A DNA stretch of 64,000 bases, taken from the NCBI GenBank assembly GCA_028713535.1, contig JAQTOC010000001.1, positions 49,573-113,572 on the forward strand. The letters run 5' to 3'. The notes below the pieces were generated by a model that worked only from the letters and a program-made list of their open reading frames with translations, had not been told where the DNA came from and ran no database searches. Position numbers and translations under genes: made by a program. Position 1 is the stretch's first letter; the number at the start of each line of letters is the position of its first letter. Below, piece after piece: positions 1-64,000 of the stretch. This stretch comes from Candidatus Nanoarchaeia archaeon. GTDB taxonomy: Archaea; Nanobdellota; Nanobdellia; SCGC-AAA011-G17; JACPNG01.

Positions 1-2
1 TA

Positions 3-122
3 ATCAGTAGAGAATTAAATATACCTTGCATTGTTGGAGTGCATGGAATAACGAGTTCGATAAAAGATGGAGATATAATTGAAGTGGATGCAAACAAAGG
101 TATTGTCAGGAAATTAAAATGA
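3..122 (+). CDS. C-terminal fragment (5' partial) of PEP-utilising-enzyme mobile (swivel phospho-His) domain protein, paralog 0
   Basis: Frame-3 translation ...ISRELNIPCIVGVHGITSSIKDGDIIEVDANKGIVRKLK* matches the C-terminal end of the PEP-utiliser domains in the downstream paralogs; stop overlaps next ATG (ATGA). Confidence 0.55.
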   Translation: MSRELNIPCIVGVHGITSSIKDGDIIEVDANKGIVRKLK

Positions 123-1186
123 AACTCATAAAATATCTCACTAGGGATTATAGTCTACTTGAGCATAATCTTGTTATAAAAACTCTTCTTAAGGACAACC
201 CGGAAAACGAAGGAATATATTATAATTCTGTCGTAGACGTATTTCAGAAAGGATTTATGGATATTTATGTCCATGGAGAAGATGTTGAGCACAACAAGAA
301 ATTCATTCTGGATAATGTAACCAGAAATAAATTATTTTTGATAAGTAAGGTTGAGGAAGGGATAGCATTAGCAAAGGAATTGGTTAATCTTCCTATGAAC
401 TTGCCAAATAAAATAAAGGAGATGATTGATGAGGAAATTATTAATGAATTAGATAGTTTATTTGAAAAGTTACTTGGTTTTGCAACTTCTATTGAACTGG
501 TACATTGTACAGAAAGGTCTGGAGTTAAGCTAAACCAGAAAGAAATCGAGACTATTGCGCAATTTAATGATCTCAGAAAGGAGGCATACTTAAAATATCT
601 GCAGTTTTTTATTTTAGTAACTAACAAGATTGCAAGGAAAAAAGGACTTTTATCCAAAGACTTGTCTTATCTTACTTTTGATGAGATTATTTCTTTTTTA
701 GAAGGAAAACTAAGCAAGAAAACTGTTGATGAGCTTCAGAATAAAAGAAGAATAAAGTATATCATGAGGGTTGATAATGGAAAATGGAAAGTTATTACAG
801 ATAATTTTGACAGGGAGTATGAAAAACTTAAAAAATTTATTTACGAGGACTTGTTAAGTTCTGAGGTTAAAGGTTTACCAATCAATAAAGGCGTTGTAAG
901 AGGAAAGGTTAAGGTTGTTACACAGAAAACACCTTTTAATGAAATTCCAAAAGGGAGGATCATTGTGACCTATCAAACAAAACCAGATATGGCGCCTTTT
1001 CTCAGGAAATCAATTGCGATAGTAACAGACGAAGGTGGGATTTTATGCCATGCAGCAAACTTAATCAGGGAATTTAAGATAGTTGGGATTGTTGGAACGA
1101 AAAATGCTACGAAAGTTTTTAAGGATGGAGATTTGATTGAAGTTAACGCAGATAACGGAACAATAAGGAAGATAAAACAAATTTAA
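119..1186 (+). CDS. PEP-utilising-enzyme mobile-domain protein (C-terminal swivel phospho-His domain; N-terminal ~260 aa of unknown function), paralog 1
   Basis: C-terminal motif IVTDEGGILCHAANLIREF...VGTKNATKVFKDGDLIEVNADNG = PEP-utilisers signature (TDxGGxxxHAAI[VI]ARE). Confidence 0.65.
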   Translation: MKLIKYLTRDYSLLEHNLVIKTLLKDNPENEGIYYNSVVDVFQKGFMDIYVHGEDVEHNKKFILDNVTRNKLFLISKVEEGIALAKELVNLPMNLPNKIKEMIDEEIINELDSLFEKLLGFATSIELVHCTERSGVKLNQKEIETIAQFNDLRKEAYLKYLQFFILVTNKIARKKGLLSKDLSYLTFDEIISFLEGKLSKKTVDELQNKRRIKYIMRVDNGKWKVITDNFDREYEKLKKFIYEDLLSSEVKGLPINKGVVRGKVKVVTQKTPFNEIPKGRIIVTYQTKPDMAPFLRKSIAIVTDEGGILCHAANLIREFKIVGIVGTKNATKVFKDGDLIEVNADNGTIRKIKQI

Positions 1187-1199
1187 AGCAAAAAAGATA

Positions 1200-2492
1200 T
1201 TGAATATGAACAAATTTTTGGAAGAAGTAAGGAAATTAGACTGGGAGGAGTGGCTGGAGAGGCATTCCAGCCCGTTGGTTACCTCTCTTTTCATAGATGC
1301 AGGAAGGGAAAACTCTTTTAAAAAGATTGGAATCCCAAACATGGAAATCAAAGCAATGTTATACCAGGAGGGGAGGTGGTATGAGTACGGGGCTTTATGG
1401 GAAACCTTTAACAAACGAACGAATAGTTATCTTAAGAAACACACTATCTTTGACATTACCAATGATCTTGATAAATTCTATAAAAGCAAAAAAAGAAGGC
1501 TTAAAATTTTAGCTAACAGTAAAAAGTTTTCACTTGAACAATTTGAAGAAGTTTATGATATTTTATTGGTTCCTGTATCATATATTCTTTTAGCTCACGC
1601 ATTAGAAAGAGTATATATTAAAAGATTGAATGAGGAAGTCCCCAGGTATGTTAAAAAAGATATTGACAAATTTATCGGGGATGCCAGTTTTCCTGTCAAG
1701 AAAGCGGCATATACATTGATGGAGGAAGCAATACGTAAAAATGTTAATACTAAAAAAATCATTGAGGAATTTGGATGGTTGAAAACAAGAGGCATCTCTG
1801 ATGAACCATTTGATGTGAAAGATATAAACAAACTTAAAGCGAAGGTAAATGCGGGAACTCCTTTTAAATCTCCAGAGATCCCAAAACCGCTTAGATCTCT
1901 TTTTGACGAAGTAAAAGAGTTAGTTTATTTCAGGAGTGCAAGAACCGATGTCCTTTATGAATTCTTATACCTGTCTCGATCAATTTTTAAAAAGGTCTCT
2001 AAATTTTACAAGATTCCTTATAATGATTTAGAGAACTATTCAGCCCAGAGTCTGGTAAACAAAAAACCAAGGAAATATCCTTCTGGATTAAACTTTGTTT
2101 TTTATAATGGAGGCTTGTTTGTCAGCGATAAACCGATAGTAAACTCAACGAGTATCAAAGAAAAAGATTTTGTTGAAGGAAGAGTTGTTTATTCAGGAAA
2201 AGCAAAAGGTATTGTTAAGATTGTTAGGACTATTAATGATTTATCTAAGGTTAAGGAAGGAGATGTGTTGGTTGCTCCAATGACTTTCCCTTCTTTTATT
2301 ACAGCTATGAAGAAGTCTGTCGCCTTTGTTACAGATGAGGGGGGTTTAACTTGTCATGCTGCCATTGTTGCTAGGGAAATGAAGAAGCCATGCGTGGTCG
2401 GAACTAAAATTGCAACAAAAGTATTTAAAGACAATGACTTAGTTGAAGTTGATGCTATAAATGGCATAGTTAGGAAGATAAATATTATATAA
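1200..2492 (+). CDS. PEP-utilising-enzyme mobile-domain protein, paralog 2
   Basis: C-terminal FVTDEGGLTCHAAIVAREMKKPCVVGT...DLVEVDAINGIV; same architecture as 119..1186. Confidence 0.65.
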   Translation: MNMNKFLEEVRKLDWEEWLERHSSPLVTSLFIDAGRENSFKKIGIPNMEIKAMLYQEGRWYEYGALWETFNKRTNSYLKKHTIFDITNDLDKFYKSKKRRLKILANSKKFSLEQFEEVYDILLVPVSYILLAHALERVYIKRLNEEVPRYVKKDIDKFIGDASFPVKKAAYTLMEEAIRKNVNTKKIIEEFGWLKTRGISDEPFDVKDINKLKAKVNAGTPFKSPEIPKPLRSLFDEVKELVYFRSARTDVLYEFLYLSRSIFKKVSKFYKIPYNDLENYSAQSLVNKKPRKYPSGLNFVFYNGGLFVSDKPIVNSTSIKEKDFVEGRVVYSGKAKGIVKIVRTINDLSKVKEGDVLVAPMTFPSFITAMKKSVAFVTDEGGLTCHAAIVAREMKKPCVVGTKIATKVFKDNDLVEVDAINGIVRKINII

Positions 2493-2547
2493 GAACAGTT
2501 AAAGCATATAAACAATTATAAATAAAAAATTCTTAAGATTTGATAGG

Positions 2548-3297
2548 ATGGTAAACATTAATGCATTTCTGAGAAAATATGAAAATCTTAAAGGTAAACC
2601 CCTTCGTGATATAATGCCCCGTTTAGCTAAAGAAGGGAGATATCCCATATCTATATCTAAGTCAATGGAGGAGAGGTTGAATGTTTTACAGGTTGAAGGA
2701 GGGGACCGCTTGATCTTGTATAATTTAACTAATCTTTGGTGGAATGAAACCATCGTTACAGGAGATGCAGTTTTTAGAGATCCTTCTTCTGGAAAGTTTA
2801 AGATTGAGTTGTCTTCAAGAACCATGAGAGATATAAATTCCAAAAGTAAAATATACAGGGGGGTTTTAGTTGTTTCTAAGGAGGCATATAATCAGATTGA
2901 AGGACCAGAATTTACTGAAGAAGAAGTTAGTAAATATACTGAAAGGGGCTTGTATTTAGAAGACCTTTCTATTTTCCAAAATCCGATTTTGAATGAATTA
3001 GTACCAAACTCAGAATTACTTGAGAAATATGCAAGGGCAGTTTTTGATGATCTTAATAATAATTTTAAAGGAGATATTATAGATGGGATTATCCCACTTG
3101 GGTTAAGGCGTATACCTGAGCCTGATTGCGGTAAAGATATGTGTTTTGGGAGTTTTTTAACGATAGCTCCAGTTCGCGGATCATTTAGACTTGATCCGGG
3201 TGAACCACGATGTAGCCCGATTATTTCTGAGATTAATTGTGCTAGTTTTAAAGAAAACACAGAGCTATTGTATGGAAATTTCTTTGTTGAGAAGTAG
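2548..3297 (+). CDS. hypothetical protein
   Basis: 249-aa ORF, coding-like composition, no recognisable motif. Confidence 0.4.
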   Translation: MVNINAFLRKYENLKGKPLRDIMPRLAKEGRYPISISKSMEERLNVLQVEGGDRLILYNLTNLWWNETIVTGDAVFRDPSSGKFKIELSSRTMRDINSKSKIYRGVLVVSKEAYNQIEGPEFTEEEVSKYTERGLYLEDLSIFQNPILNELVPNSELLEKYARAVFDDLNNNFKGDIIDGIIPLGLRRIPEPDCGKDMCFGSFLTIAPVRGSFRLDPGEPRCSPIISEINCASFKENTELLYGNFFVEK

Positions 3298-3458
3298 AGC
3301 CAAAGAGCAAACATAAAACAGGGAATACCTTTCTCAATAGTTTTTTAATATGCTCAACTAAACAGAATAAACTCAGATAAACCATTGGAAAAAGTTCTTG
3401 AGGTTTTAATCATTTTATTTATAACAAACTATTTAAACGAACTTTGATTTTCTAATTC

Positions 3459-4274
3459 ATGAGCCTTAAAGAATCTTTAAAAAATAAATTAACCAAGAAA
3501 GAACTTAGTTTAGTTCCAAGGTCTTTTGACCAGATTGGAAACATAGCTATTTTTTCTGAATTTCCTAAAGAATTAAAGAAGAAAGAAAAATTAATTGGAG
3601 AAACTCTAATCAAACTAAATAAAAATCTAAAAACTGCTGCAATCAAATCTGAGAAACATTCAGGAAGATTTAGAACTAAGAAAGTAAGAATTATTGCAGG
3701 AGAAAAAACAAAAGGAACTACACACAAAGAAAGCGGAGTCATTTTAAAGCTTGATGTTGAGAAATGCTATTTTTCACCTAGAACTGGAAGTGAGAGATTA
3801 AGAATAGCTAAACTAGTAAAAAAGAATGAATCTGTTTTGGTGATGTTTTCAGGCATCTCGCCACTGCCTCTTGTCATTTCTAAAAATTCCAAGGCCAAGG
3901 AGATTTATGGAATTGAAATTAATCCTGTTGCACACAAATATGCAGAAGAAAATATTAAATTAAACAAAGTAAAGAATGTTTTCTTGTATAAAGGCGATGT
4001 TAAAAAAATACTGCCTAAATTAAAGAAATTTGACAGAATATTAATGCCACATCCAACAGATGCAGCTTCTTATCTGGACTTAGCATTTAAACACTTAAAG
4101 AAAAATGGAATCTTGCATTTCTATGATTTTCAGGAAGAAGATAATTTTGACAAGGCTGTTGAAAAGATAAAGAAAAAAGCAAAAGGAAAGGTTCTAAGAG
4201 TTGTAAAATGCGGAGACTACGGTCCTAGAATCTACAGAATCTGTGTGGATTTTAGATTTGAGAAATACTTATAA
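3459..4274 (+). CDS. tRNA (m1G37) methyltransferase Trm5 / Taw2-like (Met-10+ family) class I SAM methyltransferase
   Basis: Motifs VLVMFSGISPLPL (SAM motif I), IEINPVA (NPPY-like), C-terminal fold pattern typical of archaeal Trm5/TYW2. Confidence 0.7.
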   Translation: MSLKESLKNKLTKKELSLVPRSFDQIGNIAIFSEFPKELKKKEKLIGETLIKLNKNLKTAAIKSEKHSGRFRTKKVRIIAGEKTKGTTHKESGVILKLDVEKCYFSPRTGSERLRIAKLVKKNESVLVMFSGISPLPLVISKNSKAKEIYGIEINPVAHKYAEENIKLNKVKNVFLYKGDVKKILPKLKKFDRILMPHPTDAASYLDLAFKHLKKNGILHFYDFQEEDNFDKAVEKIKKKAKGKVLRVVKCGDYGPRIYRICVDFRFEKYL

Positions 4275-4296
4275 GTTTAAATTATTCTTAAGAATC

Positions 4297-4623
4297 ATGG
4301 CTTTGGAAGAACTGCAGAGAGAAGTTGATAAGTGGACAGCCCAGTTTACCCCCCAATACTGGCAGGCTCATGAAATTCTGGCGAGATTAATGGAGGAAAC
4401 AGGAGAATTAGCAAGGGAAGTGAACCATTTGTATGGGCCAAAAAAGAAAAAAGACAGTGAGGACAAAAGAGATTTGGGGGATGAGATGGCAGATGTTATC
4501 TTTACTTTAATGTGCTTAGCTAATTCTAAAAATATTAATCTTGATGATGCCTGGAAGAAAATGATGGAGAAGTGCTGCAAGAGAGATAGTGAGAGATACA
4601 AGAAGAGAGAGGATTTAGTTTAG
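4297..4623 (+). CDS. MazG-like nucleotide pyrophosphohydrolase
   Basis: ELQREVDKW...ETGELAREV...LGDEMADVIFTLMCLAN...LDDAWKKMMEK, the EExxE/ExxD MazG pattern; ATG at 4297 chosen over longer ORF. Confidence 0.7.
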   Translation: MALEELQREVDKWTAQFTPQYWQAHEILARLMEETGELAREVNHLYGPKKKKDSEDKRDLGDEMADVIFTLMCLANSKNINLDDAWKKMMEKCCKRDSERYKKREDLV

Positions 4624-4916
4624 TTTTTTCTTAACCAAACGGTGGTTAGATAAAAATATATATTCTGGAGTATACAGATTTTATAGCTGGTGGACAATTC
4701 GGTTGTCCTGAAAAGGATGTATCCATACAAGCCTCTGTCAAGCGCTCAGCTATTAATATGATGACTGGACTATAACTCATCATACGAAACCTGCACTTGT
4801 TAAGCTTCCTTATGGTGCGAATGAGATAACCTTTAAAACGAACCAATAGGTTAAGATTGATATTGGTAGTTGTTTAAGGAACTCTTTCACCGAGTCCAGT
4901 TCCAGCTTATAATAAA

Positions 4917-5063
4917 ATGTTCAAGATAAAACTCAAGAAAAAGGTTTCCAGGAAGAAAAAGAATAAAGGAAGAAATGCTAGTAATAAAAATAAGATTTCT
5001 AAGGTCAAGAAATTAATTAAGCTTGCTAAATCAGGAACCAAGAGAAGAAAGAAGAAAAGATAA
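4917..5063 (+). CDS. possible 48-aa extremely basic (Lys/Arg-rich) small protein
   Basis: MFKIKLKKKVSRKKKNKGRNASNKNKISKVKKLIKLAKSGTKRRKKKR; not in ORF track (below length cutoff); could be nucleic-acid binding or spurious. Confidence 0.2.
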   Translation: MFKIKLKKKVSRKKKNKGRNASNKNKISKVKKLIKLAKSGTKRRKKKR

Positions 5064-5094
5064 TTTAATAAACTTTTTCTGTTTTGTTTAAGGC

Positions 5095-5535
5095 ATGGCT
5101 AACGATAAGAGAGTTGGAGCTGGAATTGGGGTAATGATGCTTAGAAATAATAAGGTTTTATTGGGAAAACGCCACGATAATCCTGGCAAAGCTGATTCTG
5201 CATTACACGGAGAGGGAACCTGGACAATGCCTGGGGGGAGGCTTGAGTTTGGAGAAAGCTTTGAGGATGGGGCTGAAAGAGAGGTTTTAGAGGAGACTGG
5301 AATTAAATTAAGGAAATTTGGAGTTATCTGTGTAAATAATGAAAGACTAAAAGATGCTCATTTTGTCACAATTGGATTGTTTTCAGAGGATTTTGAGGGT
5401 GATCCAAGAGTTATGGAGCCGGATGAAATAACTGAATGGAAATGGTTTGAGCTGGATAAATTGCCTAACAATATTTTTTTCCCAAGCAAGAAGATTCTTG
5501 AGAATTACAAGAGAAAGAAATTTTATATTGGTTAG
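5095..5535 (+). CDS. NUDIX hydrolase
   Basis: Nudix box GGRLEFGESFEDGAEREVLEETGI. Confidence 0.85.
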   Translation: MANDKRVGAGIGVMMLRNNKVLLGKRHDNPGKADSALHGEGTWTMPGGRLEFGESFEDGAEREVLEETGIKLRKFGVICVNNERLKDAHFVTIGLFSEDFEGDPRVMEPDEITEWKWFELDKLPNNIFFPSKKILENYKRKKFYIG

Positions 5536-5588
5536 GCTATCTGATAGGTAACAATTTGCTACGTAGTGACGACGAATAGGTTGAGATT

Positions 5589-5999
5589 TTGTGCAAAAAA
5601 CTATTTAAGTTGCCATGGAATTCTTGTGATATGACTTCCCTTAAAATACTTGAAAAGTTTATTGATGAAAAATATTCAGATTTTGTAGGAGCGATAAGGA
5701 CAGAAGCGAAAAAAATAACTCTTAAGGAAATTATTGCTGAGACAGAAAAGCAGGAGGATTTACCAAGGGATATTGCATCTAAAAAAAATCATGAGTTCAA
5801 ATATGGTGAATCAATTTATTTTAGATTAGGTAATTCTTTTTTTAAAGTATTTGTTGACCCTGAGGTTTTGAGGTTATCATATTGGGATGCTCCTTCTTTA
5901 AAAGAATTCCGTGGATCACATACAAAAAGTTTCTATAATAAACTAACTGATCAGCTCCAGAAAGAGATTGAGCGTTACTTGGATGAATTACCATTCTAA
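5589..5999 (+). CDS. hypothetical protein
   Basis: 136-aa ORF; no motif recognised. Confidence 0.35.
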   Translation: MCKKLFKLPWNSCDMTSLKILEKFIDEKYSDFVGAIRTEAKKITLKEIIAETEKQEDLPRDIASKKNHEFKYGESIYFRLGNSFFKVFVDPEVLRLSYWDAPSLKEFRGSHTKSFYNKLTDQLQKEIERYLDELPF

Positions 6000-6113
6000 G
6001 TGTCTGGGTTAGGGTTGTATAAGTCTGAACAAAGCGGAGATGAGTTCGGCCAAGCTTATTTTATTCTTACTAAATCTTTATTAATTTGTCTGGATTAACT
6101 GTTCTGAAATAAA

Positions 6114-6353
6114 ATGAGTGAAACTTACAAAATTGACAAAGAAACACTTCTTAACCTAGAAGTTGGAGATGTTATAAGATACAATGAAGAAGATATTCCA
6201 ATGACAACTTATTTGATTGTAAGCAGAATTGACAAAGAAAAAGGAGAAATTAGTGGGCAAATGGCTACTACAATAGGAGTTAATGCTATTTCTATAGATG
6301 ATCTTCTTATGAAAATGAATCTAGAGATTGCAGAGTGGCCTGAAGATAAATGA
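6114..6353 (+). CDS. hypothetical small protein
   Basis: 79-aa ORF. Confidence 0.3.
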   Translation: MSETYKIDKETLLNLEVGDVIRYNEEDIPMTTYLIVSRIDKEKGEISGQMATTIGVNAISIDDLLMKMNLEIAEWPEDK

Positions 6354-6461
6354 TTTAGCCCGAATCGAATAGGATTAGGATTCTACGCGTTCGAGTTATG
6401 ATACAGATTTAATATTAGAAAACATAGAAAAAGTGGAGGCCAACCCTCCAAGCCATAAAAA

Positions 6462-6567
6462 TTAATGGCTTAAAAACCCTATCCCCCCGAAAACCACAAG
6501 GATGATCATGACACACAGCCATGTAATCCAATAGATTTTCCAAAGGAAGCCTATTAGATCTCCCATT
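6462..6567 (-). CDS. possible 34-aa hydrophobic micro-protein downstream of the ATPase
   Basis: Minus-strand MGDLIGFLWKIYWITWLCVMIILVVFGGIGFLSH; single TM-like; not in ORF track. Confidence 0.15.
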
Positions 6568-6604
6568 GTGACAATAAACCTGTTTTGTAGATTTATAAAA
6601 TTAT

Positions 6605-7924
6605 TTATTTCTCAAAACCAAATTCTTTTTTAGGAGCAATTGCGTGAGGAGCTTCTCCACCATGCCAGGTAAACCTGGGTCTAATCCTTACTGGATACAA
6701 TCTTTCTGAGTTATCATCCAATAAAATTGCTGAGCCAGCCAATCTTGGCAAGTTATTCAAACTTTTTTGCAGATCTGTAATCAAATAAGACTGCATCATT
6801 GAATTAAGGGCATCAATGTCTGGCTTGGCAGTTAGTCTATGACTTAGAACAATATCTGCCTGAGTTATAACATCCTTGTGAATTTCTCCTGGCTGCTGAG
6901 TAGCTAAGACCATTGAGATTCCAGGTTGACGACCTTCTCTTATTAACTGAACTAAGGTATCTGTTGCAGGAGTTTTTCCTTCTTTTGGAAGAAATTCATG
7001 GGCTTCATCAATTAAAACCCAAACCAAGGGCATATCAAGTTTTTTTTCTTCCTCAAATAATCTTGACCTTGTTTGTATGTCTGACAGTTCTTCTTCTTTT
7101 CTTGAGGTCATTCTTTCTTCAAGAAGTTTTTTGCATATTAAGCCAATAACAAGAGATTTTATTCCCCAGCTTCCGGTTCCTTCTTTATAGCATGAAATGT
7201 CAATTATAGAAACTTTTCCTTTTCCAACTATGTTTTTTATTGGAACGCTTTCCTTGTCAAATAGACCCCAGGTCAAGGCTGCCCTAAACCTGTTTTCTGT
7301 TGCGTCCCTTACATTTTGCTCTGAGCGTTTATCTGATTGTGTTCTTGAAATAATATCATCCATCGAATAATCTTTTAGATTTTCCATCAAATCCTGGATA
7401 ACTCTTTCAATCAAAACTCCTATTGGGGAGTTTATATCAACACTGAAAACATTGCACCAGTCTCCTGCTGTCAACTCAGAAGGCTTTAATGCAAATGAAA
7501 AGTCTGCTGGAATTCCTTTTTGCCTGTAATCATTGAAATAACCTTTTGGAGTGTAAATATCAACATTCAGTCCTTTTGGAGAAATGCCCCATTTTTTTAA
7601 CAAATCTTCTTCTTTCTGGTTTGGATATTTCATTGTCCAGAAAATTCCCATTGTGTCAAAGATTAAAACTGATAACCTGTCTTTTATGTCCTTTGGAAGA
7701 TCTGAAACTTCTTCTGCTATTACACCAAGAGAAAAACTTTTTCCAGAGCCTTTTTTTCCAGAAACTAATATTGTATGGGCGCCGTTTACATCTAAATAAA
7801 CATTGTTAGCAAGGGAGGTAACCTCTCCCATCTTTACATATTGTTTTCCGATAAATATTGTTGCTTCTTTCCCATATTTTTTAAGTTCTGGTTCTGATCT
7901 TCCTATTATTATATCCTGGGTCAT
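6605..7924 (-). CDS. HerA/FtsK-superfamily P-loop ATPase (DUF87 'AAA-like' domain)
   Basis: Walker A GKKGSGKS, Walker B VWVLIDEAHEF, ~440 aa; start overlaps the stop of upstream 1450-aa surface protein (ATGA). Confidence 0.7.
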   Translation of the reverse strand: MTQDIIIGRSEPELKKYGKEATIFIGKQYVKMGEVTSLANNVYLDVNGAHTILVSGKKGSGKSFSLGVIAEEVSDLPKDIKDRLSVLIFDTMGIFWTMKYPNQKEEDLLKKWGISPKGLNVDIYTPKGYFNDYRQKGIPADFSFALKPSELTAGDWCNVFSVDINSPIGVLIERVIQDLMENLKDYSMDDIISRTQSDKRSEQNVRDATENRFRAALTWGLFDKESVPIKNIVGKGKVSIIDISCYKEGTGSWGIKSLVIGLICKKLLEERMTSRKEEELSDIQTRSRLFEEEKKLDMPLVWVLIDEAHEFLPKEGKTPATDTLVQLIREGRQPGISMVLATQQPGEIHKDVITQADIVLSHRLTAKPDIDALNSMMQSYLITDLQKSLNNLPRLAGSAILLDDNSERLYPVRIRPRFTWHGGEAPHAIAPKKEFGFEK

Positions 7925-10900
7925 ATTTTGTTTTTCCTTCTCCTGTAAAATCTGTATGCTATGAACAAAATAAATGCCATTGCTACCAATTCAAGCAAGA
8001 ACAATGGAAGGTTTTCTCCTGACAATCCAGTTGGTTTTTGTGCCTGTTCTTTTTCTTGCAAAGTCAAGACTATTTCCTTGCAGCCTTCTATTCCCTGCCT
8101 TGTCAATTCCATTGCCTGGGAGAATCTTCCTGTTGCTAATTCCATGTCTGCCTTGTTTATGTATTCCTGCAATTCCAAACATTCTGGATTTTCATTTAAC
8201 ATGTCTTTTAAGTACCTTAATTTTTCTTTTACTAACTGCTTGTCTTCCAAACCAAACTCAAGAAGGCTTACGAAGAATTTAATCGAGTCTGTTACAGAAG
8301 GATCAGACACTATTGCTTTTACAGTTATGTCTCTTTTTCCTTCTTTTGTATCCTTGTCTGTGATTATCTCCAAATCAACGTCAACTTCTTCTCCAGGGGA
8401 AAGCTTGTCTATTTTGATTTTATTCAAGTTTAGAGTTATGTCTTTTGTTGAAGCAGAAGCCTCAAGATTTATGTCTGACAACAAAACATCGCCTGTGTTT
8501 TTTACTTTGATTGGAGTAATAATTCTTTCTCCAAGGAACAAGGAGACATCTCCAGGATGCAGTATGTCAATTGTCACATATTCTGTTGCGCCTCCACCGC
8601 CTCCTCCTCCGCCACCGCCACCAGCGCTTGGGACTGAGACTGTTGGTAAAACTGCGGAGGTTACGTTTATGCTAAAGTTGTTTGCTGCCACCTCATATTC
8701 TGAATCATTCAAGATTGCCTGAACAATTTCATAGCCAGTCCATCCTGACCTGGGGGTTATTGTTACCATGTTGGAAGTGTTGCTGACAGTTATTGTTATG
8801 TCTGTTGAATTTTTTAATTCCTCGGTTTCATTCATCTGTATAAATGTAAAGTTTAATGTTTGGTTATACCTGGCGTCACCATAATCATAATCCCTGAAAT
8901 AATCATCCAGGTTAAGCAAAGTGTAACTTGTATCCTGGTTAAAGGAAATGTTTGCAATTTCTGCGTAAAATTCAGGAGGGGCATTTACGTTGCTTACTGT
9001 CAAGTTCCAGTACCAAGAAGCCTCGTAAGTTAAATCTGAGATTATTACAGTTACATTATGGGTTCCTTCATCTGTGTAATTTGCATAATAGGTAAAGGCA
9101 TTTGACTGAGTTGATGTTATTGAAGTTACATTTAAAATATTATCAACGTACCAATTATAATACAATGCTTGGCCTGTGTCAGGGTCATTCACATAAACTG
9201 TAAAGGCCTGAGAGGCATTTTCATCTATACCTGCGATGTTTCCAGAAGGAGTTCCAAGCAAGCTTGTTACAGGATCATTCACATCCGAGATATTTATTGT
9301 GAATATTCTTGAATCTTCAAGTCCAAGAGAGTCGTTGACTGTTATGTTAAGGAGCTCAATTCCGGTTTGGCTTGAATTTGGAGTAAATGTTATCTGGCCG
9401 GATGTTATGTTAATTATGAAGTTTGCCCAGGTTGTGTTTGTGTTAAAAGTAAGAGAGCCATTCTGGCCTTCTGGAGAATCTTCTTCATCTGTTGCATTTA
9501 CATCATAAACCAATGCTTCATCCTGCCTTCCTATTATCTGGTCTGTTGAAGTTATGTTTGGCCTGTCATTTACAGCATATATGCTTAAGTTAAATATCCA
9601 TTCATCTGTCAGCCCAGTAGTGTCTCTTACAGTTACATTTATGAAATGATCTCCTGCGAAAGAGTCATTTGTTGGTGTAAATAAAATTACTCCGTTTGAT
9701 GAGCCTATATCAAAGAATGACGAGTTATCCTCCCATGTCAAAACCTCCCATGTGCTGGGAATATTTAAGTCTTCATCTGTTGCATTAAATATATATGACA
9801 AAGTATCGTCTTCATTCACTGTATGATTCTCCCTTGAGGTTATGTTTGGGTTATCATTAACGTTAATAACAGTAAGGTTTACTATGCCTGACACATAATA
9901 ACCAGGAAGGTCTTTCACAGAAAGGTTTATCCAGTTTTCTCCTACAGATGTGTCGTTAGGAGTTATGTTTATCTCTCCTGTTGTTTCGTTTATTGTGATT
10001 ACAGAATCATTTGAGTAGAAGAATAATGCATCATTGTCTGCATCTGTTGCATTTAATGTGAAATTAAAGTAAAATTCAATGTCTTCTGTAAGGCTGAATT
10101 CTGTATTTGGGGTAAACACAGGAGCATTGTTTGCGTAAACTGTGAGATTTATTATTACAGAATCCTCTATTCCAGTTGAATCATTCACTGTTACATTAAT
10201 CCAGTTTTCCCCTACATTGGTCAGGCTTGGGGTGAAAGATGCTATTCCTGTTGATGAGGAGATTGTTATGTAGCTTTCATTTATGCTCCATGTTAAAAAT
10301 TCAGTGGTACCTGGACTGTCTAAGTCACCGTCTGTCGCGTTGAAATCATAATACCAAGTTATTCCTTCATAACCAGTTATGTTTTCTGCTGTTGTTATCA
10401 ATGGAGCGTCATTTACTCCAATGACTGAGAAGTTTATTATTGCTGAATCTATCAATGAGCCATCGCTTACAGTTAAGTTAAGCCTGTGTTCTCCAATATC
10501 AGTATCGGTTGGAGTTACGTTTATGTATCCTGTTGAGTTTATATCCAGCCAGGTTTCATTTAAGGAAAATGTTAATGTGTTTCCATCAACGTCTGTGGCG
10601 TTGACTGTGCAATTAAAATCAACATCTTCTGTCAAAGTTTGGTTATCACATATATAATCAAGAACTGGAGCGTCATTTACATTAGAGATTATAAACCTTA
10701 CAATCTGCGAATAACAGCCGAGAGAATCGTTAATGCTTATGTTTATCTGGTGATCCCCTACTTCTGTGTTTGTAGGAGTGAAGGAAATCAGGCCTGTGGA
10801 TGGATTTATTTCAAAGAATGAAGAATTATCTTCGAAGCTATAAGCGTCGTTTTCTTCATCTGAGCCAGATACGGTGTATGTATAAGCTGTGTCTTCTATT

Positions 10901-12273
10901 AAACTTTGGTCAGGGATATTGCTAAACTTTGGGGTGTCATTCACAGGATAGACGGTTATGTTCAATGTTGCTGAATCTGAGGCTGAATCTGAATCTGAGG
11001 TAATTAAAATTGTGTTTATGCTTCCGGTTTGTGTTTCTGTTGTGCATGTCAGGTTCATTATTCCTGTATGGAAGTCTATGTCAAAACAGCTTAAGGTGGT
11101 TCCTGCAGCATAGGTGTAATTTAAAATGTCATTTGTATCTGGATCTGTTATGTTTTCTGAAAGATTATAAGTACATATCTGGTCTTCGTAACATTCCCAA
11201 GGAGGCTGTATAAATCCGCTAACGTCCTGAGTTATTACTGGAGCTGTATTTGAAATTGTAAATGTGTCATTTGCCTCCAAGGTCGTATAGACTGTATCTA
11301 CACAAGTAGCGTTAAAGTAGAATGTTCCCTTTACATTAAAGGTTCGGTTGTATTCAAATAACTGGGAAAATTCATTGAATACCATTGCTGTTGGGGTGCC
11401 ATAATCTCCTGTCAGGTTAAAATTTACACTACAAGTAGCAGTTGTATCGTTAATTGTTATCTCTCCTGTTGAGTTTGTGTAGTTTGCAAAGAAAAATGCG
11501 TTTGTTCCAGAATACAATGTGAGGGTGTCATTTTCCGGATCTGATGAATCCCAGAGTGTAAGATTGGAAGTATCAGGAAGACCTCCTGCGTATGCTGTAA
11601 AACCATAAACTGTAAATGTAACATAATCTCCATTGACTTCAAATGGAATGTCTGTTTCAACCCACTCATCACACTTAGCCTTGCTAAAATCATAGTTTTG
11701 GCAGTGATAGATTGCGTTTATTTTATCATAAGCTTTTAATGTTAGAGTTGCGTTTTCTATTGAAACTTCCTTGCTTAAAGAAAGAACTTCGGTTTTAATA
11801 AAAGATTCCTGGGGCTGGGCAACTTTTATCTTGAGATCTGGAGGGATTTTCTTTATTCCTCTGATTCTAGCTTTAGGTGTGCTATCTTTAGAATCTTTTT
11901 CCTGGTCTAGGTATAAATCAATCACATTTGTGTCTGCGGTTTTTTCTATGTTGTAACTAAGAGGCTCAGTTGATTCTATCTGTATTGGATCTGTTGCTAT
12001 TGAAAATCCTGTATATGTCTTAAAGAAGAACAAACCCAGCAAGAATATTGCGAGTATGAAAAAGACTTCAAGGCTTGGGAGTTTGTTTTGTACTACATCT
12101 TTTTTTTCATTTTCAACATCGCCAAGATAGATGTTTTTTACTTTTCCATCTGGCCCTCTTACAGATTTATACAGATATGGACCGTAGAGTTTACCACCTT
12201 TTTTTATGTATCTCTTATGAACCATCAACGACCTCTTTTTATGTAGTACAACTAAAATAAAATAGAAATACAA
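7921..12273 (-). CDS. giant (up to 1450 aa) surface protein with cadherin-like repeats, N-terminal signal-anchor and C-terminal TM anchor
   Basis: Repeated (V/I)NDAP/VNDNP/VNDRP cadherin-type motifs; TM LPSLEVFFILAIFLLGLFFF near the N-terminus; Gly12 linker; C-terminal TM LPLFLLELVAMAFILFIAY + RRRKNKI; many N-x-S/T sequons. Alternative start ATG at 12225 (MVHKRY...). Confidence 0.8.
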   Translation of the reverse strand: MYFYFILVVLHKKRSLMVHKRYIKKGGKLYGPYLYKSVRGPDGKVKNIYLGDVENEKKDVVQNKLPSLEVFFILAIFLLGLFFFKTYTGFSIATDPIQIESTEPLSYNIEKTADTNVIDLYLDQEKDSKDSTPKARIRGIKKIPPDLKIKVAQPQESFIKTEVLSLSKEVSIENATLTLKAYDKINAIYHCQNYDFSKAKCDEWVETDIPFEVNGDYVTFTVYGFTAYAGGLPDTSNLTLWDSSDPENDTLTLYSGTNAFFFANYTNSTGEITINDTTATCSVNFNLTGDYGTPTAMVFNEFSQLFEYNRTFNVKGTFYFNATCVDTVYTTLEANDTFTISNTAPVITQDVSGFIQPPWECYEDQICTYNLSENITDPDTNDILNYTYAAGTTLSCFDIDFHTGIMNLTCTTETQTGSINTILITSDSDSASDSATLNITVYPVNDTPKFSNIPDQSLIEDTAYTYTVSGSDEENDAYSFEDNSSFFEINPSTGLISFTPTNTEVGDHQINISINDSLGCYSQIVRFIISNVNDAPVLDYICDNQTLTEDVDFNCTVNATDVDGNTLTFSLNETWLDINSTGYINVTPTDTDIGEHRLNLTVSDGSLIDSAIINFSVIGVNDAPLITTAENITGYEGITWYYDFNATDGDLDSPGTTEFLTWSINESYITISSSTGIASFTPSLTNVGENWINVTVNDSTGIEDSVIINLTVYANNAPVFTPNTEFSLTEDIEFYFNFTLNATDADNDALFFYSNDSVITINETTGEINITPNDTSVGENWINLSVKDLPGYYVSGIVNLTVINVNDNPNITSRENHTVNEDDTLSYIFNATDEDLNIPSTWEVLTWEDNSSFFDIGSSNGVILFTPTNDSFAGDHFINVTVRDTTGLTDEWIFNLSIYAVNDRPNITSTDQIIGRQDEALVYDVNATDEEDSPEGQNGSLTFNTNTTWANFIINITSGQITFTPNSSQTGIELLNITVNDSLGLEDSRIFTINISDVNDPVTSLLGTPSGNIAGIDENASQAFTVYVNDPDTGQALYYNWYVDNILNVTSITSTQSNAFTYYANYTDEGTHNVTVIISDLTYEASWYWNLTVSNVNAPPEFYAEIANISFNQDTSYTLLNLDDYFRDYDYGDARYNQTLNFTFIQMNETEELKNSTDITITVSNTSNMVTITPRSGWTGYEIVQAILNDSEYEVAANNFSINVTSAVLPTVSVPSAGGGGGGGGGGGATEYVTIDILHPGDVSLFLGERIITPIKVKNTGDVLLSDINLEASASTKDITLNLNKIKIDKLSPGEEVDVDLEIITDKDTKEGKRDITVKAIVSDPSVTDSIKFFVSLLEFGLEDKQLVKEKLRYLKDMLNENPECLELQEYINKADMELATGRFSQAMELTRQGIEGCKEIVLTLQEKEQAQKPTGLSGENLPLFLLELVAMAFILFIAYRFYRRRKNKI
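8591..8627. repeat. 37-nt GC-rich segment (poly-Gly codons) identical to 13004..13040
   Basis: cctccaccgcctcctcctccgccaccgccaccagcgc present in both cadherin-like paralogs (41/42 identical with flanks). Confidence 0.85.
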
Positions 12274-12288
12274 GGTTTTTAAACATTT

Positions 12289-14595
12289 CTAAACTTTTTG
12301 GATAAGTTTACTCAGCTTCCTGTTCAGCTTTCTAATCAATCTGAGCGATCTTCTTTTGTATCTGCCTGAAACCCCGCTGTAGAGCATCTCTATCCTGCTG
12401 CAGGTTGTTTTTGCCTTGGCATATTCTTTGTTTCTTGCTGATATAATAGCATTCTTGTAAAGCTCTTTTATTTTCCTGTATCTTTCTTTTTCTGAATTGT
12501 CCCTTATTGCTGTTAATGTTGTTCCTCTTGGTTTTTTCTTTATTATGGTTATTATTGTTATGATTAATACAAGGATTATTAACAAGGCCCACCAGCTATC
12601 TTTTGGGCAACTAAAGATTTCATTCAGGCTTATTTTCCCATCACCGCAACTTGTCAATGTTTTTGGCTTTTGGATTTCAAAACAAGGCTTGCATGCTCCG
12701 CCGCAGTCAATGTCTTCCTCGTTTTGGTTCTTGATTTTATCATCACAGGTTGGGCATGGCTTGCAAATACCACCACAATCTGCCATTATTTCATTCTGGT
12801 TCTTTATGCTGTCAAAGCAGGTTTCTACAGGAACATAAATACACTCCTGTTCCTCTTTTGGCTTGTAAACAGCAGTTCCGCAGTTTTTGAAATCAGAGCA
12901 TCTTCTTGTCTGGAATCCTTTGTAGTAATTTTCTTTTATGTACAGGCCTGAGTTCTGGCAGGATGACCAATCTGAACAGACCCATGTTTCTGCACATCTT
13001 GCACCTCCACCGCCTCCTCCTCCGCCACCGCCACCAGCGCCTCCGGATGGAGTTGTTGTAACATCGTTGACTGTTACTGTCCAGGTTTTATTCACTGTAA
13101 GAATTCCGTCAGTTGCCATTGCCATGATTGTATGAATTCCTTGGGAGTTGTAGTTTGGACTGTAAGAGTACTGGTTATTTGTTTCTCCGCTTTGTGCAGA
13201 ATCATCAAAGTACCATTGGATTGAAGGAGTTGTTCCATCAGGATCACTTGAAGTTATATTAAATTCCTGGGTTGAGCCTTCGTTCATGGAAAATGAGAGA
13301 GTTGTTGGGTAGTAAGTATCTATTACAGGAGCCTGGCTTGCAGCAGTTATTGTAAATGAAATTATTTCTGAATCTTCTGCACCTTCAGTGTCATTGACTG
13401 TTATGTTTATTGAATAGGTTGCTGCACCTGAATAAGTTGCGTTTACTAATGCAGCAGTGTTATTAACAAATGTTAAGTTCATTATTGTATCATTACTAAT
13501 GAATGTTAATGGGTAATTTTCTTCCTCATCTGTTGCATAAACATAAAATTCCAGTGAATTGCCTGATTCAACTGTTTTTGAGCCTATTGAATCAAGAATA
13601 GGGGGATCATTTACATTAATTATTTCAAACAATACAACCTGAGAATCAAGTGCAGAGCCATCTACTACGTAAATTTCAACACTATAATTTCCTACATCAG
13701 AATAAGTTGGAGTAAAAAGAATTATTCCTGTTTCTTCTGCTATCACAAACAAGGAAGTATTGTCATAGAATTTTATTGCATCGTTATCAGGGTCTGTTGC
13801 GTTTACATCATATTCAAAAAGAACGTCTTCATAAAGTTCATCCCCGCTTTCTATTGTGAAGTTTGGGACTTCTGTAAGGGCTGGAGCATCATTTACATTA
13901 GTGACTGTGAAGTTTATTGTTTCTGAATCGTATAAATTAGCACTGTTTGTTACGTTTATTGTTATGTCGTAAGAGCCAACCTCTGAGTTTGTTGGAGTAA
14001 ATGAGATAACTCCGGTTATGGGATTAATTGTAAATATTGTGGAATCTGAAGCATAGGTAAGATCCAACCCGTTTGGATCTGTGGCATTGATTTCAATGTA
14101 ATATTCCTGGTCTTCTGTTGCTGTTAAGTCTCCAATTGGATCAAGGATTGGACTGTTTGAAATTATTTCAAGAATAAATTCTCCATCTATGTAAGTGTTA
14201 TTTGTATCGCATATTGTGTTGTTTGCCCAGATTGTTATTGAATGGTTTCCTTCTTGGCCTGATGCTGGAGTGAATGAGATTTCTCCACTGGTTGGATCAA
14301 TGCCGAACATGGATGAATTATCTGAATAAACTATTGTGGAACCTGCTGAAGCTGAGGTGTTAATATCATAATAAAATGCTGTCCCTACCTCTCCTGACTT
14401 ATTTTCCAATGAAGGGCTGAATGCAGGAAGTGTGGCTATGCATACTCCTACACTTCCAACTGGTTTTCCTGTTATCTGCTGTATAAAATAAGGGCTTTCA
14501 TTGATTATAGTAATTGTTGACAGAATTGTTGTTAGTATAATAGTTACATATATGAAAGCAAGTGTTTTGTTTGAATTCCACCTCATTTTTATCAT
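12289..14595 (-). CDS. 768-aa surface protein: cadherin-like repeats, poly-Gly hinge, Cys-rich stalk, C-terminal TM anchor and basic cytoplasmic tail
   Basis: N-terminal TM/signal; NVNDAPALTE and NVNDPPILD repeats; GGAGGGGGGGGGGGA; ~30 Cys in CxxC-type spacing; TM WWALLIILVLIITIITII + KKKPRG. Confidence 0.8.
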   Translation of the reverse strand: MIKMRWNSNKTLAFIYVTIILTTILSTITIINESPYFIQQITGKPVGSVGVCIATLPAFSPSLENKSGEVGTAFYYDINTSASAGSTIVYSDNSSMFGIDPTSGEISFTPASGQEGNHSITIWANNTICDTNNTYIDGEFILEIISNSPILDPIGDLTATEDQEYYIEINATDPNGLDLTYASDSTIFTINPITGVISFTPTNSEVGSYDITINVTNSANLYDSETINFTVTNVNDAPALTEVPNFTIESGDELYEDVLFEYDVNATDPDNDAIKFYDNTSLFVIAEETGIILFTPTYSDVGNYSVEIYVVDGSALDSQVVLFEIINVNDPPILDSIGSKTVESGNSLEFYVYATDEEENYPLTFISNDTIMNLTFVNNTAALVNATYSGAATYSINITVNDTEGAEDSEIISFTITAASQAPVIDTYYPTTLSFSMNEGSTQEFNITSSDPDGTTPSIQWYFDDSAQSGETNNQYSYSPNYNSQGIHTIMAMATDGILTVNKTWTVTVNDVTTTPSGGAGGGGGGGGGGGARCAETWVCSDWSSCQNSGLYIKENYYKGFQTRRCSDFKNCGTAVYKPKEEQECIYVPVETCFDSIKNQNEIMADCGGICKPCPTCDDKIKNQNEEDIDCGGACKPCFEIQKPKTLTSCGDGKISLNEIFSCPKDSWWALLIILVLIITIITIIKKKPRGTTLTAIRDNSEKERYRKIKELYKNAIISARNKEYAKAKTTCSRIEMLYSGVSGRYKRRSLRLIRKLNRKLSKLIQKV
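13004..13040. repeat. second copy of the 37-nt poly-Gly-coding segment
   Basis: identical to 8591..8627. Confidence 0.85.
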
Positions 14596-14625
14596 AACTT
14601 CATGGATTTAACTTTAAATAGCTTT

Positions 14626-15039
14626 CTAGAATCTAGTAGTTATGATTCTTAATTTAGATTGATAGGTTCCTTTTTCTGCGTTTTCAGGCACGAGAATTTT
14701 AAACTCAAGTTCTTTTAGTTCGTCTTTTTCCATCTTAAAATTGTTTTCGTTTACATAAATCCAGTTTTTCAATGTACCTTTTATTTTTATGTTCACATAG
14801 GCTTTATTGTATTCCTGGTTTGTTATCCTGATGCTTCTTGAACCACTATTTCCAGGAGGGATTGTCCCAAATGTTAAGTATGTGGTGTTTAAATCAAAAC
14901 CAAGATTTTCATTTACGTTTACTTCTATTGGTATCTCTTCAACGTCAAGGACAATATAATAATTGTAAAGAACAACCATAAAAAGAATCGTTGTAGGAAC
15001 TACTGCGATTATTAATGGGATTAGGTTACTTCTTTTCAT
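14626..15039 (-). CDS. small N-terminally anchored secreted protein
   Basis: MKRSNLIPLIIAVVPTTILFMVVLY TM then beta-rich 110 aa; overlaps upstream gene by 14 nt. Confidence 0.45.
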   Translation of the reverse strand: MKRSNLIPLIIAVVPTTILFMVVLYNYYIVLDVEEIPIEVNVNENLGFDLNTTYLTFGTIPPGNSGSRSIRITNQEYNKAYVNIKIKGTLKNWIYVNENNFKMEKDELKELEFKILVPENAEKGTYQSKLRIITTRF

Positions 15040-16135
15040 TTTTGTGTTTTACCATGTTTATAACAAAAAAGGCTATCAGCAAGATTATCACAAATATCAA
15101 AACAAAAGTAGTTATCTTTAATTTTGGATTTATAACTTCCAGCATTATTTCTTTTTCTATTGTTTTTCCATTGTAATTAACAAGAATCTTTGCTGGGTAT
15201 ATGCTTGGTTCATAATCGGTTGAATCAAAGTAAATATTTGCTGTTTTTTCCTCCCAGGAATTAATTGAGACTGGAGGGCCCCTGAAAACAGGAACATATT
15301 CCTTATCTTTTTTTACAAAAAGCTCAAGATAGGCATTTTCTATCTTTGAATTCCAGAGGTTTTTGATTTTAACATTTATTATTGCGGTTGTGTCTTTTTC
15401 TATTTTATTTATTGAAACGTCAACTATTTTTATTATTTCAGCCCATACTTTGAAAGTTGTTTCAGTGCTTTTATGGTTCTGGTCAAAGTAAATTATTGCA
15501 CTTGCCTGATAATCTCCTGGTTTAGAGGTTTGCCAGGAAGTTTTTAGTGTTTTTTCTTCATTAACATTAAGAGCTGTTGAAGGTATTTTTAATTTTGCTA
15601 TCTCTTCGTTTTGGCTTATCATTGAAATTGTTGCTTCAAGGTTTTTAATATTTTCCTTGCCGATGTTTTTTACAACAATCTGGACCGGAATCTGCCTGTT
15701 TATTTCAGAATCCTCTATTTTAATAACGCTTTCAATATATTTTCCGGGGTAAGGAACATAAGCGTAGATTTTTATTTCAACTCCGCCAATAGCTCCAACT
15801 AAACCCTGACCACCCTTGGATTCTAAGATAACAATTGAGTTTTCATTTATTCCTGGAGATAGATTTTCAGAGGAAAAAAGCCTGCATGAGATATCTTCCC
15901 ATGCATGGGGCTCAATCGTTATTTCTTTTTCAATTGTTATTGAATTATTTAACTGGCCTCTTGGCTCTATGAGAAATGTTTTTGTTTCTTCTGCATTGTT
16001 TGACAAACTAAACGTGCATGAAAATTCCTTGTTTGGCTCATAACTAATCTCCAAAGAGGGAGGCTGCACCAATATTGCAAGGGAGGGACAAGAAACAAGA
16101 ACTATCAAAATTATTATCAACCCTCTTTTTTCCAT
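15026..16135 (-). CDS. surface protein, paralog A: signal peptide, beta-sandwich-like repeats, C-terminal TM anchor
   Basis: Start taken at MEKRGLIIILIVLVSCPSLAIL; shares VGAIGG...VPYPGKY and ILVNYNGKTIEK blocks with 17001..18218; C-terminal TM FVLIFVIILLIAFFVI + KHKNEKK. Confidence 0.6.
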   Translation of the reverse strand: MEKRGLIIILIVLVSCPSLAILVQPPSLEISYEPNKEFSCTFSLSNNAEETKTFLIEPRGQLNNSITIEKEITIEPHAWEDISCRLFSSENLSPGINENSIVILESKGGQGLVGAIGGVEIKIYAYVPYPGKYIESVIKIEDSEINRQIPVQIVVKNIGKENIKNLEATISMISQNEEIAKLKIPSTALNVNEEKTLKTSWQTSKPGDYQASAIIYFDQNHKSTETTFKVWAEIIKIVDVSINKIEKDTTAIINVKIKNLWNSKIENAYLELFVKKDKEYVPVFRGPPVSINSWEEKTANIYFDSTDYEPSIYPAKILVNYNGKTIEKEIMLEVINPKLKITTFVLIFVIILLIAFFVINMVKHKNEKK

Positions 16136-16166
16136 AAGATGAAAGAAGCGATTTTGTTTATAAATC

Positions 16167-16793
16167 TTATGAGGCTGTTGCAATAAATGTAAGGGTTCCT
16201 GATTTCTGGCCTGAGAGCTCGTCATCTGGAATTGTGATGTTAATGTCAACTATTACAGAGTCAGAGTCATCTGTGAAGTTTAAAGAACATATGGCCCATT
16301 CTGAAGCTGCATTTGGGACTGGCCTCCAATCTCCAGAACTTAGACCACCAGGATAGCCCACTGAGCAGCCGTTTCCAGGAGCTGAACTTGGATAATTTAA
16401 TTCTACGTGAGTTGTGTTATACAAAAGATGTTTGCTGTTGTCAAATGTTGCTGAGCTGAACAAGCTTTCAGTTTCCTGTATTGAAATATTAATGAGAATT
16501 GAGCCGTCGTTTGTTAGATTGAAGCCACAGGCATAATCTGCTGCACAGGCATCTCCTTCAATGTTTTTTTTCAGATAAGAAACTTTTCCATCCCCTGGAT
16601 TTGAAGAGGTAAAGTTTACATCTGCATTTACAATTGAGATGCCAAGGCTTGAGTTTATTGAAATATTAACTGAACCGGTTGTGTGCCCTGTGATAATGGA
16701 GAGCTTTGGGGAGCTGGCAATGATTCCTGTTATGGAGATTCCAACTGCTAGTATAGCTAACGCCACAAGAAATTTACTGGATGGTTCTTTCAT
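16167..16793 (-). CDS. secreted Ser/Asn-rich protein with signal peptide
   Basis: MKEPSSKFLVALAILAVGISITGIIAS...; 208 aa, no C-terminal TM. Confidence 0.5.
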   Translation of the reverse strand: MKEPSSKFLVALAILAVGISITGIIASSPKLSIITGHTTGSVNISINSSLGISIVNADVNFTSSNPGDGKVSYLKKNIEGDACAADYACGFNLTNDGSILINISIQETESLFSSATFDNSKHLLYNTTHVELNYPSSAPGNGCSVGYPGGLSSGDWRPVPNAASEWAICSLNFTDDSDSVIVDINITIPDDELSGQKSGTLTFIATAS

Positions 16794-16977
16794 TTTTCTC
16801 TTTTGTCTTGTTTATTTCATTCACAGAGACCCCGATTTTTCCTGTAGGAGTTTCAATGGAATCAAATGTTTTTACATTATCCTTGTTTTTGATTGCCATA
16901 AGGGTCCCTGCTGCAGAAATTATAATTAAAACTACAAGGATTATTGCAAGAGTCTTGTTTGAAATCTTTTTTTCCAT
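16774..16977 (-). CDS. small single-TM protein
   Basis: MEKKISNKTLAIILVVLIIISAAGTLMAI...; overlaps next gene by 20 nt. Confidence 0.3.
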   Translation of the reverse strand: MEKKISNKTLAIILVVLIIISAAGTLMAIKNKDNVKTFDSIETPTGKIGVSVNEINKTKEKNERTIQ

Positions 16978-17000
16978 TTTAATTGAATTATTAAGTTAAT

Positions 17001-18218
17001 TTAAATAGTTTTTTCTATTTTGTTTTTTCTCCTTATGTATACAAACCAGGCTATGTTGATTATTATCAGGACAATTACAAGTATTGTCAGTATGGTATTC
17101 CTGCCAAGGCCTGCTGCAGCAATTGCCTCACCAGTTCCTAATGAGGAGAACCTTATTGAGCCGAGTGTAATGTAAGCTTTCATGTTTTTTTCTGTTGTTT
17201 TTCCATTGTAATTAAGTATTATTTTTGCATCATAGGTTCCTTCTTTTACAAATTCAGTGTCCCAGTAAGCCAGCAATTCCTGTTTTGACAAAGGTTCGAA
17301 GTTCACGTTTGCACTCTTGAAGTTTCCGGCTTCGTTTCCATTTTCATCAGTAATAACGACTTGGGCATAAACGTCGTTTACCTTGTCATTCCACTTGTTT
17401 TCTGCTGAGATTGTGAACTTTGCAACCTGGCCGAGCTGGAAGTTCTTGGATTCTATGCTCAATATCTCTATGAAAAGATTTCCAACGTAAAATGTTTTTT
17501 CTGCTCTTGCATACTTGCCGTCATAACTTAAAGTGGCTACTGCGTGATATGCTCCGGGATTTACCTCTGCTTTCCATTGGGAGGTTACTTCTTTCTTGTC
17601 TTTTGGATCTATAGAAATTTCATTTGTTGTTACAGTCGCGATTTTTTCATTTGTTGGCCCTAAAATATCTATTGTTGCCTTTGCCTGATTTATTCTTTCT
17701 GTTCCAAAATTCGATATGGGAATTATGAAATTAACATAGTCATTTACCTGGGCATCTGAAATTTCTAAATCTATCTTTGCATATTTTCCAGGATAGGGCA
17801 CCTTTATCTCTATGATTAATGCAACTGCTGCTGTGGCACCAACAAAAGCCTGGCCTTCTGAATTGGATGGAATCTCCAATGCAATTATTTTTAACTGGTG
17901 AGTTCCCGGCTCTTCTATCTTTTCCGGCAAAGTTAAATCAAACTTAAATTCTTTGGATTCTTCTGCTGATGACAATGAAATAATTGAATCGTACATTGTT
18001 ATTAAGTCACTTAGCTCGGATTTTTCTGCGTATAAGACAACCTGCATGTCTTTCTTTTCATTGTTTAATACCTTGAAACTGAATGTTTCTTTCTTGTTTG
18101 CTTCAAAGTCTGTTGTTATTTTACCAGGAGTTATACCTATTGCTTTTACTTCTACTGAAAATAAAATAGTCAGGATTATCAAAACCATTATTGTTTTTAT
18201 TAAAATATTTTTATTCAT
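17001..18218 (-). CDS. surface protein, paralog B: signal peptide, beta-sandwich-like repeats, C-terminal TM anchor
   Basis: MNKNILIKTIMVLIILTILFSVEVKA signal; VGATAAVALIIEIKVPYPGKY; IILNYNGKTTEK; C-terminal TM ILTILVIVLIIINIAWFVYI + RRKNK. Confidence 0.6.
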   Translation of the reverse strand: MNKNILIKTIMVLIILTILFSVEVKAIGITPGKITTDFEANKKETFSFKVLNNEKKDMQVVLYAEKSELSDLITMYDSIISLSSAEESKEFKFDLTLPEKIEEPGTHQLKIIALEIPSNSEGQAFVGATAAVALIIEIKVPYPGKYAKIDLEISDAQVNDYVNFIIPISNFGTERINQAKATIDILGPTNEKIATVTTNEISIDPKDKKEVTSQWKAEVNPGAYHAVATLSYDGKYARAEKTFYVGNLFIEILSIESKNFQLGQVAKFTISAENKWNDKVNDVYAQVVITDENGNEAGNFKSANVNFEPLSKQELLAYWDTEFVKEGTYDAKIILNYNGKTTEKNMKAYITLGSIRFSSLGTGEAIAAAGLGRNTILTILVIVLIIINIAWFVYIRRKNKIEKTI

Positions 18219-18708
18219 ATTGCTCAGCTTTTACCCTTGTGTCTTTTTTTAATGTTAGAGATTCGTCCATGTCAAGAACTGCCTGACCTGTAATTGATAT
18301 CTTGTTTTTCAGGGATTCTTCTATTGAAACATTTAGTTTTGAATTTCCGTCGTTGGTTACTATGTAGTTTTCTTCTTCCTGTTCTAGTTTTAGAGATACT
18401 TTGCTTTCGATATCAAAATCTGAGGTTTTTGAGGAAAACAAACCAACCACTTTCCAGTAGATTTTTTCTAATGGCAGGTTTTCCTCAGGAACGTATGAAC
18501 AGCATGGAACTTGTTTTTTTATTGGCGAGGTAAACTCTGGATTGTTGTCTATTAAAATTGTGTAAGTCATAGGAATTCCTGTCCATTTGAATTCTGGCTT
18601 TCTTTCGTAAGTTATTTTATCCTGGGTTTTTGGAAGAGGAAACAAAATAGTCAGGATTAGAATTATCAAAATCAAATTCACGATTCCAATTTTTAATATT
18701 GTTTTCAT
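18211..18708 (-). CDS. small N-terminally anchored protein
   Basis: ATG at 18708 (MKTILKIGIVNLILIILILTILFPL) overlaps stop of upstream gene as ATGA; ORF-track start at 18720 is a GTG. Confidence 0.45.
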   Translation of the reverse strand: MKTILKIGIVNLILIILILTILFPLPKTQDKITYERKPEFKWTGIPMTYTILIDNNPEFTSPIKKQVPCCSYVPEENLPLEKIYWKVVGLFSSKTSDFDIESKVSLKLEQEEENYIVTNDGNSKLNVSIEESLKNKISITGQAVLDMDESLTLKKDTRVKAEQYE

Positions 18709-19943
18709 GCTGAAACCCACCCTGTAAATACTATGTATGCAATCTTGTCTCCTGCAGGCTCATCTAAAGGAACTTGGACTAGGAAATCTATTTCTGCTTC
18801 GTCATTTGTATCAGAATAATTCAGTTGGGAGATTGCAGTTTCATTGGATATAGGAACGTTTTGCCAGTCTAATTGAGAGGAACCGCCATTAAATGAAAGC
18901 TCTTCTCCTGCTTTTGTGTCTATCTTGTACTGAAAATAAGACGTTGGAGATTGCTTTGAGGTCCACAATCCAGTTGAGCCTTCTCCTAATGATATGTTAA
19001 CATCCACCAATGTGTTTCCATCATTTCTTATTACCAATGGAACTGGAGAGTCCTCTGTTGTATTTGATACATCTCCTACGTTAAGAGTTTCAAAGTCTGT
19101 TGAGGAGGTTGGAAGTGAGAGTATGACCTGCGAGGGAATTAAGAAAGTCCTGTTCTCTGACCAACCACCATATTCAATCCCATCAAAAGCAGACACTCTC
19201 CAAGTATAATTAACATCAACATCAAATTCTATCAAAGAAGTGTATTTTGTTGGGGTTGCTATTTCTGCTATTCCTGTTACATTTATTACAGGACTCTGGA
19301 AATCTGATGAAACTTCATCAACTTGGATAAAATATGTTATTGGATCTCCGTCTGGGTCTGTTGTGTTTGACCATTCAAAAGTTATTGTTTTATCCACTAT
19401 GGTTACATTTCCGTTTTCTGGAAGATATAAATCAACAACGTTTGGAGCATTATTTCCTGTATTAAATGAGCCTGATTCTAAGTCAACCAAGTTTGTTGAG
19501 TCTCTTGCAGTTATGTTCCATGTATACACTCCTGACAAGTCTGCTTTTATTGTTGTTGAGTTCCAGGTTATTCCGTCGAAGGTTGCATTGATATTGTCTA
19601 CAATTGCTGTTCCGTTTGGAAGAACTATTGACATGTTTACTTCAAGAAGATTACTATCTGCATCTGAAACTGTTGCAGTAAGATAAAATTCTATGTTTCT
19701 TGTTATTGTTTCTGGAATGGTTTTATTGTCTGTTATTGAAGGAGAATTGTCTGATTCTGCAAAGAAAAACCCTAGAGAATTCTGGTAGCTTGCTGATGAT
19801 GAATTCCCACTTATTGTTCCTATGAGCATGTTGTTTTGATAGCTTGCTGATGATGAATTTGTTCCTCCTGATGAAATAGTTGTTGTGTTTGAATTATAAC
19901 TATCTGAGCCAGTATTTGCTGCAATGGTTACTGTTGCAAGCAA
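18705..19943 (-). CDS. Ser/Thr/Asn-rich surface protein; either separate (TTG start) or the frameshifted C-terminal continuation of the 1127-aa protein
   Basis: First in-frame start is TTG at 19943; no ATG; N-terminus ILLATVTIAANTG looks like the tail of a hydrophobic segment; frame open upstream to 19998. Confidence 0.5.
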   Translation of the reverse strand: MLATVTIAANTGSDSYNSNTTTISSGGTNSSSASYQNNMLIGTISGNSSSASYQNSLGFFFAESDNSPSITDNKTIPETITRNIEFYLTATVSDADSNLLEVNMSIVLPNGTAIVDNINATFDGITWNSTTIKADLSGVYTWNITARDSTNLVDLESGSFNTGNNAPNVVDLYLPENGNVTIVDKTITFEWSNTTDPDGDPITYFIQVDEVSSDFQSPVINVTGIAEIATPTKYTSLIEFDVDVNYTWRVSAFDGIEYGGWSENRTFLIPSQVILSLPTSSTDFETLNVGDVSNTTEDSPVPLVIRNDGNTLVDVNISLGEGSTGLWTSKQSPTSYFQYKIDTKAGEELSFNGGSSQLDWQNVPISNETAISQLNYSDTNDEAEIDFLVQVPLDEPAGDKIAYIVFTGWVSA

Positions 19944-19954
19944 GATTAAAAATA

Positions 19955-22900
19955 TTACATAATCTGTGAGGTTTCGTTTAATTTTACTTCGCCTCCTTTA
20001 TTTATTGTAATGTACTGGCCTAGATCTGTAAAATTAAAGGATGAATTTGTCAGGTATAACTTCCCTGCGTCCTGAATTGTTAGGTTATACAAGAAATTAT
20101 AGGTTTTTTCTATCCAATGGCAGGTTGTATTTAAAAACCAGTTTGAGGCTGGAGGAGTACAAAGATCGATGTTTATAGACTCAACTTCTGTGGAGTTTAG
20201 GTAAACACTGTTGTAAATTATTTCTATGAACAAATCTTTTAGTCCTGATGTTTGAATATTTGGAGTTGTTACATTTGCTTCCCATGCAGTACCGTTATAT
20301 GCAACTTGTTCCTCTGTGAGGTTTGAACAATTTCCTGCTGAGCAGGCATCACAATTTAACCCATAACCACATCCTGCACAACTTCCTATTGCATCGCATG
20401 AAGGATTGGTTTCACTACATCCACATGTAGAGGAACAAGTTCCTGCCTGACAGACATAACTTGTTGTTCCATAACAATTTGCTGCATCCCAGGAACATCC
20501 GCATGTAGAGCAGTCTCCTTGACTTTGTCCGGTACAGGAAGCTGGAGATCCATCGCATCCAGACCAGGTGCAACCCTGAGCTACACATGTTTCTGAAGTT
20601 GATTTGGTAGCACATGCAGAAGGAGTTCCTGTACAGGCATAAACTGCGGTACAATATGTACTACAGCTAAGACAGTTGGCTTCTGTAGAACCTGCACAGA
20701 CAGCGGTACCACCTATACATCCGCCTGGGAGAGGTTCTAGGGTACAACCCTGAGTACTACAACCAGTACATGATGTTCTTGGAATACTCTCACATTCTCC
20801 TTCACCAGTACAACTTGAATATGTCCAGTCACATCCAAAGCTTTCACATGTAGATTGACCTGCTCCTGTGTGAGTTGAACAGGCAGCAGGTGCTCCTTCA
20901 CATCCATCCCAGGTACATCCACAGGTTTCACAATTTGTTTGGCTTGAATCATGAGTATCACATACATCTGGATCTCCTGCACCAGCATCATAACAATTTG
21001 CAACATCCCAAGAGCATCCACAAGAAACGCAACTACCTACGCCATAAGTTGCACACGCAGATGCTGAACCACTACAACCATAAGCTGTGTAATTACATTG
21101 ACTGCATTCATTACAGTTTTTAGTTTCGTTTGATGCTGTACAGTTTAAAGTTCCTGCACATGAATTTGTTTCTGCTATTGTTGCATCTATTCCATCGATG
21201 GTTGCGTTTGTCAGATTTACTCCAGATGTTATTTCTGTTAGATTATAAACATTAAAGAATATTGAAATAATTTCATATGCTGTTGCATTTCTTACAAGTT
21301 CTGTTGTTGGATTCAGGGCAGTTATGTTTGGTTTTTCATAAACTGTGAATGTAACTGAACTTAAATTTTCTAGTCCATCTGTTCCGTTGCTGTAAACAAA
21401 ATAGGTCTGGCTTCCAAGGCTTGGAGACAGACCTGTCAAGTTAGTTCCGCATTCAATTGTTGTATTAATATCTCCGATATTTAATGAATACCAACAAGTA
21501 TCGAGAGCTTCTGTGGTATTTGTAACTGTGTAATTCAGATCGGTAACTTCGCCTTCAACGTACGATGTATTTTCTGGATATGCTATTGCTATATCTGGGG
21601 GAAAATCTGTTATTGTTATGCAATTTCCATCCCATGGAGCCCCGTTGTAATCATATAATTCAAACCATCCTGCAGTATCATTCATTATAGTAGCAATAAA
21701 AGCATCTTTACATAAAACTCCATAGGTATTTGTATCAAATGCTCCTTCCCAAGTTTGGTGGGGAGCATCCAAATCTACAATTCCAGCATCAGATAAACTA
21801 ATGTTTACTACGTTATTAAATGCTGAACCATCTTCAACAAAATCAAAAATAAATATAGTTGAATTACTTCCACCTGTAGTGGCAAAAGTTGTTGCATTTA
21901 ATCTTACAATGGCTATCCCAGTTCTTTTTCCTAATTCCCCTGGTGGCAATGAATAAGGAGTAGAAGCAACGGCTGTTGCATCACTGTGGTTTGCGCTTGC
22001 CAGATAATAATTGGCCTGAGTTGCAGCACTTGTATAATCATAATAATTGACCATGTAATAGTAATTGTTCATTACTGCGACCCTAACATTTCCAGCTGCT
22101 CCGGCACCAACGTCTACTACATAGGAAGATGATCCTTGGTTGTATTCTGTTCTTGTTTTAACTATAATATCATCAAGGTTGTTATCATAGTAACTCTGGA
22201 CTACATTAATCCTGCCTACTGCACCACCATCTTTCATACAACAATCCCCGTGAACCTGAGAGTTTTCATCTCCAGTACTTTGTATCGCACTTATATTTGA
22301 ATTAGCGAATGTGACGGTGTTAGTGCCAGTATATAAAAATCCCCTTGCCCTAATCATATTATCATTGTTATTTATCCATTCAATTACAAAATCTGTGGAG
22401 TTAACAACAACTATATTATTGCTTCTATCATATAATCCTGTAGTTGTATCAGCAGTAGCTCCATTTAATTTTGTTCCAGAAGAAGAACCCCCGTTTAACA
22501 TTCCTGCAATATCAAATATCTCAAAATCTATTTGAGTAGCATTTCCATTTTGTCCAACTACAACAAAGGACGTATCATTTAATCCACCAATATCAACTGG
22601 ATGGGAAGTACATTGTGCTCCTGTTGTGGAAAATCCAAATGTTGTTTCCCATGTAGAACCAATCTGAGTTCCGTTAACATCAAATACTGCAATGTGATAA
22701 ATATTATCTATATCATTACACCATGCCATTGCAACATAAGAATTGTTTAAGATTGTGACTGAGGCCTGGGTATCTGTATTTGTTGCTGTGGTGAATATGG
22801 CTGTTCCAAACCCAATCAGAACTTTTTGTTCTGGGATTACCTCATCAACATGGACTTCTATGGAACTTTCCTCCAGGAAGTTTATCTGGGAGATATTTGT

Positions 22901-23338
22901 AGATATTTTGTTTCCTTCAGTCCTAACAGGAAGTTTGTCCAGATTGTCAAAATCAGAAATTACTTCTTCAAGAGATTTTTCTGTTGATAGATAATTATCC
23001 TTTAAGTCTGATATACATCTTATTTTTTCTTCATCAAATTTAGACTTGCAATTTTCTATTTCTTTTTTTATTATTTCTTTTGGTTTTATTGTGATTATAA
23101 ACGTGTTTTTATCGTTTTGGATAATATTGAAGTCCAGATATGCTTCAAAATAGTCTTGTTTTTCAACTTGCATTCTTAAGTTTTTTTCTGGGAATTGTGT
23201 GAATAGTTTTGGAGAGGTTTTGATGACGTTGGTTGTTGTTTCTTTGTATTTTAGCAGGAGAATTATAATTAATATAATAAAAATAGTGATTGCTAATAAA
23301 AATAGTATTTTTTTCTTATTGAGAGGATTTTTGGTCAT
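19955..23338 (-). CDS. giant 1127-aa surface protein with N-terminal TM anchor and Cys-rich (CxCGC[ST]WD) module
   Basis: MTKNPLNKKKILFLLAITIFIILIIILLL TM; ~70 Cys concentrated in residues ~770-1000; start 1 nt after stop of upstream giant gene. Confidence 0.75.
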   Translation of the reverse strand: MTKNPLNKKKILFLLAITIFIILIIILLLKYKETTTNVIKTSPKLFTQFPEKNLRMQVEKQDYFEAYLDFNIIQNDKNTFIITIKPKEIIKKEIENCKSKFDEEKIRCISDLKDNYLSTEKSLEEVISDFDNLDKLPVRTEGNKISTNISQINFLEESSIEVHVDEVIPEQKVLIGFGTAIFTTATNTDTQASVTILNNSYVAMAWCNDIDNIYHIAVFDVNGTQIGSTWETTFGFSTTGAQCTSHPVDIGGLNDTSFVVVGQNGNATQIDFEIFDIAGMLNGGSSSGTKLNGATADTTTGLYDRSNNIVVVNSTDFVIEWINNNDNMIRARGFLYTGTNTVTFANSNISAIQSTGDENSQVHGDCCMKDGGAVGRINVVQSYYDNNLDDIIVKTRTEYNQGSSSYVVDVGAGAAGNVRVAVMNNYYYMVNYYDYTSAATQANYYLASANHSDATAVASTPYSLPPGELGKRTGIAIVRLNATTFATTGGSNSTIFIFDFVEDGSAFNNVVNISLSDAGIVDLDAPHQTWEGAFDTNTYGVLCKDAFIATIMNDTAGWFELYDYNGAPWDGNCITITDFPPDIAIAYPENTSYVEGEVTDLNYTVTNTTEALDTCWYSLNIGDINTTIECGTNLTGLSPSLGSQTYFVYSNGTDGLENLSSVTFTVYEKPNITALNPTTELVRNATAYEIISIFFNVYNLTEITSGVNLTNATIDGIDATIAETNSCAGTLNCTASNETKNCNECSQCNYTAYGCSGSASACATYGVGSCVSCGCSWDVANCYDAGAGDPDVCDTHDSSQTNCETCGCTWDGCEGAPAACSTHTGAGQSTCESFGCDWTYSSCTGEGECESIPRTSCTGCSTQGCTLEPLPGGCIGGTAVCAGSTEANCLSCSTYCTAVYACTGTPSACATKSTSETCVAQGCTWSGCDGSPASCTGQSQGDCSTCGCSWDAANCYGTTSYVCQAGTCSSTCGCSETNPSCDAIGSCAGCGYGLNCDACSAGNCSNLTEEQVAYNGTAWEANVTTPNIQTSGLKDLFIEIIYNSVYLNSTEVESINIDLCTPPASNWFLNTTCHWIEKTYNFLYNLTIQDAGKLYLTNSSFNFTDLGQYITINKGGEVKLNETSQIM

Positions 23339-23339
23339 T

Positions 23340-26300
23340 TTAGTTTACCTTAAAAATTAAATCAGTTCCGTCAAAGTAGATCATGGCGTTGTCCTCGTCC
23401 CCCAGGTAAATTATATCATTGGTTTTTACTTTAACACCCTGGGCTGTAATGTTGTTTGTTACATTGAGATTTGCAGGGAATACATAGTCATTTGCAGTAG
23501 TGCCAAAGGTTCCATTTACTATCTTAGAAGGATTTATTTCTGCTGAAGCATTTATATCTGCGTTATTTATTTCTCCGCACGTTAAAACTCCTGCCTCGGT
23601 CTTTAGCACACAGGATGTGAAACTATCTAGATATAACCCCTGGGTGAAGTTAGTGTCTGTTTCAAAGGTCTGATTTATTGTAAATATCTGGCTGTTATTC
23701 AGGTATGATACATTTACATTGTCAAATGGAATATCACCTACAATGTGAGTTGTTAATGAAGCGTTATTCTCAGTTGTTTCTTTCACTAAGTTAGTCAGAG
23801 ATATATTATTTTCAGTAACGGTTGTGTTTACTCCTTCTATTGTGATGTTTATTGCGGTATCATCAAATGCGGTTGTATCATCTGTTGTACAATATAGATT
23901 TCCTCCTGTATCTGTGCTAACTACATCACAACTAGTTAAATTGCTTAGGACTGGAGAATACATCATTGAGGTTTGGCTATCAAAGGTTATGTCTCCAGTA
24001 AAGTTCTGAGTGTTGTTTAAGTAGGAAACATTTACATTGTCAAATGGAATATCCCCTGCAATGTGGGTTGTTAATGAAGCGTTATTCTCAGTTATTTCTT
24101 TCACCAAGTTGGTCAGAGATATATTATTTTCAGTAACGGTTGTGTTTACTCCTGTTATGGTTATGTTTATAGATCCATCATCGAAAGAGCCTCCGGCATC
24201 GTCTGAACCACAAACCAAATTACCCCCTGCATCTGTATCAATTGTATCACAGCTTGTTAAATTACTTAATTTAGGACTTGAATCAAATATTATTGTTTCA
24301 TTTGTAATCTGCACTGGTCCATTGAATGTTGCAGTCTGATTTGTAAATGCCACATTTGTTAAATCACTACCTGTTCCTGAATCATCTGAGCCACACACTA
24401 AATTTCCTTGGCTGTCTGTATCAATTGTATCACAGCTTGTTAAATTACTTAATTTAGGACTTGAATCAAATATTATTGTTTCATTTGTAATCTGCACTGG
24501 TCCATTGAATGTTGCAGTCTGATTTGTAAATGCAACGTTTGTCAAATCATCGCTTCCACCCAAATCAGTTCCACAAACCAAGTTACCCTGGGAATCTGTA
24601 TCTATTGTGTTACAATTAGTTAAATTGCTTAATATAGGGGAGTACATCATTGAAACCTGGCTGTCAAAGGTTATGTCTCCAGTAAAGTTCTGAGTGTTAT
24701 TTAAGTAGGATACGTTAATACTATCAAACTGTACATCACTTGCAAGATGGGCTGTTAATGAAGCGTTATTTTCAGTTGTTTCTTTTACTAAGGCTGTTAA
24801 TGAGGCATTGTTCTCAGTTACTGTTGTGTTAACTCCAGTTATTGTTATGTTTATAGATCCATCATCGAAAGAGCCTCCAGCATTATCTGAACCACAAACC
24901 AAATTACCCCCTGCATCTGTATCAATAGTATCACAGCTTGTTAAATTACTTAATTTAGGACTTGAATCAAATATTATTGTTTCATTTGTAATCTGCACTG
25001 GTCCATTGAATGTTGCAGTCTGATTTGTGAAAGCTACATTAGTTAACTCTGTTGAACCTGCTCCAGTATTGTCTGAACCGCATACTAAGTTACCCTGAGA
25101 ATCTGTATCTATTGTGTCACAACTTGTTAGATTGCTAAGAACAGGACTTGAGTCCATAATAATAGTTTCATTAGTAATATGAACTGGACCTGTGAAGTTA
25201 GCAGTCTGATTTGTAAATGCTACATTTGTAAGATCTGTTGAACCTGCTCCTGCATTATCAGTTCCACAAACTAAATTTCCTTCTGAGTCTGTATCTATTG
25301 TGTCACAACTTGTAAGATTACTTAATTTAGGAGTTGAGTCAAATATTATTGTTTCATTAGTAATATGAACCGGACCTGTAAAGTTAGCAGTTTGATTTGT
25401 GAAAGCTACATTTGTTAAATCGCCACCAGCACCTGAATCTGTTCCGCAAACTAATACGCCAGATGTTGTTTTTAATGTGCAGGATTCAAAACTATCCAGG
25501 TATAAATTTCCTGTTAAGTTTGTATCCCCCTGTACTGTCAATGAATGTGTTGGAGATTCACTTCCGATTCCTACTTTATCGGTTGGGTTTGATAAAGTAA
25601 CTGAACCTTCTGACCTGTTCCATGCACTTGAATTTAGAGTTTCTGAACTTCCTCCTGTAAGCCAAGATGGAATGTTTACTATTTCTGAATTCCAGTCTAC
25701 ACATTGTGTACAAGATAGATTATAAGCGATGTCTGCAACAAATGAATAAGGACTTGAAGTCATGTTTACTCTTGGAGTCATTTCTGAATCACCTGAAACT
25801 GTTATTCCGAGATAATACCCTTTGTCAAAACTAAGATTTATTGGCTGGTCTAATCCAAGAGTTGCTGAATAAATCCCGTTTGAAACAGGAACTGTCAAAC
25901 TTTCTTCCCATAAACCAGAACCTCCGCTGTAAACATCATATACCTTGAATAACATTACAGTGTCGCCGTTTACGCTTGATCCTGCTGAATCTGTAAGCTT
26001 ACCATGGACGCTTATTGTCTGAGGGAATTCTGAGGCGTAGTTGTAGGCGTTTGCTGACTCTGTTCCAAATGTTATTTTTAGTATATGAGAGCCGGTTCCA
26101 AGAACTTCTGAGGTTTCTTTTGATGATTCTGAGCAGGCATAACTTGGGACAAACACTTTTCCGTTTGTCAATGAAGAAGTTATCACTGAGTTTCCGCATT
26201 TTAAGTTTATGAAATCTAGGTCTTTTGAAAATGAGGTTCCTTCAATGGGTTCAATTGTAAGGTCTGCTGTCCCAAAAGTCTGGAAGTTAACTTCCCAATA

Positions 26301-27302
26301 ATCCCCTACCTGAGGGTAGGACTGAATGTTTAATACTGTTAGATTACTTCCAACATAACCTGAAAATGAATTTACCTTAAATGTTATTGAATCTCCGTTG
26401 TCTGTAAATGGAATTGCTGTTTTATCCCAGCTTGGACAGTAGCCTGATTCTGGGTTGAATGAAGGGCATTTCAAGATTATGTTTACTGTGTCGTATTTTG
26501 GAAGTGTGATTGTTGCTTCCTCAATTTCCACTGAGGGGAATGCAAACACATCTGTTGTGAATCTTGGGTCGTTTACTGTGTCAAGGAAGCTTACTATGTT
26601 TTCTGATTTTAATCCTTTTATGTTAATTTCTGCCTGATTGTTTTTTCCTTTTGACAAAAGTGCTATTGCGTCTGGAGAGGTTTTAAGAGTTAACTCATAG
26701 CCTTTTTCTGTTTCTTTTATTTCCTGATTTAGCTGTTTTCCTTTCTGGACTAGATTTATTTTTGAGGTTTTGTTTGTTTCTGTTATGTTTGTAATATTTT
26801 CCTCAACGGTAATGTTTTCTTCTACTGGAATCTCAATTATTTCAGGAACTGGAATTTCTATTGTTGTATTTTCATCTTCTGGAACGCTTATTGTTATGTT
26901 TTCATTTGTTTCATTTAATTCTATTATTTCTGGCTGAGCAGGTAGATCTTCCTGGGTTACTGTTACTTTCTTGCTATCAATAACAACTCCGTTTACAATT
27001 AAATCAATATAGGCTTCTCCTGGCTCTGAGATGTTGTAGTCTTCTAAGTTGATTATTATTTTATTGTCTTTTACTATTTCACTTAATGGAACATCTTTTA
27101 TGTAATTGTTTAAAGTAAATCTTACTAAGGTATTTTCAACCGGAATTGTTTCATTGTATTCAAACTCTACTAAACCAACTACGTTTCCAAGATATTCAAA
27201 CATGTTGAAATAATTAAGAACAATTGCTGCAAGGATTATTATGATCACTACTACCAATGGATATTTGTTTTTCTTTTTGTAGTTAATCTGGTTTACTTTC
27301 AT
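23340..27302 (-). CDS. giant 1320-aa N-terminally anchored surface protein with long, near-identical internal tandem repeats (fibre/adhesin-like)
   Basis: MKVNQINYKKKNKYPLVVVIIIILAAIVL anchor; 61-aa repeat LTNVAFTNQTA.F.GPV.ITNETII.DS.P.LSNLTSCDTIDTD..GNLVCG.D in several copies inside 228-aa super-repeats; very high N-x-S/T density. Confidence 0.75.
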   Translation of the reverse strand: MKVNQINYKKKNKYPLVVVIIIILAAIVLNYFNMFEYLGNVVGLVEFEYNETIPVENTLVRFTLNNYIKDVPLSEIVKDNKIIINLEDYNISEPGEAYIDLIVNGVVIDSKKVTVTQEDLPAQPEIIELNETNENITISVPEDENTTIEIPVPEIIEIPVEENITVEENITNITETNKTSKINLVQKGKQLNQEIKETEKGYELTLKTSPDAIALLSKGKNNQAEINIKGLKSENIVSFLDTVNDPRFTTDVFAFPSVEIEEATITLPKYDTVNIILKCPSFNPESGYCPSWDKTAIPFTDNGDSITFKVNSFSGYVGSNLTVLNIQSYPQVGDYWEVNFQTFGTADLTIEPIEGTSFSKDLDFINLKCGNSVITSSLTNGKVFVPSYACSESSKETSEVLGTGSHILKITFGTESANAYNYASEFPQTISVHGKLTDSAGSSVNGDTVMLFKVYDVYSGGSGLWEESLTVPVSNGIYSATLGLDQPINLSFDKGYYLGITVSGDSEMTPRVNMTSSPYSFVADIAYNLSCTQCVDWNSEIVNIPSWLTGGSSETLNSSAWNRSEGSVTLSNPTDKVGIGSESPTHSLTVQGDTNLTGNLYLDSFESCTLKTTSGVLVCGTDSGAGGDLTNVAFTNQTANFTGPVHITNETIIFDSTPKLSNLTSCDTIDTDSEGNLVCGTDNAGAGSTDLTNVAFTNQTANFTGPVHITNETIIMDSSPVLSNLTSCDTIDTDSQGNLVCGSDNTGAGSTELTNVAFTNQTATFNGPVQITNETIIFDSSPKLSNLTSCDTIDTDAGGNLVCGSDNAGGSFDDGSINITITGVNTTVTENNASLTALVKETTENNASLTAHLASDVQFDSINVSYLNNTQNFTGDITFDSQVSMMYSPILSNLTNCNTIDTDSQGNLVCGTDLGGSDDLTNVAFTNQTATFNGPVQITNETIIFDSSPKLSNLTSCDTIDTDSQGNLVCGSDDSGTGSDLTNVAFTNQTATFNGPVQITNETIIFDSSPKLSNLTSCDTIDTDAGGNLVCGSDDAGGSFDDGSINITITGVNTTVTENNISLTNLVKEITENNASLTTHIAGDIPFDNVNVSYLNNTQNFTGDITFDSQTSMMYSPVLSNLTSCDVVSTDTGGNLYCTTDDTTAFDDTAINITIEGVNTTVTENNISLTNLVKETTENNASLTTHIVGDIPFDNVNVSYLNNSQIFTINQTFETDTNFTQGLYLDSFTSCVLKTEAGVLTCGEINNADINASAEINPSKIVNGTFGTTANDYVFPANLNVTNNITAQGVKVKTNDIIYLGDEDNAMIYFDGTDLIFKVN
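23900..25450. repeat. intragenic direct tandem repeats (183-nt unit; 684-nt super-unit) inside 23340..27302
   Basis: 24233-24352 and 24416-24535 are identical over ~120 nt (offset 183). 24160-24345 vs 24844-25029 are ~97% identical (offset 684 = 228 codons). Further diverged copies lie near 24600, 25110 and 25290. Confidence 0.8.
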
Positions 27303-28029
27303 TTCTTAGTTTCCTCCAGAGCCTTTTGTTTTATGAGAAATTCCAAGCCATGGCTTCTGTTTGCAAAGATTTTTTGGGAGATTTTTTTATCTAGCCAGTC
27401 CAGAAGATCTTTGTCCAAAGTAACTGTAATCCTCTCTTTCATTAACTACATACTCCGTAATACTTTAGTGTATATTTGGTTATATATGCATATTGGGTAT
27501 GTAGTAGTTTATAAAGGTTTCTGGAGGGATGTATCCTAGAGCAGATCTGGTTCATAATTGAGGAGGTAGAAAGACCCTTTGAAGAATTAAAGAAGTTGAT
27601 TGGGCTTTTTTATCTTAATTCTTAATAGCGTTATCCAAAATAAAAAGGTAAAAAATAGCAATGTTTAAAAATTTGGAAAAGGAATATAATAGATGGAAAC
27701 AAAAGAAGCATTTATTGTAAACTGTAGCAAAGAAAGCAAATCCTCTGATTTCGTATGGTTTGTAAGACACAAAAAAATAAGAGACGGAAAAGCAGTACCA
27801 GTAAATAGAGGTTCATTAGAGCATTATCTTACAGAAAATAGAAAAAAGATAATGTGAACTGTTTTTGGGTATTGTCTAAACTGTTGGCTTAGCTTAGGTG
27901 GTCAAATGCGTGGCTTATGGATGTTGAAAAGATCTGAAGATGGGACGTTTAAAGAAATGAATTTTGATGAGTTTATAAGAAGAATTATTATTCAAAACCT
28001 ATTTAAAACAATAATCTTCTAAGAAACAT
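27303..28029. promoter_or_regulatory. 727-bp divergent intergenic region (promoters of the minus-strand surface super-operon and the plus-strand membrane-protein genes)
   Basis: Largest non-coding gap in window; several A/T-rich TATA-like stretches (e.g. ttatatatgcatatt at ~27480); contains only micro-ORFs. Confidence 0.3.
27693..27857 (+). CDS. possible 54-aa small protein in the divergent intergenic region
   Basis: METKEAFIVNCSKESKSSDFVWFVRHKKIRDGKAVPVNRGSLEHYLTENRKKIM; below ORF-track cutoff. Confidence 0.2.
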   Translation: METKEAFIVNCSKESKSSDFVWFVRHKKIRDGKAVPVNRGSLEHYLTENRKKIM

Positions 28030-29010
28030 ATGAAGAGGTGGATTTTCAGCTTTATTTTTATCTTGTTAATCAGTTCTACAGTTTATGCAGCTACAGATAG
28101 ATTAGTTGTAAGGTTTCATTCAACAGCAGAAAAACAGGACATTGACTTAAAATTATACTTGGGAAAAGCTCCAATGTATTATTACAATGCAACGCAAAAG
28201 AACGTTATTATTACAATTGACCAGGAAGGAATTGCGCATATAACTTCTAGGTCTGGATTTGAGGGTGTAGAAACAATAATATTCTCTACAAATGAAAGCG
28301 CAATATATGAAAAACAACCGCAGAAAGAGGATTATACTTTTCTTGAAAATTTAACTGAGACAATGATTGAAAAATATCCTACATTGATAACTGACAGGGA
28401 AATCCAGGAATCTTTAGGAGAATCTTTAGTTGACGAAATTCTTCTGAAAAGCATAAAAAAAGCTGACCTGGAAAAAGTCACGTCTGAAGTAAAAGAAGAA
28501 GAGTTAATGGTAAATGTAAATGATGAAGCATTAGTTTTGGTTTCTTTTGAAAACCAGACCAAGCCAAAACTTACTATAGTATTATTTGATGAAGATGCAA
28601 AAGTTGATGAAAATGCATTGAAGCCAGATTACAAGTCTTACATCTTAGGAGGCTTAATTATTATATTTGTTGGGTTTTTAATGCTATACAGAGACAGAAT
28701 ACTGACTTATTTCAAAAAGACAAGATACAACCTAGTAACAAAGAAAAAAACACTAAATCAAAAATTAAATCAAGCAAGCACAGGAAGAGAGATAAAAGAC
28801 GTTATGGAAGATATGTTCAAAGAGAAATTTGGACTGACAAGGTATTCAACTCCTTATGAGACTGAACTAACACTTAATAAGTATAAAATAAAAGGAAACT
28901 TGAAGCAGGAAATTCTTTTTCTATACAGGAAGTTCAATGAAGAACATCTTTCAAAATATGAGGTCGAACTCATCAAGAAATATCTCAAGAGATTAAACAA
29001 AAAGCTTTAA
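28030..29010 (+). CDS. membrane protein: signal peptide, ~190-aa ectodomain, one TM, basic cytoplasmic tail
   Basis: MKRWIFSFIFILLISSTVYA; TM ILGGLIIIFVGFLMLY; Lys-rich tail. Confidence 0.55.
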   Translation: MKRWIFSFIFILLISSTVYAATDRLVVRFHSTAEKQDIDLKLYLGKAPMYYYNATQKNVIITIDQEGIAHITSRSGFEGVETIIFSTNESAIYEKQPQKEDYTFLENLTETMIEKYPTLITDREIQESLGESLVDEILLKSIKKADLEKVTSEVKEEELMVNVNDEALVLVSFENQTKPKLTIVLFDEDAKVDENALKPDYKSYILGGLIIIFVGFLMLYRDRILTYFKKTRYNLVTKKKTLNQKLNQASTGREIKDVMEDMFKEKFGLTRYSTPYETELTLNKYKIKGNLKQEILFLYRKFNEEHLSKYEVELIKKYLKRLNKKL

Positions 29011-29034
29011 TATTAAAGTTATTGTTCTTTATTC

Positions 29035-31281
29035 ATGAGAAAGGGGTTTTGGATTGTCTTTTTATTGTCTATTGAATTAGTAAGCGCGCAGGAAGTCATG
29101 ATTGGAGGAAAAAGCTATTCATTATTATTTATTTCTCCTTTGATTGTTGTTGGATTAATCATATTATTTTTCCTGTTTTCATTTCTATTAAAGAGAATTT
29201 CAAAAGTAAAACTCCCAAGCTTAAAACTAAAAGAAAAGCACATTAGCTTATTCAGCAAGAAAGAGGAAAAACTTGGATTAGGAACTGTATTTGACATAAA
29301 CAAGGAACTTGAGGAGTTTGAGAAAAGAGCAAAGAAACTTGAGACAAAAGAAGCGTTTAACGAGCTTATTGGATTGTTAAAGGATTATCTTTCATATAAA
29401 TTAGGAATGAGCAAGCAGTTTACATTTGAGGAGATAGAGCCAATTCTTGAGAAAAAAGCAAAGAAGTTTGTTCCTTTATCAAAAGAAATTGTGCATTTGA
29501 GGTACAGCGGGAAAGAAATAAACAGGGAAGAGGTAAACAAACTAATTGATTCTTTTAGCAGACTGGCAAGATCTGAAAAAGCTGAGAAACCAAAAGAAGA
29601 GAAAGAAAGAAGAATAACATTATTTGACAAGATTGACATTAAGAATGTCGGCTTAAAAAATTTAAGAGTTTCTTTTAATAATTTATTCAAAAGAACAAAG
29701 GAAAAACAAAGGCCTGTTGTTCTTGGGTTTAAGGTTAAGGATCTTAATATTGAGGTCACAAGAAAACACAGCAAGTTTAATCCTGTTAATGTTTATTATG
29801 AATTAAAAGATTATCTTGAGAAAAGAAAGAATGAAAGCAACAGGGATTTAGTAGAGAGACTTATTAGAAGAGGAAGAAGAACTGTAAAAAGAGACTGGAT
29901 GGATGCAAGCAGGATTTACAACAAGGCATTAGGGATTTATTACAAGATTCCGGTTTCTGATGAAGAGAAAGTTGCTGGTTCTTTAATTGATTTATATGGG
30001 GAAGTGGAAAGGGCAAAGCTTGATGAAGAAAGCAAGCACATGGCAGAGATCACAGAGAAAATACAGGGAATACTTGAGAAGCAGGGAATTGTAAAAGAAG
30101 AGCCTGAGGTTGAAATTGTCAAGCACAGCCATGAAAGCGTCAAACACGTAAGAAAATCTGTTTTGGAATGGAGAAACAACTTAAGCAAGAGAGTTGAGGA
30201 CTTAAAGGGAGCTGTTAAAACAAAGTTCAAGGACATAGAAAACGATGTGGAAAAGGATATTCATTTATTGTTTATTAAGCCAAAGACTGAAAACAAACCA
30301 CTGAGCCATGAAAAACTCAAGAACAATCTAAGGACTTTAAAAGTTGATATACCTAAACAACATAGAGATAAATTATTTACTTTTGAATTACCTCAGAAAG
30401 AAATCTCAAGGATATCCAATGATATAACCAAGAAGAAAATACACGCTGCAAAAGGAAAGGAGTTTAGTTTACCAATATTGAAGGCTGAAAATCCGGTTTT
30501 GATTAAACTGCAAGAATTTGGAGATCACATACATGCAATTGAAAGAGAAGGTTTGGTTGAATTAAAATTAAGAGAGAGAGAACTTGCCAAAGGATTAAGG
30601 GCAATTTTGCATTTCCATAAAAGAAGGCATGACGAGCATGAACTGCCTATTGAAAGATTTGTTTTGGGAAAAGAATTACAGCCTGTTTATGATTCATTGC
30701 CTTTGGTAGAAGAAAACAAGGAAAAAGTTAATTCCTTACTGATGCAGAAAGAGAAATTACTTAACAAATATAAAAGAGCACAGATTGAGGCAAAGAAAAA
30801 ATACATTGAGCATTTGCTTGGCAGGATTGATGACTATGAAAGAAGAAGGATTGATGTCATAAGACAGGAAATAAAGAAGCCTGTTGTCAAGATAAGAAGC
30901 AAGAATGTGGATGAGCTCAGGAAACAGGAACAGGACATTATGGACAGGCTTGTTGGCTTTGAGAAGAAAAAGATGGAAGACATAAAAGGGAACATAAAAG
31001 AATCAATAAGAGAATTTGAGAAAGAAGAACACAGGATTGGAAAGCCTGAATGGAAAGTTGAGGCTGAGAGAGCAAGGAGCAGAGTTTCAAGAAATGTCAA
31101 TGCATTAAGCAAACAGGAAAAAGAGTTATTCAACAAGCTGACTAATGTGCAGAAAGATGTAAAACTGGTTGAGCCTGCATGGAAAACAAAACTGAATAAT
31201 GAAAAGAAAAAAACAACAAAAGATATTGAGAAATTAAGCAAGGAACAGGCAAAACTGTTCAAGAAAATTGATGGACTTTAA
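29035..31281 (+). CDS. membrane-anchored 748-aa Lys/Glu-rich coiled-coil protein
   Basis: Signal + TM (LLFISPLIVVGLIILFFLFSFLL) followed by ~690 aa of charged heptad-like sequence. Confidence 0.6.
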   Translation: MRKGFWIVFLLSIELVSAQEVMIGGKSYSLLFISPLIVVGLIILFFLFSFLLKRISKVKLPSLKLKEKHISLFSKKEEKLGLGTVFDINKELEEFEKRAKKLETKEAFNELIGLLKDYLSYKLGMSKQFTFEEIEPILEKKAKKFVPLSKEIVHLRYSGKEINREEVNKLIDSFSRLARSEKAEKPKEEKERRITLFDKIDIKNVGLKNLRVSFNNLFKRTKEKQRPVVLGFKVKDLNIEVTRKHSKFNPVNVYYELKDYLEKRKNESNRDLVERLIRRGRRTVKRDWMDASRIYNKALGIYYKIPVSDEEKVAGSLIDLYGEVERAKLDEESKHMAEITEKIQGILEKQGIVKEEPEVEIVKHSHESVKHVRKSVLEWRNNLSKRVEDLKGAVKTKFKDIENDVEKDIHLLFIKPKTENKPLSHEKLKNNLRTLKVDIPKQHRDKLFTFELPQKEISRISNDITKKKIHAAKGKEFSLPILKAENPVLIKLQEFGDHIHAIEREGLVELKLRERELAKGLRAILHFHKRRHDEHELPIERFVLGKELQPVYDSLPLVEENKEKVNSLLMQKEKLLNKYKRAQIEAKKKYIEHLLGRIDDYERRRIDVIRQEIKKPVVKIRSKNVDELRKQEQDIMDRLVGFEKKKMEDIKGNIKESIREFEKEEHRIGKPEWKVEAERARSRVSRNVNALSKQEKELFNKLTNVQKDVKLVEPAWKTKLNNEKKKTTKDIEKLSKEQAKLFKKIDGL

Positions 31282-32561
31282 TTTTTTCTCATTTTCATAA
31301 ATACATAATTCACAGGATTTTTTAATTTTTTACACAAAGGATCATCGCAATTAATACCTAGATCCTTGTAATAAGCTTCATTATCGCAGTTTGGAGGCAG
31401 TATATTTTCTTTTGTTTTTCTGTGCCAGGAAATCTGGCTGAGAATATAACCTGTCCTTAATGGCTCGTAGTTATTATTGTTCCATTCTAATAATCTTTTT
31501 TCTATTTCATCAAGAGACCAGCCCATCTGCTTCAGGAAGTTAATCAAAACGAAAACAGCTCTTTTCCTTCCGTCTTTTTCAATTCCTTTCAATATCTGCT
31601 TGATGCATGGAGGAAAATAATCTTCCTTTATTGCAACTTTTGGAATTTCAAAATCTCTTTTTATCTGGATGTTTTCCTTGGATGTTAAAATCTCTTTCAT
31701 GTATTCCTTGTTTGACCTTACTTTGAAATCCATTGCCTGGATTATCAAGGACTTTGCTTCATCAGGCTCAAAAGATTTAAGGAATTCTATTTCAGGCTCA
31801 ATATTTTTCATCTGCGCATTGTTTATGTTAAAACTTCTTGGATCTTTTACAGGGATACTTATTAGGTTAGTTTTTTCATTTATAGAATATGCAGACCTGT
31901 ACAAATGCCTTGGAGATATTAAAATAGAATCTATTCCAATGACTGAGAAAGGATCAAACACATTGTTTCTTATTAAATCCTTTTCCTCTTTCTTTGTGCT
32001 TTTTTTTATTTCATCAATCGTATTTAAACTTAATATTGATTCTGACAATGGCTTTCTTATCATTTCTTTTAGATATTCTGAAATTGCCCTTATTCCATCT
32101 GGGAATAAACATTTTGTTTCTTTTTCATCCACCTTTCTTGGGAATGAGTTTGAGGAAATTCCAATATGAAAGCCAGAACCGCCTGAAAACTTGGAGTAAA
32201 CATGGTTAACATCATGAAATTTTATTGCTTCTATCAACAAAGACGCACAGACTTTGGAATATTCAATGAATTTTGTGTCCACATCAAGGATGCAGTCCCA
32301 GCCAATCCTTAAATCATTTAATTGCTGGGGGGTCATGCTTGGCTTTAACTGCATTGGGTCTGACCAGGTCTCTTCTGAAATATGAAAAGAAGTAACTCCC
32401 TGCTTTGCGAGTTCAAGAACATCTGATTCGTACATTAAAATATCTGGGCGCTTGCCAAATCCTTTATTGTAGAACTGAACGCCAACTTCCTTGTTCTTTG
32501 CCTGGGAAACTATATTATTCTGAATTTCCCTTCTTGAATAATACTTTAGGATTGGATCCAT
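31278..32561 (-). CDS. priS: DNA primase, fused catalytic small subunit (PriS) + PriL C-terminal Fe-S-domain-like module
   Basis: PriS motifs ILDVD and SGGSGFHIGI; C-terminal PPCIKQIL (PriL PPC motif) plus Cys pair NCDNEAYYKDLGINCDDPLC. Confidence 0.75.
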   Translation of the reverse strand: MDPILKYYSRREIQNNIVSQAKNKEVGVQFYNKGFGKRPDILMYESDVLELAKQGVTSFHISEETWSDPMQLKPSMTPQQLNDLRIGWDCILDVDTKFIEYSKVCASLLIEAIKFHDVNHVYSKFSGGSGFHIGISSNSFPRKVDEKETKCLFPDGIRAISEYLKEMIRKPLSESILSLNTIDEIKKSTKKEEKDLIRNNVFDPFSVIGIDSILISPRHLYRSAYSINEKTNLISIPVKDPRSFNINNAQMKNIEPEIEFLKSFEPDEAKSLIIQAMDFKVRSNKEYMKEILTSKENIQIKRDFEIPKVAIKEDYFPPCIKQILKGIEKDGRKRAVFVLINFLKQMGWSLDEIEKRLLEWNNNNYEPLRTGYILSQISWHRKTKENILPPNCDNEAYYKDLGINCDDPLCKKLKNPVNYVFMKMRKN

Positions 32562-32613
32562 AAAGTTAACTAAGTGCGTTGTTTTATAATAATTTAGGTT
32601 TTTTAGGATAGAA

Positions 32614-32982
32614 TTATTCTTCGAGTTTTCTTAGTTCAATCAAACCATGGTTTATTTCTTCTTTTATCTGCTCTGCCACTTCCCTTGTTTCGTGAATCTG
32701 CTTTTCAACAAGATTTTTGGCGTCTTCTATACTCTTTTTTACCATGACATTTGAGCCAACATTGAGAATTACTTTTTCTGTGTTTTTTATTGCGCCTTCA
32801 ATAAAGACGCCTGCGCCGACAGGGATCAAACCATCTGATGCTTTTGAATGCTTTAATGATTCAAGGGATTCACTCAGAACAGAAAGCTCCATGAACTGCT
32901 CCTCTATCAACTGGAGCTGCTCCTGCAGCTGCTGAATCTGGTAGGAAATTGTTTGCAGTTCGAGTAAACGTTCCTCGTTCAT
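32614..32982 (-). CDS. pfdA: prefoldin alpha subunit
   Basis: Coiled coil, two beta-hairpins (LIPVGAGVFIEGAI / KVILNVGSNVMV), coiled coil. Confidence 0.7.
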   Translation of the reverse strand: MNEERLLELQTISYQIQQLQEQLQLIEEQFMELSVLSESLESLKHSKASDGLIPVGAGVFIEGAIKNTEKVILNVGSNVMVKKSIEDAKNLVEKQIHETREVAEQIKEEINHGLIELRKLEE

Positions 32983-33278
32983 TTTTTAGCCTTTGGCTTT
33001 TTCTCAGACTTAGCCTCTTTTTTGGATTTTCTTTTAACTACCCGTTCTTTTATTTTTATTCCTTCTGTTAAAAGAGCTTTCTTTATGTCTGAAGTTGATG
33101 CACCTTTTTTCAGGTTAAGCTTTTTGTTAAGTGGTTCAAGGTGTTTTACATTGCATTTTCTTCTTCTGACATATCCGTCAATCAGCACATTATTTTCATC
33201 TATTACATCTGCAACAACACAGTAATTTCCTGAGTCTCTTCCTGCAATCTTTACGCAAAGTCTTCCTATTTCAAACAT
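32979..33278 (-). CDS. rpl14e: ribosomal protein eL14
   Basis: KOW motif GRLCVKIAGRDSGNYCVV; basic C-terminal tail. Confidence 0.85.
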   Translation of the reverse strand: MFEIGRLCVKIAGRDSGNYCVVADVIDENNVLIDGYVRRRKCNVKHLEPLNKKLNLKKGASTSDIKKALLTEGIKIKERVVKRKSKKEAKSEKKPKAKK

Positions 33279-33514
33279 TTTCTTACCTCATCCTTTATTT
33301 TTTGCCTGGAACATCTTGAGCACAAAACTCCGCCGTATTTTCTTTCAGGCCTTTTCTTTGTTCTTGCTATTGTTCCCTGCCTATAGGTTTTAACATTAAT
33401 TGTTCCTTTTAATATCTGTCCGCAATTGCCACAGCATGGCTGTCTTGGCTTTCCTCTTTCTATCTTAACTTTTGTTCCTTTTGCAGTCCTGATCTTTAAT
33501 TTTCTTTTTTTCAT
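33266..33514 (-). CDS. rpl34e: ribosomal protein eL34 (Zn ribbon)
   Basis: CCGNCGQ...CSRCSRQ, RKYGGVLCSRC; internal ATG at 33514 chosen to avoid 67-nt overlap with upstream gene. Confidence 0.7.
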   Translation of the reverse strand: MKKRKLKIRTAKGTKVKIERGKPRQPCCGNCGQILKGTINVKTYRQGTIARTKKRPERKYGGVLCSRCSRQKIKDEVRKCLK

Positions 33515-33516
33515 TT

Positions 33517-33957
33517 TTATGCTAACCTCATCACTTTCTTTAGTATTATGCTGAATATCATGGAAAATATTATGTATATCCATAACCAGCTTGTGATGCC
33601 TATGAACCTTATTGGTGTTGTTTCATAGACACTTGTCAACCACCCGAACAGGATTATTACGGGTATCAATGTAAACAGCATCGGCTTGAAGCTCTGCATC
33701 ATGTACTTCATGTTTACATCCATTGCCTGTTTCTGTATCTCCATTAGTTTTTGCGGGTCATTTTTAAACTTTTTCATTTCAAGCTGATACTCTTTTGTCT
33801 TTACTTTGAGCTCTTTCATCAGCGTTTGATTTGTGGTAAACTTGTAAATCAAGGTTACTATGAATGTTAACACGAGGCATATTACAATTAGGCCTCCTAA
33901 TGGGTCCCATTGAATCAGTTTTCCGAATATTGCATTGAAAAAACTGTCAAACATCAC
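33517..33957 (-). CDS. Oxa1/EMC3-like DUF106 membrane protein (archaeal YidC-superfamily member)
   Basis: TM1, coiled-coil, TM2, TM3 topology; conserved position immediately downstream of secY. Confidence 0.6.
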   Translation of the reverse strand: MMFDSFFNAIFGKLIQWDPLGGLIVICLVLTFIVTLIYKFTTNQTLMKELKVKTKEYQLEMKKFKNDPQKLMEIQKQAMDVNMKYMMQSFKPMLFTLIPVIILFGWLTSVYETTPIRFIGITSWLWIYIIFSMIFSIILKKVMRLA

Positions 33958-35369
33958 TTACCACCCATTATCTTTCTTATTGCTGGATTCATGTCCATCA
34001 TGTGCTGTTTTGCTATGTCTTCATAAATCCTGTATATAATCATAACTGTAAGCAATATTCCTGTTCCCCTGCTTAATGCTCCCAACAGGTCTGCTGATGC
34101 TGCAAGGAAACCAACCGCTGCACCACCCATTATTGTCAATGGGAAAGTGTATCTTTTTAAGATTTGTTCTATTACTCTTGGATCCCTTCTAAAACCAGGA
34201 ATCTGCAAGCCTGAGTTCATTATCTGGTCTGCCTGGCTTCTTGCATCCATTCCCGAGGTCTGCACCCAGAATACTGAAAATAAGATTGAACCACCAATCA
34301 TAAATAAAATATATGTTCCTGCGTGAGCAAGCAAACTAAAGTTAAATGCGCCTGTGTTAAATGCATCAAACATTCCTTGGACCAAGTTTGGAGAATCTAG
34401 CCATGCAACTATACCAGTTATGGGCTGGTTTCCTGAAAATGTACCTAGGATTGGATGGCCTGCCCTTTCCAATAATCCTGCCCAAAGCTGCAGGTTGGCA
34501 ATTAATGCTGCAACTAAAATAACCGGGATATTTGATGTGTACATGAAATGCAATGGCCATCTTATACCATGGCCTCTTACTCTACCAAATGACAATGGGA
34601 TTTCTACTTTCATTGCCTGGGCAAATACTGAAATAACAAATATGATTATTGTTGCGATTATTGCGCTTAATGCAAGCCCTGCACCAGCTGGGTTTCCTGC
34701 TATCAATGAATTAATGAGGACCCATACTTGGCCGACTGGTGGCTGGCCTGAACCAAAGGCCCAGATTCCTGCAGATGTCAATGGAGAGAATGCCCTTATG
34801 AATATCTGAGCTGCCACTCCTGCTGCAATAAACAAGCTGATACCTGATGCAATTCCCCATTTCTGGACTAGGTCGTCCATCAATAAAACAAGGATACCAC
34901 CGATGCATAACTGAGCAATAAGGAGTATCTGCATTAATGTGTATTGTGAAGGCGCCAAAGCTGCGTTTGGAGCTAAACCTCCCATCAATACGTAAATTGC
35001 TGCTTCAAATAAAATAAATGCCAATGAAAATAATTTTTGTATTCCGTGGAATCTTGCTCTTCCTTCTTTTGTTGATGTGTCAAACTTCCATATGCCTGAC
35101 CCATTTAACAACTGAATTACGATTGAGGCTGTAACTATTGGCCCAATACCTAATGATAATATTGAACCAAAACTTGCTCCAAGTATTATTGAAAGCTGCT
35201 CAAACTGTTTTAATTGGTTTGCGCCAAGACCAAACAAAGGTATTGCTGAAAGCACGAAGAATGCGACCAAAACAATTATAGTCCATTTTATTTTTGCCTT
35301 AAAATCCAGCCTTCCCTCTGGTTTTTTTACTTCAGGGAAGATTGATAATGCTGTATCTATGAATGACAT
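33954..35369 (-). CDS. secY: preprotein translocase subunit SecY
   Basis: 10-TM, 471 aa, position after uL15. Confidence 0.95.
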   Translation of the reverse strand: MSFIDTALSIFPEVKKPEGRLDFKAKIKWTIIVLVAFFVLSAIPLFGLGANQLKQFEQLSIILGASFGSILSLGIGPIVTASIVIQLLNGSGIWKFDTSTKEGRARFHGIQKLFSLAFILFEAAIYVLMGGLAPNAALAPSQYTLMQILLIAQLCIGGILVLLMDDLVQKWGIASGISLFIAAGVAAQIFIRAFSPLTSAGIWAFGSGQPPVGQVWVLINSLIAGNPAGAGLALSAIIATIIIFVISVFAQAMKVEIPLSFGRVRGHGIRWPLHFMYTSNIPVILVAALIANLQLWAGLLERAGHPILGTFSGNQPITGIVAWLDSPNLVQGMFDAFNTGAFNFSLLAHAGTYILFMIGGSILFSVFWVQTSGMDARSQADQIMNSGLQIPGFRRDPRVIEQILKRYTFPLTIMGGAAVGFLAASADLLGALSRGTGILLTVMIIYRIYEDIAKQHMMDMNPAIRKIMGGK

Positions 35370-35370
35370 A

Positions 35371-35802
35371 TTACTCTGTTTCTTCTATTTTTGAGGTTTT
35401 GACCTTTCCACCTTTTTCTTCTACTTTTGCTATCGCTTTTTTCGATGCTGAGTCTACAGTTATGCTTACTTTTTTTAATATATATCCTTTTCCAAGCAAT
35501 TTATCATAACCAAGTTCTGTCAAGTTAATATCTGTCTTGTTTGTTTTCTCAATTAGTTTCTGCACGTCACTTAGATTAATAAATTTAATATCTACATGAG
35601 TATGTGTTTTAAACCCAAACCTACCAAAGTAAGTGTTTCCGTATAATTTCAGGATTGTTGGTTTTTTCTGGTCTGCTCTTTTTCCAGTTCCAGCCATACC
35701 TCTTCCACCTCGGTTACCTGCACCTCTCCATTTCTTGGCAGCCCCGTGGAAGTGGGTTCTTTTACCATAACTTTTCCTGTGCTTCTTTCTTCTGTTTATC
35801 AT
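35371..35802 (-). CDS. rpl15: ribosomal protein uL15
   Basis: Gly/Arg/Lys-rich N-terminus RGAGNRGGRGMAGTGKR; operon position. Confidence 0.9.
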   Translation of the reverse strand: MINRRKKHRKSYGKRTHFHGAAKKWRGAGNRGGRGMAGTGKRADQKKPTILKLYGNTYFGRFGFKTHTHVDIKFINLSDVQKLIEKTNKTDINLTELGYDKLLGKGYILKKVSITVDSASKKAIAKVEEKGGKVKTSKIEETE

Positions 35803-35803
35803 A

Positions 35804-36277
35804 TTACAGCATCCTCATTATAAGATCATTTATCTTTTCTTTTCTGTAACCAAGAGCTCCGCCCTGAACAAAAGTTCTTTTAATGCTCTTGTTGTCAAAT
35901 CCGTGCCTTGGCGGATTTAACCTGAAAAATAATTTTAATCCTGGAATGTCCCTTAGTTCTTTCTTGAAGTCCATAAACATTTTTGTGAATTCTTCTGCAC
36001 TCATTTTTGTTTTGCCTTTGATATAATTTTCATCTATCGGTTTGTTTCCTGCTAGTCTTCCTCTCTTGATTAACAACTCTTTCATTGTTTTATCATCAAT
36101 TTCCCCCCAGGTGGTGTAATCTTTTATTGTATTAATCATTCCGACCAGTTCAGGACTGTTTTTTATTATTATGCAGGTGTTTGTTTTGTACAAACGAAGC
36201 ATCTTCATGGTGTCACCTATTTCTTTCCTTGCCTTGATTGTTCCTCTTAACCTGATAACTGCAATTCTCCTATTCAT
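35804..36277 (-). CDS. rpl30: ribosomal protein uL30
   Basis: operon position, size 157 aa, VIRLRGT motif. Confidence 0.85.
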   Translation of the reverse strand: MNRRIAVIRLRGTIKARKEIGDTMKMLRLYKTNTCIIIKNSPELVGMINTIKDYTTWGEIDDKTMKELLIKRGRLAGNKPIDENYIKGKTKMSAEEFTKMFMDFKKELRDIPGLKLFFRLNPPRHGFDNKSIKRTFVQGGALGYRKEKINDLIMRML

Positions 36278-37010
36278 TTCTACCTTCCTTGATGCTTAAC
36301 CTTTTTTCAAATTCAGGCATTACCTTTGTTGAGCTTAATTTTTTAAGTGCTTCCATCAAAGCATAAATCAAGTTTATCTTTGTCCTTGTCTGCCCTTTTG
36401 TTTTTGAACGTATATCTTTTATTCCTGCAAATCTCAGGACTTTCTGGCATTCTCTTTCTACCTTCAAATCTGTTCCTTTTGGCGCAGGCATTAAGACAAT
36501 TTTTGCACTGCCCCATCTTCCCTCGACTTTAAATGGAATTGAATGTGGATCCAGGGATTTACCTTCCCATGAACCACTTCCCCTTTTGATCTTGATAATA
36601 TTCAATTTGGCCTGCCTCATTGCTTTTTCCCTTGCAGGTACTGTCTCTTTTGATTTTCCCCTTCCAACTCCGACATAACCATCATGATTTCCGACGACAG
36701 CCAGTGCTGAGAACTTTGGCTTGTTACCTTCTTTTGTTTTTTTCTGGGTTTGCCTCCATATGGACCTTTTTCCCCCCCCGAACTTACCCTTGGATTGTCC
36801 AAAGAATATTAAGTCTGACTCGAGATTTGGAAGAAGAGTGTCAACTATTTCAGGCTCTCTTATCTTGATCCCCTTGTCGAGTATCTCATCTATGTCAATT
36901 ATTTTCTTGTCTTTTACCAACTTGCCCAGCTTTGTTGTTGGATTCCATCCTTCTAAAGGATCTTTCTTTTCCCTTGGTTCTCTTTGTTTTATTGTTTCGT
37001 CTCTCATCAT
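36270..37010 (-). CDS. rps5: ribosomal protein uS5
   Basis: FSALAVVGNHDGYVGVGRGKSKE. Confidence 0.9.
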   Translation of the reverse strand: MMRDETIKQREPREKKDPLEGWNPTTKLGKLVKDKKIIDIDEILDKGIKIREPEIVDTLLPNLESDLIFFGQSKGKFGGGKRSIWRQTQKKTKEGNKPKFSALAVVGNHDGYVGVGRGKSKETVPAREKAMRQAKLNIIKIKRGSGSWEGKSLDPHSIPFKVEGRWGSAKIVLMPAPKGTDLKVERECQKVLRFAGIKDIRSKTKGQTRTKINLIYALMEALKKLSSTKVMPEFEKRLSIKEGRNE

Positions 37011-37552
37011 TTACCTTTCATTATTTTATCTTTTGTTTCCTGAATATTCTTTTCCAAGACATCAGAGGTTATTTTTTCCTTTTTGTATCTTGAAAACTGC
37101 GATTCTGATGCTTCTTTTAAATAATTGGATATGTGCTTTCCTTTTATTCTTTCTTCTGAAGGGAAAACTTCAGGATCGTGAGGTATTTTCAGGCCTGAAT
37201 CTACCAAGCCTTTCAATGCAGCAAACAGCCTTGATTTTGCCACTGGTTCATACAAACCTATGTCAAATATCCCTTCTTTTATTTTCTTTTCCTGAGCTTT
37301 TTTTCCTGCAAGCAAACCAAGAAGGTATGCTGAAGGTATGTTTGATTTTGATCCTTTGTAGCCCATCTTCTCAAGGCTTTGTGTTGTTACTGTCAATAAA
37401 ACTTTATCGCCATTTTCATGGTAGTTTGTGAACTGGATCATCATATTCTTGGAGGACTTTCTAACCAAAATTCTTGTTTTCTCAGACTTTAAGAGTTTTA
37501 GCCTCTTGCTGTAGCTGGTCCTATTCTGTTTTCTTCTTTTTAACTGTGTCAT
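37007..37552 (-). CDS. rpl18: ribosomal protein uL18
   Basis: operon position; 5S-binding family size and composition. Confidence 0.85.
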   Translation of the reverse strand: MTQLKRRKQNRTSYSKRLKLLKSEKTRILVRKSSKNMMIQFTNYHENGDKVLLTVTTQSLEKMGYKGSKSNIPSAYLLGLLAGKKAQEKKIKEGIFDIGLYEPVAKSRLFAALKGLVDSGLKIPHDPEVFPSEERIKGKHISNYLKEASESQFSRYKKEKITSDVLEKNIQETKDKIMKGK

Positions 37553-38000
37553 TTTTACTGATTAATTTTTTTTCCTCCATGTACATTATAATGTGTCTTT
37601 TGCTTCTGAAGAAGCCTCCTTTGCTTTTTAAGTATAAGTCTCTGTAATCCTTATTTGAGATTTGTTTTTTATCTTTAAGAGTTCTTATTATTTGCCTCTG
37701 GGATCTTATCCTGTTCATCCAGTCTTCTTTCTTGTTTGTCCTTGCTCCTTTCTTACCTTTTTTTCTTCCAGGACCTTTTCCTCTACCTTTTCTTTTCTGG
37801 ATTAAATCTTTTCTTGCCCTGCCTCTTGATTGTGAATTTGTTTGGTCTTTGAATATTGCTTTTTCCCTTATCAATGCCCTTAGGTCTTCTTTGGTTATTG
37901 CTTCCTTGATGTCATCCAATCTATCTTGGTTGAATCTTACTCTGTTAACCCCTACTTTTAGGAGGATTGCTGCAAGTCTTTTTTGTGGCCCGAGTTTCAT
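37521..38000 (-). CDS. rpl19e: ribosomal protein eL19
   Basis: MKLGPQKRLAAILLKVGVNRVRF. Confidence 0.9.
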   Translation of the reverse strand: MKLGPQKRLAAILLKVGVNRVRFNQDRLDDIKEAITKEDLRALIREKAIFKDQTNSQSRGRARKDLIQKRKGRGKGPGRKKGKKGARTNKKEDWMNRIRSQRQIIRTLKDKKQISNKDYRDLYLKSKGGFFRSKRHIIMYMEEKKLISKNDTVKKKKTE

Positions 38001-38569
38001 TTGTATTCTCCTTCCTTGCCAGACCTTGGCTTTTCAAGTATTTTTTTCTTTTCTTCGTCCTGTTTTTCCTCTTTGGATTTTTCCTCTTTCTTCTCTTCAG
38101 CCTTTTTCTTAAGCTCTTCTTTTGATTTTGTTCTTACTTCAACTTTCTTTTTCTTCTCTTCAGCCTTTTTCTTAATAAATTCTTCAGAGGTTTTTATGAA
38201 ATCATCAATGTCTTTTAGGTTTGAAATTTTCATCTTTTTCTCTTTTATCTTTTTGAGTATCTCAATCTTCTTTTTTAATCCAAGTGTTGAACTTAACAAT
38301 ATGATCTGGTCCTTTCCTATTTTTTCAATGTCATTCATATTATTTATTATAATTTCATGCAGTCCTTGCTTGTTTAATCCATATATCTGTTTGTTTGATC
38401 CAAAACCGACCTTGGCCAATCTCCTGTATCCTTTCAAGGCTCTTCTCATCTTGGAGTCCATCCCTTTTGGCTTTCTCCAGTTCTTCTCAAGCTTTGTCAG
38501 TTTGTTAGCATCCTGTCTAAGGAATTTTGGCTTTCTCCTTCTCAGCTGCTTAACTTCTTCTGGTTTCAT
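37997..38569 (-). CDS. rpl32e: ribosomal protein eL32 with Lys/Glu-rich C-terminal extension
   Basis: KFLRQDANKLTKLEKNWRKPKGMDSKMR. Confidence 0.85.
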   Translation of the reverse strand: MKPEEVKQLRRRKPKFLRQDANKLTKLEKNWRKPKGMDSKMRRALKGYRRLAKVGFGSNKQIYGLNKQGLHEIIINNMNDIEKIGKDQIILLSSTLGLKKKIEILKKIKEKKMKISNLKDIDDFIKTSEEFIKKKAEEKKKKVEVRTKSKEELKKKAEEKKEEKSKEEKQDEEKKKILEKPRSGKEGEYK

Positions 38570-39108
38570 ATCTTCTTTCCTGCCTTAACCATAATATAAA
38601 TGCCGTCTTGGAATACTCTTTTGTCTCTCTTTTTAACTTTGCATATCTGCTCTATATTTGCTGCGGTCTGTCCGGCTTTTTCCTTTGATGCGCTTTTTAC
38701 CTTGATCTCGTCTCCAGCAATTTTTACCTCGACGCCTTCAATTATCGTTGCTTTTCTTGGGACTTTTTCACCAAGGAAATTTTTAATTATTACTTCGTCT
38801 TTTTCTGTTGAGACGCTCATTGGGAAATGGCTTGAGCATATCTTAAGGGTGTATTCATAATTTTCTGTTACTCCCTTGATCATGTTTGAAATATGAGATT
38901 TAAAGGTCCCCATCATTCTTTTCTCCCTCTTTGTTGCATTCTTTGAAATTAATTTTATCTGGCCGTCTTCCTGTGTTATGGTTATGTTTGGGTATTTTAT
39001 TTCCCTTTCAACCTCACCATGCGGCCCCTTTACCCTTATCATATCTTCTTCTATATGAACTTCAACATTTTCAGGTATGATTATCTTTTCTTTTAATTCT
39101 GATATCAT
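38566..39108 (-). CDS. rpl6: ribosomal protein uL6
   Basis: two-domain 180 aa, operon position. Confidence 0.9.
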   Translation of the reverse strand: MISELKEKIIIPENVEVHIEEDMIRVKGPHGEVEREIKYPNITITQEDGQIKLISKNATKREKRMMGTFKSHISNMIKGVTENYEYTLKICSSHFPMSVSTEKDEVIIKNFLGEKVPRKATIIEGVEVKIAGDEIKVKSASKEKAGQTAANIEQICKVKKRDKRVFQDGIYIMVKAGKKI

Positions 39109-39109
39109 T

Positions 39110-39499
39110 TTAGTAGCAGTATGCGATTAATTTTCCTCCAAGGTTTTTTTCTTTGCATTGGTAATGTGTAAGCATGCCTTTTGGGGTTGAGATTATCAAC
39201 AAACCAAAGTCTTTTGCTGACAGGTATCTTTTTTCAAATTTCTCAATGTCTGTGACCTTTACTGAGAATCTTGGCTTGATTACCCCTGTTGCGTTTATGT
39301 TTCCGTTGAGTTTTATGTCCAGTATGCCGCCTTTCTTGTCGTCTTCGGCCTTGAAATCCTCGATGTATTTATTTTCCTTAAGGATCTTTAATACTTCAAC
39401 AATGATTTTTGAACTTGGTTTTATCTGGCAGGATGTTTTTCCAACTTTTTCTGCATTATTCATCTTGCATAATGTGTTTGCTAATGGGTCATTTAACAT
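39110..39499 (-). CDS. rps8: ribosomal protein uS8
   Basis: operon position and conserved C-terminus GGKLIAYCY. Confidence 0.9.
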   Translation of the reverse strand: MLNDPLANTLCKMNNAEKVGKTSCQIKPSSKIIVEVLKILKENKYIEDFKAEDDKKGGILDIKLNGNINATGVIKPRFSVKVTDIEKFEKRYLSAKDFGLLIISTPKGMLTHYQCKEKNLGGKLIAYCY

Positions 39500-39509
39500 T
39501 GTTTCCTCC

Positions 39510-39740
39510 TTAATGGAATTTTTTGAATCCTAATTTTTTTGCATTAAGCCTAAAGCATCTCCTGCAGTATCCTATCTCGTATTGCGAGATCATACCTTTT
39601 GTTGATCCACAAACCTTGCATCTGTTTGTTGATCTTCCGAATTCTCTTTTCTTTGGAGCGTTGTGTTTAATGTATTTCTTCAATTTTGCTGGCTTGTTCT
39701 TCAGCTGCTTGAAAACTTTTTTGTAGCTTTTTACAGTCAT
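39510..39740 (-). CDS. rps14: ribosomal protein uS14 (Zn-binding type)
   Basis: CKVCGSTKG...CRRCFR. Confidence 0.85.
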   Translation of the reverse strand: MTVKSYKKVFKQLKNKPAKLKKYIKHNAPKKREFGRSTNRCKVCGSTKGMISQYEIGYCRRCFRLNAKKLGFKKFH

Positions 39741-40234
39741 ATTACCTCAACTCCAAACTTTTCATTTACGAATTTGATTGCATCATCTTTTGTGATGAGG
39801 TGCTTCTTTGAAATCTTTGCCTGGTGGATAGTCCTTCTTTTTATCCTGTAACCGGCTCTTTCCAGTGTAACAGCAACTTCCAACCCAATTATTCCGATCT
39901 TTGAGTCATACTCTACATCAGGAATGTCAAGATATTCTGCTATCCCAAATGCAAAGTTACCATTACTGTCAAATTTCTTTATGGATATCTTATTTTCCAC
40001 TGCAGTGAACAATCTTTTCAATAATGCTTCTGCCTTTTCCTTCCTTAGGGTCACCTTGCATCCTATTGCAAGCCCGGGACGCACTCCCCATGTAGGTATT
40101 CTTTTCTGGCTCTTGCATTCAACTGCCTTTAATCCTGTTATTTTGTTAAGCAGATACCTAGCGTTTTCTAGTTTAACTCCTGGCTCGCCAGTTCCTATAT
40201 TCAATGTTATTTTTTCAATTTTTATCTGTTTCAT
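39737..40234 (-). CDS. rpl5: ribosomal protein uL5
   Basis: operon position, 165 aa. Confidence 0.9.
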   Translation of the reverse strand: MKQIKIEKITLNIGTGEPGVKLENARYLLNKITGLKAVECKSQKRIPTWGVRPGLAIGCKVTLRKEKAEALLKRLFTAVENKISIKKFDSNGNFAFGIAEYLDIPDVEYDSKIGIIGLEVAVTLERAGYRIKRRTIHQAKISKKHLITKDDAIKFVNEKFGVEVI

Positions 40235-40935
40235 TTTTTAGGGATTATTGATTGTTCGACGACAAAAACAAAGTCTTTTCTTGTCTCGAATTTGTCTTTT
40301 CCTGATATTAATGTTACACTTGCTGGAAGCAAACCTTCCTGTTTTTTAATGCCTTCAATTGTGCCAAACCTTCCAAGATATGCTCCGCTGGTCAATAATG
40401 CAATGGCGCCTTTCTCAAGTTTTAAATGTTTTATTATCTTGTTTTTCTCCAAGTCAATTATTACTGAGTCGCCTACCTTGTAATCATCCTTGTCAATGAG
40501 CAAGTTTTTTCCATCATACAGGTTAAGCTGTATCTTCTTTTTCTTAAGATGGGTTTTTCCAATAATCTTGCATATTTTATGATTTGAATCCTGCTTGCTT
40601 ATTTTGTGCAAGGTCAATTTTCCTTTTTCATCTATGAGGACTATGTAATGCTCGTTCAGTTCAGGTATTTCAATGATATCCATCAACCCAACAGGAAGCC
40701 TCTGATCTTTTCTTGCTTTTTTGTCTACCAAAAGTTTTTTATCATTCAATATTTTTTTTACTTCCCTTGAGGTTTTTGCATAACCCAAAACATTCTTCAG
40801 CAATAAGTTGATAGTGATGCTTTCCCTTAATTTATGTGGACCTGCCCTTGGTTTTGCCAAATAAGTGTTTTCCTTTCTTTTTATTGGCCAGTTCTTTGGC
40901 GTGTTAATACTCTTTAGGTGTCTTTTACTTGGCAT
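40231..40935 (-). CDS. rps4e: ribosomal protein eS4
   Basis: MPSKRHLKSINTPKNWPI N-terminus typical of S4e. Confidence 0.9.
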   Translation of the reverse strand: MPSKRHLKSINTPKNWPIKRKENTYLAKPRAGPHKLRESITINLLLKNVLGYAKTSREVKKILNDKKLLVDKKARKDQRLPVGLMDIIEIPELNEHYIVLIDEKGKLTLHKISKQDSNHKICKIIGKTHLKKKKIQLNLYDGKNLLIDKDDYKVGDSVIIDLEKNKIIKHLKLEKGAIALLTSGAYLGRFGTIEGIKKQEGLLPASVTLISGKDKFETRKDFVFVVEQSIIPKK

Positions 40936-41320
40936 TTTCTTTTTCTCCTTTCTTCTTGTTCTTCATCCTTCTTTTATCATCAAGGTTTAATTCTGTTATC
41001 TGCAAGTTTGAAGCATTAATCGGATATCTTGTTTTGTTTCCGTCTTTCTTTATTGTTTCTATGTTCTCTATGTACACTTTTGATTGTTTAATATCTACTT
41101 CTGTTACCTTCCCTGTTCTCTTTTTGAATTTTCCAATCATTATCTTTACAGTGTCACCCTTTCTTATCTGGATGTTCCTTATGCCGTGTTTTTTTCTCAG
41201 GTCTTTTGAAAGGTTTACATTCATGAATTTCTTTTTAATGTGAAGTGGAGCATTGTACCTATATTTATGCTGCTTTCTAGGGCTTTTACTTGCATTCCAT
41301 GTTTTTGACCATTCTTTCAT
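40925..41320 (-). CDS. rpl24: ribosomal protein uL24
   Basis: KOW IRKGDTVKIMIGKFKKRTGKV. Confidence 0.85.
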   Translation of the reverse strand: MKEWSKTWNASKSPRKQHKYRYNAPLHIKKKFMNVNLSKDLRKKHGIRNIQIRKGDTVKIMIGKFKKRTGKVTEVDIKQSKVYIENIETIKKDGNKTRYPINASNLQITELNLDDKRRMKNKKKGEKENAK

Positions 41321-41321
41321 T

Positions 41322-41723
41322 TTATACTACGATGCTAGCAATCTTTGCCAATGCAGGCCATCTTTCTACTGCCTCCTTTGCAATAGGGCCTTTAAAAATT
41401 GTACCTTTTGGGTTTCCTTTATCGTCTTTGAAAACTATCATTGCGTTGTCCTCAAACTTAATTCTTGTCCCGTCTGCTCTTTTGTATTCTTTTTTTTGCC
41501 TTACTATTACTCCAATTACTACCTTCTTTCTTACATCAGGACGCCCGCTTACTACAGAGCCCATGACAAAGTCACCAATGCCTCCTTTTGGAAGAGCACC
41601 TTTTATGTTCTTGTATCTTCTTACGTTGAATATTCTTACTTTTTTAGCTCCCGAATTATCACAAACATCAACGTTTGCTCCTACAGGGATCCCCCTTGTC
41701 ACGTTTGCAGACAATGCTTTCAT
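41322..41723 (-). CDS. rpl14: ribosomal protein uL14
   Basis: VCDNSGAKKVRIF. Confidence 0.95.
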   Translation of the reverse strand: MKALSANVTRGIPVGANVDVCDNSGAKKVRIFNVRRYKNIKGALPKGGIGDFVMGSVVSGRPDVRKKVVIGVIVRQKKEYKRADGTRIKFEDNAMIVFKDDKGNPKGTIFKGPIAKEAVERWPALAKIASIVV

Positions 41724-42040
41724 TTTAGCACCTCGATAACTATGAAATTTTTAGTCTTACTTATCGGCTTTGACTCAACAACTTTTACCATATCACCTAA
41801 TTTTATGTCTATGCAATCTGGCTTGTGCACTTTTAATCTTGAAAGCCTTTTTTCATATCTTTCATACTTGTAAAGATAATTTAATCTTGGAATTTCTATT
41901 GTGATTGTTTTATGAACGTTAATTTTTATTACTTTTCCAACTAAGATTCTCCCCCTTATGCTTACTGGGTTGTGGAATGGGCAGTGCTTATCATTGCATT
42001 CCTTCTTTGGAGATTCTACCTTTATCCCTATATTCTTCAT
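41720..42040 (-). CDS. rps17: ribosomal protein uS17
   Basis: operon position, OB-fold size. Confidence 0.85.
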   Translation of the reverse strand: MKNIGIKVESPKKECNDKHCPFHNPVSIRGRILVGKVIKINVHKTITIEIPRLNYLYKYERYEKRLSRLKVHKPDCIDIKLGDMVKVVESKPISKTKNFIVIEVLK

Positions 42041-42309
42041 TTTAAACTCCTTATTTTCTTGATGCGGTCCTCTGGTCTGTTAACTAACAAACCCCCATCA
42101 ATTTCCACGATTTTGTTTTCGAATTTTGTTTTCATCTTAATTTGTGATTTTATGAGCTTGATTTTTTTGTTTTTTTCCTGCATTGTTATTGTGTTTTTTG
42201 TTTCGTCGATTATTTTTCCTTTCCTGCCGATCTGGCTCTTGTTCTTTGAATCTGTTATTTCGACATATATGCCGATTATTTCTTTTCTTAGTATGTCCTT
42301 GATACTCAT
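42037..42309 (-). CDS. rnp1: RNase P protein component Rpp29 (Pop4)
   Basis: Sm-like 90 aa; conserved archaeal position between SUI1 and S17. Confidence 0.7.
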   Translation of the reverse strand: MSIKDILRKEIIGIYVEITDSKNKSQIGRKGKIIDETKNTITMQEKNKKIKLIKSQIKMKTKFENKIVEIDGGLLVNRPEDRIKKIRSLK

Positions 42310-42608
42310 TTTATTGAGTTCTCGTCGAAGCCTAGCTTGACAAGCTCTTTTTTAACCTTTGCCAGGTGATGTCCTTGGAGTTCGATAACGTCTCCTTTTG
42401 TGGTTCCTCCGCATGCAAGGGCTGACTTTAATTTTTTTGTTACTTCTTTTATATCAATTGCTTTTTTGTCAAGCCCCTTAACCACAGTTATCATCTTTCC
42501 AAATTTTCTCTTTTCGATCATTACGTTAATCTCTTGATCTTCTTTTGCAATGGTTTCACACACGCAAAGAGCTTTTGGCAGGCCACACTTTGGGCATATT
42601 TCACTCAT
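42306..42608 (-). CDS. translation initiation factor SUI1/eIF1
   Basis: KRKFGKMITVVKGLD...LACGGTTKGDVIELQGHH. Confidence 0.85.
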   Translation of the reverse strand: MSEICPKCGLPKALCVCETIAKEDQEINVMIEKRKFGKMITVVKGLDKKAIDIKEVTKKLKSALACGGTTKGDVIELQGHHLAKVKKELVKLGFDENSIK

Positions 42609-42826
42609 ATCTTTTTCTTTACCTCCTTAGTTTTTTGAGCATGAATTCTTGTAAGTAACATTGCGATTGTCTTCTTGATTTGCTTTACTCTACCAGGGCT
42701 TTCGATTGTTGTCTTTGTGGCTCTCTGAACATTTATCTTAAGCATGTCTTTGTTTAGGTCTTCAATCTTATGCTCCATCTGTTCTTTTGTCATGTTTCTT
42801 AGTTCATTCTTTTTTATCAGAGCCAT
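42605..42826 (-). CDS. rpl29: ribosomal protein uL29
   Basis: 73 aa helical, operon position. Confidence 0.8.
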   Translation of the reverse strand: MALIKKNELRNMTKEQMEHKIEDLNKDMLKINVQRATKTTIESPGRVKQIKKTIAMLLTRIHAQKTKEVKKKI

Positions 42827-43541
42827 CTTCTTTCTCCTTTACTTCTTTCTTTTTCTTTGGTGTTCTCTTTTTTGTTTTTTTCTCAGGTTTTTCTTCCTTT
42901 GGTTTTTCCTCTTCTTTTATTTCTTCAACATGAATTATTGCAGGCTCATTTATTTTTACTTTGTCAGGCAGCCTTATGTCCGGAGGAAGTATCATTAATT
43001 TTATTCCTATGCATCCTCTCTTAAGATTTGCACGCCCCTGCGCCTTTAATACCTGCGAATCTGAAACATCCCCTGATTTTTTCAGGTAGCCGGAGAAAAA
43101 TCTCCATGATTTTGCCCTTGCACCAGGGATTCCAACCCCGCCGATGATTATTTCTGCACCGATTGCTTTTGATTCTATTATTTTTTTCAGCATCTCATAT
43201 CCAAGGAACTTGAATCTTTTTGGCCCGAATCTTTCAAGCGAGGAAACCATTTCATCCAGGACTGTGTTTGGATCAAGGTATGGGGACTTTATCTCACCGA
43301 TTTCTATCTGCGGGTTTTCCATATTGTATTTTGTTTTTAGTATCTGGGTCATTTTCTTTATGTTTTCCCCTTTTCTTCCGACGATTAAACCAGGACGTGA
43401 GGTATAAACAATTATTTTTTCTCCAAGAGGAGTTCTTTTTATTTCAATCCTGCTGTTCCCTGAATTGGACAGCTGCTGGATTATGAAGTTTTCAACTTCC
43501 TGCACTTTTATTTTTCTTGCTATGAATTTTCTTTCAATCAT
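42804..43541 (-). CDS. rps3: ribosomal protein uS3 (KH domain, Lys/Glu-rich C-terminal tail)
   Basis: LIVGRKGENIKKMTQ KH motif. Confidence 0.9.
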   Translation of the reverse strand: MIERKFIARKIKVQEVENFIIQQLSNSGNSRIEIKRTPLGEKIIVYTSRPGLIVGRKGENIKKMTQILKTKYNMENPQIEIGEIKSPYLDPNTVLDEMVSSLERFGPKRFKFLGYEMLKKIIESKAIGAEIIIGGVGIPGARAKSWRFFSGYLKKSGDVSDSQVLKAQGRANLKRGCIGIKLMILPPDIRLPDKVKINEPAIIHVEEIKEEEKPKEEKPEKKTKKRTPKKKKEVKEKEDGSDKKE

Positions 43542-43993
43542 TTTTTAGCTTCCCCTTTCTTTTTCTCGTGCTTTGGCTCTTTTTCTTCAACTGTGATATA
43601 AATATGCGTTCTTTTTGCTTCCCTGCTTCTTTGCCTTCCGTACCTTGCTGGCTCTGCTGCCTTGTTTGGGATTATGCTTTTTATGAACAATGACTCTGGG
43701 TTTAATCCCTGGTTCTGCGCATTTTTTTCTGCAGCTTCGATAAGTTTCAGTATTGCCTTTGCTGCATTATAAGGATATGCCCCTGAATAAAGCCTTCCGT
43801 GCTTGTGCCCTCTGTCCTTGTTGAATCTTAGAAATGGAATTGGTTTTATCTTGTTTATTGAATCAAGCAATATCTTCTTTGCTTTTACAGTGGATTTTCT
43901 TCTTATACAGTTGCAGATTTCGATGCTGTCTTTAGGTGAAATTACCAAATCCAATCCTCTTGCAATTGCCTGATGCTTATTTTCTGTTTCCAT
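43538..43993 (-). CDS. rpl22: ribosomal protein uL22
   Basis: operon position, 151 aa. Confidence 0.85.
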   Translation of the reverse strand: METENKHQAIARGLDLVISPKDSIEICNCIRRKSTVKAKKILLDSINKIKPIPFLRFNKDRGHKHGRLYSGAYPYNAAKAILKLIEAAEKNAQNQGLNPESLFIKSIIPNKAAEPARYGRQRSREAKRTHIYITVEEKEPKHEKKKGEAKK

Positions 43994-43995
43994 TT

Positions 43996-44391
43996 TTATT
44001 TAACCGAAGCTGACTTACTGGATTTTGTTGCTCCAATTCCTGCAGCTGAGTGCGATACTTTTCTTCTTGTATGGGAAAACTCTCCAAGCCTGTGGCCAAT
44101 CATTAATTCATTGATCATTACAGGCTCGAATGTCTTACCCTGGTGAACGTGAACTGTTACTCCAATCATTTCAGGAAGGATTACCATATTTCTCAAATGG
44201 GTTTTAACAGGCCTTTTTCTTTTTCCCTGCTTAGCTTCTGCAATTTTTTTAAGAAGCTTTATCTGCTGTTCACTTAAGCCTCTCTTAAGCGCTCTTCTTG
44301 GCCTTGACTTAAGCAACTTAAGTGTATCTTCCATCTTGATACTTTCAAGTTCTTCTACAGTCTTGCCCCTGAATAGTTTTTCTTTTGCCAT
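43996..44391 (-). CDS. rps19: ribosomal protein uS19
   Basis: GKTFEPVMINELMIGHRLGEFSHTR. Confidence 0.9.
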   Translation of the reverse strand: MAKEKLFRGKTVEELESIKMEDTLKLLKSRPRRALKRGLSEQQIKLLKKIAEAKQGKRKRPVKTHLRNMVILPEMIGVTVHVHQGKTFEPVMINELMIGHRLGEFSHTRRKVSHSAAGIGATKSSKSASVK

Positions 44392-44393
44392 GT

Positions 44394-45113
44394 TTATCTT
44401 TTCCTACCAGTCCTTCTTGCGTGTATTAAACCTACGTTTCTACCTGAAGAAGCGAACCTTGGTGCGTTCTTAGGCTTACCAATATTCTTACCTCTTCCAG
44501 ATCCGAATGGATGATCAACAGCGTTCATTTTTACTCCAGATGTTCTTGGATATAATTTACCTTTTGCCTTCATAAGATAGAATCTATTACCGGCTTTTAC
44601 AAATGGCTTTTCCTTTCTTCCAGATCCGGCCACTATGCCTATTGTTGCCTTGCAATCAGGGCTTAATTTTTTTTGTTTCTTTGAAGGCAATTGAATTATA
44701 ATCTTGTCTGGAAATTTTGCAACTATCCTTGCAGCTGAGCCAGATGACCTGCAAAATGCAATTTTTCCAGGAGTGGATTCAATGTTGCAGATTGGTGTTC
44801 CTTCAGGAATATCCTTGAGGAACAATGTGTTTCCGGTTGATACTGGTGCGTTTTCCCCGAAGACAACTTCCTGTCCAACTCTAACTTCATTTGGAGCTGC
44901 AATCAATGCAACTTCCTTGTTTGAATATTTTATTTCTGCCAATGGACCGCCGTGCTGGGCGCAATGAATCAGGTCAGTTATTTTTCCTGTAATGTTAGTT
45001 TCCTTTACATTTTTCAGAGGCTGATTGTATATTTTTCCTTTTGACCTGTGAGAGTGTGCCCTGTATGTAAACGTTCCTTTTCCACGCCTCTGCTGAATTA
45101 ATACCTTTCCCAT
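44394..45113 (-). CDS. rpl2: ribosomal protein uL2
   Basis: HPFGSGRGKNIGKPK, GGPLAEIKY. Confidence 0.95.
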   Translation of the reverse strand: MGKVLIQQRRGKGTFTYRAHSHRSKGKIYNQPLKNVKETNITGKITDLIHCAQHGGPLAEIKYSNKEVALIAAPNEVRVGQEVVFGENAPVSTGNTLFLKDIPEGTPICNIESTPGKIAFCRSSGSAARIVAKFPDKIIIQLPSKKQKKLSPDCKATIGIVAGSGRKEKPFVKAGNRFYLMKAKGKLYPRTSGVKMNAVDHPFGSGRGKNIGKPKNAPRFASSGRNVGLIHARRTGRKR

Positions 45114-45114
45114 T

Positions 45115-45360
45115 TTACATTAAACCTAATTTTGTTGCTATGTCCATAGCAGGATTTTCTGGTGATAAAGTAACATATGCCTTTTTCTTTGCACTTGGCA
45201 GTATTGTTGTTGTTACCCTTATGACCTTAACCTTGAATAATTTTTCAACTTCTTTTTTTATTTCGTCTTTGTTTGCTTTAAGGTCTACTATGAATGTTAA
45301 TTTATTCTCTGCTTCCATTAACCTTATGGATCTTTCTGTTGTCAATGGATATATCATCAT
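45115..45360 (-). CDS. rpl23: ribosomal protein uL23
   Basis: 81 aa, operon position. Confidence 0.85.
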   Translation of the reverse strand: MMIYPLTTERSIRLMEAENKLTFIVDLKANKDEIKKEVEKLFKVKVIRVTTTILPSAKKKAYVTLSPENPAMDIATKLGLM

Positions 45361-46178
45361 TTTTTACTCCTCTTCTTCATGAACAAATCTTCTTTTTCAA
45401 GCCTTTCGATTGCCTTGTCTGAATAAATAGTAATTCTTCCGGGCATTGTTCCAGGAGCAAGCAGTTCAGCATTAATTTCGTTTACCTTTACAATGTCAAC
45501 TCCCTGGATGTTTCCTGCTGATTTTTGCAGTTTGCATCTGTCTGAGACAACAAACAATGGACCGACTTTTTTCCTGTATGGCCTTCCTCTTGATTTTCCT
45601 TTTCCAGCCCTTATTTTTTTAACCTTAATCCTTTCAAGTTCGTTTTCAAGGCCGATTTTTTTAAGAATGTCAAGAACGTCTTTTGTTTTTTCAACGTTTT
45701 CAATCTTGGATTCAAGTATTAAAGGAATTTCTTTAAATTTATGGCCTCTTTCTTTGACAATTTCTTTGTCCATGGTTGCTGCTAGGGCAGACCTTATTGC
45801 TTTTCTTCTTTCTGTTACGTTTATTCCAAGACCAAGGAATTTTTCAACCTTTGGAGGGTGAGCTCTTCTACCACCGACTGTATTAGGGGAGGTTGCTCCA
45901 ACCCAGAAGAAATGAATTCCTCTCTTAGTCATTATTTTTCTTGGAACTCTTGAGATTCCGTGACCATAAGCACCCTTGTATGATTTTCTTCTCCTTGAAA
46001 TCTTGGATGAATATTTTTTACCTGCTTCAGGATCTGAACCATAGGGCTGCCTTTTATTGGCTTGTATAACAAGAACAGCTCTTTTAATCAAGTCAGGCCT
46101 TATCTCTTCCTCAAACTGCTTAGGCAAATTAATATCCTTTACTTTTTTTCCGTTTAAATCCAAAACCGAGGCTTTCAT
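45357..46178 (-). CDS. rpl4: ribosomal protein uL4
   Basis: operon position, 273 aa. Confidence 0.9.
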   Translation of the reverse strand: MKASVLDLNGKKVKDINLPKQFEEEIRPDLIKRAVLVIQANKRQPYGSDPEAGKKYSSKISRRRKSYKGAYGHGISRVPRKIMTKRGIHFFWVGATSPNTVGGRRAHPPKVEKFLGLGINVTERRKAIRSALAATMDKEIVKERGHKFKEIPLILESKIENVEKTKDVLDILKKIGLENELERIKVKKIRAGKGKSRGRPYRKKVGPLFVVSDRCKLQKSAGNIQGVDIVKVNEINAELLAPGTMPGRITIYSDKAIERLEKEDLFMKKRSKK

Positions 46179-47140
46179 TGTTTACTCTCCTGACTGATGT
46201 ATGTAATTTCAATTGGATAATTATATCTTTTGTTTAATCTCATTGTTTCTGTAAGGATTAACAATCTTTTTCTTGGTCCTGGCACAGAACCTTTAATCAG
46301 TATGTATGGATTTTTTATAATGCCATAGTTTACAAATCCGCCTTTTGGATTTACTTCTTCTGGCTTAGAATTAATTTTGTAAATTCTTTTATTGTATTCG
46401 GTTCTTAAGTGATAGCCCATCTTTCCTGGCTGAGGAGTCCTGAATGAAACTCTTTTTGGAGTCCATGCACCAAGCGTTCCGATTCCTCTCTTTGTTTTTT
46501 CAGATTTGTGTTGCCTGATGTTAACTCCGTATCTTTTTACTGTTCCCTGGAATCCTTTTCCTTTTGTTACACCGTGAATATCAACATACTGAGCTTCCTT
46601 GAAAACATCTGTGATATTAATAAGATCTTTTTCAAGCAATGATCTTGCCAATTCTAATTTTTTATCCTTGTCTCCGGATAAACCAACTTCAAATACTTCT
46701 GGTTTTTTCTTTCCAATGCCTGTTAAACTTGGCTGGGTATAAACAATCAACCTTAGATCATCAAATAATTCTGGCTGGGATGATTTTTTTGGAAGGCCTA
46801 TTGTCCTTTTAACTTCCTTGTTTATTTTTTTTGATATAAGCTGAGAAATAGCGACTAAACCATCAGTGGTTTTTTTGTAAAACTTGATTGCCAATGGTTT
46901 CATTGGCGGACACTCGATAATTGTGATTGCTTCCTGGGTTTTAAGATCTTTTCTTTGTGATTTTGTGTTTGTTTCAACCCTTAATATGTGAGTCATGCCT
47001 GCCTTGTAGCCTGCAAAACCAAGAAGCTTAGTATCTTTAAGGTCATGAGACCAATTCCTAATTCTAGCAAAGTTTCTCCTGGCCCTTGACCTAGGCCAAA
47101 ACTGCAAACTTCCTTTTCTAGGTGAATGTCTTTTTCCCAT
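46175..47140 (-). CDS. rpl3: ribosomal protein uL3
   Basis: first gene of the archaeal L3-L4-L23-L2 cluster; 321 aa. Confidence 0.95.
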   Translation of the reverse strand: MGKRHSPRKGSLQFWPRSRARRNFARIRNWSHDLKDTKLLGFAGYKAGMTHILRVETNTKSQRKDLKTQEAITIIECPPMKPLAIKFYKKTTDGLVAISQLISKKINKEVKRTIGLPKKSSQPELFDDLRLIVYTQPSLTGIGKKKPEVFEVGLSGDKDKKLELARSLLEKDLINITDVFKEAQYVDIHGVTKGKGFQGTVKRYGVNIRQHKSEKTKRGIGTLGAWTPKRVSFRTPQPGKMGYHLRTEYNKRIYKINSKPEEVNPKGGFVNYGIIKNPYILIKGSVPGPRKRLLILTETMRLNKRYNYPIEITYISQESKQ

Positions 47141-47337
47141 TCTCTATAGTTCTCCCTTCAACAGGGTTTCAGGCTGAAGACATATGCCTGGATCGCCTCT
47201 AGAATCAGCGGCTAGTGTATTAGTAAACGATGTGTTTACTTGATTATCAGTAGGGTTAGAAATGTTGGATTTTTAGTGGTATATAAAGGTTTTGGATTTT
47301 TATAATTATACTTATATATACTTGAGCGGGAAAAAAT

Positions 47338-47380
47338 TAGACCAGAGTACTGGGATAGTTCTCTGGTCAGATTTTAACTG
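47338..47380 (-). terminator. hairpin + oligo-U terminator-like element downstream of 47406..47771
   Basis: 8-bp perfect stem gaccagag/ctctggtc (14-nt loop) followed on the minus strand by TAATTTTTTCCC. Confidence 0.35.
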
Positions 47381-47405
47381 GAACAGTCATTTTGTTGTGA
47401 TACTT

Positions 47406-47771
47406 TTACTTGCACGGAATTGGTGTTATTTCGAGGATGTTCTCATACCATGAGAGCAACTTAAATCTCAGGCCGTATACTTTCAGTCGATAACATTTCC
47501 CTCCTCTGATTTTTGCGTACATATCTGAGGAATCTGTTTTCCAAAACCACGGCCAATATGAGTCTGTGTTTTTGAACACCCGAATTTCTTTGGTGCTGGC
47601 CAATTCAGTGAAGATGATGTATTTATCTGTGTCGTGGGATCGTTTGACGGTTTTCTCTGTGACTCTTACGTCGTATACTTTAACTGTGTTGCAAGCGATC
47701 ATACTCTTCACCATAAGGATTGTCAACGTACCGATCGTGATGAGAATGCCTAGTTTTGTTAAGGTTTTCAT
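47406..47771 (-). CDS. hypothetical secreted protein (signal peptide)
   Basis: MKTLTKLGILITIGTLTILMVKSMIA... Confidence 0.45.
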   Translation of the reverse strand: MKTLTKLGILITIGTLTILMVKSMIACNTVKVYDVRVTEKTVKRSHDTDKYIIFTELASTKEIRVFKNTDSYWPWFWKTDSSDMYAKIRGGKCYRLKVYGLRFKLLSWYENILEITPIPCK

Positions 47772-48208
47772 TTAATCACTCCTATTTTAGTGGTTTAATA
47801 GAACTCTGCCGGTTTTTCCTTAAGGAAAAAATTTCTCTGAGATTTTAAGACTCAGAAAAAGGAATTCTAAAAAGGACCTTCCGGCTACTGTAAATTAATT
47901 TTGTACTGTTTGTTAAGAAGAAGAAACTTATAAACCTTTCGTTTTGTTATTCCTGCTTAGTAAATACAAATAGTAAGTTTTATAAATAAAGAGTTCTTAG
48001 AATCTGATATATCTTTGATTAAATTTCGGGTCTTCCCGACTGTAAGAACCCTTTGTGGGTTTTGTTTCTCTTAGATGTTATGTCTTAGAGAAAATTGGAT
48101 GTCGAGGAAGAATTGAAATAAGTAAGTAATTTAGCACCGCTAATAGGTGATTGTGATTTACATCTATGAGATTCTTCCTTAAATCTTTAAACCAATAGGA
48201 GAAGAGAG

Positions 48209-48502
48209 ATGTTTTGCATAATGATAGGAACGAATTGTCCAACTTGTAAGGGTCATTTCGATCATGATCCATCAGATGCAGAAATCAAGCAGGCTATGGG
48301 TTATGACCCAGAGACTGACTTGACAATTGTGGACTGTAGGATTGTAGAAAGTGATGACCCCAATACCTGTTGTGCAACAGAGTATTGGCGGGCGCAGGAG
48401 GAACAAGAACAGGCAGACGAAGAGGAGTCTCGTGCGTTGGATGCAAAAATTGAGCAGGCTCGGCAGGAAGATGAGGATATTCGCGCAATGCTTAAGGATT
48501 AA
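48209..48502 (+). CDS. hypothetical small acidic protein with CxxC pair; atypically GC-rich
   Basis: NCPTCKG...NTCCATEYW; Glu/Asp/Gln-rich C-terminus; GC content visibly above surroundings. Confidence 0.4.
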   Translation: MFCIMIGTNCPTCKGHFDHDPSDAEIKQAMGYDPETDLTIVDCRIVESDDPNTCCATEYWRAQEEQEQADEEESRALDAKIEQARQEDEDIRAMLKD

Positions 48503-48699
48503 AGCCTCTGAAAAGGAAATAGCTCTTTTGTTTTGGGAAGTGGAGAAAGGAGTATTGTAACTCTTCTCATAACGGAAGTTAAAAGCTATTTTCTTTTATT
48601 TCTTAAGTATATATATGTAGTAATATTTCGTCTTAAAAATAGGGAGTGTTAGAGTAAACGTGAATTATCTTGGAAATTTGGAGGCGAAATCTTTAAGAA

Positions 48700-48742
48700 T
48701 AAGCCTTATTTTCTAAAATAAAAGCAAAAAGGGGGTTTTTAT
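48700..48742 (+). promoter_or_regulatory. putative TATA-like promoter for histone gene
   Basis: taaaataaaagc ~30 nt upstream of ATG, consistent with a leaderless or short-leader transcript; stronger TATA (aagtatatatatg) at ~48606. Confidence 0.2.
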
Positions 48743-48955
48743 ATGAAAAGCAACATTTTACCTTTAGCAGCAATGGAAAACCTGTTAAAAATCAAGGCAA
48801 ATGCTCCAAGAGTGAGTAATTCTGCAAAAGAGGAGCTAAGAAGCATATTAGAGGATTATGCAGAAAAGATTGGGGAAATGGCAGTAAAACTGGCTTTGCA
48901 TTCTAAGAGAAAAACAGTCACTGGGGAAGATATTAAGTTAGCTGCTAAGAATTAG
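48743..48955 (+). CDS. archaeal histone (HMf-family histone fold)
   Basis: RVSNSAKEELRSILEDYAEKIGEMAVKLALHSKRKTVTGEDIKLAAK aligns with HMfB loops/helices. Confidence 0.85.
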   Translation: MKSNILPLAAMENLLKIKANAPRVSNSAKEELRSILEDYAEKIGEMAVKLALHSKRKTVTGEDIKLAAKN

Positions 48956-49414
48956 TTACTTCATTTTCTGGGTAACCAGCATTTTGTTTTTACATTTAGC
49001 ACACTCAAAAGGAAGAGCTTTTACAGATTCTCTTTTTCCTGTCTCTTCATTTAACCTAGAAACAGATTTTCTCTTGAAAGGAACTTCAATCTCCCCAGAA
49101 TAAGAACATTTAGGACAGACATATTTTATGCTTGCAATTAAACTCTCTGCGTATTCATCCTTGTTTACTGTGTATTTGCATTTAGGACAGACATATTCTT
49201 CAGCCCTAATCTTGAAATTTCCTGTTTTAGGGTCTCTTGGCTTAGCCATAATCCCCTTTCCGCACTTAGGGCATTTATTCCTAAGAACCCAGCATTTAAT
49301 AGAGCCTTTTCCATCTTCGAGAGTTCTGTTAGTAAAGTATACACATTCATCCATTGATTCTGGTTCTTTTAACATTTTCACAGCCTTTTCAGTTCGATTG
49401 AAACTGCATTGCAC
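48956..49414 (-). CDS. multi-Zn-ribbon protein (four CxxC pairs)
   Basis: CPKCGKG, CPKCKYT, CPKCSYS, CAKCKNK; likely real start at an internal Met (MLKEPESMDECVYF). Confidence 0.5.
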   Translation of the reverse strand: MQCSFNRTEKAVKMLKEPESMDECVYFTNRTLEDGKGSIKCWVLRNKCPKCGKGIMAKPRDPKTGNFKIRAEEYVCPKCKYTVNKDEYAESLIASIKYVCPKCSYSGEIEVPFKRKSVSRLNEETGKRESVKALPFECAKCKNKMLVTQKMK

Positions 49415-50118
49415 TTAACCCTTATGTATCTTGGGCATAATGTAAACTCATATTTATTCTTTTTGCAGTAATCTTCTATTTCTTGTTTTTCTTTTTCATT
49501 ATTAAATTTTACTATTACGTTAATGCCCTTGTTTTTTTTGTGGATTATATCATATCCTTTAAGGTCATTTTTAACTTTTTTGTTTAAACCGTCTAGATAT
49601 AAAACTCTTTTTTTAATGTCTTTAAGCTTTTCGTGCAATAAGCTTAGTTTTTCCTTTTCAAATTCTTCCTGAATTTCTAAATTTAAGTCAGATGCTATAA
49701 AACCGCCATAGCTTAAGTTAATTATTTTATCCTTTCCAAAACTTCCAAAAATTATGGCTCCTTCTTTTGATTGAGAATAACCAATCGAGCCTGAGGCATC
49801 ATTAATAATTAATCCATTGAAGATTATTTTTTTCATATCCTGCATGGCAAAATAGCCTGGATTGGAATTTACCAATAAAACATACTTTTCTTTATCAAAA
49901 TTTATTTTGTTTTTTAATAAACCGTGGTCTGTTTGATAGTAAAGGAAATGCTTTGGATACTGATAATAAGTAATCCAGCCTCCCTGGTCAGGTATTAAAA
50001 AAATTTTATCTTTGTAAATCCTTGTTAATTGCTTAATTGCGTTATTTCCGCTTTTAACCAAATAAATATTTTTCTTGTTTGTTAGTTTTCTAAGAATTTT
50101 TTTTATTTCTTTTTCCAT
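49378..50118 (-). CDS. hypothetical protein; faint resemblance to DegT-type PLP aminotransferase core
   Basis: IINDASGSIGYSQSKEGAIIFGSFGKDKIINLSYGGFI vs DegT DAAHA.G / FSF..K.I..GEGG blocks; adjacent to gmd. Confidence 0.3.
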   Translation of the reverse strand: MEKEIKKILRKLTNKKNIYLVKSGNNAIKQLTRIYKDKIFLIPDQGGWITYYQYPKHFLYYQTDHGLLKNKINFDKEKYVLLVNSNPGYFAMQDMKKIIFNGLIINDASGSIGYSQSKEGAIIFGSFGKDKIINLSYGGFIASDLNLEIQEEFEKEKLSLLHEKLKDIKKRVLYLDGLNKKVKNDLKGYDIIHKKNKGINVIVKFNNEKEKQEIEDYCKKNKYEFTLCPRYIRVKCNAVSIELKRL

Positions 50119-50141
50119 AAAGAACTAAAAATAAATTGAAT

Positions 50142-51164
50142 TTATAAACCTTGTTTTTCCAGTTCTTTTAATTCAAAGTCAACCATTATTTTAACAAGTT
50201 CATTGAAGGATGTGTTTGGTTTCCAACCCAGTTTTATTTTTGCTTTTGTATAATCTCCAAGTAAAATGTCGACTTCTGCAGGCCTGAAAAACTGAGGGTC
50301 AATATGTATTATTGGCATTCCGTTCCAGTAGCCTTTTTCATCAAATCCAGAACCGCGCCATTCAAAGTTAGACATACCAAGACATTTACAGGATTCCTCG
50401 ACGAATTCCCTTATTGAGTGGGTTTCGTTTGTTGCTATCACATAATCATCCGGAGAATCCTGCTGCAGCATCAGCCACATTGCTTCAACATAATCTTTTG
50501 AATAACCCCAGTCCCTTTTTGAGTCTAGATTGCCAAGCCTTAGCTCACTTCTTACTCCTTTTTTTATTTCTGCGAGAGCCCTGGCTACTTTTTTTGTTAC
50601 AAATTCCTCTCCTCTTCTTGGAGATTCGTGATTGAATAAAATTCCGTTGCAGCAGAACATACCATAAGCATCCCTGTATAATTTAGCTGTAAAGAAAGCA
50701 AACTGCTTTGCTATTCCATATGGGCTTCGGGGATTAAATGGAGTTGTTTCCCTTTGAGGAATCTCCATAGCTTTTCCGAACATTTCAGAGCTGGATGCCT
50801 GGTAGAACCTAATGTGTCTTTCTGGATCTATCTTTTTTATGCATTCAAGAAGATTAAGAACTGCAATTCCTGTTACTTGGGTAGTATAATCTGGCTGGTT
50901 AAATGAAGCCTGTACGAATGACTGGGCTGCCAAATTATAGACTTCGTCTGGTTTTGAAATCAGCAATGCCCTTAACAATGAATGAGTATCTGTTAAATCA
51001 CCATCTATTAATGTTATCTTGTCTTTTAAATGTCTAATCCTGCTTAAGTTATCTGTACTTGATCTTCTTACTAGACCATGGACATTATACCCCTTTTCCA
51101 ACAATAACTCTGCTAGGTAAGAACCGTCCTGGCCAGTAATGCCTGTAATGAGGGCAGATTTCAT
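50142..51164 (-). CDS. gmd: GDP-mannose 4,6-dehydratase
   Basis: MKSALITGITGQDGSYLAELLLEKGYNVHGLVRRSS; start at 51164 rather than 51251 (which would overlap tRNA-Glu). Confidence 0.9.
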   Translation of the reverse strand: MKSALITGITGQDGSYLAELLLEKGYNVHGLVRRSSTDNLSRIRHLKDKITLIDGDLTDTHSLLRALLISKPDEVYNLAAQSFVQASFNQPDYTTQVTGIAVLNLLECIKKIDPERHIRFYQASSSEMFGKAMEIPQRETTPFNPRSPYGIAKQFAFFTAKLYRDAYGMFCCNGILFNHESPRRGEEFVTKKVARALAEIKKGVRSELRLGNLDSKRDWGYSKDYVEAMWLMLQQDSPDDYVIATNETHSIREFVEESCKCLGMSNFEWRGSGFDEKGYWNGMPIIHIDPQFFRPAEVDILLGDYTKAKIKLGWKPNTSFNELVKIMVDFELKELEKQGL

Positions 51165-51223
51165 GCAATAGTTAAGATTAAAAAGGTTTATATTGTTTTT
51201 TATGATTAAGAATATGGTTTTTT

Positions 51224-51298
51224 GCTCCGGTAGTGTAGTCCGGTCAATCACATGGGATTCTCGATCCTATAACCCGGGTTCGAATCCCGGCCGGAGCA
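51224..51298 (+). tRNA. tRNA-Glu (anticodon CTC)
   Basis: 7-bp acceptor GCTCCGG/CCGGAGC, T-arm CCGGG-TTCGAAT-CCCGG, anticodon stem TGGGA/TCCTA with loop TTCTCGA; no encoded CCA. Confidence 0.8.
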
Positions 51299-51402
51299 TA
51301 TACTTTTTGGATAATAAATGGGATATTCAACTGAAATTTATTACTCAATACAAATGACTTTTTTGTGGGAAATTTTTTAAGTTAGGTCTTACCCTCAATT
51401 GG

Positions 51403-52932
51403 ATGATAGAAATAGTTGATTGCGGAAGCCAGCTGACCCAAAACATTGCGAGAAGGGTGAGGGAAGCAGGTGTTTTTACAGAAATAATTCCTTTTAATAC
51501 TTCTGTTGAAAAAATAAAAAGAGCAGACCTTGAGGGAATCATAATCTCTGGAGGGCAGTTCAGTGTTTATGATGAGAATTCTCCTATATACTCAAGGGAG
51601 GTTTTAGACCTTGATGTTCCTGTCTTAGGGATATGTTACGGACAGCAATCAATTGCTCATTTGCTTGGGGGAAAGGTAAGCCCTACCCAAAACAGGGAGT
51701 ATGGAGAAACAAAAATAAAATTGAAAAAGGAGAGCAAGTTATTTGATGGAATTTCTCCCTCACAGGAATTTATTGTCTGGATGAGCCACGGAGATGTTGT
51801 TGAAAAGCTTCCAGAAAATTTTGAGGCTACGGCTATTTCCCAAAATGGGCATGTTGCTGCTATGCAGATGCAGGAAAAAAGAATATATTCTGTGCAGTTC
51901 CATCCAGAAGTTGATCATACTCAACATGGCAGAGCCATCTTGGAAAATTTCTTAAAAATTTGTGATGCTCAAAGGACCTGGAAACCTGAAAAAGAATATG
52001 ACAGGATTGTTGAAGAGCTGAAAGAAAAATTAAATGGAAAAATAGGCGTTGGAGGGATTAGCGGCGGGGTTGATTCTTCAACAGTATCTGTTTTAGTCAA
52101 TCAGGTATCTGGTGAAAGTTATCATCCTATTTTTGTTGACAATGGATTATTAAGATTGGATGAAGCCAAAAATGTTAAAGAGAGCCTGGATAAATTTTTA
52201 TTAAACATAATTTATGTTGATGCCAGCGATAGATTCCTAAAGAAGTTGTCAGGCATAACAGATCCTGATGAAAAAAGAAAAATCATCGGCCATGAGTTTG
52301 TTGCTGTCTTTGAAGAGGAGGCAAGAAAAATTTCTGGTGCGACTTATCTTGTTCAAGGAACATTATACCCAGATGTGATTGAGAGTGTTCCTGTTTATGG
52401 TTCTTCATCAAAAATAAAAAGGCACCACAATGTCGGGGGCTTGCCTGAGAAGATGGGATTAGAGGTTATAGAGCCATTCAGGAATTTGTTTAAGGATGAA
52501 GTCAGAAAAATTGCAGAATATAAACTTGGGATGCCAAAATCAATTGTATGGAGACATCCTTTCCCAGGACCGGGATTAGCAATCAGAATCATTGGGGATA
52601 TCACACCAGAAAAACTGGATATTGCCAGAAAAGCAGATGATATATTCATTAGCGAACTTATAAATGAGGGATTATATTATAAGATAAGCCAGGCATTTGC
52701 AGGGCTTTTGGGTGGAAAGGCGGTTGGGGTCATGGGTGATGCCCAGTCTTATGATTATATTGTTGGCTTGAGAGCTGTTGTTACAAATGATTTCATGACT
52801 GCAGATTGGTATGGTTTTGATAAGTCATTTTTAACTAAAGTTACTAACAGGATCATAAACGAAGTCAAAGGGGTGGGCAGAGTTTTTTATGACACCTGTC
52901 AAAAACCTCCTTCTACAATCGAGTGGGAATAG
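51403..52932 (+). CDS. guaA: GMP synthase (glutamine-hydrolysing), fused GATase + ATP-PPase
   Basis: GICYGQQ class-I GATase; SGGVDSS PP-loop; 509 aa. Confidence 0.95.
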   Translation: MIEIVDCGSQLTQNIARRVREAGVFTEIIPFNTSVEKIKRADLEGIIISGGQFSVYDENSPIYSREVLDLDVPVLGICYGQQSIAHLLGGKVSPTQNREYGETKIKLKKESKLFDGISPSQEFIVWMSHGDVVEKLPENFEATAISQNGHVAAMQMQEKRIYSVQFHPEVDHTQHGRAILENFLKICDAQRTWKPEKEYDRIVEELKEKLNGKIGVGGISGGVDSSTVSVLVNQVSGESYHPIFVDNGLLRLDEAKNVKESLDKFLLNIIYVDASDRFLKKLSGITDPDEKRKIIGHEFVAVFEEEARKISGATYLVQGTLYPDVIESVPVYGSSSKIKRHHNVGGLPEKMGLEVIEPFRNLFKDEVRKIAEYKLGMPKSIVWRHPFPGPGLAIRIIGDITPEKLDIARKADDIFISELINEGLYYKISQAFAGLLGGKAVGVMGDAQSYDYIVGLRAVVTNDFMTADWYGFDKSFLTKVTNRIINEVKGVGRVFYDTCQKPPSTIEWE

Positions 52933-53028
52933 ATTATCGGTTTTGATTTTGATTAGGATAAACAAGCATTATACTCTGATATATAGCTAATATTATAATT
53001 AAGTATTTAAAATAAAATATTACTTAAT

Positions 53029-53847
53029 TTGGTAATGGAAGAGGATTTTGATATTCAAAAGAAAAAAGAGGACATAATGAAGAGGGATAATCTTGGTTCT
53101 AGAGAAAGTCAAATCAGAAATTTAGAGGGTTATGTCCCAGAGTTAGTCAAGGATGAGTTCAAGCTTAAGCAATCAAACATAAGCCAGTTCAGAAAGATTG
53201 TTCCTGCACTGATTGAGAAAGGGGTTGAAAACCTAGACTTAAGCATGTTCAGCCAGGAAATGAGAAATGAAATCTTAAATGCTGTCGGAGAAGAGCACTT
53301 ACTTAAAGGAAGATTGCCTGATGCTGTAAAAATTTTCTTAATGACAAAGAACGCCCAGAGATTAAAGGACATTGCAAAGAACTATGAGGATATTGGATTG
53401 TTTGGGAGTGCGGTTGATATTTTAAAAGCCATTGAAGATCTGGATGGATTAGTAAGATTAGGAGACAGATGCTTGGATGCAGGCAGATTAGGGGATGCTG
53501 TAAGAGCAATCAAGTATGTTGGAGACAAGGAGAAATTAGTCAAGATTGGTTATTTCTGCCTTGAGAGAGATAAATTAGATTTTGCTATTGAGGTATTTAA
53601 GAGCGCTTCAAGAGAAGACTTGCTTACTGAATTGGGAGAGAAATGGATAAGGGAAGGCAAGTTTGAGTATGCTTACAAGGCTCTTGAACTTGTTGGAGAC
53701 AAGGCAAGGATAAGCCACTTAGCTGATGTTTTATTAAAAGAAGGATTGTTCAGGGCAGCTTACAAATCTTATGTTTTGGCTGGAAATATAATAATGGCTG
53801 ATTTCATAAGGCAGAATTTTTCTGATAAGAATTCATTGATAGATTAA
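53029..53847 (+). CDS. hypothetical alpha-helical repeat protein
   Basis: repeated ~35-aa helical units (LGDAVRAIKYVGDKEKLVKIG...). Confidence 0.4.
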   Translation: MVMEEDFDIQKKKEDIMKRDNLGSRESQIRNLEGYVPELVKDEFKLKQSNISQFRKIVPALIEKGVENLDLSMFSQEMRNEILNAVGEEHLLKGRLPDAVKIFLMTKNAQRLKDIAKNYEDIGLFGSAVDILKAIEDLDGLVRLGDRCLDAGRLGDAVRAIKYVGDKEKLVKIGYFCLERDKLDFAIEVFKSASREDLLTELGEKWIREGKFEYAYKALELVGDKARISHLADVLLKEGLFRAAYKSYVLAGNIIMADFIRQNFSDKNSLID

Positions 53848-53864
53848 GAAAGCTTTAAATAAAT

Positions 53865-55364
53865 TTGTTCTTGATTTATTTTATGACAAAGTACTACATA
53901 ACTACAGCTATTGATTATGTAAATGCAAAACCGCATATTGGGCATGCTTATGAGAAAGTAATAGCTGATGTTCTTGCAAGATGGAACAGGTTGAACGGCA
54001 AAGATGTTTTTTACCTGACTGGCACTGATGAAAATGCACAGAAAAATGCACAGGCTGCAAAAGAAGCGAAGAAGGAAGCAAAAAACTTTGTTGATGAAAA
54101 TGTAAATTACTTTATTGAATTATGTGAAAAATTAAACCTAAGCAATGATTATTTCATAAGAACAACCGAGAAAAAACATATCAAAACTTCCCAGGAAATC
54201 TTCAAGAAAGTCTTTGACAAAGGAGATATTTACAAGGGAACTTATGAAGGTTATTACTGCGATGGATGCGAGGCATTCATAACAGAGAAAGAATTAGTCA
54301 ATGGAAAATGCCCTGAGCACAACAAAGAGCCAAAGCACATCAAAGAGGAAAATTATTTCTTTAAGATGTCAAATTATGAAAAAGAAATGCTGAAGCTCCT
54401 GGAAAAACCGGGCTTTGTTTATCCTGATTACAGAAGGAAGGAGATGTATAACAGAGTCAAGGAAGAAGGATTAAAAGATTTATGCGTAAGCAGAAAAGGA
54501 ACTGACTGGGGGATTAAATTACCCAATAACAAAGACTTTTCAATTTATGTTTGGTTTGACGCTTTGATAAACTATGTTTCTGCATTGGATTATCCTGATG
54601 GAGATTTATATAAAAAATTCTGGCCCGCAGACGTTCATCTAATTGGAAAAGGGATAAATTGGTTTCATTCTGTTATTTGGCCAACAATGCTGATGTCTGC
54701 TGGGATTAAATTACCTAGGCAAATTGTTGTTCATGGTTACTTGACAGTTAATGGACAAAAAATAAGCAAGAGCCTAGGAAATGTGATTGATCCGATTAAA
54801 CTTGTTGATAAATACGGAGCTGATCCAGTAAGATATATTTTAATAAGGGACATTCCTTTTGGAGAAGACGGAGATTTCTCTGAGAGAGCGTTGGTTGAAA
54901 GAATAAATTCTGAATTAGCAAATGGAATCGGAAATTTGGTTAACAGAAGTTTAGGCATGACTGAAAAATACTTTGAGGGAAAAGTACCAAAGGGAAAAAA
55001 TATTATTAAGTTTGATTTGAAAAAGTTTAATGAGCATTTTGACAGATTAGAATTACATTTGGCCTTAGGAGAGATTTGGAGATATATAGCTGAGTGCAAT
55101 AAGTTCATCGATGATAAAAGACCATGGGAATTAGCTAAGAACAATGACAAGGGACTTAATGATGTTATTTATTCTGTTCTGGATTCATTAAGAATAATTT
55201 CAATATTAATCAGCCCATTTGTTCCAGAGACATCTGAGAAAATATGCAAGAAGCTGGGAATGGGTTTGGGAAAATACAAAGATATTAAAATTGATTTGCT
55301 AAAAGCAGGAATTCAGACAAATAAAGGAAAAGTCTTGTTTGATAAAATAGAAAATGGAATGTAA
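53865..55364 (+). CDS. metG: methionyl-tRNA synthetase, catalytic core only (no C-terminal tRNA-binding domain)
   Basis: HIGH = PHIGHAYE; KMSKS = KISKS; Zn knuckle CDGCEAF...CPEH; probable true start ATG 53883 (MTKYYITTAIDY). Confidence 0.95.
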   Translation: MFLIYFMTKYYITTAIDYVNAKPHIGHAYEKVIADVLARWNRLNGKDVFYLTGTDENAQKNAQAAKEAKKEAKNFVDENVNYFIELCEKLNLSNDYFIRTTEKKHIKTSQEIFKKVFDKGDIYKGTYEGYYCDGCEAFITEKELVNGKCPEHNKEPKHIKEENYFFKMSNYEKEMLKLLEKPGFVYPDYRRKEMYNRVKEEGLKDLCVSRKGTDWGIKLPNNKDFSIYVWFDALINYVSALDYPDGDLYKKFWPADVHLIGKGINWFHSVIWPTMLMSAGIKLPRQIVVHGYLTVNGQKISKSLGNVIDPIKLVDKYGADPVRYILIRDIPFGEDGDFSERALVERINSELANGIGNLVNRSLGMTEKYFEGKVPKGKNIIKFDLKKFNEHFDRLELHLALGEIWRYIAECNKFIDDKRPWELAKNNDKGLNDVIYSVLDSLRIISILISPFVPETSEKICKKLGMGLGKYKDIKIDLLKAGIQTNKGKVLFDKIENGM

Positions 55365-55542
55365 GCAAAAAAACAACTTGAAATACTGCAACTGCACTTA
55401 TGACTGCAATAAAAAAGGAATTTGCTGCGAGTGCATAAGGTATCACCGGGAAAAGAAACAGTTACCTGCGTGTTATTTTGACAATAAGACTGAGAAAAGC
55501 TATGACAGGTCTTTTGAAAAATTTTTGGAGGCAAGAAAATGA
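55354..55542 (+). CDS. possible 62-aa Cys-rich micro-protein overlapping both neighbours
   Basis: MECKQKNNLKYCNCTYDCNKKGICCECIRYH...; 11-nt overlap with metG end, ATGA overlap with next gene. Confidence 0.3.
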   Translation: MECKQKNNLKYCNCTYDCNKKGICCECIRYHREKKQLPACYFDNKTEKSYDRSFEKFLEARK

Positions 55543-55859
55543 TTAGTTTTGAGCAATTCAAGGAATTTGAATTCAAAGTTGGGGAGATTAAGGAAGCCAA
55601 GGAACATCCTAATGCTGATAAGTTAGTTATTTTAAAGGTTGATATTGGAGAAGAGGAAAGACAGATTGTTGCTGGAATAAGGAAACATTATGATATTGAT
55701 GATCTTGTTGGAAAGAAAATAGTCATTGTTGCTAATCTAGAACCTGCAATGTTAAGAGGAATCAAAAGCGAGGGAATGTTGCTGGCTGCTGTAAATAATG
55801 ACAAGGTTGTTTTGGTAACTCCTGAGAGCGATATAGAGAACGGGGCAAGAGTGCAGTAA
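55539..55859 (+). CDS. Trbp111/EMAP-II-like tRNA-binding domain protein (free-standing MetRS C-terminal domain homolog)
   Basis: FEFKVGEIKEAKEHPNADKLVILKVDIGEE..RQIVAGI OB-fold tRNA-binding signature. Confidence 0.8.
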   Translation: MISFEQFKEFEFKVGEIKEAKEHPNADKLVILKVDIGEEERQIVAGIRKHYDIDDLVGKKIVIVANLEPAMLRGIKSEGMLLAAVNNDKVVLVTPESDIENGARVQ

Positions 55860-56016
55860 TATTTATATAGTCTTTATCTTGTTTTTTGCTGATTGATTTA
55901 GAAATTTTTGCCCCTTCAGGGTTATATTAAGAGGTGGACTCTTAGTGGCAATTCTGCTTTGATATTTCTAATTGCTGGAGGGGCTTGGAAAGTTTAAAAT
56001 TTGAAAAGGAGATACC

Positions 56017-56310
56017 ATGGATTTTACAAATTTACTTGGCCTTGTTGCAGCCACAGGGTCTACAATATCTTTTATGCCTCAGGCATGGAAAGTATACCGG
56101 ACGAAAAAGACGAAGGATCTTTCATTGGGGATGTATGTCCTTATAACCTTGTCATTATCTGGTTGGTGGGTGTATGGATTCTTGCAAAAAGATCTTCCGC
56201 TTTTGGTTGCTAATTCAATTACGGTGCCTTTGACAGCATACATATTGGGAGTGATTGTGAAGAACTTGTTTAAGAAATCCAAGAAGACTAAAAGGAAAAA
56301 CCAGGAGTGA
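56017..56310 (+). CDS. SemiSWEET / PQ-loop family 3-TM transporter
   Basis: PQ motif FMPQAWKVYRTKKTKD; three TM helices in 97 aa. Confidence 0.75.
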   Translation: MDFTNLLGLVAATGSTISFMPQAWKVYRTKKTKDLSLGMYVLITLSLSGWWVYGFLQKDLPLLVANSITVPLTAYILGVIVKNLFKKSKKTKRKNQE

Positions 56311-56434
56311 GGCATCTTGTTATCAGACTACGCTCAACTGATTCAGTTGGGCGTTTTGTTTATTAGTTAAGTATATATGCATAGATACTAAATATTTTTG
56401 TCTTGATCGAAGAGAAATTTCTTGCAATAAGGAC

Positions 56435-56509
56435 TGAGCCCGCCGCGATTCGAACGCGGGACCTCTCGATTATCAGTCGAGTGCTATAGCCAGGCTAAGC
56501 CACGGGCTC
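56435..56509 (-). tRNA. tRNA-Ile (anticodon GAT)
   Basis: revcomp GAGCCCG...CTCGA-CTGATAA-TCGAG...CGCGG-TTCGAAT-CCGCG...CGGGCTCA. Confidence 0.85.
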
Positions 56510-56524
56510 GTGAATATCAAAAAG

Positions 56525-56596
56525 CGTCCCGAGCAGGATTTGAACCTGCAACCGCATGATTAACAGTCATGTGCTCTACCATTAAGCTATCGGGAC
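56525..56596 (-). tRNA. tRNA-Asn (anticodon GTT)
   Basis: revcomp GTCCCGA...CATGA-CTGTTAA-TCATG...GCAGG-TTCAAAT-CCTGC-TCGGGAC-G. Confidence 0.85.
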
Positions 56597-56702
56597 ATAG
56601 CTTAAAAACACCAACAAGAGGTTTAAAAATGTTTCTAATAAGCTGGAAAAGGCTTATAAATAATGGGTTTGTTGGTTCTGTTTAAAAGAGACTGGAGGGA
56701 TA

Positions 56703-57317
56703 ATGCTTGAGAACACAGTTCAGAACGGACCAGAAAGTCAGTGGAGTTTTCAGAGGTTAAAAGAGACTGGGTTTGAGTTATCGCTTAATCTTAGAGCAAG
56801 ACATAATCGTGAGACATATCATTCTTATGGGGCAGTTATTCTTGCAAGCTCATTTATGAGGGAGAAAATAACCCCGTATGTTTCAGCTTTAAAATCAAAA
56901 AAGATTTTACCTTTTGTTGCTAAAAATTTAGATTTTTTTATGTATGCTGTTTCTGAGTTAAGACCAGCGATTGTTGTGGTTGATCCCAGGATTGGTTTGC
57001 CTAGCTCTACAAGCAAATATTTTCATCATGAATTTGTTAATGAATTAAGGAATATGATTGGACCAGATTTTGAGGATAATCAAAGACTTTTTTATGAAGG
57101 AGCTATAATAGGGATTTGCCCGAGTGATAAAATGTCTTTAGAGCAGAGAGAAAATTTTTATGAGAGCAGGGGCTGGAATTATTTTACAGGTAGGTTAAAT
57201 AAAGGGCTGGTTGATTTACTTTTTGATCCTAAAGACTTGGATCCGAATGAATTTGTTAAAGTTTTAGACAGGTATAGACTCGGAGATGAATTTTTTAAAG
57301 CTTTTATGGATAAATAA
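56703..57317 (+). CDS. hypothetical protein
   Basis: 204-aa ORF. Confidence 0.4.
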   Translation: MLENTVQNGPESQWSFQRLKETGFELSLNLRARHNRETYHSYGAVILASSFMREKITPYVSALKSKKILPFVAKNLDFFMYAVSELRPAIVVVDPRIGLPSSTSKYFHHEFVNELRNMIGPDFEDNQRLFYEGAIIGICPSDKMSLEQRENFYESRGWNYFTGRLNKGLVDLLFDPKDLDPNEFVKVLDRYRLGDEFFKAFMDK

Positions 57318-57321
57318 TCAG

Positions 57322-58398
57322 TTAGTCTATAAATTCTTTATTCTTAATCTTTTCAGGAAGATACTTTTCAGATATAAAAGAGATTCCTCGTGCGCTTAAT
57401 GCCTGGATTTCTGCCTTGGCTTTTAGTTTTTTAAGTTCTGTTAATTGATGCTGCCAAGCCTTGTTATCCTTGAACCAGTCATAATCCTTTATCTGGTCGA
57501 TTCTTTTAATATCAACGTCTTTGAATTTAATTAGGTTAGACTCAAGCCCGTATTTTTTAATGTCATCTACAGTTATGCCCAAGAACTTGACTCCGGGGAT
57601 TGTTAACTGCTCTGACATATGAGCTAGTGAGATTGAGCCGTATTTTATTACAGAATAAATATAGAATCCCCATGGATCTAAATCTGTCAAAACATAAATT
57701 GGAAGTTTGTATTCATCGTACAATCTTTGCAGCAGTCTTCTGATGCCTCTTGTTGTTTGGCCCTGAGAGGACATAATCAAGCAATTTTGCTTTTCCCAGA
57801 ACTTATCTTCATGAAGCCTTTCCCATACTGCTGCTTTTTCCATATACAAGATATATTTTGCATTGACTTTTTTGAATTTTATTTCCTCGACATTACTTGG
57901 GATGCTCCATCCTCCAGAACCCATCTTTGACCAGTCAATTGTATCTCCCTTGTCTTCGACAATTACATTTCCTGCTACAGAACCATTTTTATTTGCGTTG
58001 ATGTTCAACTGCTCCCTTGAGCAGCCAGTAATCAATTCCATATCTTCGATGACAGAGTCGCTCTCTGCCTGGTCGTCAACAACGTTTGTTTTTGTTCCAG
58101 GGATAGTTCTTTTCATCTGGTAGAAAACATCCCTAAGAGAAGCGTGTTTTTTTTCCTTTAATAAGTTGTGGCTTATCCTTGCTATATCAACGGTCTGAAG
58201 GAATTTTTTTGAATGAGCTACATTGAAGAAGGATCTTGCTGCTGATTTGTTTCCTAATTTTAATGTAGCTGATTTTTTATCAAATTCAATGTTTGAGAGA
58301 CTTCTTAATGGGAATATCAGAGTTGGATTTTGTTTCTTGCTTATCTGAATTTCAAGTTTTTTTCCGAGTTCTTTTAGTTTAGCTTTGGCTTTCTCCAT
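57322..58398 (-). CDS. top6A: DNA topoisomerase VI subunit A (Spo11-like)
   Basis: Toprim YVLTDLDPWG; ~360 aa; downstream of and overlapping top6B. Confidence 0.85.
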   Translation of the reverse strand: MEKAKAKLKELGKKLEIQISKKQNPTLIFPLRSLSNIEFDKKSATLKLGNKSAARSFFNVAHSKKFLQTVDIARISHNLLKEKKHASLRDVFYQMKRTIPGTKTNVVDDQAESDSVIEDMELITGCSREQLNINANKNGSVAGNVIVEDKGDTIDWSKMGSGGWSIPSNVEEIKFKKVNAKYILYMEKAAVWERLHEDKFWEKQNCLIMSSQGQTTRGIRRLLQRLYDEYKLPIYVLTDLDPWGFYIYSVIKYGSISLAHMSEQLTIPGVKFLGITVDDIKKYGLESNLIKFKDVDIKRIDQIKDYDWFKDNKAWQHQLTELKKLKAKAEIQALSARGISFISEKYLPEKIKNKEFID

Positions 58399-59971
58399 TT
58401 TTTATAATCTCCTTTAGATTTTTATGAAGTATTGCATCAAGGTTTGCATGAATTGTTTTTTTGTCTTCTTCGCTTAGCTGGGCAATTGCGTTTGCCAGTT
58501 CTGGAATATATTTTTCAAATAAATTTGCCCTTTCTGTCTGCTGCCTTGCCTTGACGGTTTTTCTGATATGGCCTGCAAGTTTTCTTCCTACTTCCTGTAA
58601 GGCTAGTTTCATCTCTTTTAATATTTCAGGATAGTGAGCAATTGCCTCTTTGGATTCTGAAGTAAATGGAACCCAGACAGAAACCATATGTATCATTAAG
58701 GTTACTGGTCCAGAAGGCAAAGCTCCTTTTGATTGCGATAAACCGTAATTTTTCCAGGCAGTTGTTACAATTGCTTTGTTTGTTGCACAGGCTCCCTGCT
58801 GATACAACAATGGGACCCGGTTTGCAAACCTAATGACCCTTATCAAGTCATTTCCTTCCTCATCAATATTTATTTCACCACCGTATGAAAGGCCTACTTC
58901 TATCTGGAACGGGTTTCCCCTGTAGACTGCCGGAGGCCTTGTTGCTGCAGCATAAAACTCTGCATTGATCTCTTTTTTAAGGCCCTTGATTATTAATTCC
59001 TCCCCTATTGGAGATAGGCAGTTTGTTGGAGGCGCCATTATTTTTGTCTCCATAATGGACTTTAGCAAATTATCTGCTTCATGGGTTGCTATTTTTTCTG
59101 GTTTTGATTTTGGATCAAGCTTTGCTTTGTCGCATATTTGTTTTGCAACTGCTGGCGAGACCCTTGAAAAATCTGAGATAAGGAATGATGCTAGGTTTCT
59201 TGCCTTTGTTGTCTTAAGCATCTTGATAAGAATTCCCAGCTCTATTCCGTGAGGATGAGGCTTAATTTCTTTTGGCTCTTTTGGCAGGTCTTTTGTTGCT
59301 CTTGGAAATTCTATTACCTGGCCTTCTGGGCTTTTGTATGCAATCTTGATATGAGGATTTGCGATTGCAGTCTGTTTTAGGTATTCATCCACGCTTTGTT
59401 TTCCTTTTTGATATTTTGCTTCAAGTTCAATCTCAACTTTAGTTCCATGTTCAATTAACCATTCAACTTCACATTCCTTGATTATTTCTGGTTCGTTCTT
59501 CTGGGTGTTAATATTTAGTTCATAATAGTGAGCTGGTTTTTTTGGGGATATTCTCGAGGTAATCCTTGTTGGTTTTCCTGTTGTCAACTGGCCGTACATT
59601 CCTGCTGCGCTGATACCAATACCCTGCTGGCCACGCGACTGCTTCATCGTATGAAACTTGGAGCCATACAGCAGTTTAGCAAATATCCTTGGGATCTGTT
59701 CTTTTACAATTCCAGGACCGTTGTCCTGAACAATTACAAGAAACCTGTCTTCTGCTTTTTGGGTTACCTCTACATAAATATCAGGAGTCATTTTTGATTC
59801 TTCGCATGCATCAAGAGAATTATCCACTGCCTCTTTTATCGTTGTTAGAAGGGCTTTTCTCGGGTTATCAAAGCCAAGCAAGTGCCTGTTTTTCGTGAAG
59901 AATTCGGATACTGAGATTTCTCTCTGTTTTTTTGCAAGCTCTTCTGCTATTATAACCTCTTTTTTAACCAT
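58379..59971 (-). CDS. top6B: DNA topoisomerase VI subunit B (GHKL ATPase)
   Basis: Bergerat-fold motifs EAVDNSLDACEE, VQDNGPGI, GQQGIGISAAGMYGQ. Confidence 0.9.
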   Translation of the reverse strand: MVKKEVIIAEELAKKQREISVSEFFTKNRHLLGFDNPRKALLTTIKEAVDNSLDACEESKMTPDIYVEVTQKAEDRFLVIVQDNGPGIVKEQIPRIFAKLLYGSKFHTMKQSRGQQGIGISAAGMYGQLTTGKPTRITSRISPKKPAHYYELNINTQKNEPEIIKECEVEWLIEHGTKVEIELEAKYQKGKQSVDEYLKQTAIANPHIKIAYKSPEGQVIEFPRATKDLPKEPKEIKPHPHGIELGILIKMLKTTKARNLASFLISDFSRVSPAVAKQICDKAKLDPKSKPEKIATHEADNLLKSIMETKIMAPPTNCLSPIGEELIIKGLKKEINAEFYAAATRPPAVYRGNPFQIEVGLSYGGEINIDEEGNDLIRVIRFANRVPLLYQQGACATNKAIVTTAWKNYGLSQSKGALPSGPVTLMIHMVSVWVPFTSESKEAIAHYPEILKEMKLALQEVGRKLAGHIRKTVKARQQTERANLFEKYIPELANAIAQLSEEDKKTIHANLDAILHKNLKEIIKNGESQS

Positions 59972-59995
59972 TAACAGTTAGGTGGATTTAAGGGG

Positions 59996-60820
59996 TTAAT
60001 AAATATTTTCCTTTTTGACTATATAGAATATTTCGTTTTTTGTTTTGAATTTAATTGGATGTTTTACTAATTTGTTAAACCACGCCAGCCTTTTTACATT
60101 TAGATTTTTCCTGTACAGTGTCTTTGTGGGGAAGCTTATAACGAAGTATTTTGTAGAAATTGACTTTAGAAGTCTTCTTGAAATGCCTATTTTCAGTGTT
60201 TCAAGATTATCCAGGGCTTTAAAGATGAAACATATATCTGATTCTGGGAAGTTATTATTTTCTATGAGATTTTTTTGAAGAACTTCTGAATGAATGTTAT
60301 AAACTGGCTCTATTATGGAAAAATATTCTTTTAAGAATCTTATATCTTCTTTATTTAATTCAACTGCAATATAATTTATTTCTTTTAGGTTCATAAAGGG
60401 TATTGATACCGGATTAATGCCCGACGCCAAATCCAAGATTGTTCTTGGTTCTCCTGTTATTTCAAATATTTTTTTATAGATTTCCTCATAATCTTCCAGT
60501 CTTTCTTTTGAAGAGACATGCGTGTTTAAAATTTTTTTGTAGATTTCTTTGTTTAAAGGATCTTTTTTCAGCTGTTTTAATAGTAAATTTCTTTTTTTTA
60601 TTTCAGGATTAAATGCCCCGTAGACCTGCTCGAGATTCTTTCTTATTTCCTTTACCGCATTTTCATACTGCTTTCTCGAATTCAAATCAATCTTATTTTC
60701 CCTGAGATAGGATTCAATAATAGGCATGAGTATTTTATTATCAAGTTTTCTTATTATTTTATTAGAAACATTGGAATAAGATTTTTCTCTTTTGATATCA
60801 GTTATGATCTTGTTCAGCAT
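59996..60820 (-). CDS. putative class I SAM methyltransferase, possibly FmrO/ArmA/Rmt-like 16S rRNA methyltransferase family
   Basis: ILDLASGINP (cf. LDxxCGxNP motif I), ICFIFKAL, FVISFPTKTL blocks resembling ArmA/RmtB as recalled from memory; unverified. Confidence 0.35.
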   Translation of the reverse strand: MLNKIITDIKREKSYSNVSNKIIRKLDNKILMPIIESYLRENKIDLNSRKQYENAVKEIRKNLEQVYGAFNPEIKKRNLLLKQLKKDPLNKEIYKKILNTHVSSKERLEDYEEIYKKIFEITGEPRTILDLASGINPVSIPFMNLKEINYIAVELNKEDIRFLKEYFSIIEPVYNIHSEVLQKNLIENNNFPESDICFIFKALDNLETLKIGISRRLLKSISTKYFVISFPTKTLYRKNLNVKRLAWFNKLVKHPIKFKTKNEIFYIVKKENIY

Positions 60821-61328
60821 TTTTCTTTCTGTGAATTATGTAGTTGAATGCATTTACGTGGGGAGCTCCCTTTAATAGTTCTTCCACTCCTTCTTTAGCT
60901 ATTTCAACATTTTCATAACTTCCAAGGATTGCGACTGTTTTCCCATAGATTGAAATATGTGTGTTTGTCAATCTTTCAATTTCTTTTCTTGCTTTTCCTT
61001 CCTTACCAATCAACCTGGCTTTTATCCTTTTTTTTGCTTTGATTGAATCCCCAACATAATCTTCGATATTTATTATTTCAAGAATAGTGTTTTCATTTCT
61101 TAACATTGTTGCAAGTTTAGGATTAAAACCACGGGCTATGCACCTTATTGCAGGAGTTGCTTCAAAAATCTTTATGCTGTCTTCTGACTCAAGAGTGGCT
61201 GTGCATTCTTCTGAATCTACCTTGATCGCCACTCCGAAAAGCTTTTCCAGATTTTTTCTTACTGTTCCTTTTTTACCAATCAGGACTGCAATCCTGTCTT
61301 TTGGAACCTTTATTATTTCTTTGTACAT
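60798..61328 (-). CDS. KH-domain RNA-binding protein (aDim2/Pno1-like, two KH modules)
   Basis: IGKKGTVRKNLE and IGKEGKARKEIE GxxG loops; next to aIF-1A as in many archaea. Confidence 0.75.
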   Translation of the reverse strand: MYKEIIKVPKDRIAVLIGKKGTVRKNLEKLFGVAIKVDSEECTATLESEDSIKIFEATPAIRCIARGFNPKLATMLRNENTILEIINIEDYVGDSIKAKKRIKARLIGKEGKARKEIERLTNTHISIYGKTVAILGSYENVEIAKEGVEELLKGAPHVNAFNYIIHRKKNAEQDHN

Positions 61329-61329
61329 C

Positions 61330-61665
61330 TTAGAATTCTTCTAGATCTGAGAGTTTGTCTAGGAAGCCTTTTTTCTTTAACCAGTCTATCTGGTTTGGAG
61401 CGTATTTGTATAGAATATCTCCTTTGTCATCTCCTCCATATTCCCATTTTTCAACTAGGACGATATTGCCTTCTCTTACCCAGAGCTTTCTTTTTAATCT
61501 GCCTGGGATCCTGCAAACTCTTGTTCTTCCGTCTAGGCAGGCTACCCTTATCATTGAGGCTCCCAGCCTTTGCTGGACTATCCCAAGTGCTTCATTTGGT
61601 CTTGGAGTCTTTACTCTGAGGATTTCTCCTTCTTGGGGCTGTTCGTTATATCTCTTCTTGTCCAT
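61330..61665 (-). CDS. eif1a: translation initiation factor aIF-1A
   Basis: S1-like OB: GEILRVKTPRPNEALGIVQQRLGASMIRVACLDGRTRVCRIPGRLKRKLWVREGNIVLVEKWEY. Confidence 0.9.
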   Translation of the reverse strand: MDKKRYNEQPQEGEILRVKTPRPNEALGIVQQRLGASMIRVACLDGRTRVCRIPGRLKRKLWVREGNIVLVEKWEYGGDDKGDILYKYAPNQIDWLKKKGFLDKLSDLEEF

Positions 61666-61744
61666 AATTTAGCTGAGAATACGGGGTTTATAAACGTATT
61701 CATTTGCTCGATATTTTTATATAGTTTTTCTTGTTTCTGAGACT

Positions 61745-63196
61745 ATGGAAGATTTTAAAAATCTGGTTAAAGGGAAAGAATTTTACAAGTTTAAGTATTC
61801 TCCAAAGAAACAATATTTTTTCCCAATTTATACAATGGATTTATCATTAGTTTCTGAAAAACACAAAGAGTTTTTTGGAATGAACCTTTCTATGGTTGTT
61901 TTTTATGAGAAAAACGGAGAAGTTTCCTTTTATTATCCGAAGCAGGAATTTGACAGCCTTGCAAGCTTTCTTATTGACAGCTTCAAGGATAAAAAATATT
62001 TTAATGAGATTGTCCATGAGATTAAAAAGTGCAATAAAACTCTAAATAAACTCATAGATAAACTAGATGACTTGGAAAAAGAGATTAGCGATGAAAGGAT
62101 CCTTGAGATTTATTCTGATTATATCAAAACGCTTGTTGAATTCAGAATTTTTGCATTCATCCCCAATGTGGTTTCGATGATGGACTTTGACATAATGGAA
62201 ACATACAGGAATCTACTTTCAAGAGATGTTTCAAAACAGGATTTTTCTGTTTTGACTTCTTCTGATGAACTTTCTTTGTCTACACTTGCTGAAAAAGAAC
62301 TTTTGGAATTAGTTGCCAAGAATAAATTAGGTGATAAATATCTGAGTGAATGGATAGACAAATGGGGTTATCTGTATTATTATTACACTGGACCCCTTCC
62401 TGATTTGGAATCTGTCAGAAAGATGATATCTGACTTATGCAAGACTTATATGAACCCTGAAACGAGACTAAAAGAAATTAAAGGATATGAAAAAGAGATT
62501 AAATTAAAGAAGAAAGACCTTATTAAGAATTTAGAATTAACAAAACAGGATGTTTATCTGCTGGATGTTATTTCCTATCTTAATTATTACAAGCTTGAGA
62601 GAAAAGAGCTTATGCAGAAGAGTTATGTTGCTTTTGATAATTTATTTAGGATACTGGAAAAGAGAACAGAAATTAAAGTTGATGACCTTAAATTTTTGAC
62701 TCTGGACGAGACAAAAAGCTTATTGGAAGGAAAAAACTTTAACCCATTAATCGGGAAAAGAAAAAAAGAATTTTGCTATGTTGCAGCAGAAAATGAACTT
62801 AATTTTTTAGAGGACAGACATGCACAGGAATTGATTGATTCATTAAAAATATTTGTTTCTTCTGAAAGATTGCTTATTGCTTATTCTTCTGATGAAGTTA
62901 TTAGGGCAAAACTGATTATAGTTAACACAAAAGAAGATTTGAAGAAAGTGGAGGATATCAAAGAGCCATTTATCCTTGGAAGCCATTCTACTTCTCCTGA
63001 TTTGTTGCCTGCAATGGTTAGGTCTGCCGGTATAATTACTGAGATAGGAGGGATGACAAGCCATGCAGCTGTAGTTTCAAGAGAATTAAAGAAACCGTGC
63101 ATAGTCGGTTTCAAGAGTTTATTCAAGAAATTCAAGGAAGGAGACATGGTTGAATTAGATACTAAAAAAGGAGAGGTAAGGAGGGCTGGAAAATGA
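61745..63196 (+). CDS. PEP-utilising-enzyme mobile-domain protein, paralog 4
   Basis: C-terminal IITEIGGMTSHAAVVSRELKKPCIVGF...DMVELDTKKGEV; stop overlaps next ATG. Confidence 0.65.
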   Translation: MEDFKNLVKGKEFYKFKYSPKKQYFFPIYTMDLSLVSEKHKEFFGMNLSMVVFYEKNGEVSFYYPKQEFDSLASFLIDSFKDKKYFNEIVHEIKKCNKTLNKLIDKLDDLEKEISDERILEIYSDYIKTLVEFRIFAFIPNVVSMMDFDIMETYRNLLSRDVSKQDFSVLTSSDELSLSTLAEKELLELVAKNKLGDKYLSEWIDKWGYLYYYYTGPLPDLESVRKMISDLCKTYMNPETRLKEIKGYEKEIKLKKKDLIKNLELTKQDVYLLDVISYLNYYKLERKELMQKSYVAFDNLFRILEKRTEIKVDDLKFLTLDETKSLLEGKNFNPLIGKRKKEFCYVAAENELNFLEDRHAQELIDSLKIFVSSERLLIAYSSDEVIRAKLIIVNTKEDLKKVEDIKEPFILGSHSTSPDLLPAMVRSAGIITEIGGMTSHAAVVSRELKKPCIVGFKSLFKKFKEGDMVELDTKKGEVRRAGK

Positions 63197-63864
63197 GTTT
63201 GAAAATTAAGTGGATGGGATGGGCGAATTTTGTTGTTGAGTCTGGAAAAGAAGTCATTGCTTTTGACCCATTTTTTGAGTCTGACAAAAAAGCGGATGTT
63301 ATTTTTATTTCGCATGGGCATCCTGACCATTGTGATAAACAAGCAATTGAATCTTTGAAAAACGAAAATACTGTTTTTGTTACAAATAACTCTGTTGCTA
63401 AACAAATGAATTTTGGAGATGTATCTGTATTGAATACTGGAGACAAAAAGAAGATTAGGAATTTAAATGTTGAAGCGGTTTACGCATATAATCTTAATAT
63501 ACCTAACCATCAAAAAGGAGTTGACACTGGTTTTATTGTTGAGTTTGGCGGAAAAAGGATTTACCATACAGGAGATTCTGATTTAACAGATGAGATGAAG
63601 AATGTAAAAAACATTGATGTTTTGTTCTTGCCTGTTGGCGGAACTTTTACAATGGGAACTGACATGGGATTGGAAGCTATTAAGAGTATCAAACCCAAGA
63701 TTGTAATACCCATGCATTATGGGGAGATTGATGTTGTTTTTGGCGGCGAGAAGATGCATTTGAAACTTGATGCCGATGTTGGGGCATTCAAGAAGAAAGT
63801 TGAATCTGAAACTGCAACTAAAGTTTTTGTTGTGAAACCAGGACAGGAAATTGAAATAAACTAA
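63193..63864 (+). CDS. metallo-beta-lactamase-fold hydrolase (UPF0173-like)
   Basis: FISHGHPDHCD (HxHxDH), HTGDS, PMHYG. Confidence 0.8.
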   Translation: MSLKIKWMGWANFVVESGKEVIAFDPFFESDKKADVIFISHGHPDHCDKQAIESLKNENTVFVTNNSVAKQMNFGDVSVLNTGDKKKIRNLNVEAVYAYNLNIPNHQKGVDTGFIVEFGGKRIYHTGDSDLTDEMKNVKNIDVLFLPVGGTFTMGTDMGLEAIKSIKPKIVIPMHYGEIDVVFGGEKMHLKLDADVGAFKKKVESETATKVFVVKPGQEIEIN

Positions 63865-63882
63865 GTTTCGTCTTTATTAAAA

Positions 63883-64000
63883 ATGAGAAAGTATGAAATC
63901 TTGGACAGAAAGTCTAACATGTACCCCTCATTATGGGCTTGGGCTCTTATTGTTGGTTTTGTTGAAAGAGCTCCAAGAGTTGTTTTTAAGGGAAGGGATT
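63883..64000 (+). CDS. hypothetical protein, 3' partial (runs off window)
   Basis: ATG 63883, MRKYEILDRKSNMYPSLWAWALIVGF... hydrophobic. Confidence 0.3.
   Translation, partial: MRKYEILDRKSNMYPSLWAWALIVGFVERAPRVVFKGRD

Follow-up and report, generated by a model that had tools for sequence, protein, structure and literature searches.

The repeat array inside the 1320-aa gene of the window (the whole 64,000-nucleotide stretch of DNA analysed here) probably encodes a modular stalk, part of a large cell-surface protein that a DPANN archaeon (class Nanoarchaeia) makes; the stalk would be N-terminally anchored, heavily N-glycosylated and slowly remodelled by recombination, and we give this reading a probability of about 0.6. 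Surface-protein genes form a long cluster on the minus strand, of which this gene is the first large member and to which two Big_9/tandem-95 adhesin-like genes (7921..12273 and 12289..14595) also belong. The chromosomal context of the gene is archaeal, with SecY, prefoldin and a fused primase. The coordinates of the gene, of its modules and of the repeated DNA tracts are collected in the table below.

The encoded protein consists, in order, of an N-terminal hydrophobic segment, a linker rich in Asn, Thr, Glu and Ile, three Ig-like β-sandwiches, nine modules and a 75-aa C-terminal domain. Kyte-Doolittle analysis revealed a single hydrophobic segment, as 19-residue windows scoring above 1.6 start at residues 10–21 only. 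N-glycosylation sequons are present in roughly twofold excess, with 61 in the protein compared to 30 ± 4.7 expected from shuffled sequences. The AlphaFold2 model of residues 225–516 has a mean pLDDT of 75.5, and Foldseek aligned it to generic Ig, Big_2, pilin and FnIII chains in the PDB at E values of about 1e-4; a homology search with residues 225–560 returned β-sandwich relatives only. A pilin or pilus tip appears unlikely, as a class III signal motif is not visible at the N-terminus. The small ORF that overlaps the start of the gene shows weak ribbon-helix-helix similarity.

Features of the 1320-aa gene and its surroundings (positions in the 64,000-nt window; u0–u8, modules)
Feature	Position	Strand	Basis or remark
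1320-aa surface-protein gene	23340..27302	minus	ORF list and translation; syntenic orthologues in two Nanoarchaeia MAGs
47-aa ORF, stop overlaps start codon of the large gene (ATGA)	27299..27442	minus	kept in both orthologous loci
Hydrophobic segment, aa ~14–35; signal-anchor or signal peptide	27198..27263	minus	Kyte-Doolittle scan
Three all-β, Ig-like sandwich domains, aa 225–516	25755..26630	minus	AlphaFold2 and Foldseek
u0, aa 568–622, 'LYLDSFxSC-TLKT-xxG-xLxCG' flavour	25437..25601	minus	orthologous to unit 0 of P0002
u1–u3, aa 623–806, short A-type, 60–62 aa	24885..25436	minus	u1 25257–25436, u2 25071–25256, u3 24885–25070
u4, aa 807–913, long B-type: ~45-aa helical insert and A-like core with Cys-loop	24564..24884	minus	unit alignment; predicted helix
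u5 and u6, A-type	24201..24563	minus	u5 24384–24563, u6 24201–24383
u7 and u8, B-type	23568..24200	minus	u7 23880–24200, u8 23568–23879
Conserved C-terminal domain, aa 1246–1320, putative distal tip	23343..23567	minus	orthologue alignment; no Pfam or NCBIfam match
119-nt exact repeat, u6 copy	24232..24350	minus	identical to 24415–24533, offset 183
119-nt exact repeat, u5 copy	24415..24533	minus	partner of 24232–24350
185-nt tract with 4 mismatches (97.8%), crosses u6/u7 boundary	24160..24344	minus	partner 24844–25028, offset 684
Partner tract at 684-nt offset, crosses u3/u4 boundary	24844..25028	minus	matches 24160–24344 at 97.8%
126-nt tract, helical inserts of u8 (23710) and u7 (24028)	23710..23835	minus	95% identical to 24028–24153

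As assembled, the array comprises nine modules (residues 568–1245), each of which is closed by a Cys-bounded, disulfide-competent loop of 12–14 residues. The main form of the loop reads C-D-T-I-D-T-D-x-x-G-N-L-V-C-G-x-D and a variant form C-T-L-K-T-x-x-G-x-L-x-C-G. The 14-residue Cys-to-Cys core is found in seven of the nine units and the 12-residue variant in the remaining two, and u8 ends in an 'LYLDSF...C-VLKT' flavour. Each short module carries 3–4 conserved N-glycosylation sequons. The three long modules each contain an additional helical segment of about 45 residues, which can be read as heptads (as in VTENNAS LTALVKE TTENNAS LTAHLAS) with Asn at position d of every second one. In an AlphaFold2 monomer of u1–u4, computed from a nine-row shifted-repeat alignment, residues 814–854 of u4 were predicted to be helical with pLDDT values of 70–77 within an otherwise poor model. 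Because the mean pLDDT of this model is 41, we infer the module fold, the oligomeric state and the fibre reading rather than take them from the coordinates.

At the DNA level, the original prediction had described near-perfect tandem repeats with 183-nt units and 684-nt super-units. The first of its pairs, 24233–24352 and 24416–24535, indeed matches at 119 of 120 positions with an exact run of 119 nt, and a repeat of this length within 64 kb cannot be of chance origin. A second pair, described as some 250 nt long and 97% identical, has that identity (181/186, 97.3%, between 24160–24345 and 24844–25029) but a length of about 185 nt; over 24110–24380 the identity drops to 87%. Three units share an identical 101-nt core, which starts at 24244, 24427 and 24928 (24928–25028 in u3), and the pair of tracts in the helical inserts of u7 and u8 is an addition to the earlier list. 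As predicted, all offsets (183, 186, 318, 501 and 684) are divisible by 3 and would keep the reading frame. In the window, 30-mers that occur twice are almost confined to this gene. The term near-perfect, however, describes these local patches and not the array at large: Tandem Repeats Finder (TRF) reported, over 22000–29000, a 186-nt array at 79% matches together with an 18-nt unit in 1.9 copies and nothing else, codon-aligned unit pairs are 72–92% identical (most of them 72–83%), and identical tracts of at least 100 nt are common to three of the nine units, the other six sharing no long identical tract. The protein consensus that had been proposed for the repeat fits u1–u3, u5 and u6.

The array is old, and purifying selection has preserved the similarity of its units at the protein level, as their synonymous sites are saturated while non-synonymous change is low. 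In particular, pS is 0.56–0.79 in most unit pairs, falling to 0.38 for u5/u6 and 0.19 for u3/u6, and pN between units is about 0.04–0.14 (about 0.1 in most pairs), giving a pN/pS of about 0.15. Synonymous changes make up the majority of the differences; between u2 and u5, for example, 29 codons differ synonymously and 7 non-synonymously. Against this diverged background, a few tracts of 113–185 nt stand out, which non-allelic units have come to share through recent homogenisation and which reach at least 97% identity (mismatches, 4 in 185 and 1 in 113). Identical third-codon positions are clustered, with longest runs of 33–39 (P ≤ 2e-4 by shuffling; P = 2e-4 for the 24160–24344/24844–25028 tract), which points to recent gene-conversion or unequal-recombination tracts linking u3/u5/u6, u3-u4/u6-u7 and u7/u8. 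The tracts run across unit boundaries, and the sequence on either side of them is diverged, as is characteristic of gene conversion within a gene or of unequal recombination. From a single sequence, gene conversion cannot be fully separated from partial re-duplication. Of the predicted recent or ongoing expansion and contraction, some recent exchange between units is supported, but most of the array is old and stable.

A genome scan identified two orthologues only, both in metagenome-assembled genomes (MAGs) of Nanoarchaeia and both syntenic, and a scan of metagenome contigs revealed no further copies of the locus. With one of the Nanoarchaeia MAG contigs (JAQTMK010000005) synteny is complete over about 23 kb. 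The orthologues keep the N-terminal half (545 aa) and the C-terminal 75 aa; the orthologous flanks differ by pS of 0.57–0.64 and pN of 0.21–0.24, and the C-terminal domain by pN of 0.04–0.12. The three orthologues, this one included, contain 9, 9 and 6 Cys-loop units in differing order, a comparison between species-level lineages and not between strains of one species. Every A-type unit has its nearest neighbour within its own protein, while pairing across proteins is seen for u0 and a further two types of unit. Moreover, both orthologues contain their own young, non-adjacent unit pair, at 91% and 94% nucleotide identity (97% over 162 nt).

These observations bear on three other explanations of the near-identical tracts. 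That the exact 101–119-nt tracts or the number of units were produced during assembly or polishing, through collapse or expansion of repeats or consensus homogenisation of multi-mapped metagenome reads, has some plausibility, as the k-mers commonly used in assembly are shorter than the exact repeats of 119 nt and (threefold) 101 nt, and the window appears to be metagenome-derived given that its closest relatives are MAGs. Yet the ORF is uninterrupted and includes both conserved termini in the same frame, the edges of the tracts lie inside coding units with no anomaly of frame or sequence, and the tracts contain mismatches that simple collapse does not predict. Two independently assembled orthologues, in addition, have a like architecture and non-adjacent unit pairs of their own that are 91–97% identical. 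We therefore consider an artefact unlikely. A single recent duplication of a super-unit (u3-u4-u5 giving u6-u7 and onward) and subsequent ordinary divergence, without any gene conversion, appears slightly less likely still. It would account for the 684-nt register, which extends over about 500 nt with 413 of 507 positions (81%) identical, and for the recurrence of the A-B unit order. Divergence along that register is, however, strongly heterogeneous: the 185-nt block at 97.8% lies beside stretches with 20–25% mismatches, mostly at third positions. One event also leaves unexplained that the core is identical in u5 at offsets of 183 and 501, and u5 (A-type) and u8 (B-type) fail to correspond.

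The original prediction also compared the gene to a contingency locus, and a truly hypervariable locus of this kind would undergo frequent changes in unit number through the identical tracts, yielding length or antigenic variants under diversifying selection. In-frame identical tracts at 183, 501 and 684 nt could serve to add or remove 61, 167 or 228 residues, unit number and order vary among the orthologues and the protein is predicted to be surface-exposed. But TRF detected no simple-sequence tract or short perfect repeats over 22000–29000, and no hypermutable tract of perfect short units (from homopolymers to units of about 9 nt) is evident in the upstream intergenic sequence either. Since every possible unit change is in frame, there would be no on/off switch by frameshift. 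Six of the nine units have no long identical tract in common with any other, saturated synonymous sites and the low pN/pS signify purifying and not diversifying selection, and the differences between orthologues have built up over a divergence of pS of about 0.6. The comparison to a contingency locus is consequently not supported, and hypervariability is about as improbable as an assembly artefact. An old stalk that is occasionally remodelled by recombination is the reading we prefer.

The suggestion that the repeat lies outside known families was supported. In Pfam, the module matches nothing above threshold and gave only sub-threshold or marginal hits to BNR_4, SBD and A_amylase_dom_C with no stretch attached to them; it is below threshold for the catalogued Ig-like repeat domains (Big_x, PKD, fn3, Cadherin-like) in Pfam, and NCBIfam gave no match. 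Neither its sequence nor a 78-sequence Cys-loop profile matched the PDB, Pfam gave no match over the module in ten other family members, and our search of the literature on DPANN surface adhesins found nothing on it. PHROGs gave no functional assignment for the 1320-aa protein, matching two function-unknown families over 19–26 residues. We define the core of the loop here as L-x-[SN]-C-[DN]-T-[IL]-D-T-D-[AS]-x-G-x-L-x-C-G-[TS]-D in which the span from Cys to Cys is 14 residues and which large exported proteins contain in several copies, and built a family consensus from 327 instances; the 1320-aa protein falls within this definition. Among 1.84 billion representative proteins, a search with the Cys-loop profile identified 168 (E ≤ 1e-3), of which 40 reach E ≤ 1e-10, and 149 of the 168 contain 356 distinct instances of the loop.

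Several of these relatives link the module to fibre proteins. In 61 Cys-loop proteins the other domains included Peptidase_S74 (PF13884) in four, Laminin_G_3 in two and BclA_C in one. The last β-sandwich of the 1320-aa protein (residues ~425–516) is a 'QGKLTD...YYLG...SEMTPR' module that is also N-terminal in Peptidase_S74-bearing proteins, and two of its homologues, P0006 and P0163, contain PF13884. Viral contigs were searched for the motif with a degenerate DNA pattern, and in one of them (L014) a 1276-aa motif ORF lies directly after the genes for a major head protein and a tail-fibre protein. Stalk modules are thus common to the 1320-aa protein, to Peptidase_S74 proteins and to a phage-fibre-adjacent ORF. 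For nine viral motif ORFs, PHROGs gave no functional assignment and one function-unknown match. Among the viral motif ORFs, only the neighbourhood in L014 was informative. The predicted architecture of an adhesin or fibre stalk is therefore partly borne out, insofar as the repeats code for in-frame modules of a surface protein, vary in number and order between orthologues and are linked to Peptidase_S74 and viral fibre genes.

Size-variable tandem-repeat surface proteins are well known from Gram-positive cocci, such as alpha C and Rib of group B streptococci, SasG/Aap and Esp, in which the units are nearly identical in DNA across the array and deletion variants arise readily. The 1320-aa protein resembles them in being an anchored surface protein with conserved ends and central, in-frame, domain-sized repeats, in which repeat recombination can alter length in frame and unit number varies between relatives, here between species-level orthologues. 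In contrast to those proteins, most units here are 72–83% identical and saturated at synonymous sites, and homogenisation is confined to patches of 113–185 nt; the unit sequence is unrelated to theirs, and anchoring is by a hydrophobic N-terminal segment instead of LPXTG. Trimeric fibres of the Peptidase_S74 phage tail-fibre or tailspike type provide a second parallel, given that the Cys-loop module and the 'QGKLTD' sandwich occur in proteins ending in Peptidase_S74, that a viral motif ORF directly follows head and tail-fibre genes, and that the modules, predicted to be β-rich, appear to alternate with short heptad helices. The 1320-aa protein differs in that it has no Peptidase_S74 domain in a Pfam search, occupies a conserved archaeal chromosomal position and possesses a membrane or signal anchor at its N-terminus. 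Trimeric autotransporter adhesins of the YadA/BadA type also have mix-and-match stalks of short β modules and coiled coils, and N@d layers occur in trimeric coiled coils. Here too the stalk is modular, the number and order of modules vary between orthologues, and the Asn-d heptads resemble N@d layers; in contrast to YadA/BadA, the protein is archaeal, putatively N-glycosylated and has Cys-bounded loops, with no detected sequence similarity and no C-terminal β-barrel anchor. Among archaeal proteins, the adhesin-like proteins of methanogenic archaea (PMC11532034) and the Big_9/tandem-95 genes of the window likewise encode large surface proteins with repeated β domains. Those domains are catalogued Ig-like, cadherin-like or β-helix Pfam domains, whereas the repeat described here matches no catalogued domain.

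We propose that the modules form an extended, glycan-coated stalk, possibly a trimeric fibre made of β modules with short coiled coils between them. Such a stalk would keep the conserved C-terminal tip at a distance from the membrane, where it could make contact with another cell or a surface. The identical 101–119-nt tracts would permit occasional in-frame gain or loss of the residues that they delimit, so that remodelling would be slow and driven by recombination, with no programmed high-frequency switch. A role in adhesion or host contact is suggested by the architecture and, by analogy, by the lifestyle of cultivated DPANN archaea. A bolder and more tentative possibility, which we regard as considerably less likely than the reading above, is that the Cys-loop module represents an undescribed fibre-building fold, perhaps a disulfide-stapled and possibly Ca2+-binding (D-x-D-x-[NSD]-G) β-hairpin unit, which episymbionts of ultra-small size, among them DPANN archaea and probably also CPR bacteria, would have in common with their viruses; the gene would then encode the host-contact fibre of the archaeon, with its reach and surface retuned in each lineage by conversion and shuffling of modules.

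Length change by recombination is well known in repetitive surface proteins and is their ordinary behaviour. Near-identical patches in a repeat array need not mean hypermutability, as synonymous sites show that most of the array is ancient. What is new is that an extracellular Cys-loop module missing from the catalogues now has a concrete definition in sequence terms. The module, which about 170 representative protein clusters and some viral contigs contain, could enter domain databases and is a candidate for structure determination. To our knowledge, little has been learnt of the attachment machinery of Nanoarchaeia, and the gene described here, which lies in a surface-gene cluster conserved among them, is a candidate for encoding a host-contact fibre.

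The repeats lie in an intact reading frame of 1320 codons, to which almost all 30-mers present twice in the 64-kb window are confined. The identities that the original prediction had reported at offsets of 183 and 684 nt were recovered, with 119 of 120 positions matching between 24233-24352 and 24416-24535 and 181 of 186 between 24160-24345 and 24844-25029, and all offsets are indeed multiples of 3. Its description of the repeats as near-perfect holds for the tracts tabulated here but not elsewhere, as unit pairs are 72-92% identical in codon-aligned DNA and Tandem Repeats Finder returned a single array with 79% matches. Two antisense ORFs within the repeat region most likely arise as a side effect of the repetitive coding sequence on the opposite strand.

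Repeat tracts, protein modules and neighbouring features (aa, residues of the 1320-aa protein)
Feature	Position (strand)	Details
1320-aa gene	23340..27302 (-)	
Exact repeat	24232-24350 = 24415-24533	119 nt; offset 183
Core identical at three sites	24244, 24427, 24928	101 nt
Tract	24160-24344 vs 24844-25028	185 nt; 4 mismatches; offset 684
Tract		113 nt; 1 mismatch; offset 501
Tract absent from the original prediction	23710-23835 vs 24028-24153	126 nt; 95% identity
Tandem Repeats Finder array	24875-25421	period 186; 2.9 copies
u0	aa 568-622	
u1-u3		A-type (short); 60-62 aa each
u4		B-type (long); 107 aa
u5, u6		A-type
u7, u8		B-type
Antisense ORF	24037-24339 (+)	100 aa
Antisense ORF	25399-25725 (+)	108 aa
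47-aa ORF	27299-27442 (-)	
Conserved upstream stretch	to ~27505	~85 nt
1127-aa protein gene	19955-23338 (-)	1 nt past the stop of the 1320-aa gene
Downstream part of cluster	6605-19943 (-)	
Big_9/tandem-95 genes	7921..12273 and 12289..14595	exact stretch of at least 30 nt in common (8591-8627, 13004-13040)
427-aa ORF	31278-32561 (-)	

The sole hydrophobic segment of the protein lies at aa ~14-35; it contains 24 cysteines and 61 N-x-S/T sequons, where composition-matched shuffles predict 30 +/- 4.7. An AlphaFold2 model of aa 225-516 was usable (mean pLDDT 75.5) and is all-beta with about three sandwich domains, for which Foldseek against the PDB returned generic Ig-like chains (Big_2, shaft pilin, FnIII and antibody domains) at E ~1e-4. 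Nine modules, u0 to u8, occupy aa 568-1245. Seven end in C-[DN]-[TV]-[IV]-[DS]-T-D-x-x-G-N-L-[VY]-C, and the first and last (u0 and u8) end in a 12-residue variant, C-[TV]-L-K-T-x-x-G-V-L-x-C. Each B-type unit consists of a ~45-aa insert followed by an A-like core. The sole confident element in the model of u1-u4 (mean pLDDT 41) is a helix at aa 814-854 (pLDDT 70-77) in the B-type insert, which parses into heptads (VTENNAS LTALVKE TTENNAS LTAHLAS) with Asn at position d of every second one. This spacing of Asn is typical of trimeric coiled coils, a hint that the insert might form one. The C-terminal 75 residues form a distinct conserved domain that matched no family in Pfam or NCBIfam.

The module had no matching entry in Pfam, NCBIfam or the PDB, and PHROGs gave just two short matches, both to families of unknown function. 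Searching 1.84 billion representative proteins with a 19-unit profile retrieved 168 at E <= 1e-3, of which 40 reached E <= 1e-10; the majority of the 168 matches cover only the last ~28 profile positions. In 149 of the 168 proteins the Cys-bounded loop occurs as 356 distinct instances; it spans 14 residues in 327 of these and has the consensus L-x-[SN]-C-[DN]-T-[IL]-D-T-D-[AS]-x-G-x-L-x-C-G-[TS]-D. Its D-T-D-x-[NSTD]-G segment, a putative calcium loop, resembles DxDxDG-type calcium loops. Most carriers are large, reaching 5120 aa, and many have a signal-like N-terminal segment; scanning 61 of them identified Peptidase_S74 in four, Laminin_G_3 in two, BclA_C in one and no catalogued domain in the others. 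In trimeric tail fibres and spikes, Peptidase_S74 serves as the intramolecular chaperone. Two Peptidase_S74 proteins (P0006 and P0163) also have the beta-sandwich of aa ~425-516. A degenerate DNA pattern of the loop matched 19 IMG/VR contigs; the viral contig L014 (IMGVR_UViG_3300032069_000056) carries a 1276-aa ORF with several Cys-loop modules (9032-12862, +), directly upstream of which lie genes for a major head protein (phrog_267, 2.8e-31) and a tail-fibre protein (phrog_10972, 1.5e-17). The co-occurrence with Peptidase_S74, the common beta-sandwich and the L014 neighbourhood make a fibre-like role plausible for the 1320-aa protein, which, unlike the Peptidase_S74 fibres, lacks that domain.

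Among the neighbouring genes are those for SecY, prefoldin and an EMC3/TMCO1-like membrane protein, and one ORF that combines the small- and large-subunit domains of a primase. Homology searches returned only two close relatives, hypothetical proteins of 'Candidatus Nanoarchaeia archaeon' MAGs (P0001, 1225 aa, on contig L002; P0002, 1118 aa, on L001), and L001 is collinear with the window across its entire 23 kb, neighbouring proteins being 50-85% identical. The flanking genes, close relatives and collinearity place the gene on the chromosome of a DPANN archaeon and show that it has been inherited vertically. The 427-aa ORF matching both the small- and large-subunit Pfam DNA primase families suggests a fused PriS-PriL primase.

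The 1320-aa gene heads a minus-strand cluster of genes for exported proteins, comprising a 1127-aa Cys-rich protein, several proteins of 137-412 aa, two Big_9/tandem-95 adhesin-like proteins and a HerA-like ATPase. The 1127-aa protein has an N-terminal hydrophobic segment and a long Cys-rich region with C-x-x-C-G-C-x-W-like repeats (~aa 700-960), matched no Pfam or NCBIfam family, and is only marginally similar to the protein at the equivalent position in L001 (68% identity over 69 aa, weak matches elsewhere). Gene order in the downstream part is kept in L001; the 137-412-aa proteins there have N-terminal hydrophobic segments and weak WxLIP_HBD, CARDB, fn3 and Big_10 matches, and the series terminates with the HerA/FtsK-like ATPase (DUF87). 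The cluster may be dedicated to assembling a surface structure. The exact stretch in the two adhesin-like genes is possibly another case of exchange among paralogous surface-protein genes. Upstream lies a 47-aa ORF (MKERITVTLDKDLLDWLDKK...), its stop and the ATG of the 1320-aa gene overlapping as ATGA. The ORF is kept in both orthologous loci, with 44 of 47 residues identical in L002, and weakly resembles ribbon-helix-helix (CopG) proteins (E = 0.018). The stretch preceding it is near-invariant in three genomes, synonymous sites being otherwise saturated, and contains an AT-rich TATA-like box flanked by an inverted repeat, ACTACATAC ... GTATGTAGT; it may be an autoregulated promoter/operator for the surface-gene cluster.

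A-type units differ mostly by synonymous codons (29 synonymous and 7 non-synonymous differences in u2/u5). Most pairs have pS values of 0.56-0.79, at or near saturation, with pN of 0.08-0.14; pS and pN are 0.19 and 0.04 for u3/u6, 0.38 and 0.04 for u5/u6, 0.44 and 0.09 for u3/u5, and 0.57-0.64 and 0.21-0.24 for the orthologous N-terminal halves. Hence the bulk of the array is old and has evolved under purifying selection; it is not a fresh expansion. The signal of recent change is mosaic: in the 684-nt register a 97.8% block adjoins stretches with 20-25% mismatches, and identical third-codon positions are clustered in all three comparisons (longest runs 33-39, P <= 2e-4 by shuffling). Near-identical blocks span unit boundaries and one core is common to three units. 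This pattern is as expected from gene conversion within the gene or from unequal recombination, and not from a single clean duplication. Only the N-terminal ~545 aa and C-terminal 75 aa align colinearly with the orthologues, in which nine (P0001) and six (P0002) Cys-loop units occur in different orders and loop-flavour proportions. Every A-type unit of the 1320-aa protein has its nearest neighbour within that protein (88-100% over the core), as do most in P0001; the few between-protein pairings are u0 with P0002 u0, and P0001 u5 and u6 with P0002 u2 and u3, respectively. Both orthologues likewise contain a young pair of non-adjacent units, a separate one in each (91% nt identity in L002; 94% in L001, 97% over 162 nt). 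These nearest neighbours, young pairs and differences in unit number and order show module turnover to be a recurrent, lineage-specific trait of the gene on an evolutionary timescale.

That the exact tracts or the unit count are an artefact of assembly or polishing is possible but less likely, given that the frame is intact, mismatches are scattered inside the tracts and two independent assemblies have a like architecture. From the identical tracts, variants that gain or lose 61, 167 or 228 residues in frame are predicted to be possible. The interpretation in the original prediction is partly supported: the protein can be placed in a known class, the repeat-bearing surface fibres or adhesins. 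The contingency-locus-like behaviour it proposed is not supported, because there is no simple-sequence tract, frame switching is impossible and the DNA of most units has diverged too far. The best-supported reading is a stalk or fibre that would be anchored N-terminally, heavily N-glycosylated and made of an uncatalogued module family, displaying a conserved C-terminal tip and slowly remodelled through recombination among its own modules. Of mild interest is its undescribed module, apparently common to ultra-small prokaryotes and some phages.

Follow-up and report, generated by a model that had tools for sequence, protein, structure and literature searches.

The C-terminal domain of MetRS has been reported to bind the 3' end of tRNA and to lower the Km, and both Trbp111 and the MetRS C-domains homodimerise and bind tRNA in a manner that enhances aminoacylation (PMC11286949). 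This domain may be fused to the synthetase, as in the DPANN relatives P0123 and P0221 and in Nanoarchaeum equitans, the MetRS of which carries such a C-domain (PMC11286949). The two-piece MetRS, by comparison, is the ordinary state in the DPANN lineage and an already known arrangement. In the present study, a split metG locus was analysed in a Candidatus Nanoarchaeia MAG. The window is a stretch of 64,000 nt (assembly GCA_028713535.1, contig JAQTOC010000001.1, positions 49,573 to 113,572 of the forward strand), and all coordinates given here are counted from its first nucleotide.

Three overlapping ORFs, all on the + strand, make up the locus: a core ORF at 53865..55364, a 62-aa ORF at 55354..55542 and a 106-aa ORF at 55539..55859. 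The core and the 62-aa ORF share 11 nt (ATGGAATGTAA), and the 62-aa and 106-aa ORFs share ATGA; the positions and both overlaps are as an earlier sequence-only reading of this DNA had described them. The gene layout points to a three-gene operon, metG core - DUF6485 - metG beta, in this DPANN genome, with the following features:

53854..53861, + strand: TATA-like box TTTAAATA, read from the sequence, 22 nt upstream of the metG ATG at 53883.
53883..55364, + strand: metG core, MetRS alpha, 493 aa (PF09334, PF19303, NF008900; start as in the NCBI record P0121).
55347..55524, no strand: segment of about 178 nt with no counterpart at the related locus L010 (blastn).
55354..55542, + strand: DUF6485 gene, 62 aa (PF20095, homologs, alignment A1).
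55527..55531, + strand: GGAGG, putative Shine-Dalgarno sequence of the beta gene, 7 nt before the ATG at 55539.
55539..55859, + strand: MetRS beta subunit, a free-standing Trbp111-like OB-fold tRNA-binding protein, 106 aa (PF01588, TIGR00399).
55882..55887, + strand: T6 run, candidate oligo-T terminator, 23 nt past the beta stop codon.

The gene arrangement was reproduced in a second assembly, since the independently assembled Logan contig L009 is 100% identical to window positions 54035-56463. The archaeal TATA box is known to lie at about -26, and for this reason the position of TTTAAATA suggests a promoter that would give a leaderless or near-leaderless operon transcript. At the other end, the T6 run is a candidate archaeal oligo-T terminator that may close the three-gene operon.

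The core showed the features of a class I MetRS, namely the HIGH and KISKS motifs, a score above an equivalog cut-off and a helical anticodon-binding domain. It matched the MetRS catalytic family PF09334 with E=4.7e-104, the MetRS anticodon-binding domain PF19303 with 39.2 bits (cut-off 23.5), TIGR00398 with 496 bits (cut-off 336) and NF008900 with 650.5 bits (cut-off 598). The HIGH motif occupies core residues 18-21 (53934-53945) and the KISKS motif residues 293-297 (54759-54773). The sequence-only reading had placed HIGH, KMSKS and Zn knuckles in this protein; the two motifs were recovered, the latter in its KISKS form, whereas a single putative knuckle pair was read from the sequence, CDGC (residues 126-129, 54258-54269) with CPEH (residues 143-146, 54309-54320), of the Cys3His type. 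The same reading had taken the core to be 499 aa long. The ORF is real, but translation probably starts at the ATG at 53883, giving the 493 aa of the NCBI annotation (P0121), and not at the TTG at 53865, which lies only 4 nt past the TATA-like TTTAAATA. The core keeps its anticodon-binding domain and lacks the C-terminal tRNA_bind domain, as had been noticed before, and its match to NF008900 covers model positions 4-511 and stops there, short of position 648.

The missing domain is encoded separately, in agreement with the earlier description of a free-standing Trbp111-like domain. The 106-aa protein scored 112.4 bits against PF01588 (cut-off 27) and 129.2 bits against the NCBIfam model TIGR00399 (metG_C_term, 'methionine--tRNA ligase subunit beta'; cut-off 116.65), and it matched positions 543-648 of NF008900, the 648-position model of full-length MetRS. 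It fell below the equivalog cut-offs of the Trbp/CsaA models (NF007492, 90.4 versus 150; NF007494, 66.8 versus 109; TIGR02222, 61.8 versus 119.65). Because it lies below these cut-offs and above the MetRS C-terminal model, the protein, judged by these models, derives from a MetRS C-domain. The beta protein of the window shares 88% and 70% identity with those of the two closest genomes, the first of which is encoded at L032, on the same contig as L010.

The 62-aa ORF matched the Pfam family PF20095 (DUF6485) with 31.8 bits (gathering threshold 24, E=2.1e-7). In a database of 5.8 billion proteins, 394 homologs were found at 55-72% identity, with E values down to 2e-22; the 120 that were listed share 58-72% identity with it and are 62-79 aa long with PF20095 as their sole label, which had been precomputed on P0001 and on every listed homolog. 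The homologs come from Desulfobacter, Marinimicrobia, KSB1, Omnitrophota, Fidelibacterota, Brevinematia and Nano/Woesearchaeota. Moreover, a profile search run exhaustively over 1.84 billion representative proteins returned 483 clusters, of which the best 150 are all 50-156 aa in length, and no fusion of DUF6485 to a larger protein was seen among these 150. On this evidence from sequence comparison, the 62-aa ORF is an intact and genuine gene of an independent, widespread and free-standing family that ranges over many anaerobic bacteria and DPANN archaea. In the NCBI records, members are named 'cytosolic protein' or 'DUF6485 family protein', and no paper in the literature library searched names DUF6485.

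In the alignment of 66 sequences (A1), the invariant Cys/His residues are C12, C14, C18, C24, C25, C27, H31 and C40; C3 comes close, being present in at least 90% of the sequences. The window protein carries the full pattern C-x8-C-x-C-x3-4-C-x5-CC-x-C-x3-H-x8-C and retains all 18 invariant positions of the family in addition to C3. The conservation test that had been proposed for the Cys pattern thus found the Cys/His residues invariant in the family and every one kept in the window copy, and the earlier suggestion that the Cys-rich ORF could be a metal binder is plausible, the ORF being a real gene with a conserved pattern. Because eight Cys/His residues are invariant and a ninth Cys nearly invariant, DUF6485 probably binds Zn or Fe-S through nine conserved ligands. 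Its AF2 model (pLDDT 79) gave no structural match, and the sole match among PDB sequence profiles was the eL37 zinc ribbon at a non-significant E=0.11.

Comparison with the closest relatives showed how this gene is placed. The closest MetRS, 83% identical, is encoded in GCA_028714095.1 (L010), at a locus syntenic with the window, with a 271-aa ORF upstream and Topo VI A/B downstream. At this locus beta follows the core directly through an ATGA overlap and DUF6485 is absent; at L077, a second relative at 83%, the core and beta likewise overlap and DUF6485 is absent. Blastn aligned window 53889-55346 with L010 5040-6497 and window 55526-55860 with L010 6499-6833, so that flanks 80-84% identical to the closest genome enclose an extra segment of about 178 nt, which contains almost the entire DUF6485 coding sequence and a new metG stop codon (TAA). 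The boundaries of this segment are uncertain by a few nucleotides because the 8-mer AGAAAATG is repeated at 55349-55356 and 55534-55541, at both start codons. Immediately ahead of the beta start, 17 nt (TTGGAGGCAAGAAAATGA) correspond by homology to the end of metG in L010 (GTGGAGGCTGAAAAATGA), with the GGAGG conserved, and the C-terminus of DUF6485 reads the old metG tail codons, LEARK* as against VEAEK* in the relative.

A scan of GTDB species representatives provided 80 related metG loci at 51-83% identity, and tblastn found DUF6485 in none of the 80. Beta is split from the core and downstream in 35/80 loci, fused to the core in 10, absent from the flank in 30, and the contig end cuts off the remaining 5. 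Among the 35 split loci, core and beta abut or overlap in 27, and these span Woesearchaeota, Nanoarchaeia and Aenigmatarchaeota. Comparison with orthologous loci, which the sequence-only reading had called for, therefore recovered the split and fused states that it had envisaged; the micro-ORF itself was found at none of these metG genes. Parsimony favours an insertion into the window's lineage, since both 83% relatives and 80/80 related loci are without DUF6485. The other 8 of the 35 split loci have gaps of 166-435 nt with other, unrelated ORFs at the junction, encoding an 85-aa membrane protein (L014, L015), a 145-aa GNAT-like protein (L017), a family of 131-151 aa (L038, L058, L071) and two others. 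Because these split relatives carry other small genes there, the core-beta junction appears to be a permissive operon junction that has tolerated insertions repeatedly. The 272-aa ORF upstream of the window's core was also considered as a general MetRS partner and was discarded, with homologs in only 5/80 related loci.

No metG was present in 80 metagenomic DUF6485 loci, the neighbours of which fall into a heterogeneous set of 136 Pfam families. The commonest is the NAD-dependent DNA ligase LigA, directly upstream in 8/80, followed by radical SAM proteins (3) and CobO (2); with so mixed a set, and with the commonest neighbour in just 8/80, a conserved partner was rejected. The inspected neighbours included radical SAM enzymes (L001, L007 and L180, the last with RlmN), an HD-domain protein and a HAD hydrolase, as well as PlsY with CobO, a set of peptide deformylase, thioredoxin reductase and thioredoxin, and PAP2 with a TrxR-like protein. 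DUF6485 frequently abuts or overlaps its co-directional neighbours; tight packing is thus a general trait of the family rather than a peculiarity of the window locus. A free-standing tRNA_bind gene is the immediate neighbour in 2 of about 86 independent loci, both bacterial: at L130 DUF6485 is followed, 278 nt downstream, by a MetRS-C-term-like gene, and at L140 it is preceded, 38 nt upstream, by a CsaA/YgjH-type gene. The two bacteria are unrelated and their flanking genes differ. A rough chance expectation is 0.04-0.2 loci, against the 2 observed, and because the hypothesis had been set in advance by the window, this adjacency is suggestive of a functional link; we regard it as a lead, not a finding. 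Several other families likewise recur twice among the DUF6485 neighbours.

A foreign or mobile origin of the gene was also considered. DUF6485 is essentially missing from mobile elements (1/72,556 plasmids, 0/50,697 phages and 3 weak matches in 2.9 million viral contigs), and a link to them was rejected. Foreign composition was likewise discarded, as the GC content of the gene equals that of the window (0.354 versus 0.355). No second copy was found within the window. The closest DUF6485 homolog, at L011, does not share a guaA-DUF6485 synteny with the window, since it lies on a bacterial contig of 55.7% GC on which the GuaA-like protein is only 35% identical.

These data can be read in several ways. 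The explanation that we consider probable is that the locus is a three-gene operon with an ordinary split MetRS, into which an intact DUF6485 gene hitch-hiked as an insert of about 178 nt at a permissive junction, with no dedicated function in MetRS. The sequence-only reading had proposed either a coupled linker ORF left by gene fission or a Zn-binding adaptor, and had held that absence from syntenic relatives would mark the micro-ORF as spurious. That the ORF is spurious, or that a fission scar left it as a degenerate piece of linker, might seem to accord with its shortness, its overlap with both neighbours, the lack of an evident Shine-Dalgarno sequence of its own and its absence from syntenic relatives. 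Against this, the ORF scores above the PF20095 gathering threshold, retains every invariant residue and has hundreds of free-standing counterparts in other phyla at 60-72% identity. Furthermore, it does not resemble the linkers that join core and C-domain in fused relatives: tblastn gave no match in the 10 fused loci or in the 70 other related ones, and no fused MetRS relative carries the PF20095 label. The family score, the homologs and the invariant residues together rule out the scar as the identity of this ORF, and we give that reading hardly any credence. The proposed linker thus gives way to an independent family, with 0/10 fused linkers similar and a clean insertion of about 178 nt, and the rule that equated absence with spuriousness fails, as the gene is absent in 80/80 loci and is nevertheless a PF20095 member. 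No more credible is the production of one core-DUF6485-beta polypeptide by programmed frameshifting or stop-codon read-through. Core and beta share a reading frame and both overlaps are short, but frame 0 from the core stop to the beta start holds many stop codons, by which read-through fusion was rejected. The frameshift form was rejected as well, as no canonical slippery heptamer was seen by eye at either overlap and no DUF6485 fusion proteins were found in the databases searched; in relatives, moreover, beta is expressed separately via the ATGA overlap.

It is very improbable, on our estimate, that DUF6485 ancestrally lay at the core-beta junction and that the relatives lost it by precise deletion. 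A comparison of two genomes cannot polarise an indel, and the flanking 8-nt repeat AGAAAATG might equally have mediated a deletion or be the mark of an insertion. Nevertheless, both 83% relatives and 27/35 split loci have abutting core and beta genes, and with 0/80 loci carrying DUF6485 an ancestral position would need many independent precise losses. Somewhat more weight, though still little, may be given to DUF6485 as a functional partner of a free-standing OB-fold tRNA binder (MetRS beta, Trbp or CsaA type), which we hold to be unlikely; on this view the protein might be a small adaptor, capable of binding metal, through which beta is tethered or regulated, and its operon position would reflect such a role. 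Its overlap with both neighbouring genes would also fit a stoichiometric partner, it adjoins a free-standing tRNA_bind gene in the two unrelated bacterial contigs, genes with a link to translation or tRNA are frequent among its neighbours (RlmN, peptide deformylase, queuosine genes), and it bears a weak eL37 zinc-ribbon resemblance (E=0.11). On the other side, DUF6485 is missing at 80/80 related metG/beta loci, both closest genomes included, a tRNA_bind gene is lacking within 3-5 kb at about 84 of about 86 other DUF6485 loci, the protein is unfused in the best 150 representatives, the eL37 match is not significant, and several other families are likewise met with twice next to DUF6485. Synteny gives no support either to the earlier proposal of a MetRS adaptor that binds Zn, with DUF6485 at 0/80 metG loci and metG at 0/80 DUF6485 loci. 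An extended form of this idea, in which DUF6485 partners tRNA-binding OB-fold proteins and the insertion was an adaptive recruitment, for example to modulate the delivery of tRNA to MetRS in response to redox state or metal, draws on the presumed double translational coupling and on the two bacterial loci that abut tRNA_bind genes, and we judge it a shade more doubtful.

Under the preferred reading, that of a hitch-hiking insertion, the following course of events may be outlined. A gene-sized insert of about 178 nt would have entered five codons before the ancestral metG stop, just upstream of the beta GGAGG, and would have supplied metG with a new stop. DUF6485 would then read through the old tail codons (ancestrally VEAEK*) and inherit the ATGA overlap with beta. 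A single leaderless transcript would cover the locus between the TATA-like box and the T6 run (55882-55887), and translation may be coupled down the chain from core to DUF6485 to beta. The core would aminoacylate tRNA-Met, and beta would act in trans as a dimeric binder of the tRNA 3' end that lowers the Km, like Trbp111 or a fused C-domain (PMC11286949).

The locus is a cautionary case, in that an ORF missing in syntenic relatives and overlapping both of its neighbours can still be a genuine conserved gene. It also offers an example at the nucleotide level of how an operon with translational coupling may take up a gene-sized insert and stay intact: the ribosome-binding site downstream and the ATGA overlap are preserved, and the upstream gene gains a new stop codon. 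If the link between DUF6485 and tRNA_bind proteins were true, it would provide the first functional handle on a widespread Cys-rich family of anaerobes and DPANN archaea.

As a system, the locus contains nothing new: split MetRS is common in DPANN, DUF6485 is a known Pfam family, and the position in the operon is an evolutionary detail. Compared with full-length MetRS with a fused tRNA_bind domain (NF008900/PRK12267, 648 positions), the window's core and beta jointly span positions 4-511 and 543-648, so that the linker of about 30 residues is lacking and the parts are separate polypeptides. With the two-subunit MetRS (core plus TIGR00399 beta) the locus shares the HIGH/KMSKS motifs, the anticodon-binding domain and a separate PF01588 protein of about 106 aa. 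In relatives with this arrangement the subunit genes are adjacent with an ATGA overlap, whereas in the window a third, unrelated gene lies between them. The window beta belongs to the same PF01588 fold family as Aquifex aeolicus Trbp111, E. coli Trbp (YgjH) and CsaA, which are dimeric OB-fold proteins, and resembles them in its size and free-standing state (PMC11286949), but it lies under the Trbp/CsaA equivalog cut-offs and over the MetRS-C-term model. Finally, the window copy of DUF6485 shares with the PF20095 family its length (62 aa, against 60-80 aa), the invariant Cys/His pattern, the free-standing state and an above-threshold score, while its location in a metG operon is unique among the approximately 170 loci examined.

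The neighbourhood upstream of metG undergoes frequent micro-rearrangement. When window positions 50154-53847 were compared with positions 1814-4506 of L010, the syntenic locus of the closest relative (GCA_028714095.1), several gene-sized indels were found within a few kilobases. In this two-locus comparison, guaA (window 51403-52932) was present in the window only, and L010 alone carried genes of the KTI12/AAA_18-like, HIT and LAGLIDADG types as well as one for a hydrolase. The following gene lies within this region:
Window 53029-53847, plus strand: 272-aa ORF, 5' of metG

This ORF had no match in Pfam, and its placement upstream of metG was kept in both of the two relatives at 83% MetRS identity. 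Linkage of its family to metG was found in 5 of the 80 related loci, and weak homology to the window ORF (E values of 2e-5 to 2e-3) was detected in shorter ORFs of three Woesearchaeota, which are located at the junction of the MetRS core and beta genes:
L038 5460-5855; L058 5391-5846; L071 3914-4324: ORFs of 131-151 aa

Small membrane proteins were also encoded near MetRS genes, at the core/beta junction in two other Woesearchaeota loci and after beta in the window:
L014 1578-1835; L015 5506-5766: predicted membrane protein, 85-86 aa
Window 56017-56310: PQ-loop membrane protein, 97 aa
BLASTP revealed no significant similarity between the 85-86-aa protein and the window PQ-loop protein.

Downstream of beta, the window carries a pair of tRNA genes, both without an intron and spaced by 14 nt:
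Window 56435-56509, minus strand: tRNA-Ile(GAT)
Window 56524-56596, minus strand: tRNA-Asn(GTT)
In the L010 counterparts (6852-8098), inserts of approximately 39 nt and 192 nt split the homologous stretches near the anticodon-loop position, and the two stretches are separated by an 817-nt spacer with a LAGLIDADG_3 gene. ARAGORN found no tRNA there. It is likely that L010 harbors intron-containing tRNAs together with a homing-endonuclease gene, and that both the introns and the endonuclease gene are missing from the window.

Among the 80 metagenomic loci carrying DUF6485, the commonest neighbour found was the gene for the NAD-dependent DNA ligase LigA, which directly preceded DUF6485 in eight (counted per locus), the distance between the two genes ranging from -20 to +34 nt:
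L099, L131, L134, L145, L146, L155, L163, L171: LigA gene with DUF6485 directly 3'

A further domain arrangement was observed in seven MetRS homologs of DPANN archaea (P0144, P0177, P0214, P0218, P0227, P0228 and P0232; 664-734 aa each), in which PF03483 (B3_4) is fused to the MetRS core instead of a C-terminal tRNA_bind domain. The Pfam labels of these homologs list PF03483 first, which suggests an N-terminal position for a domain whose usual home is the beta subunit of PheRS.
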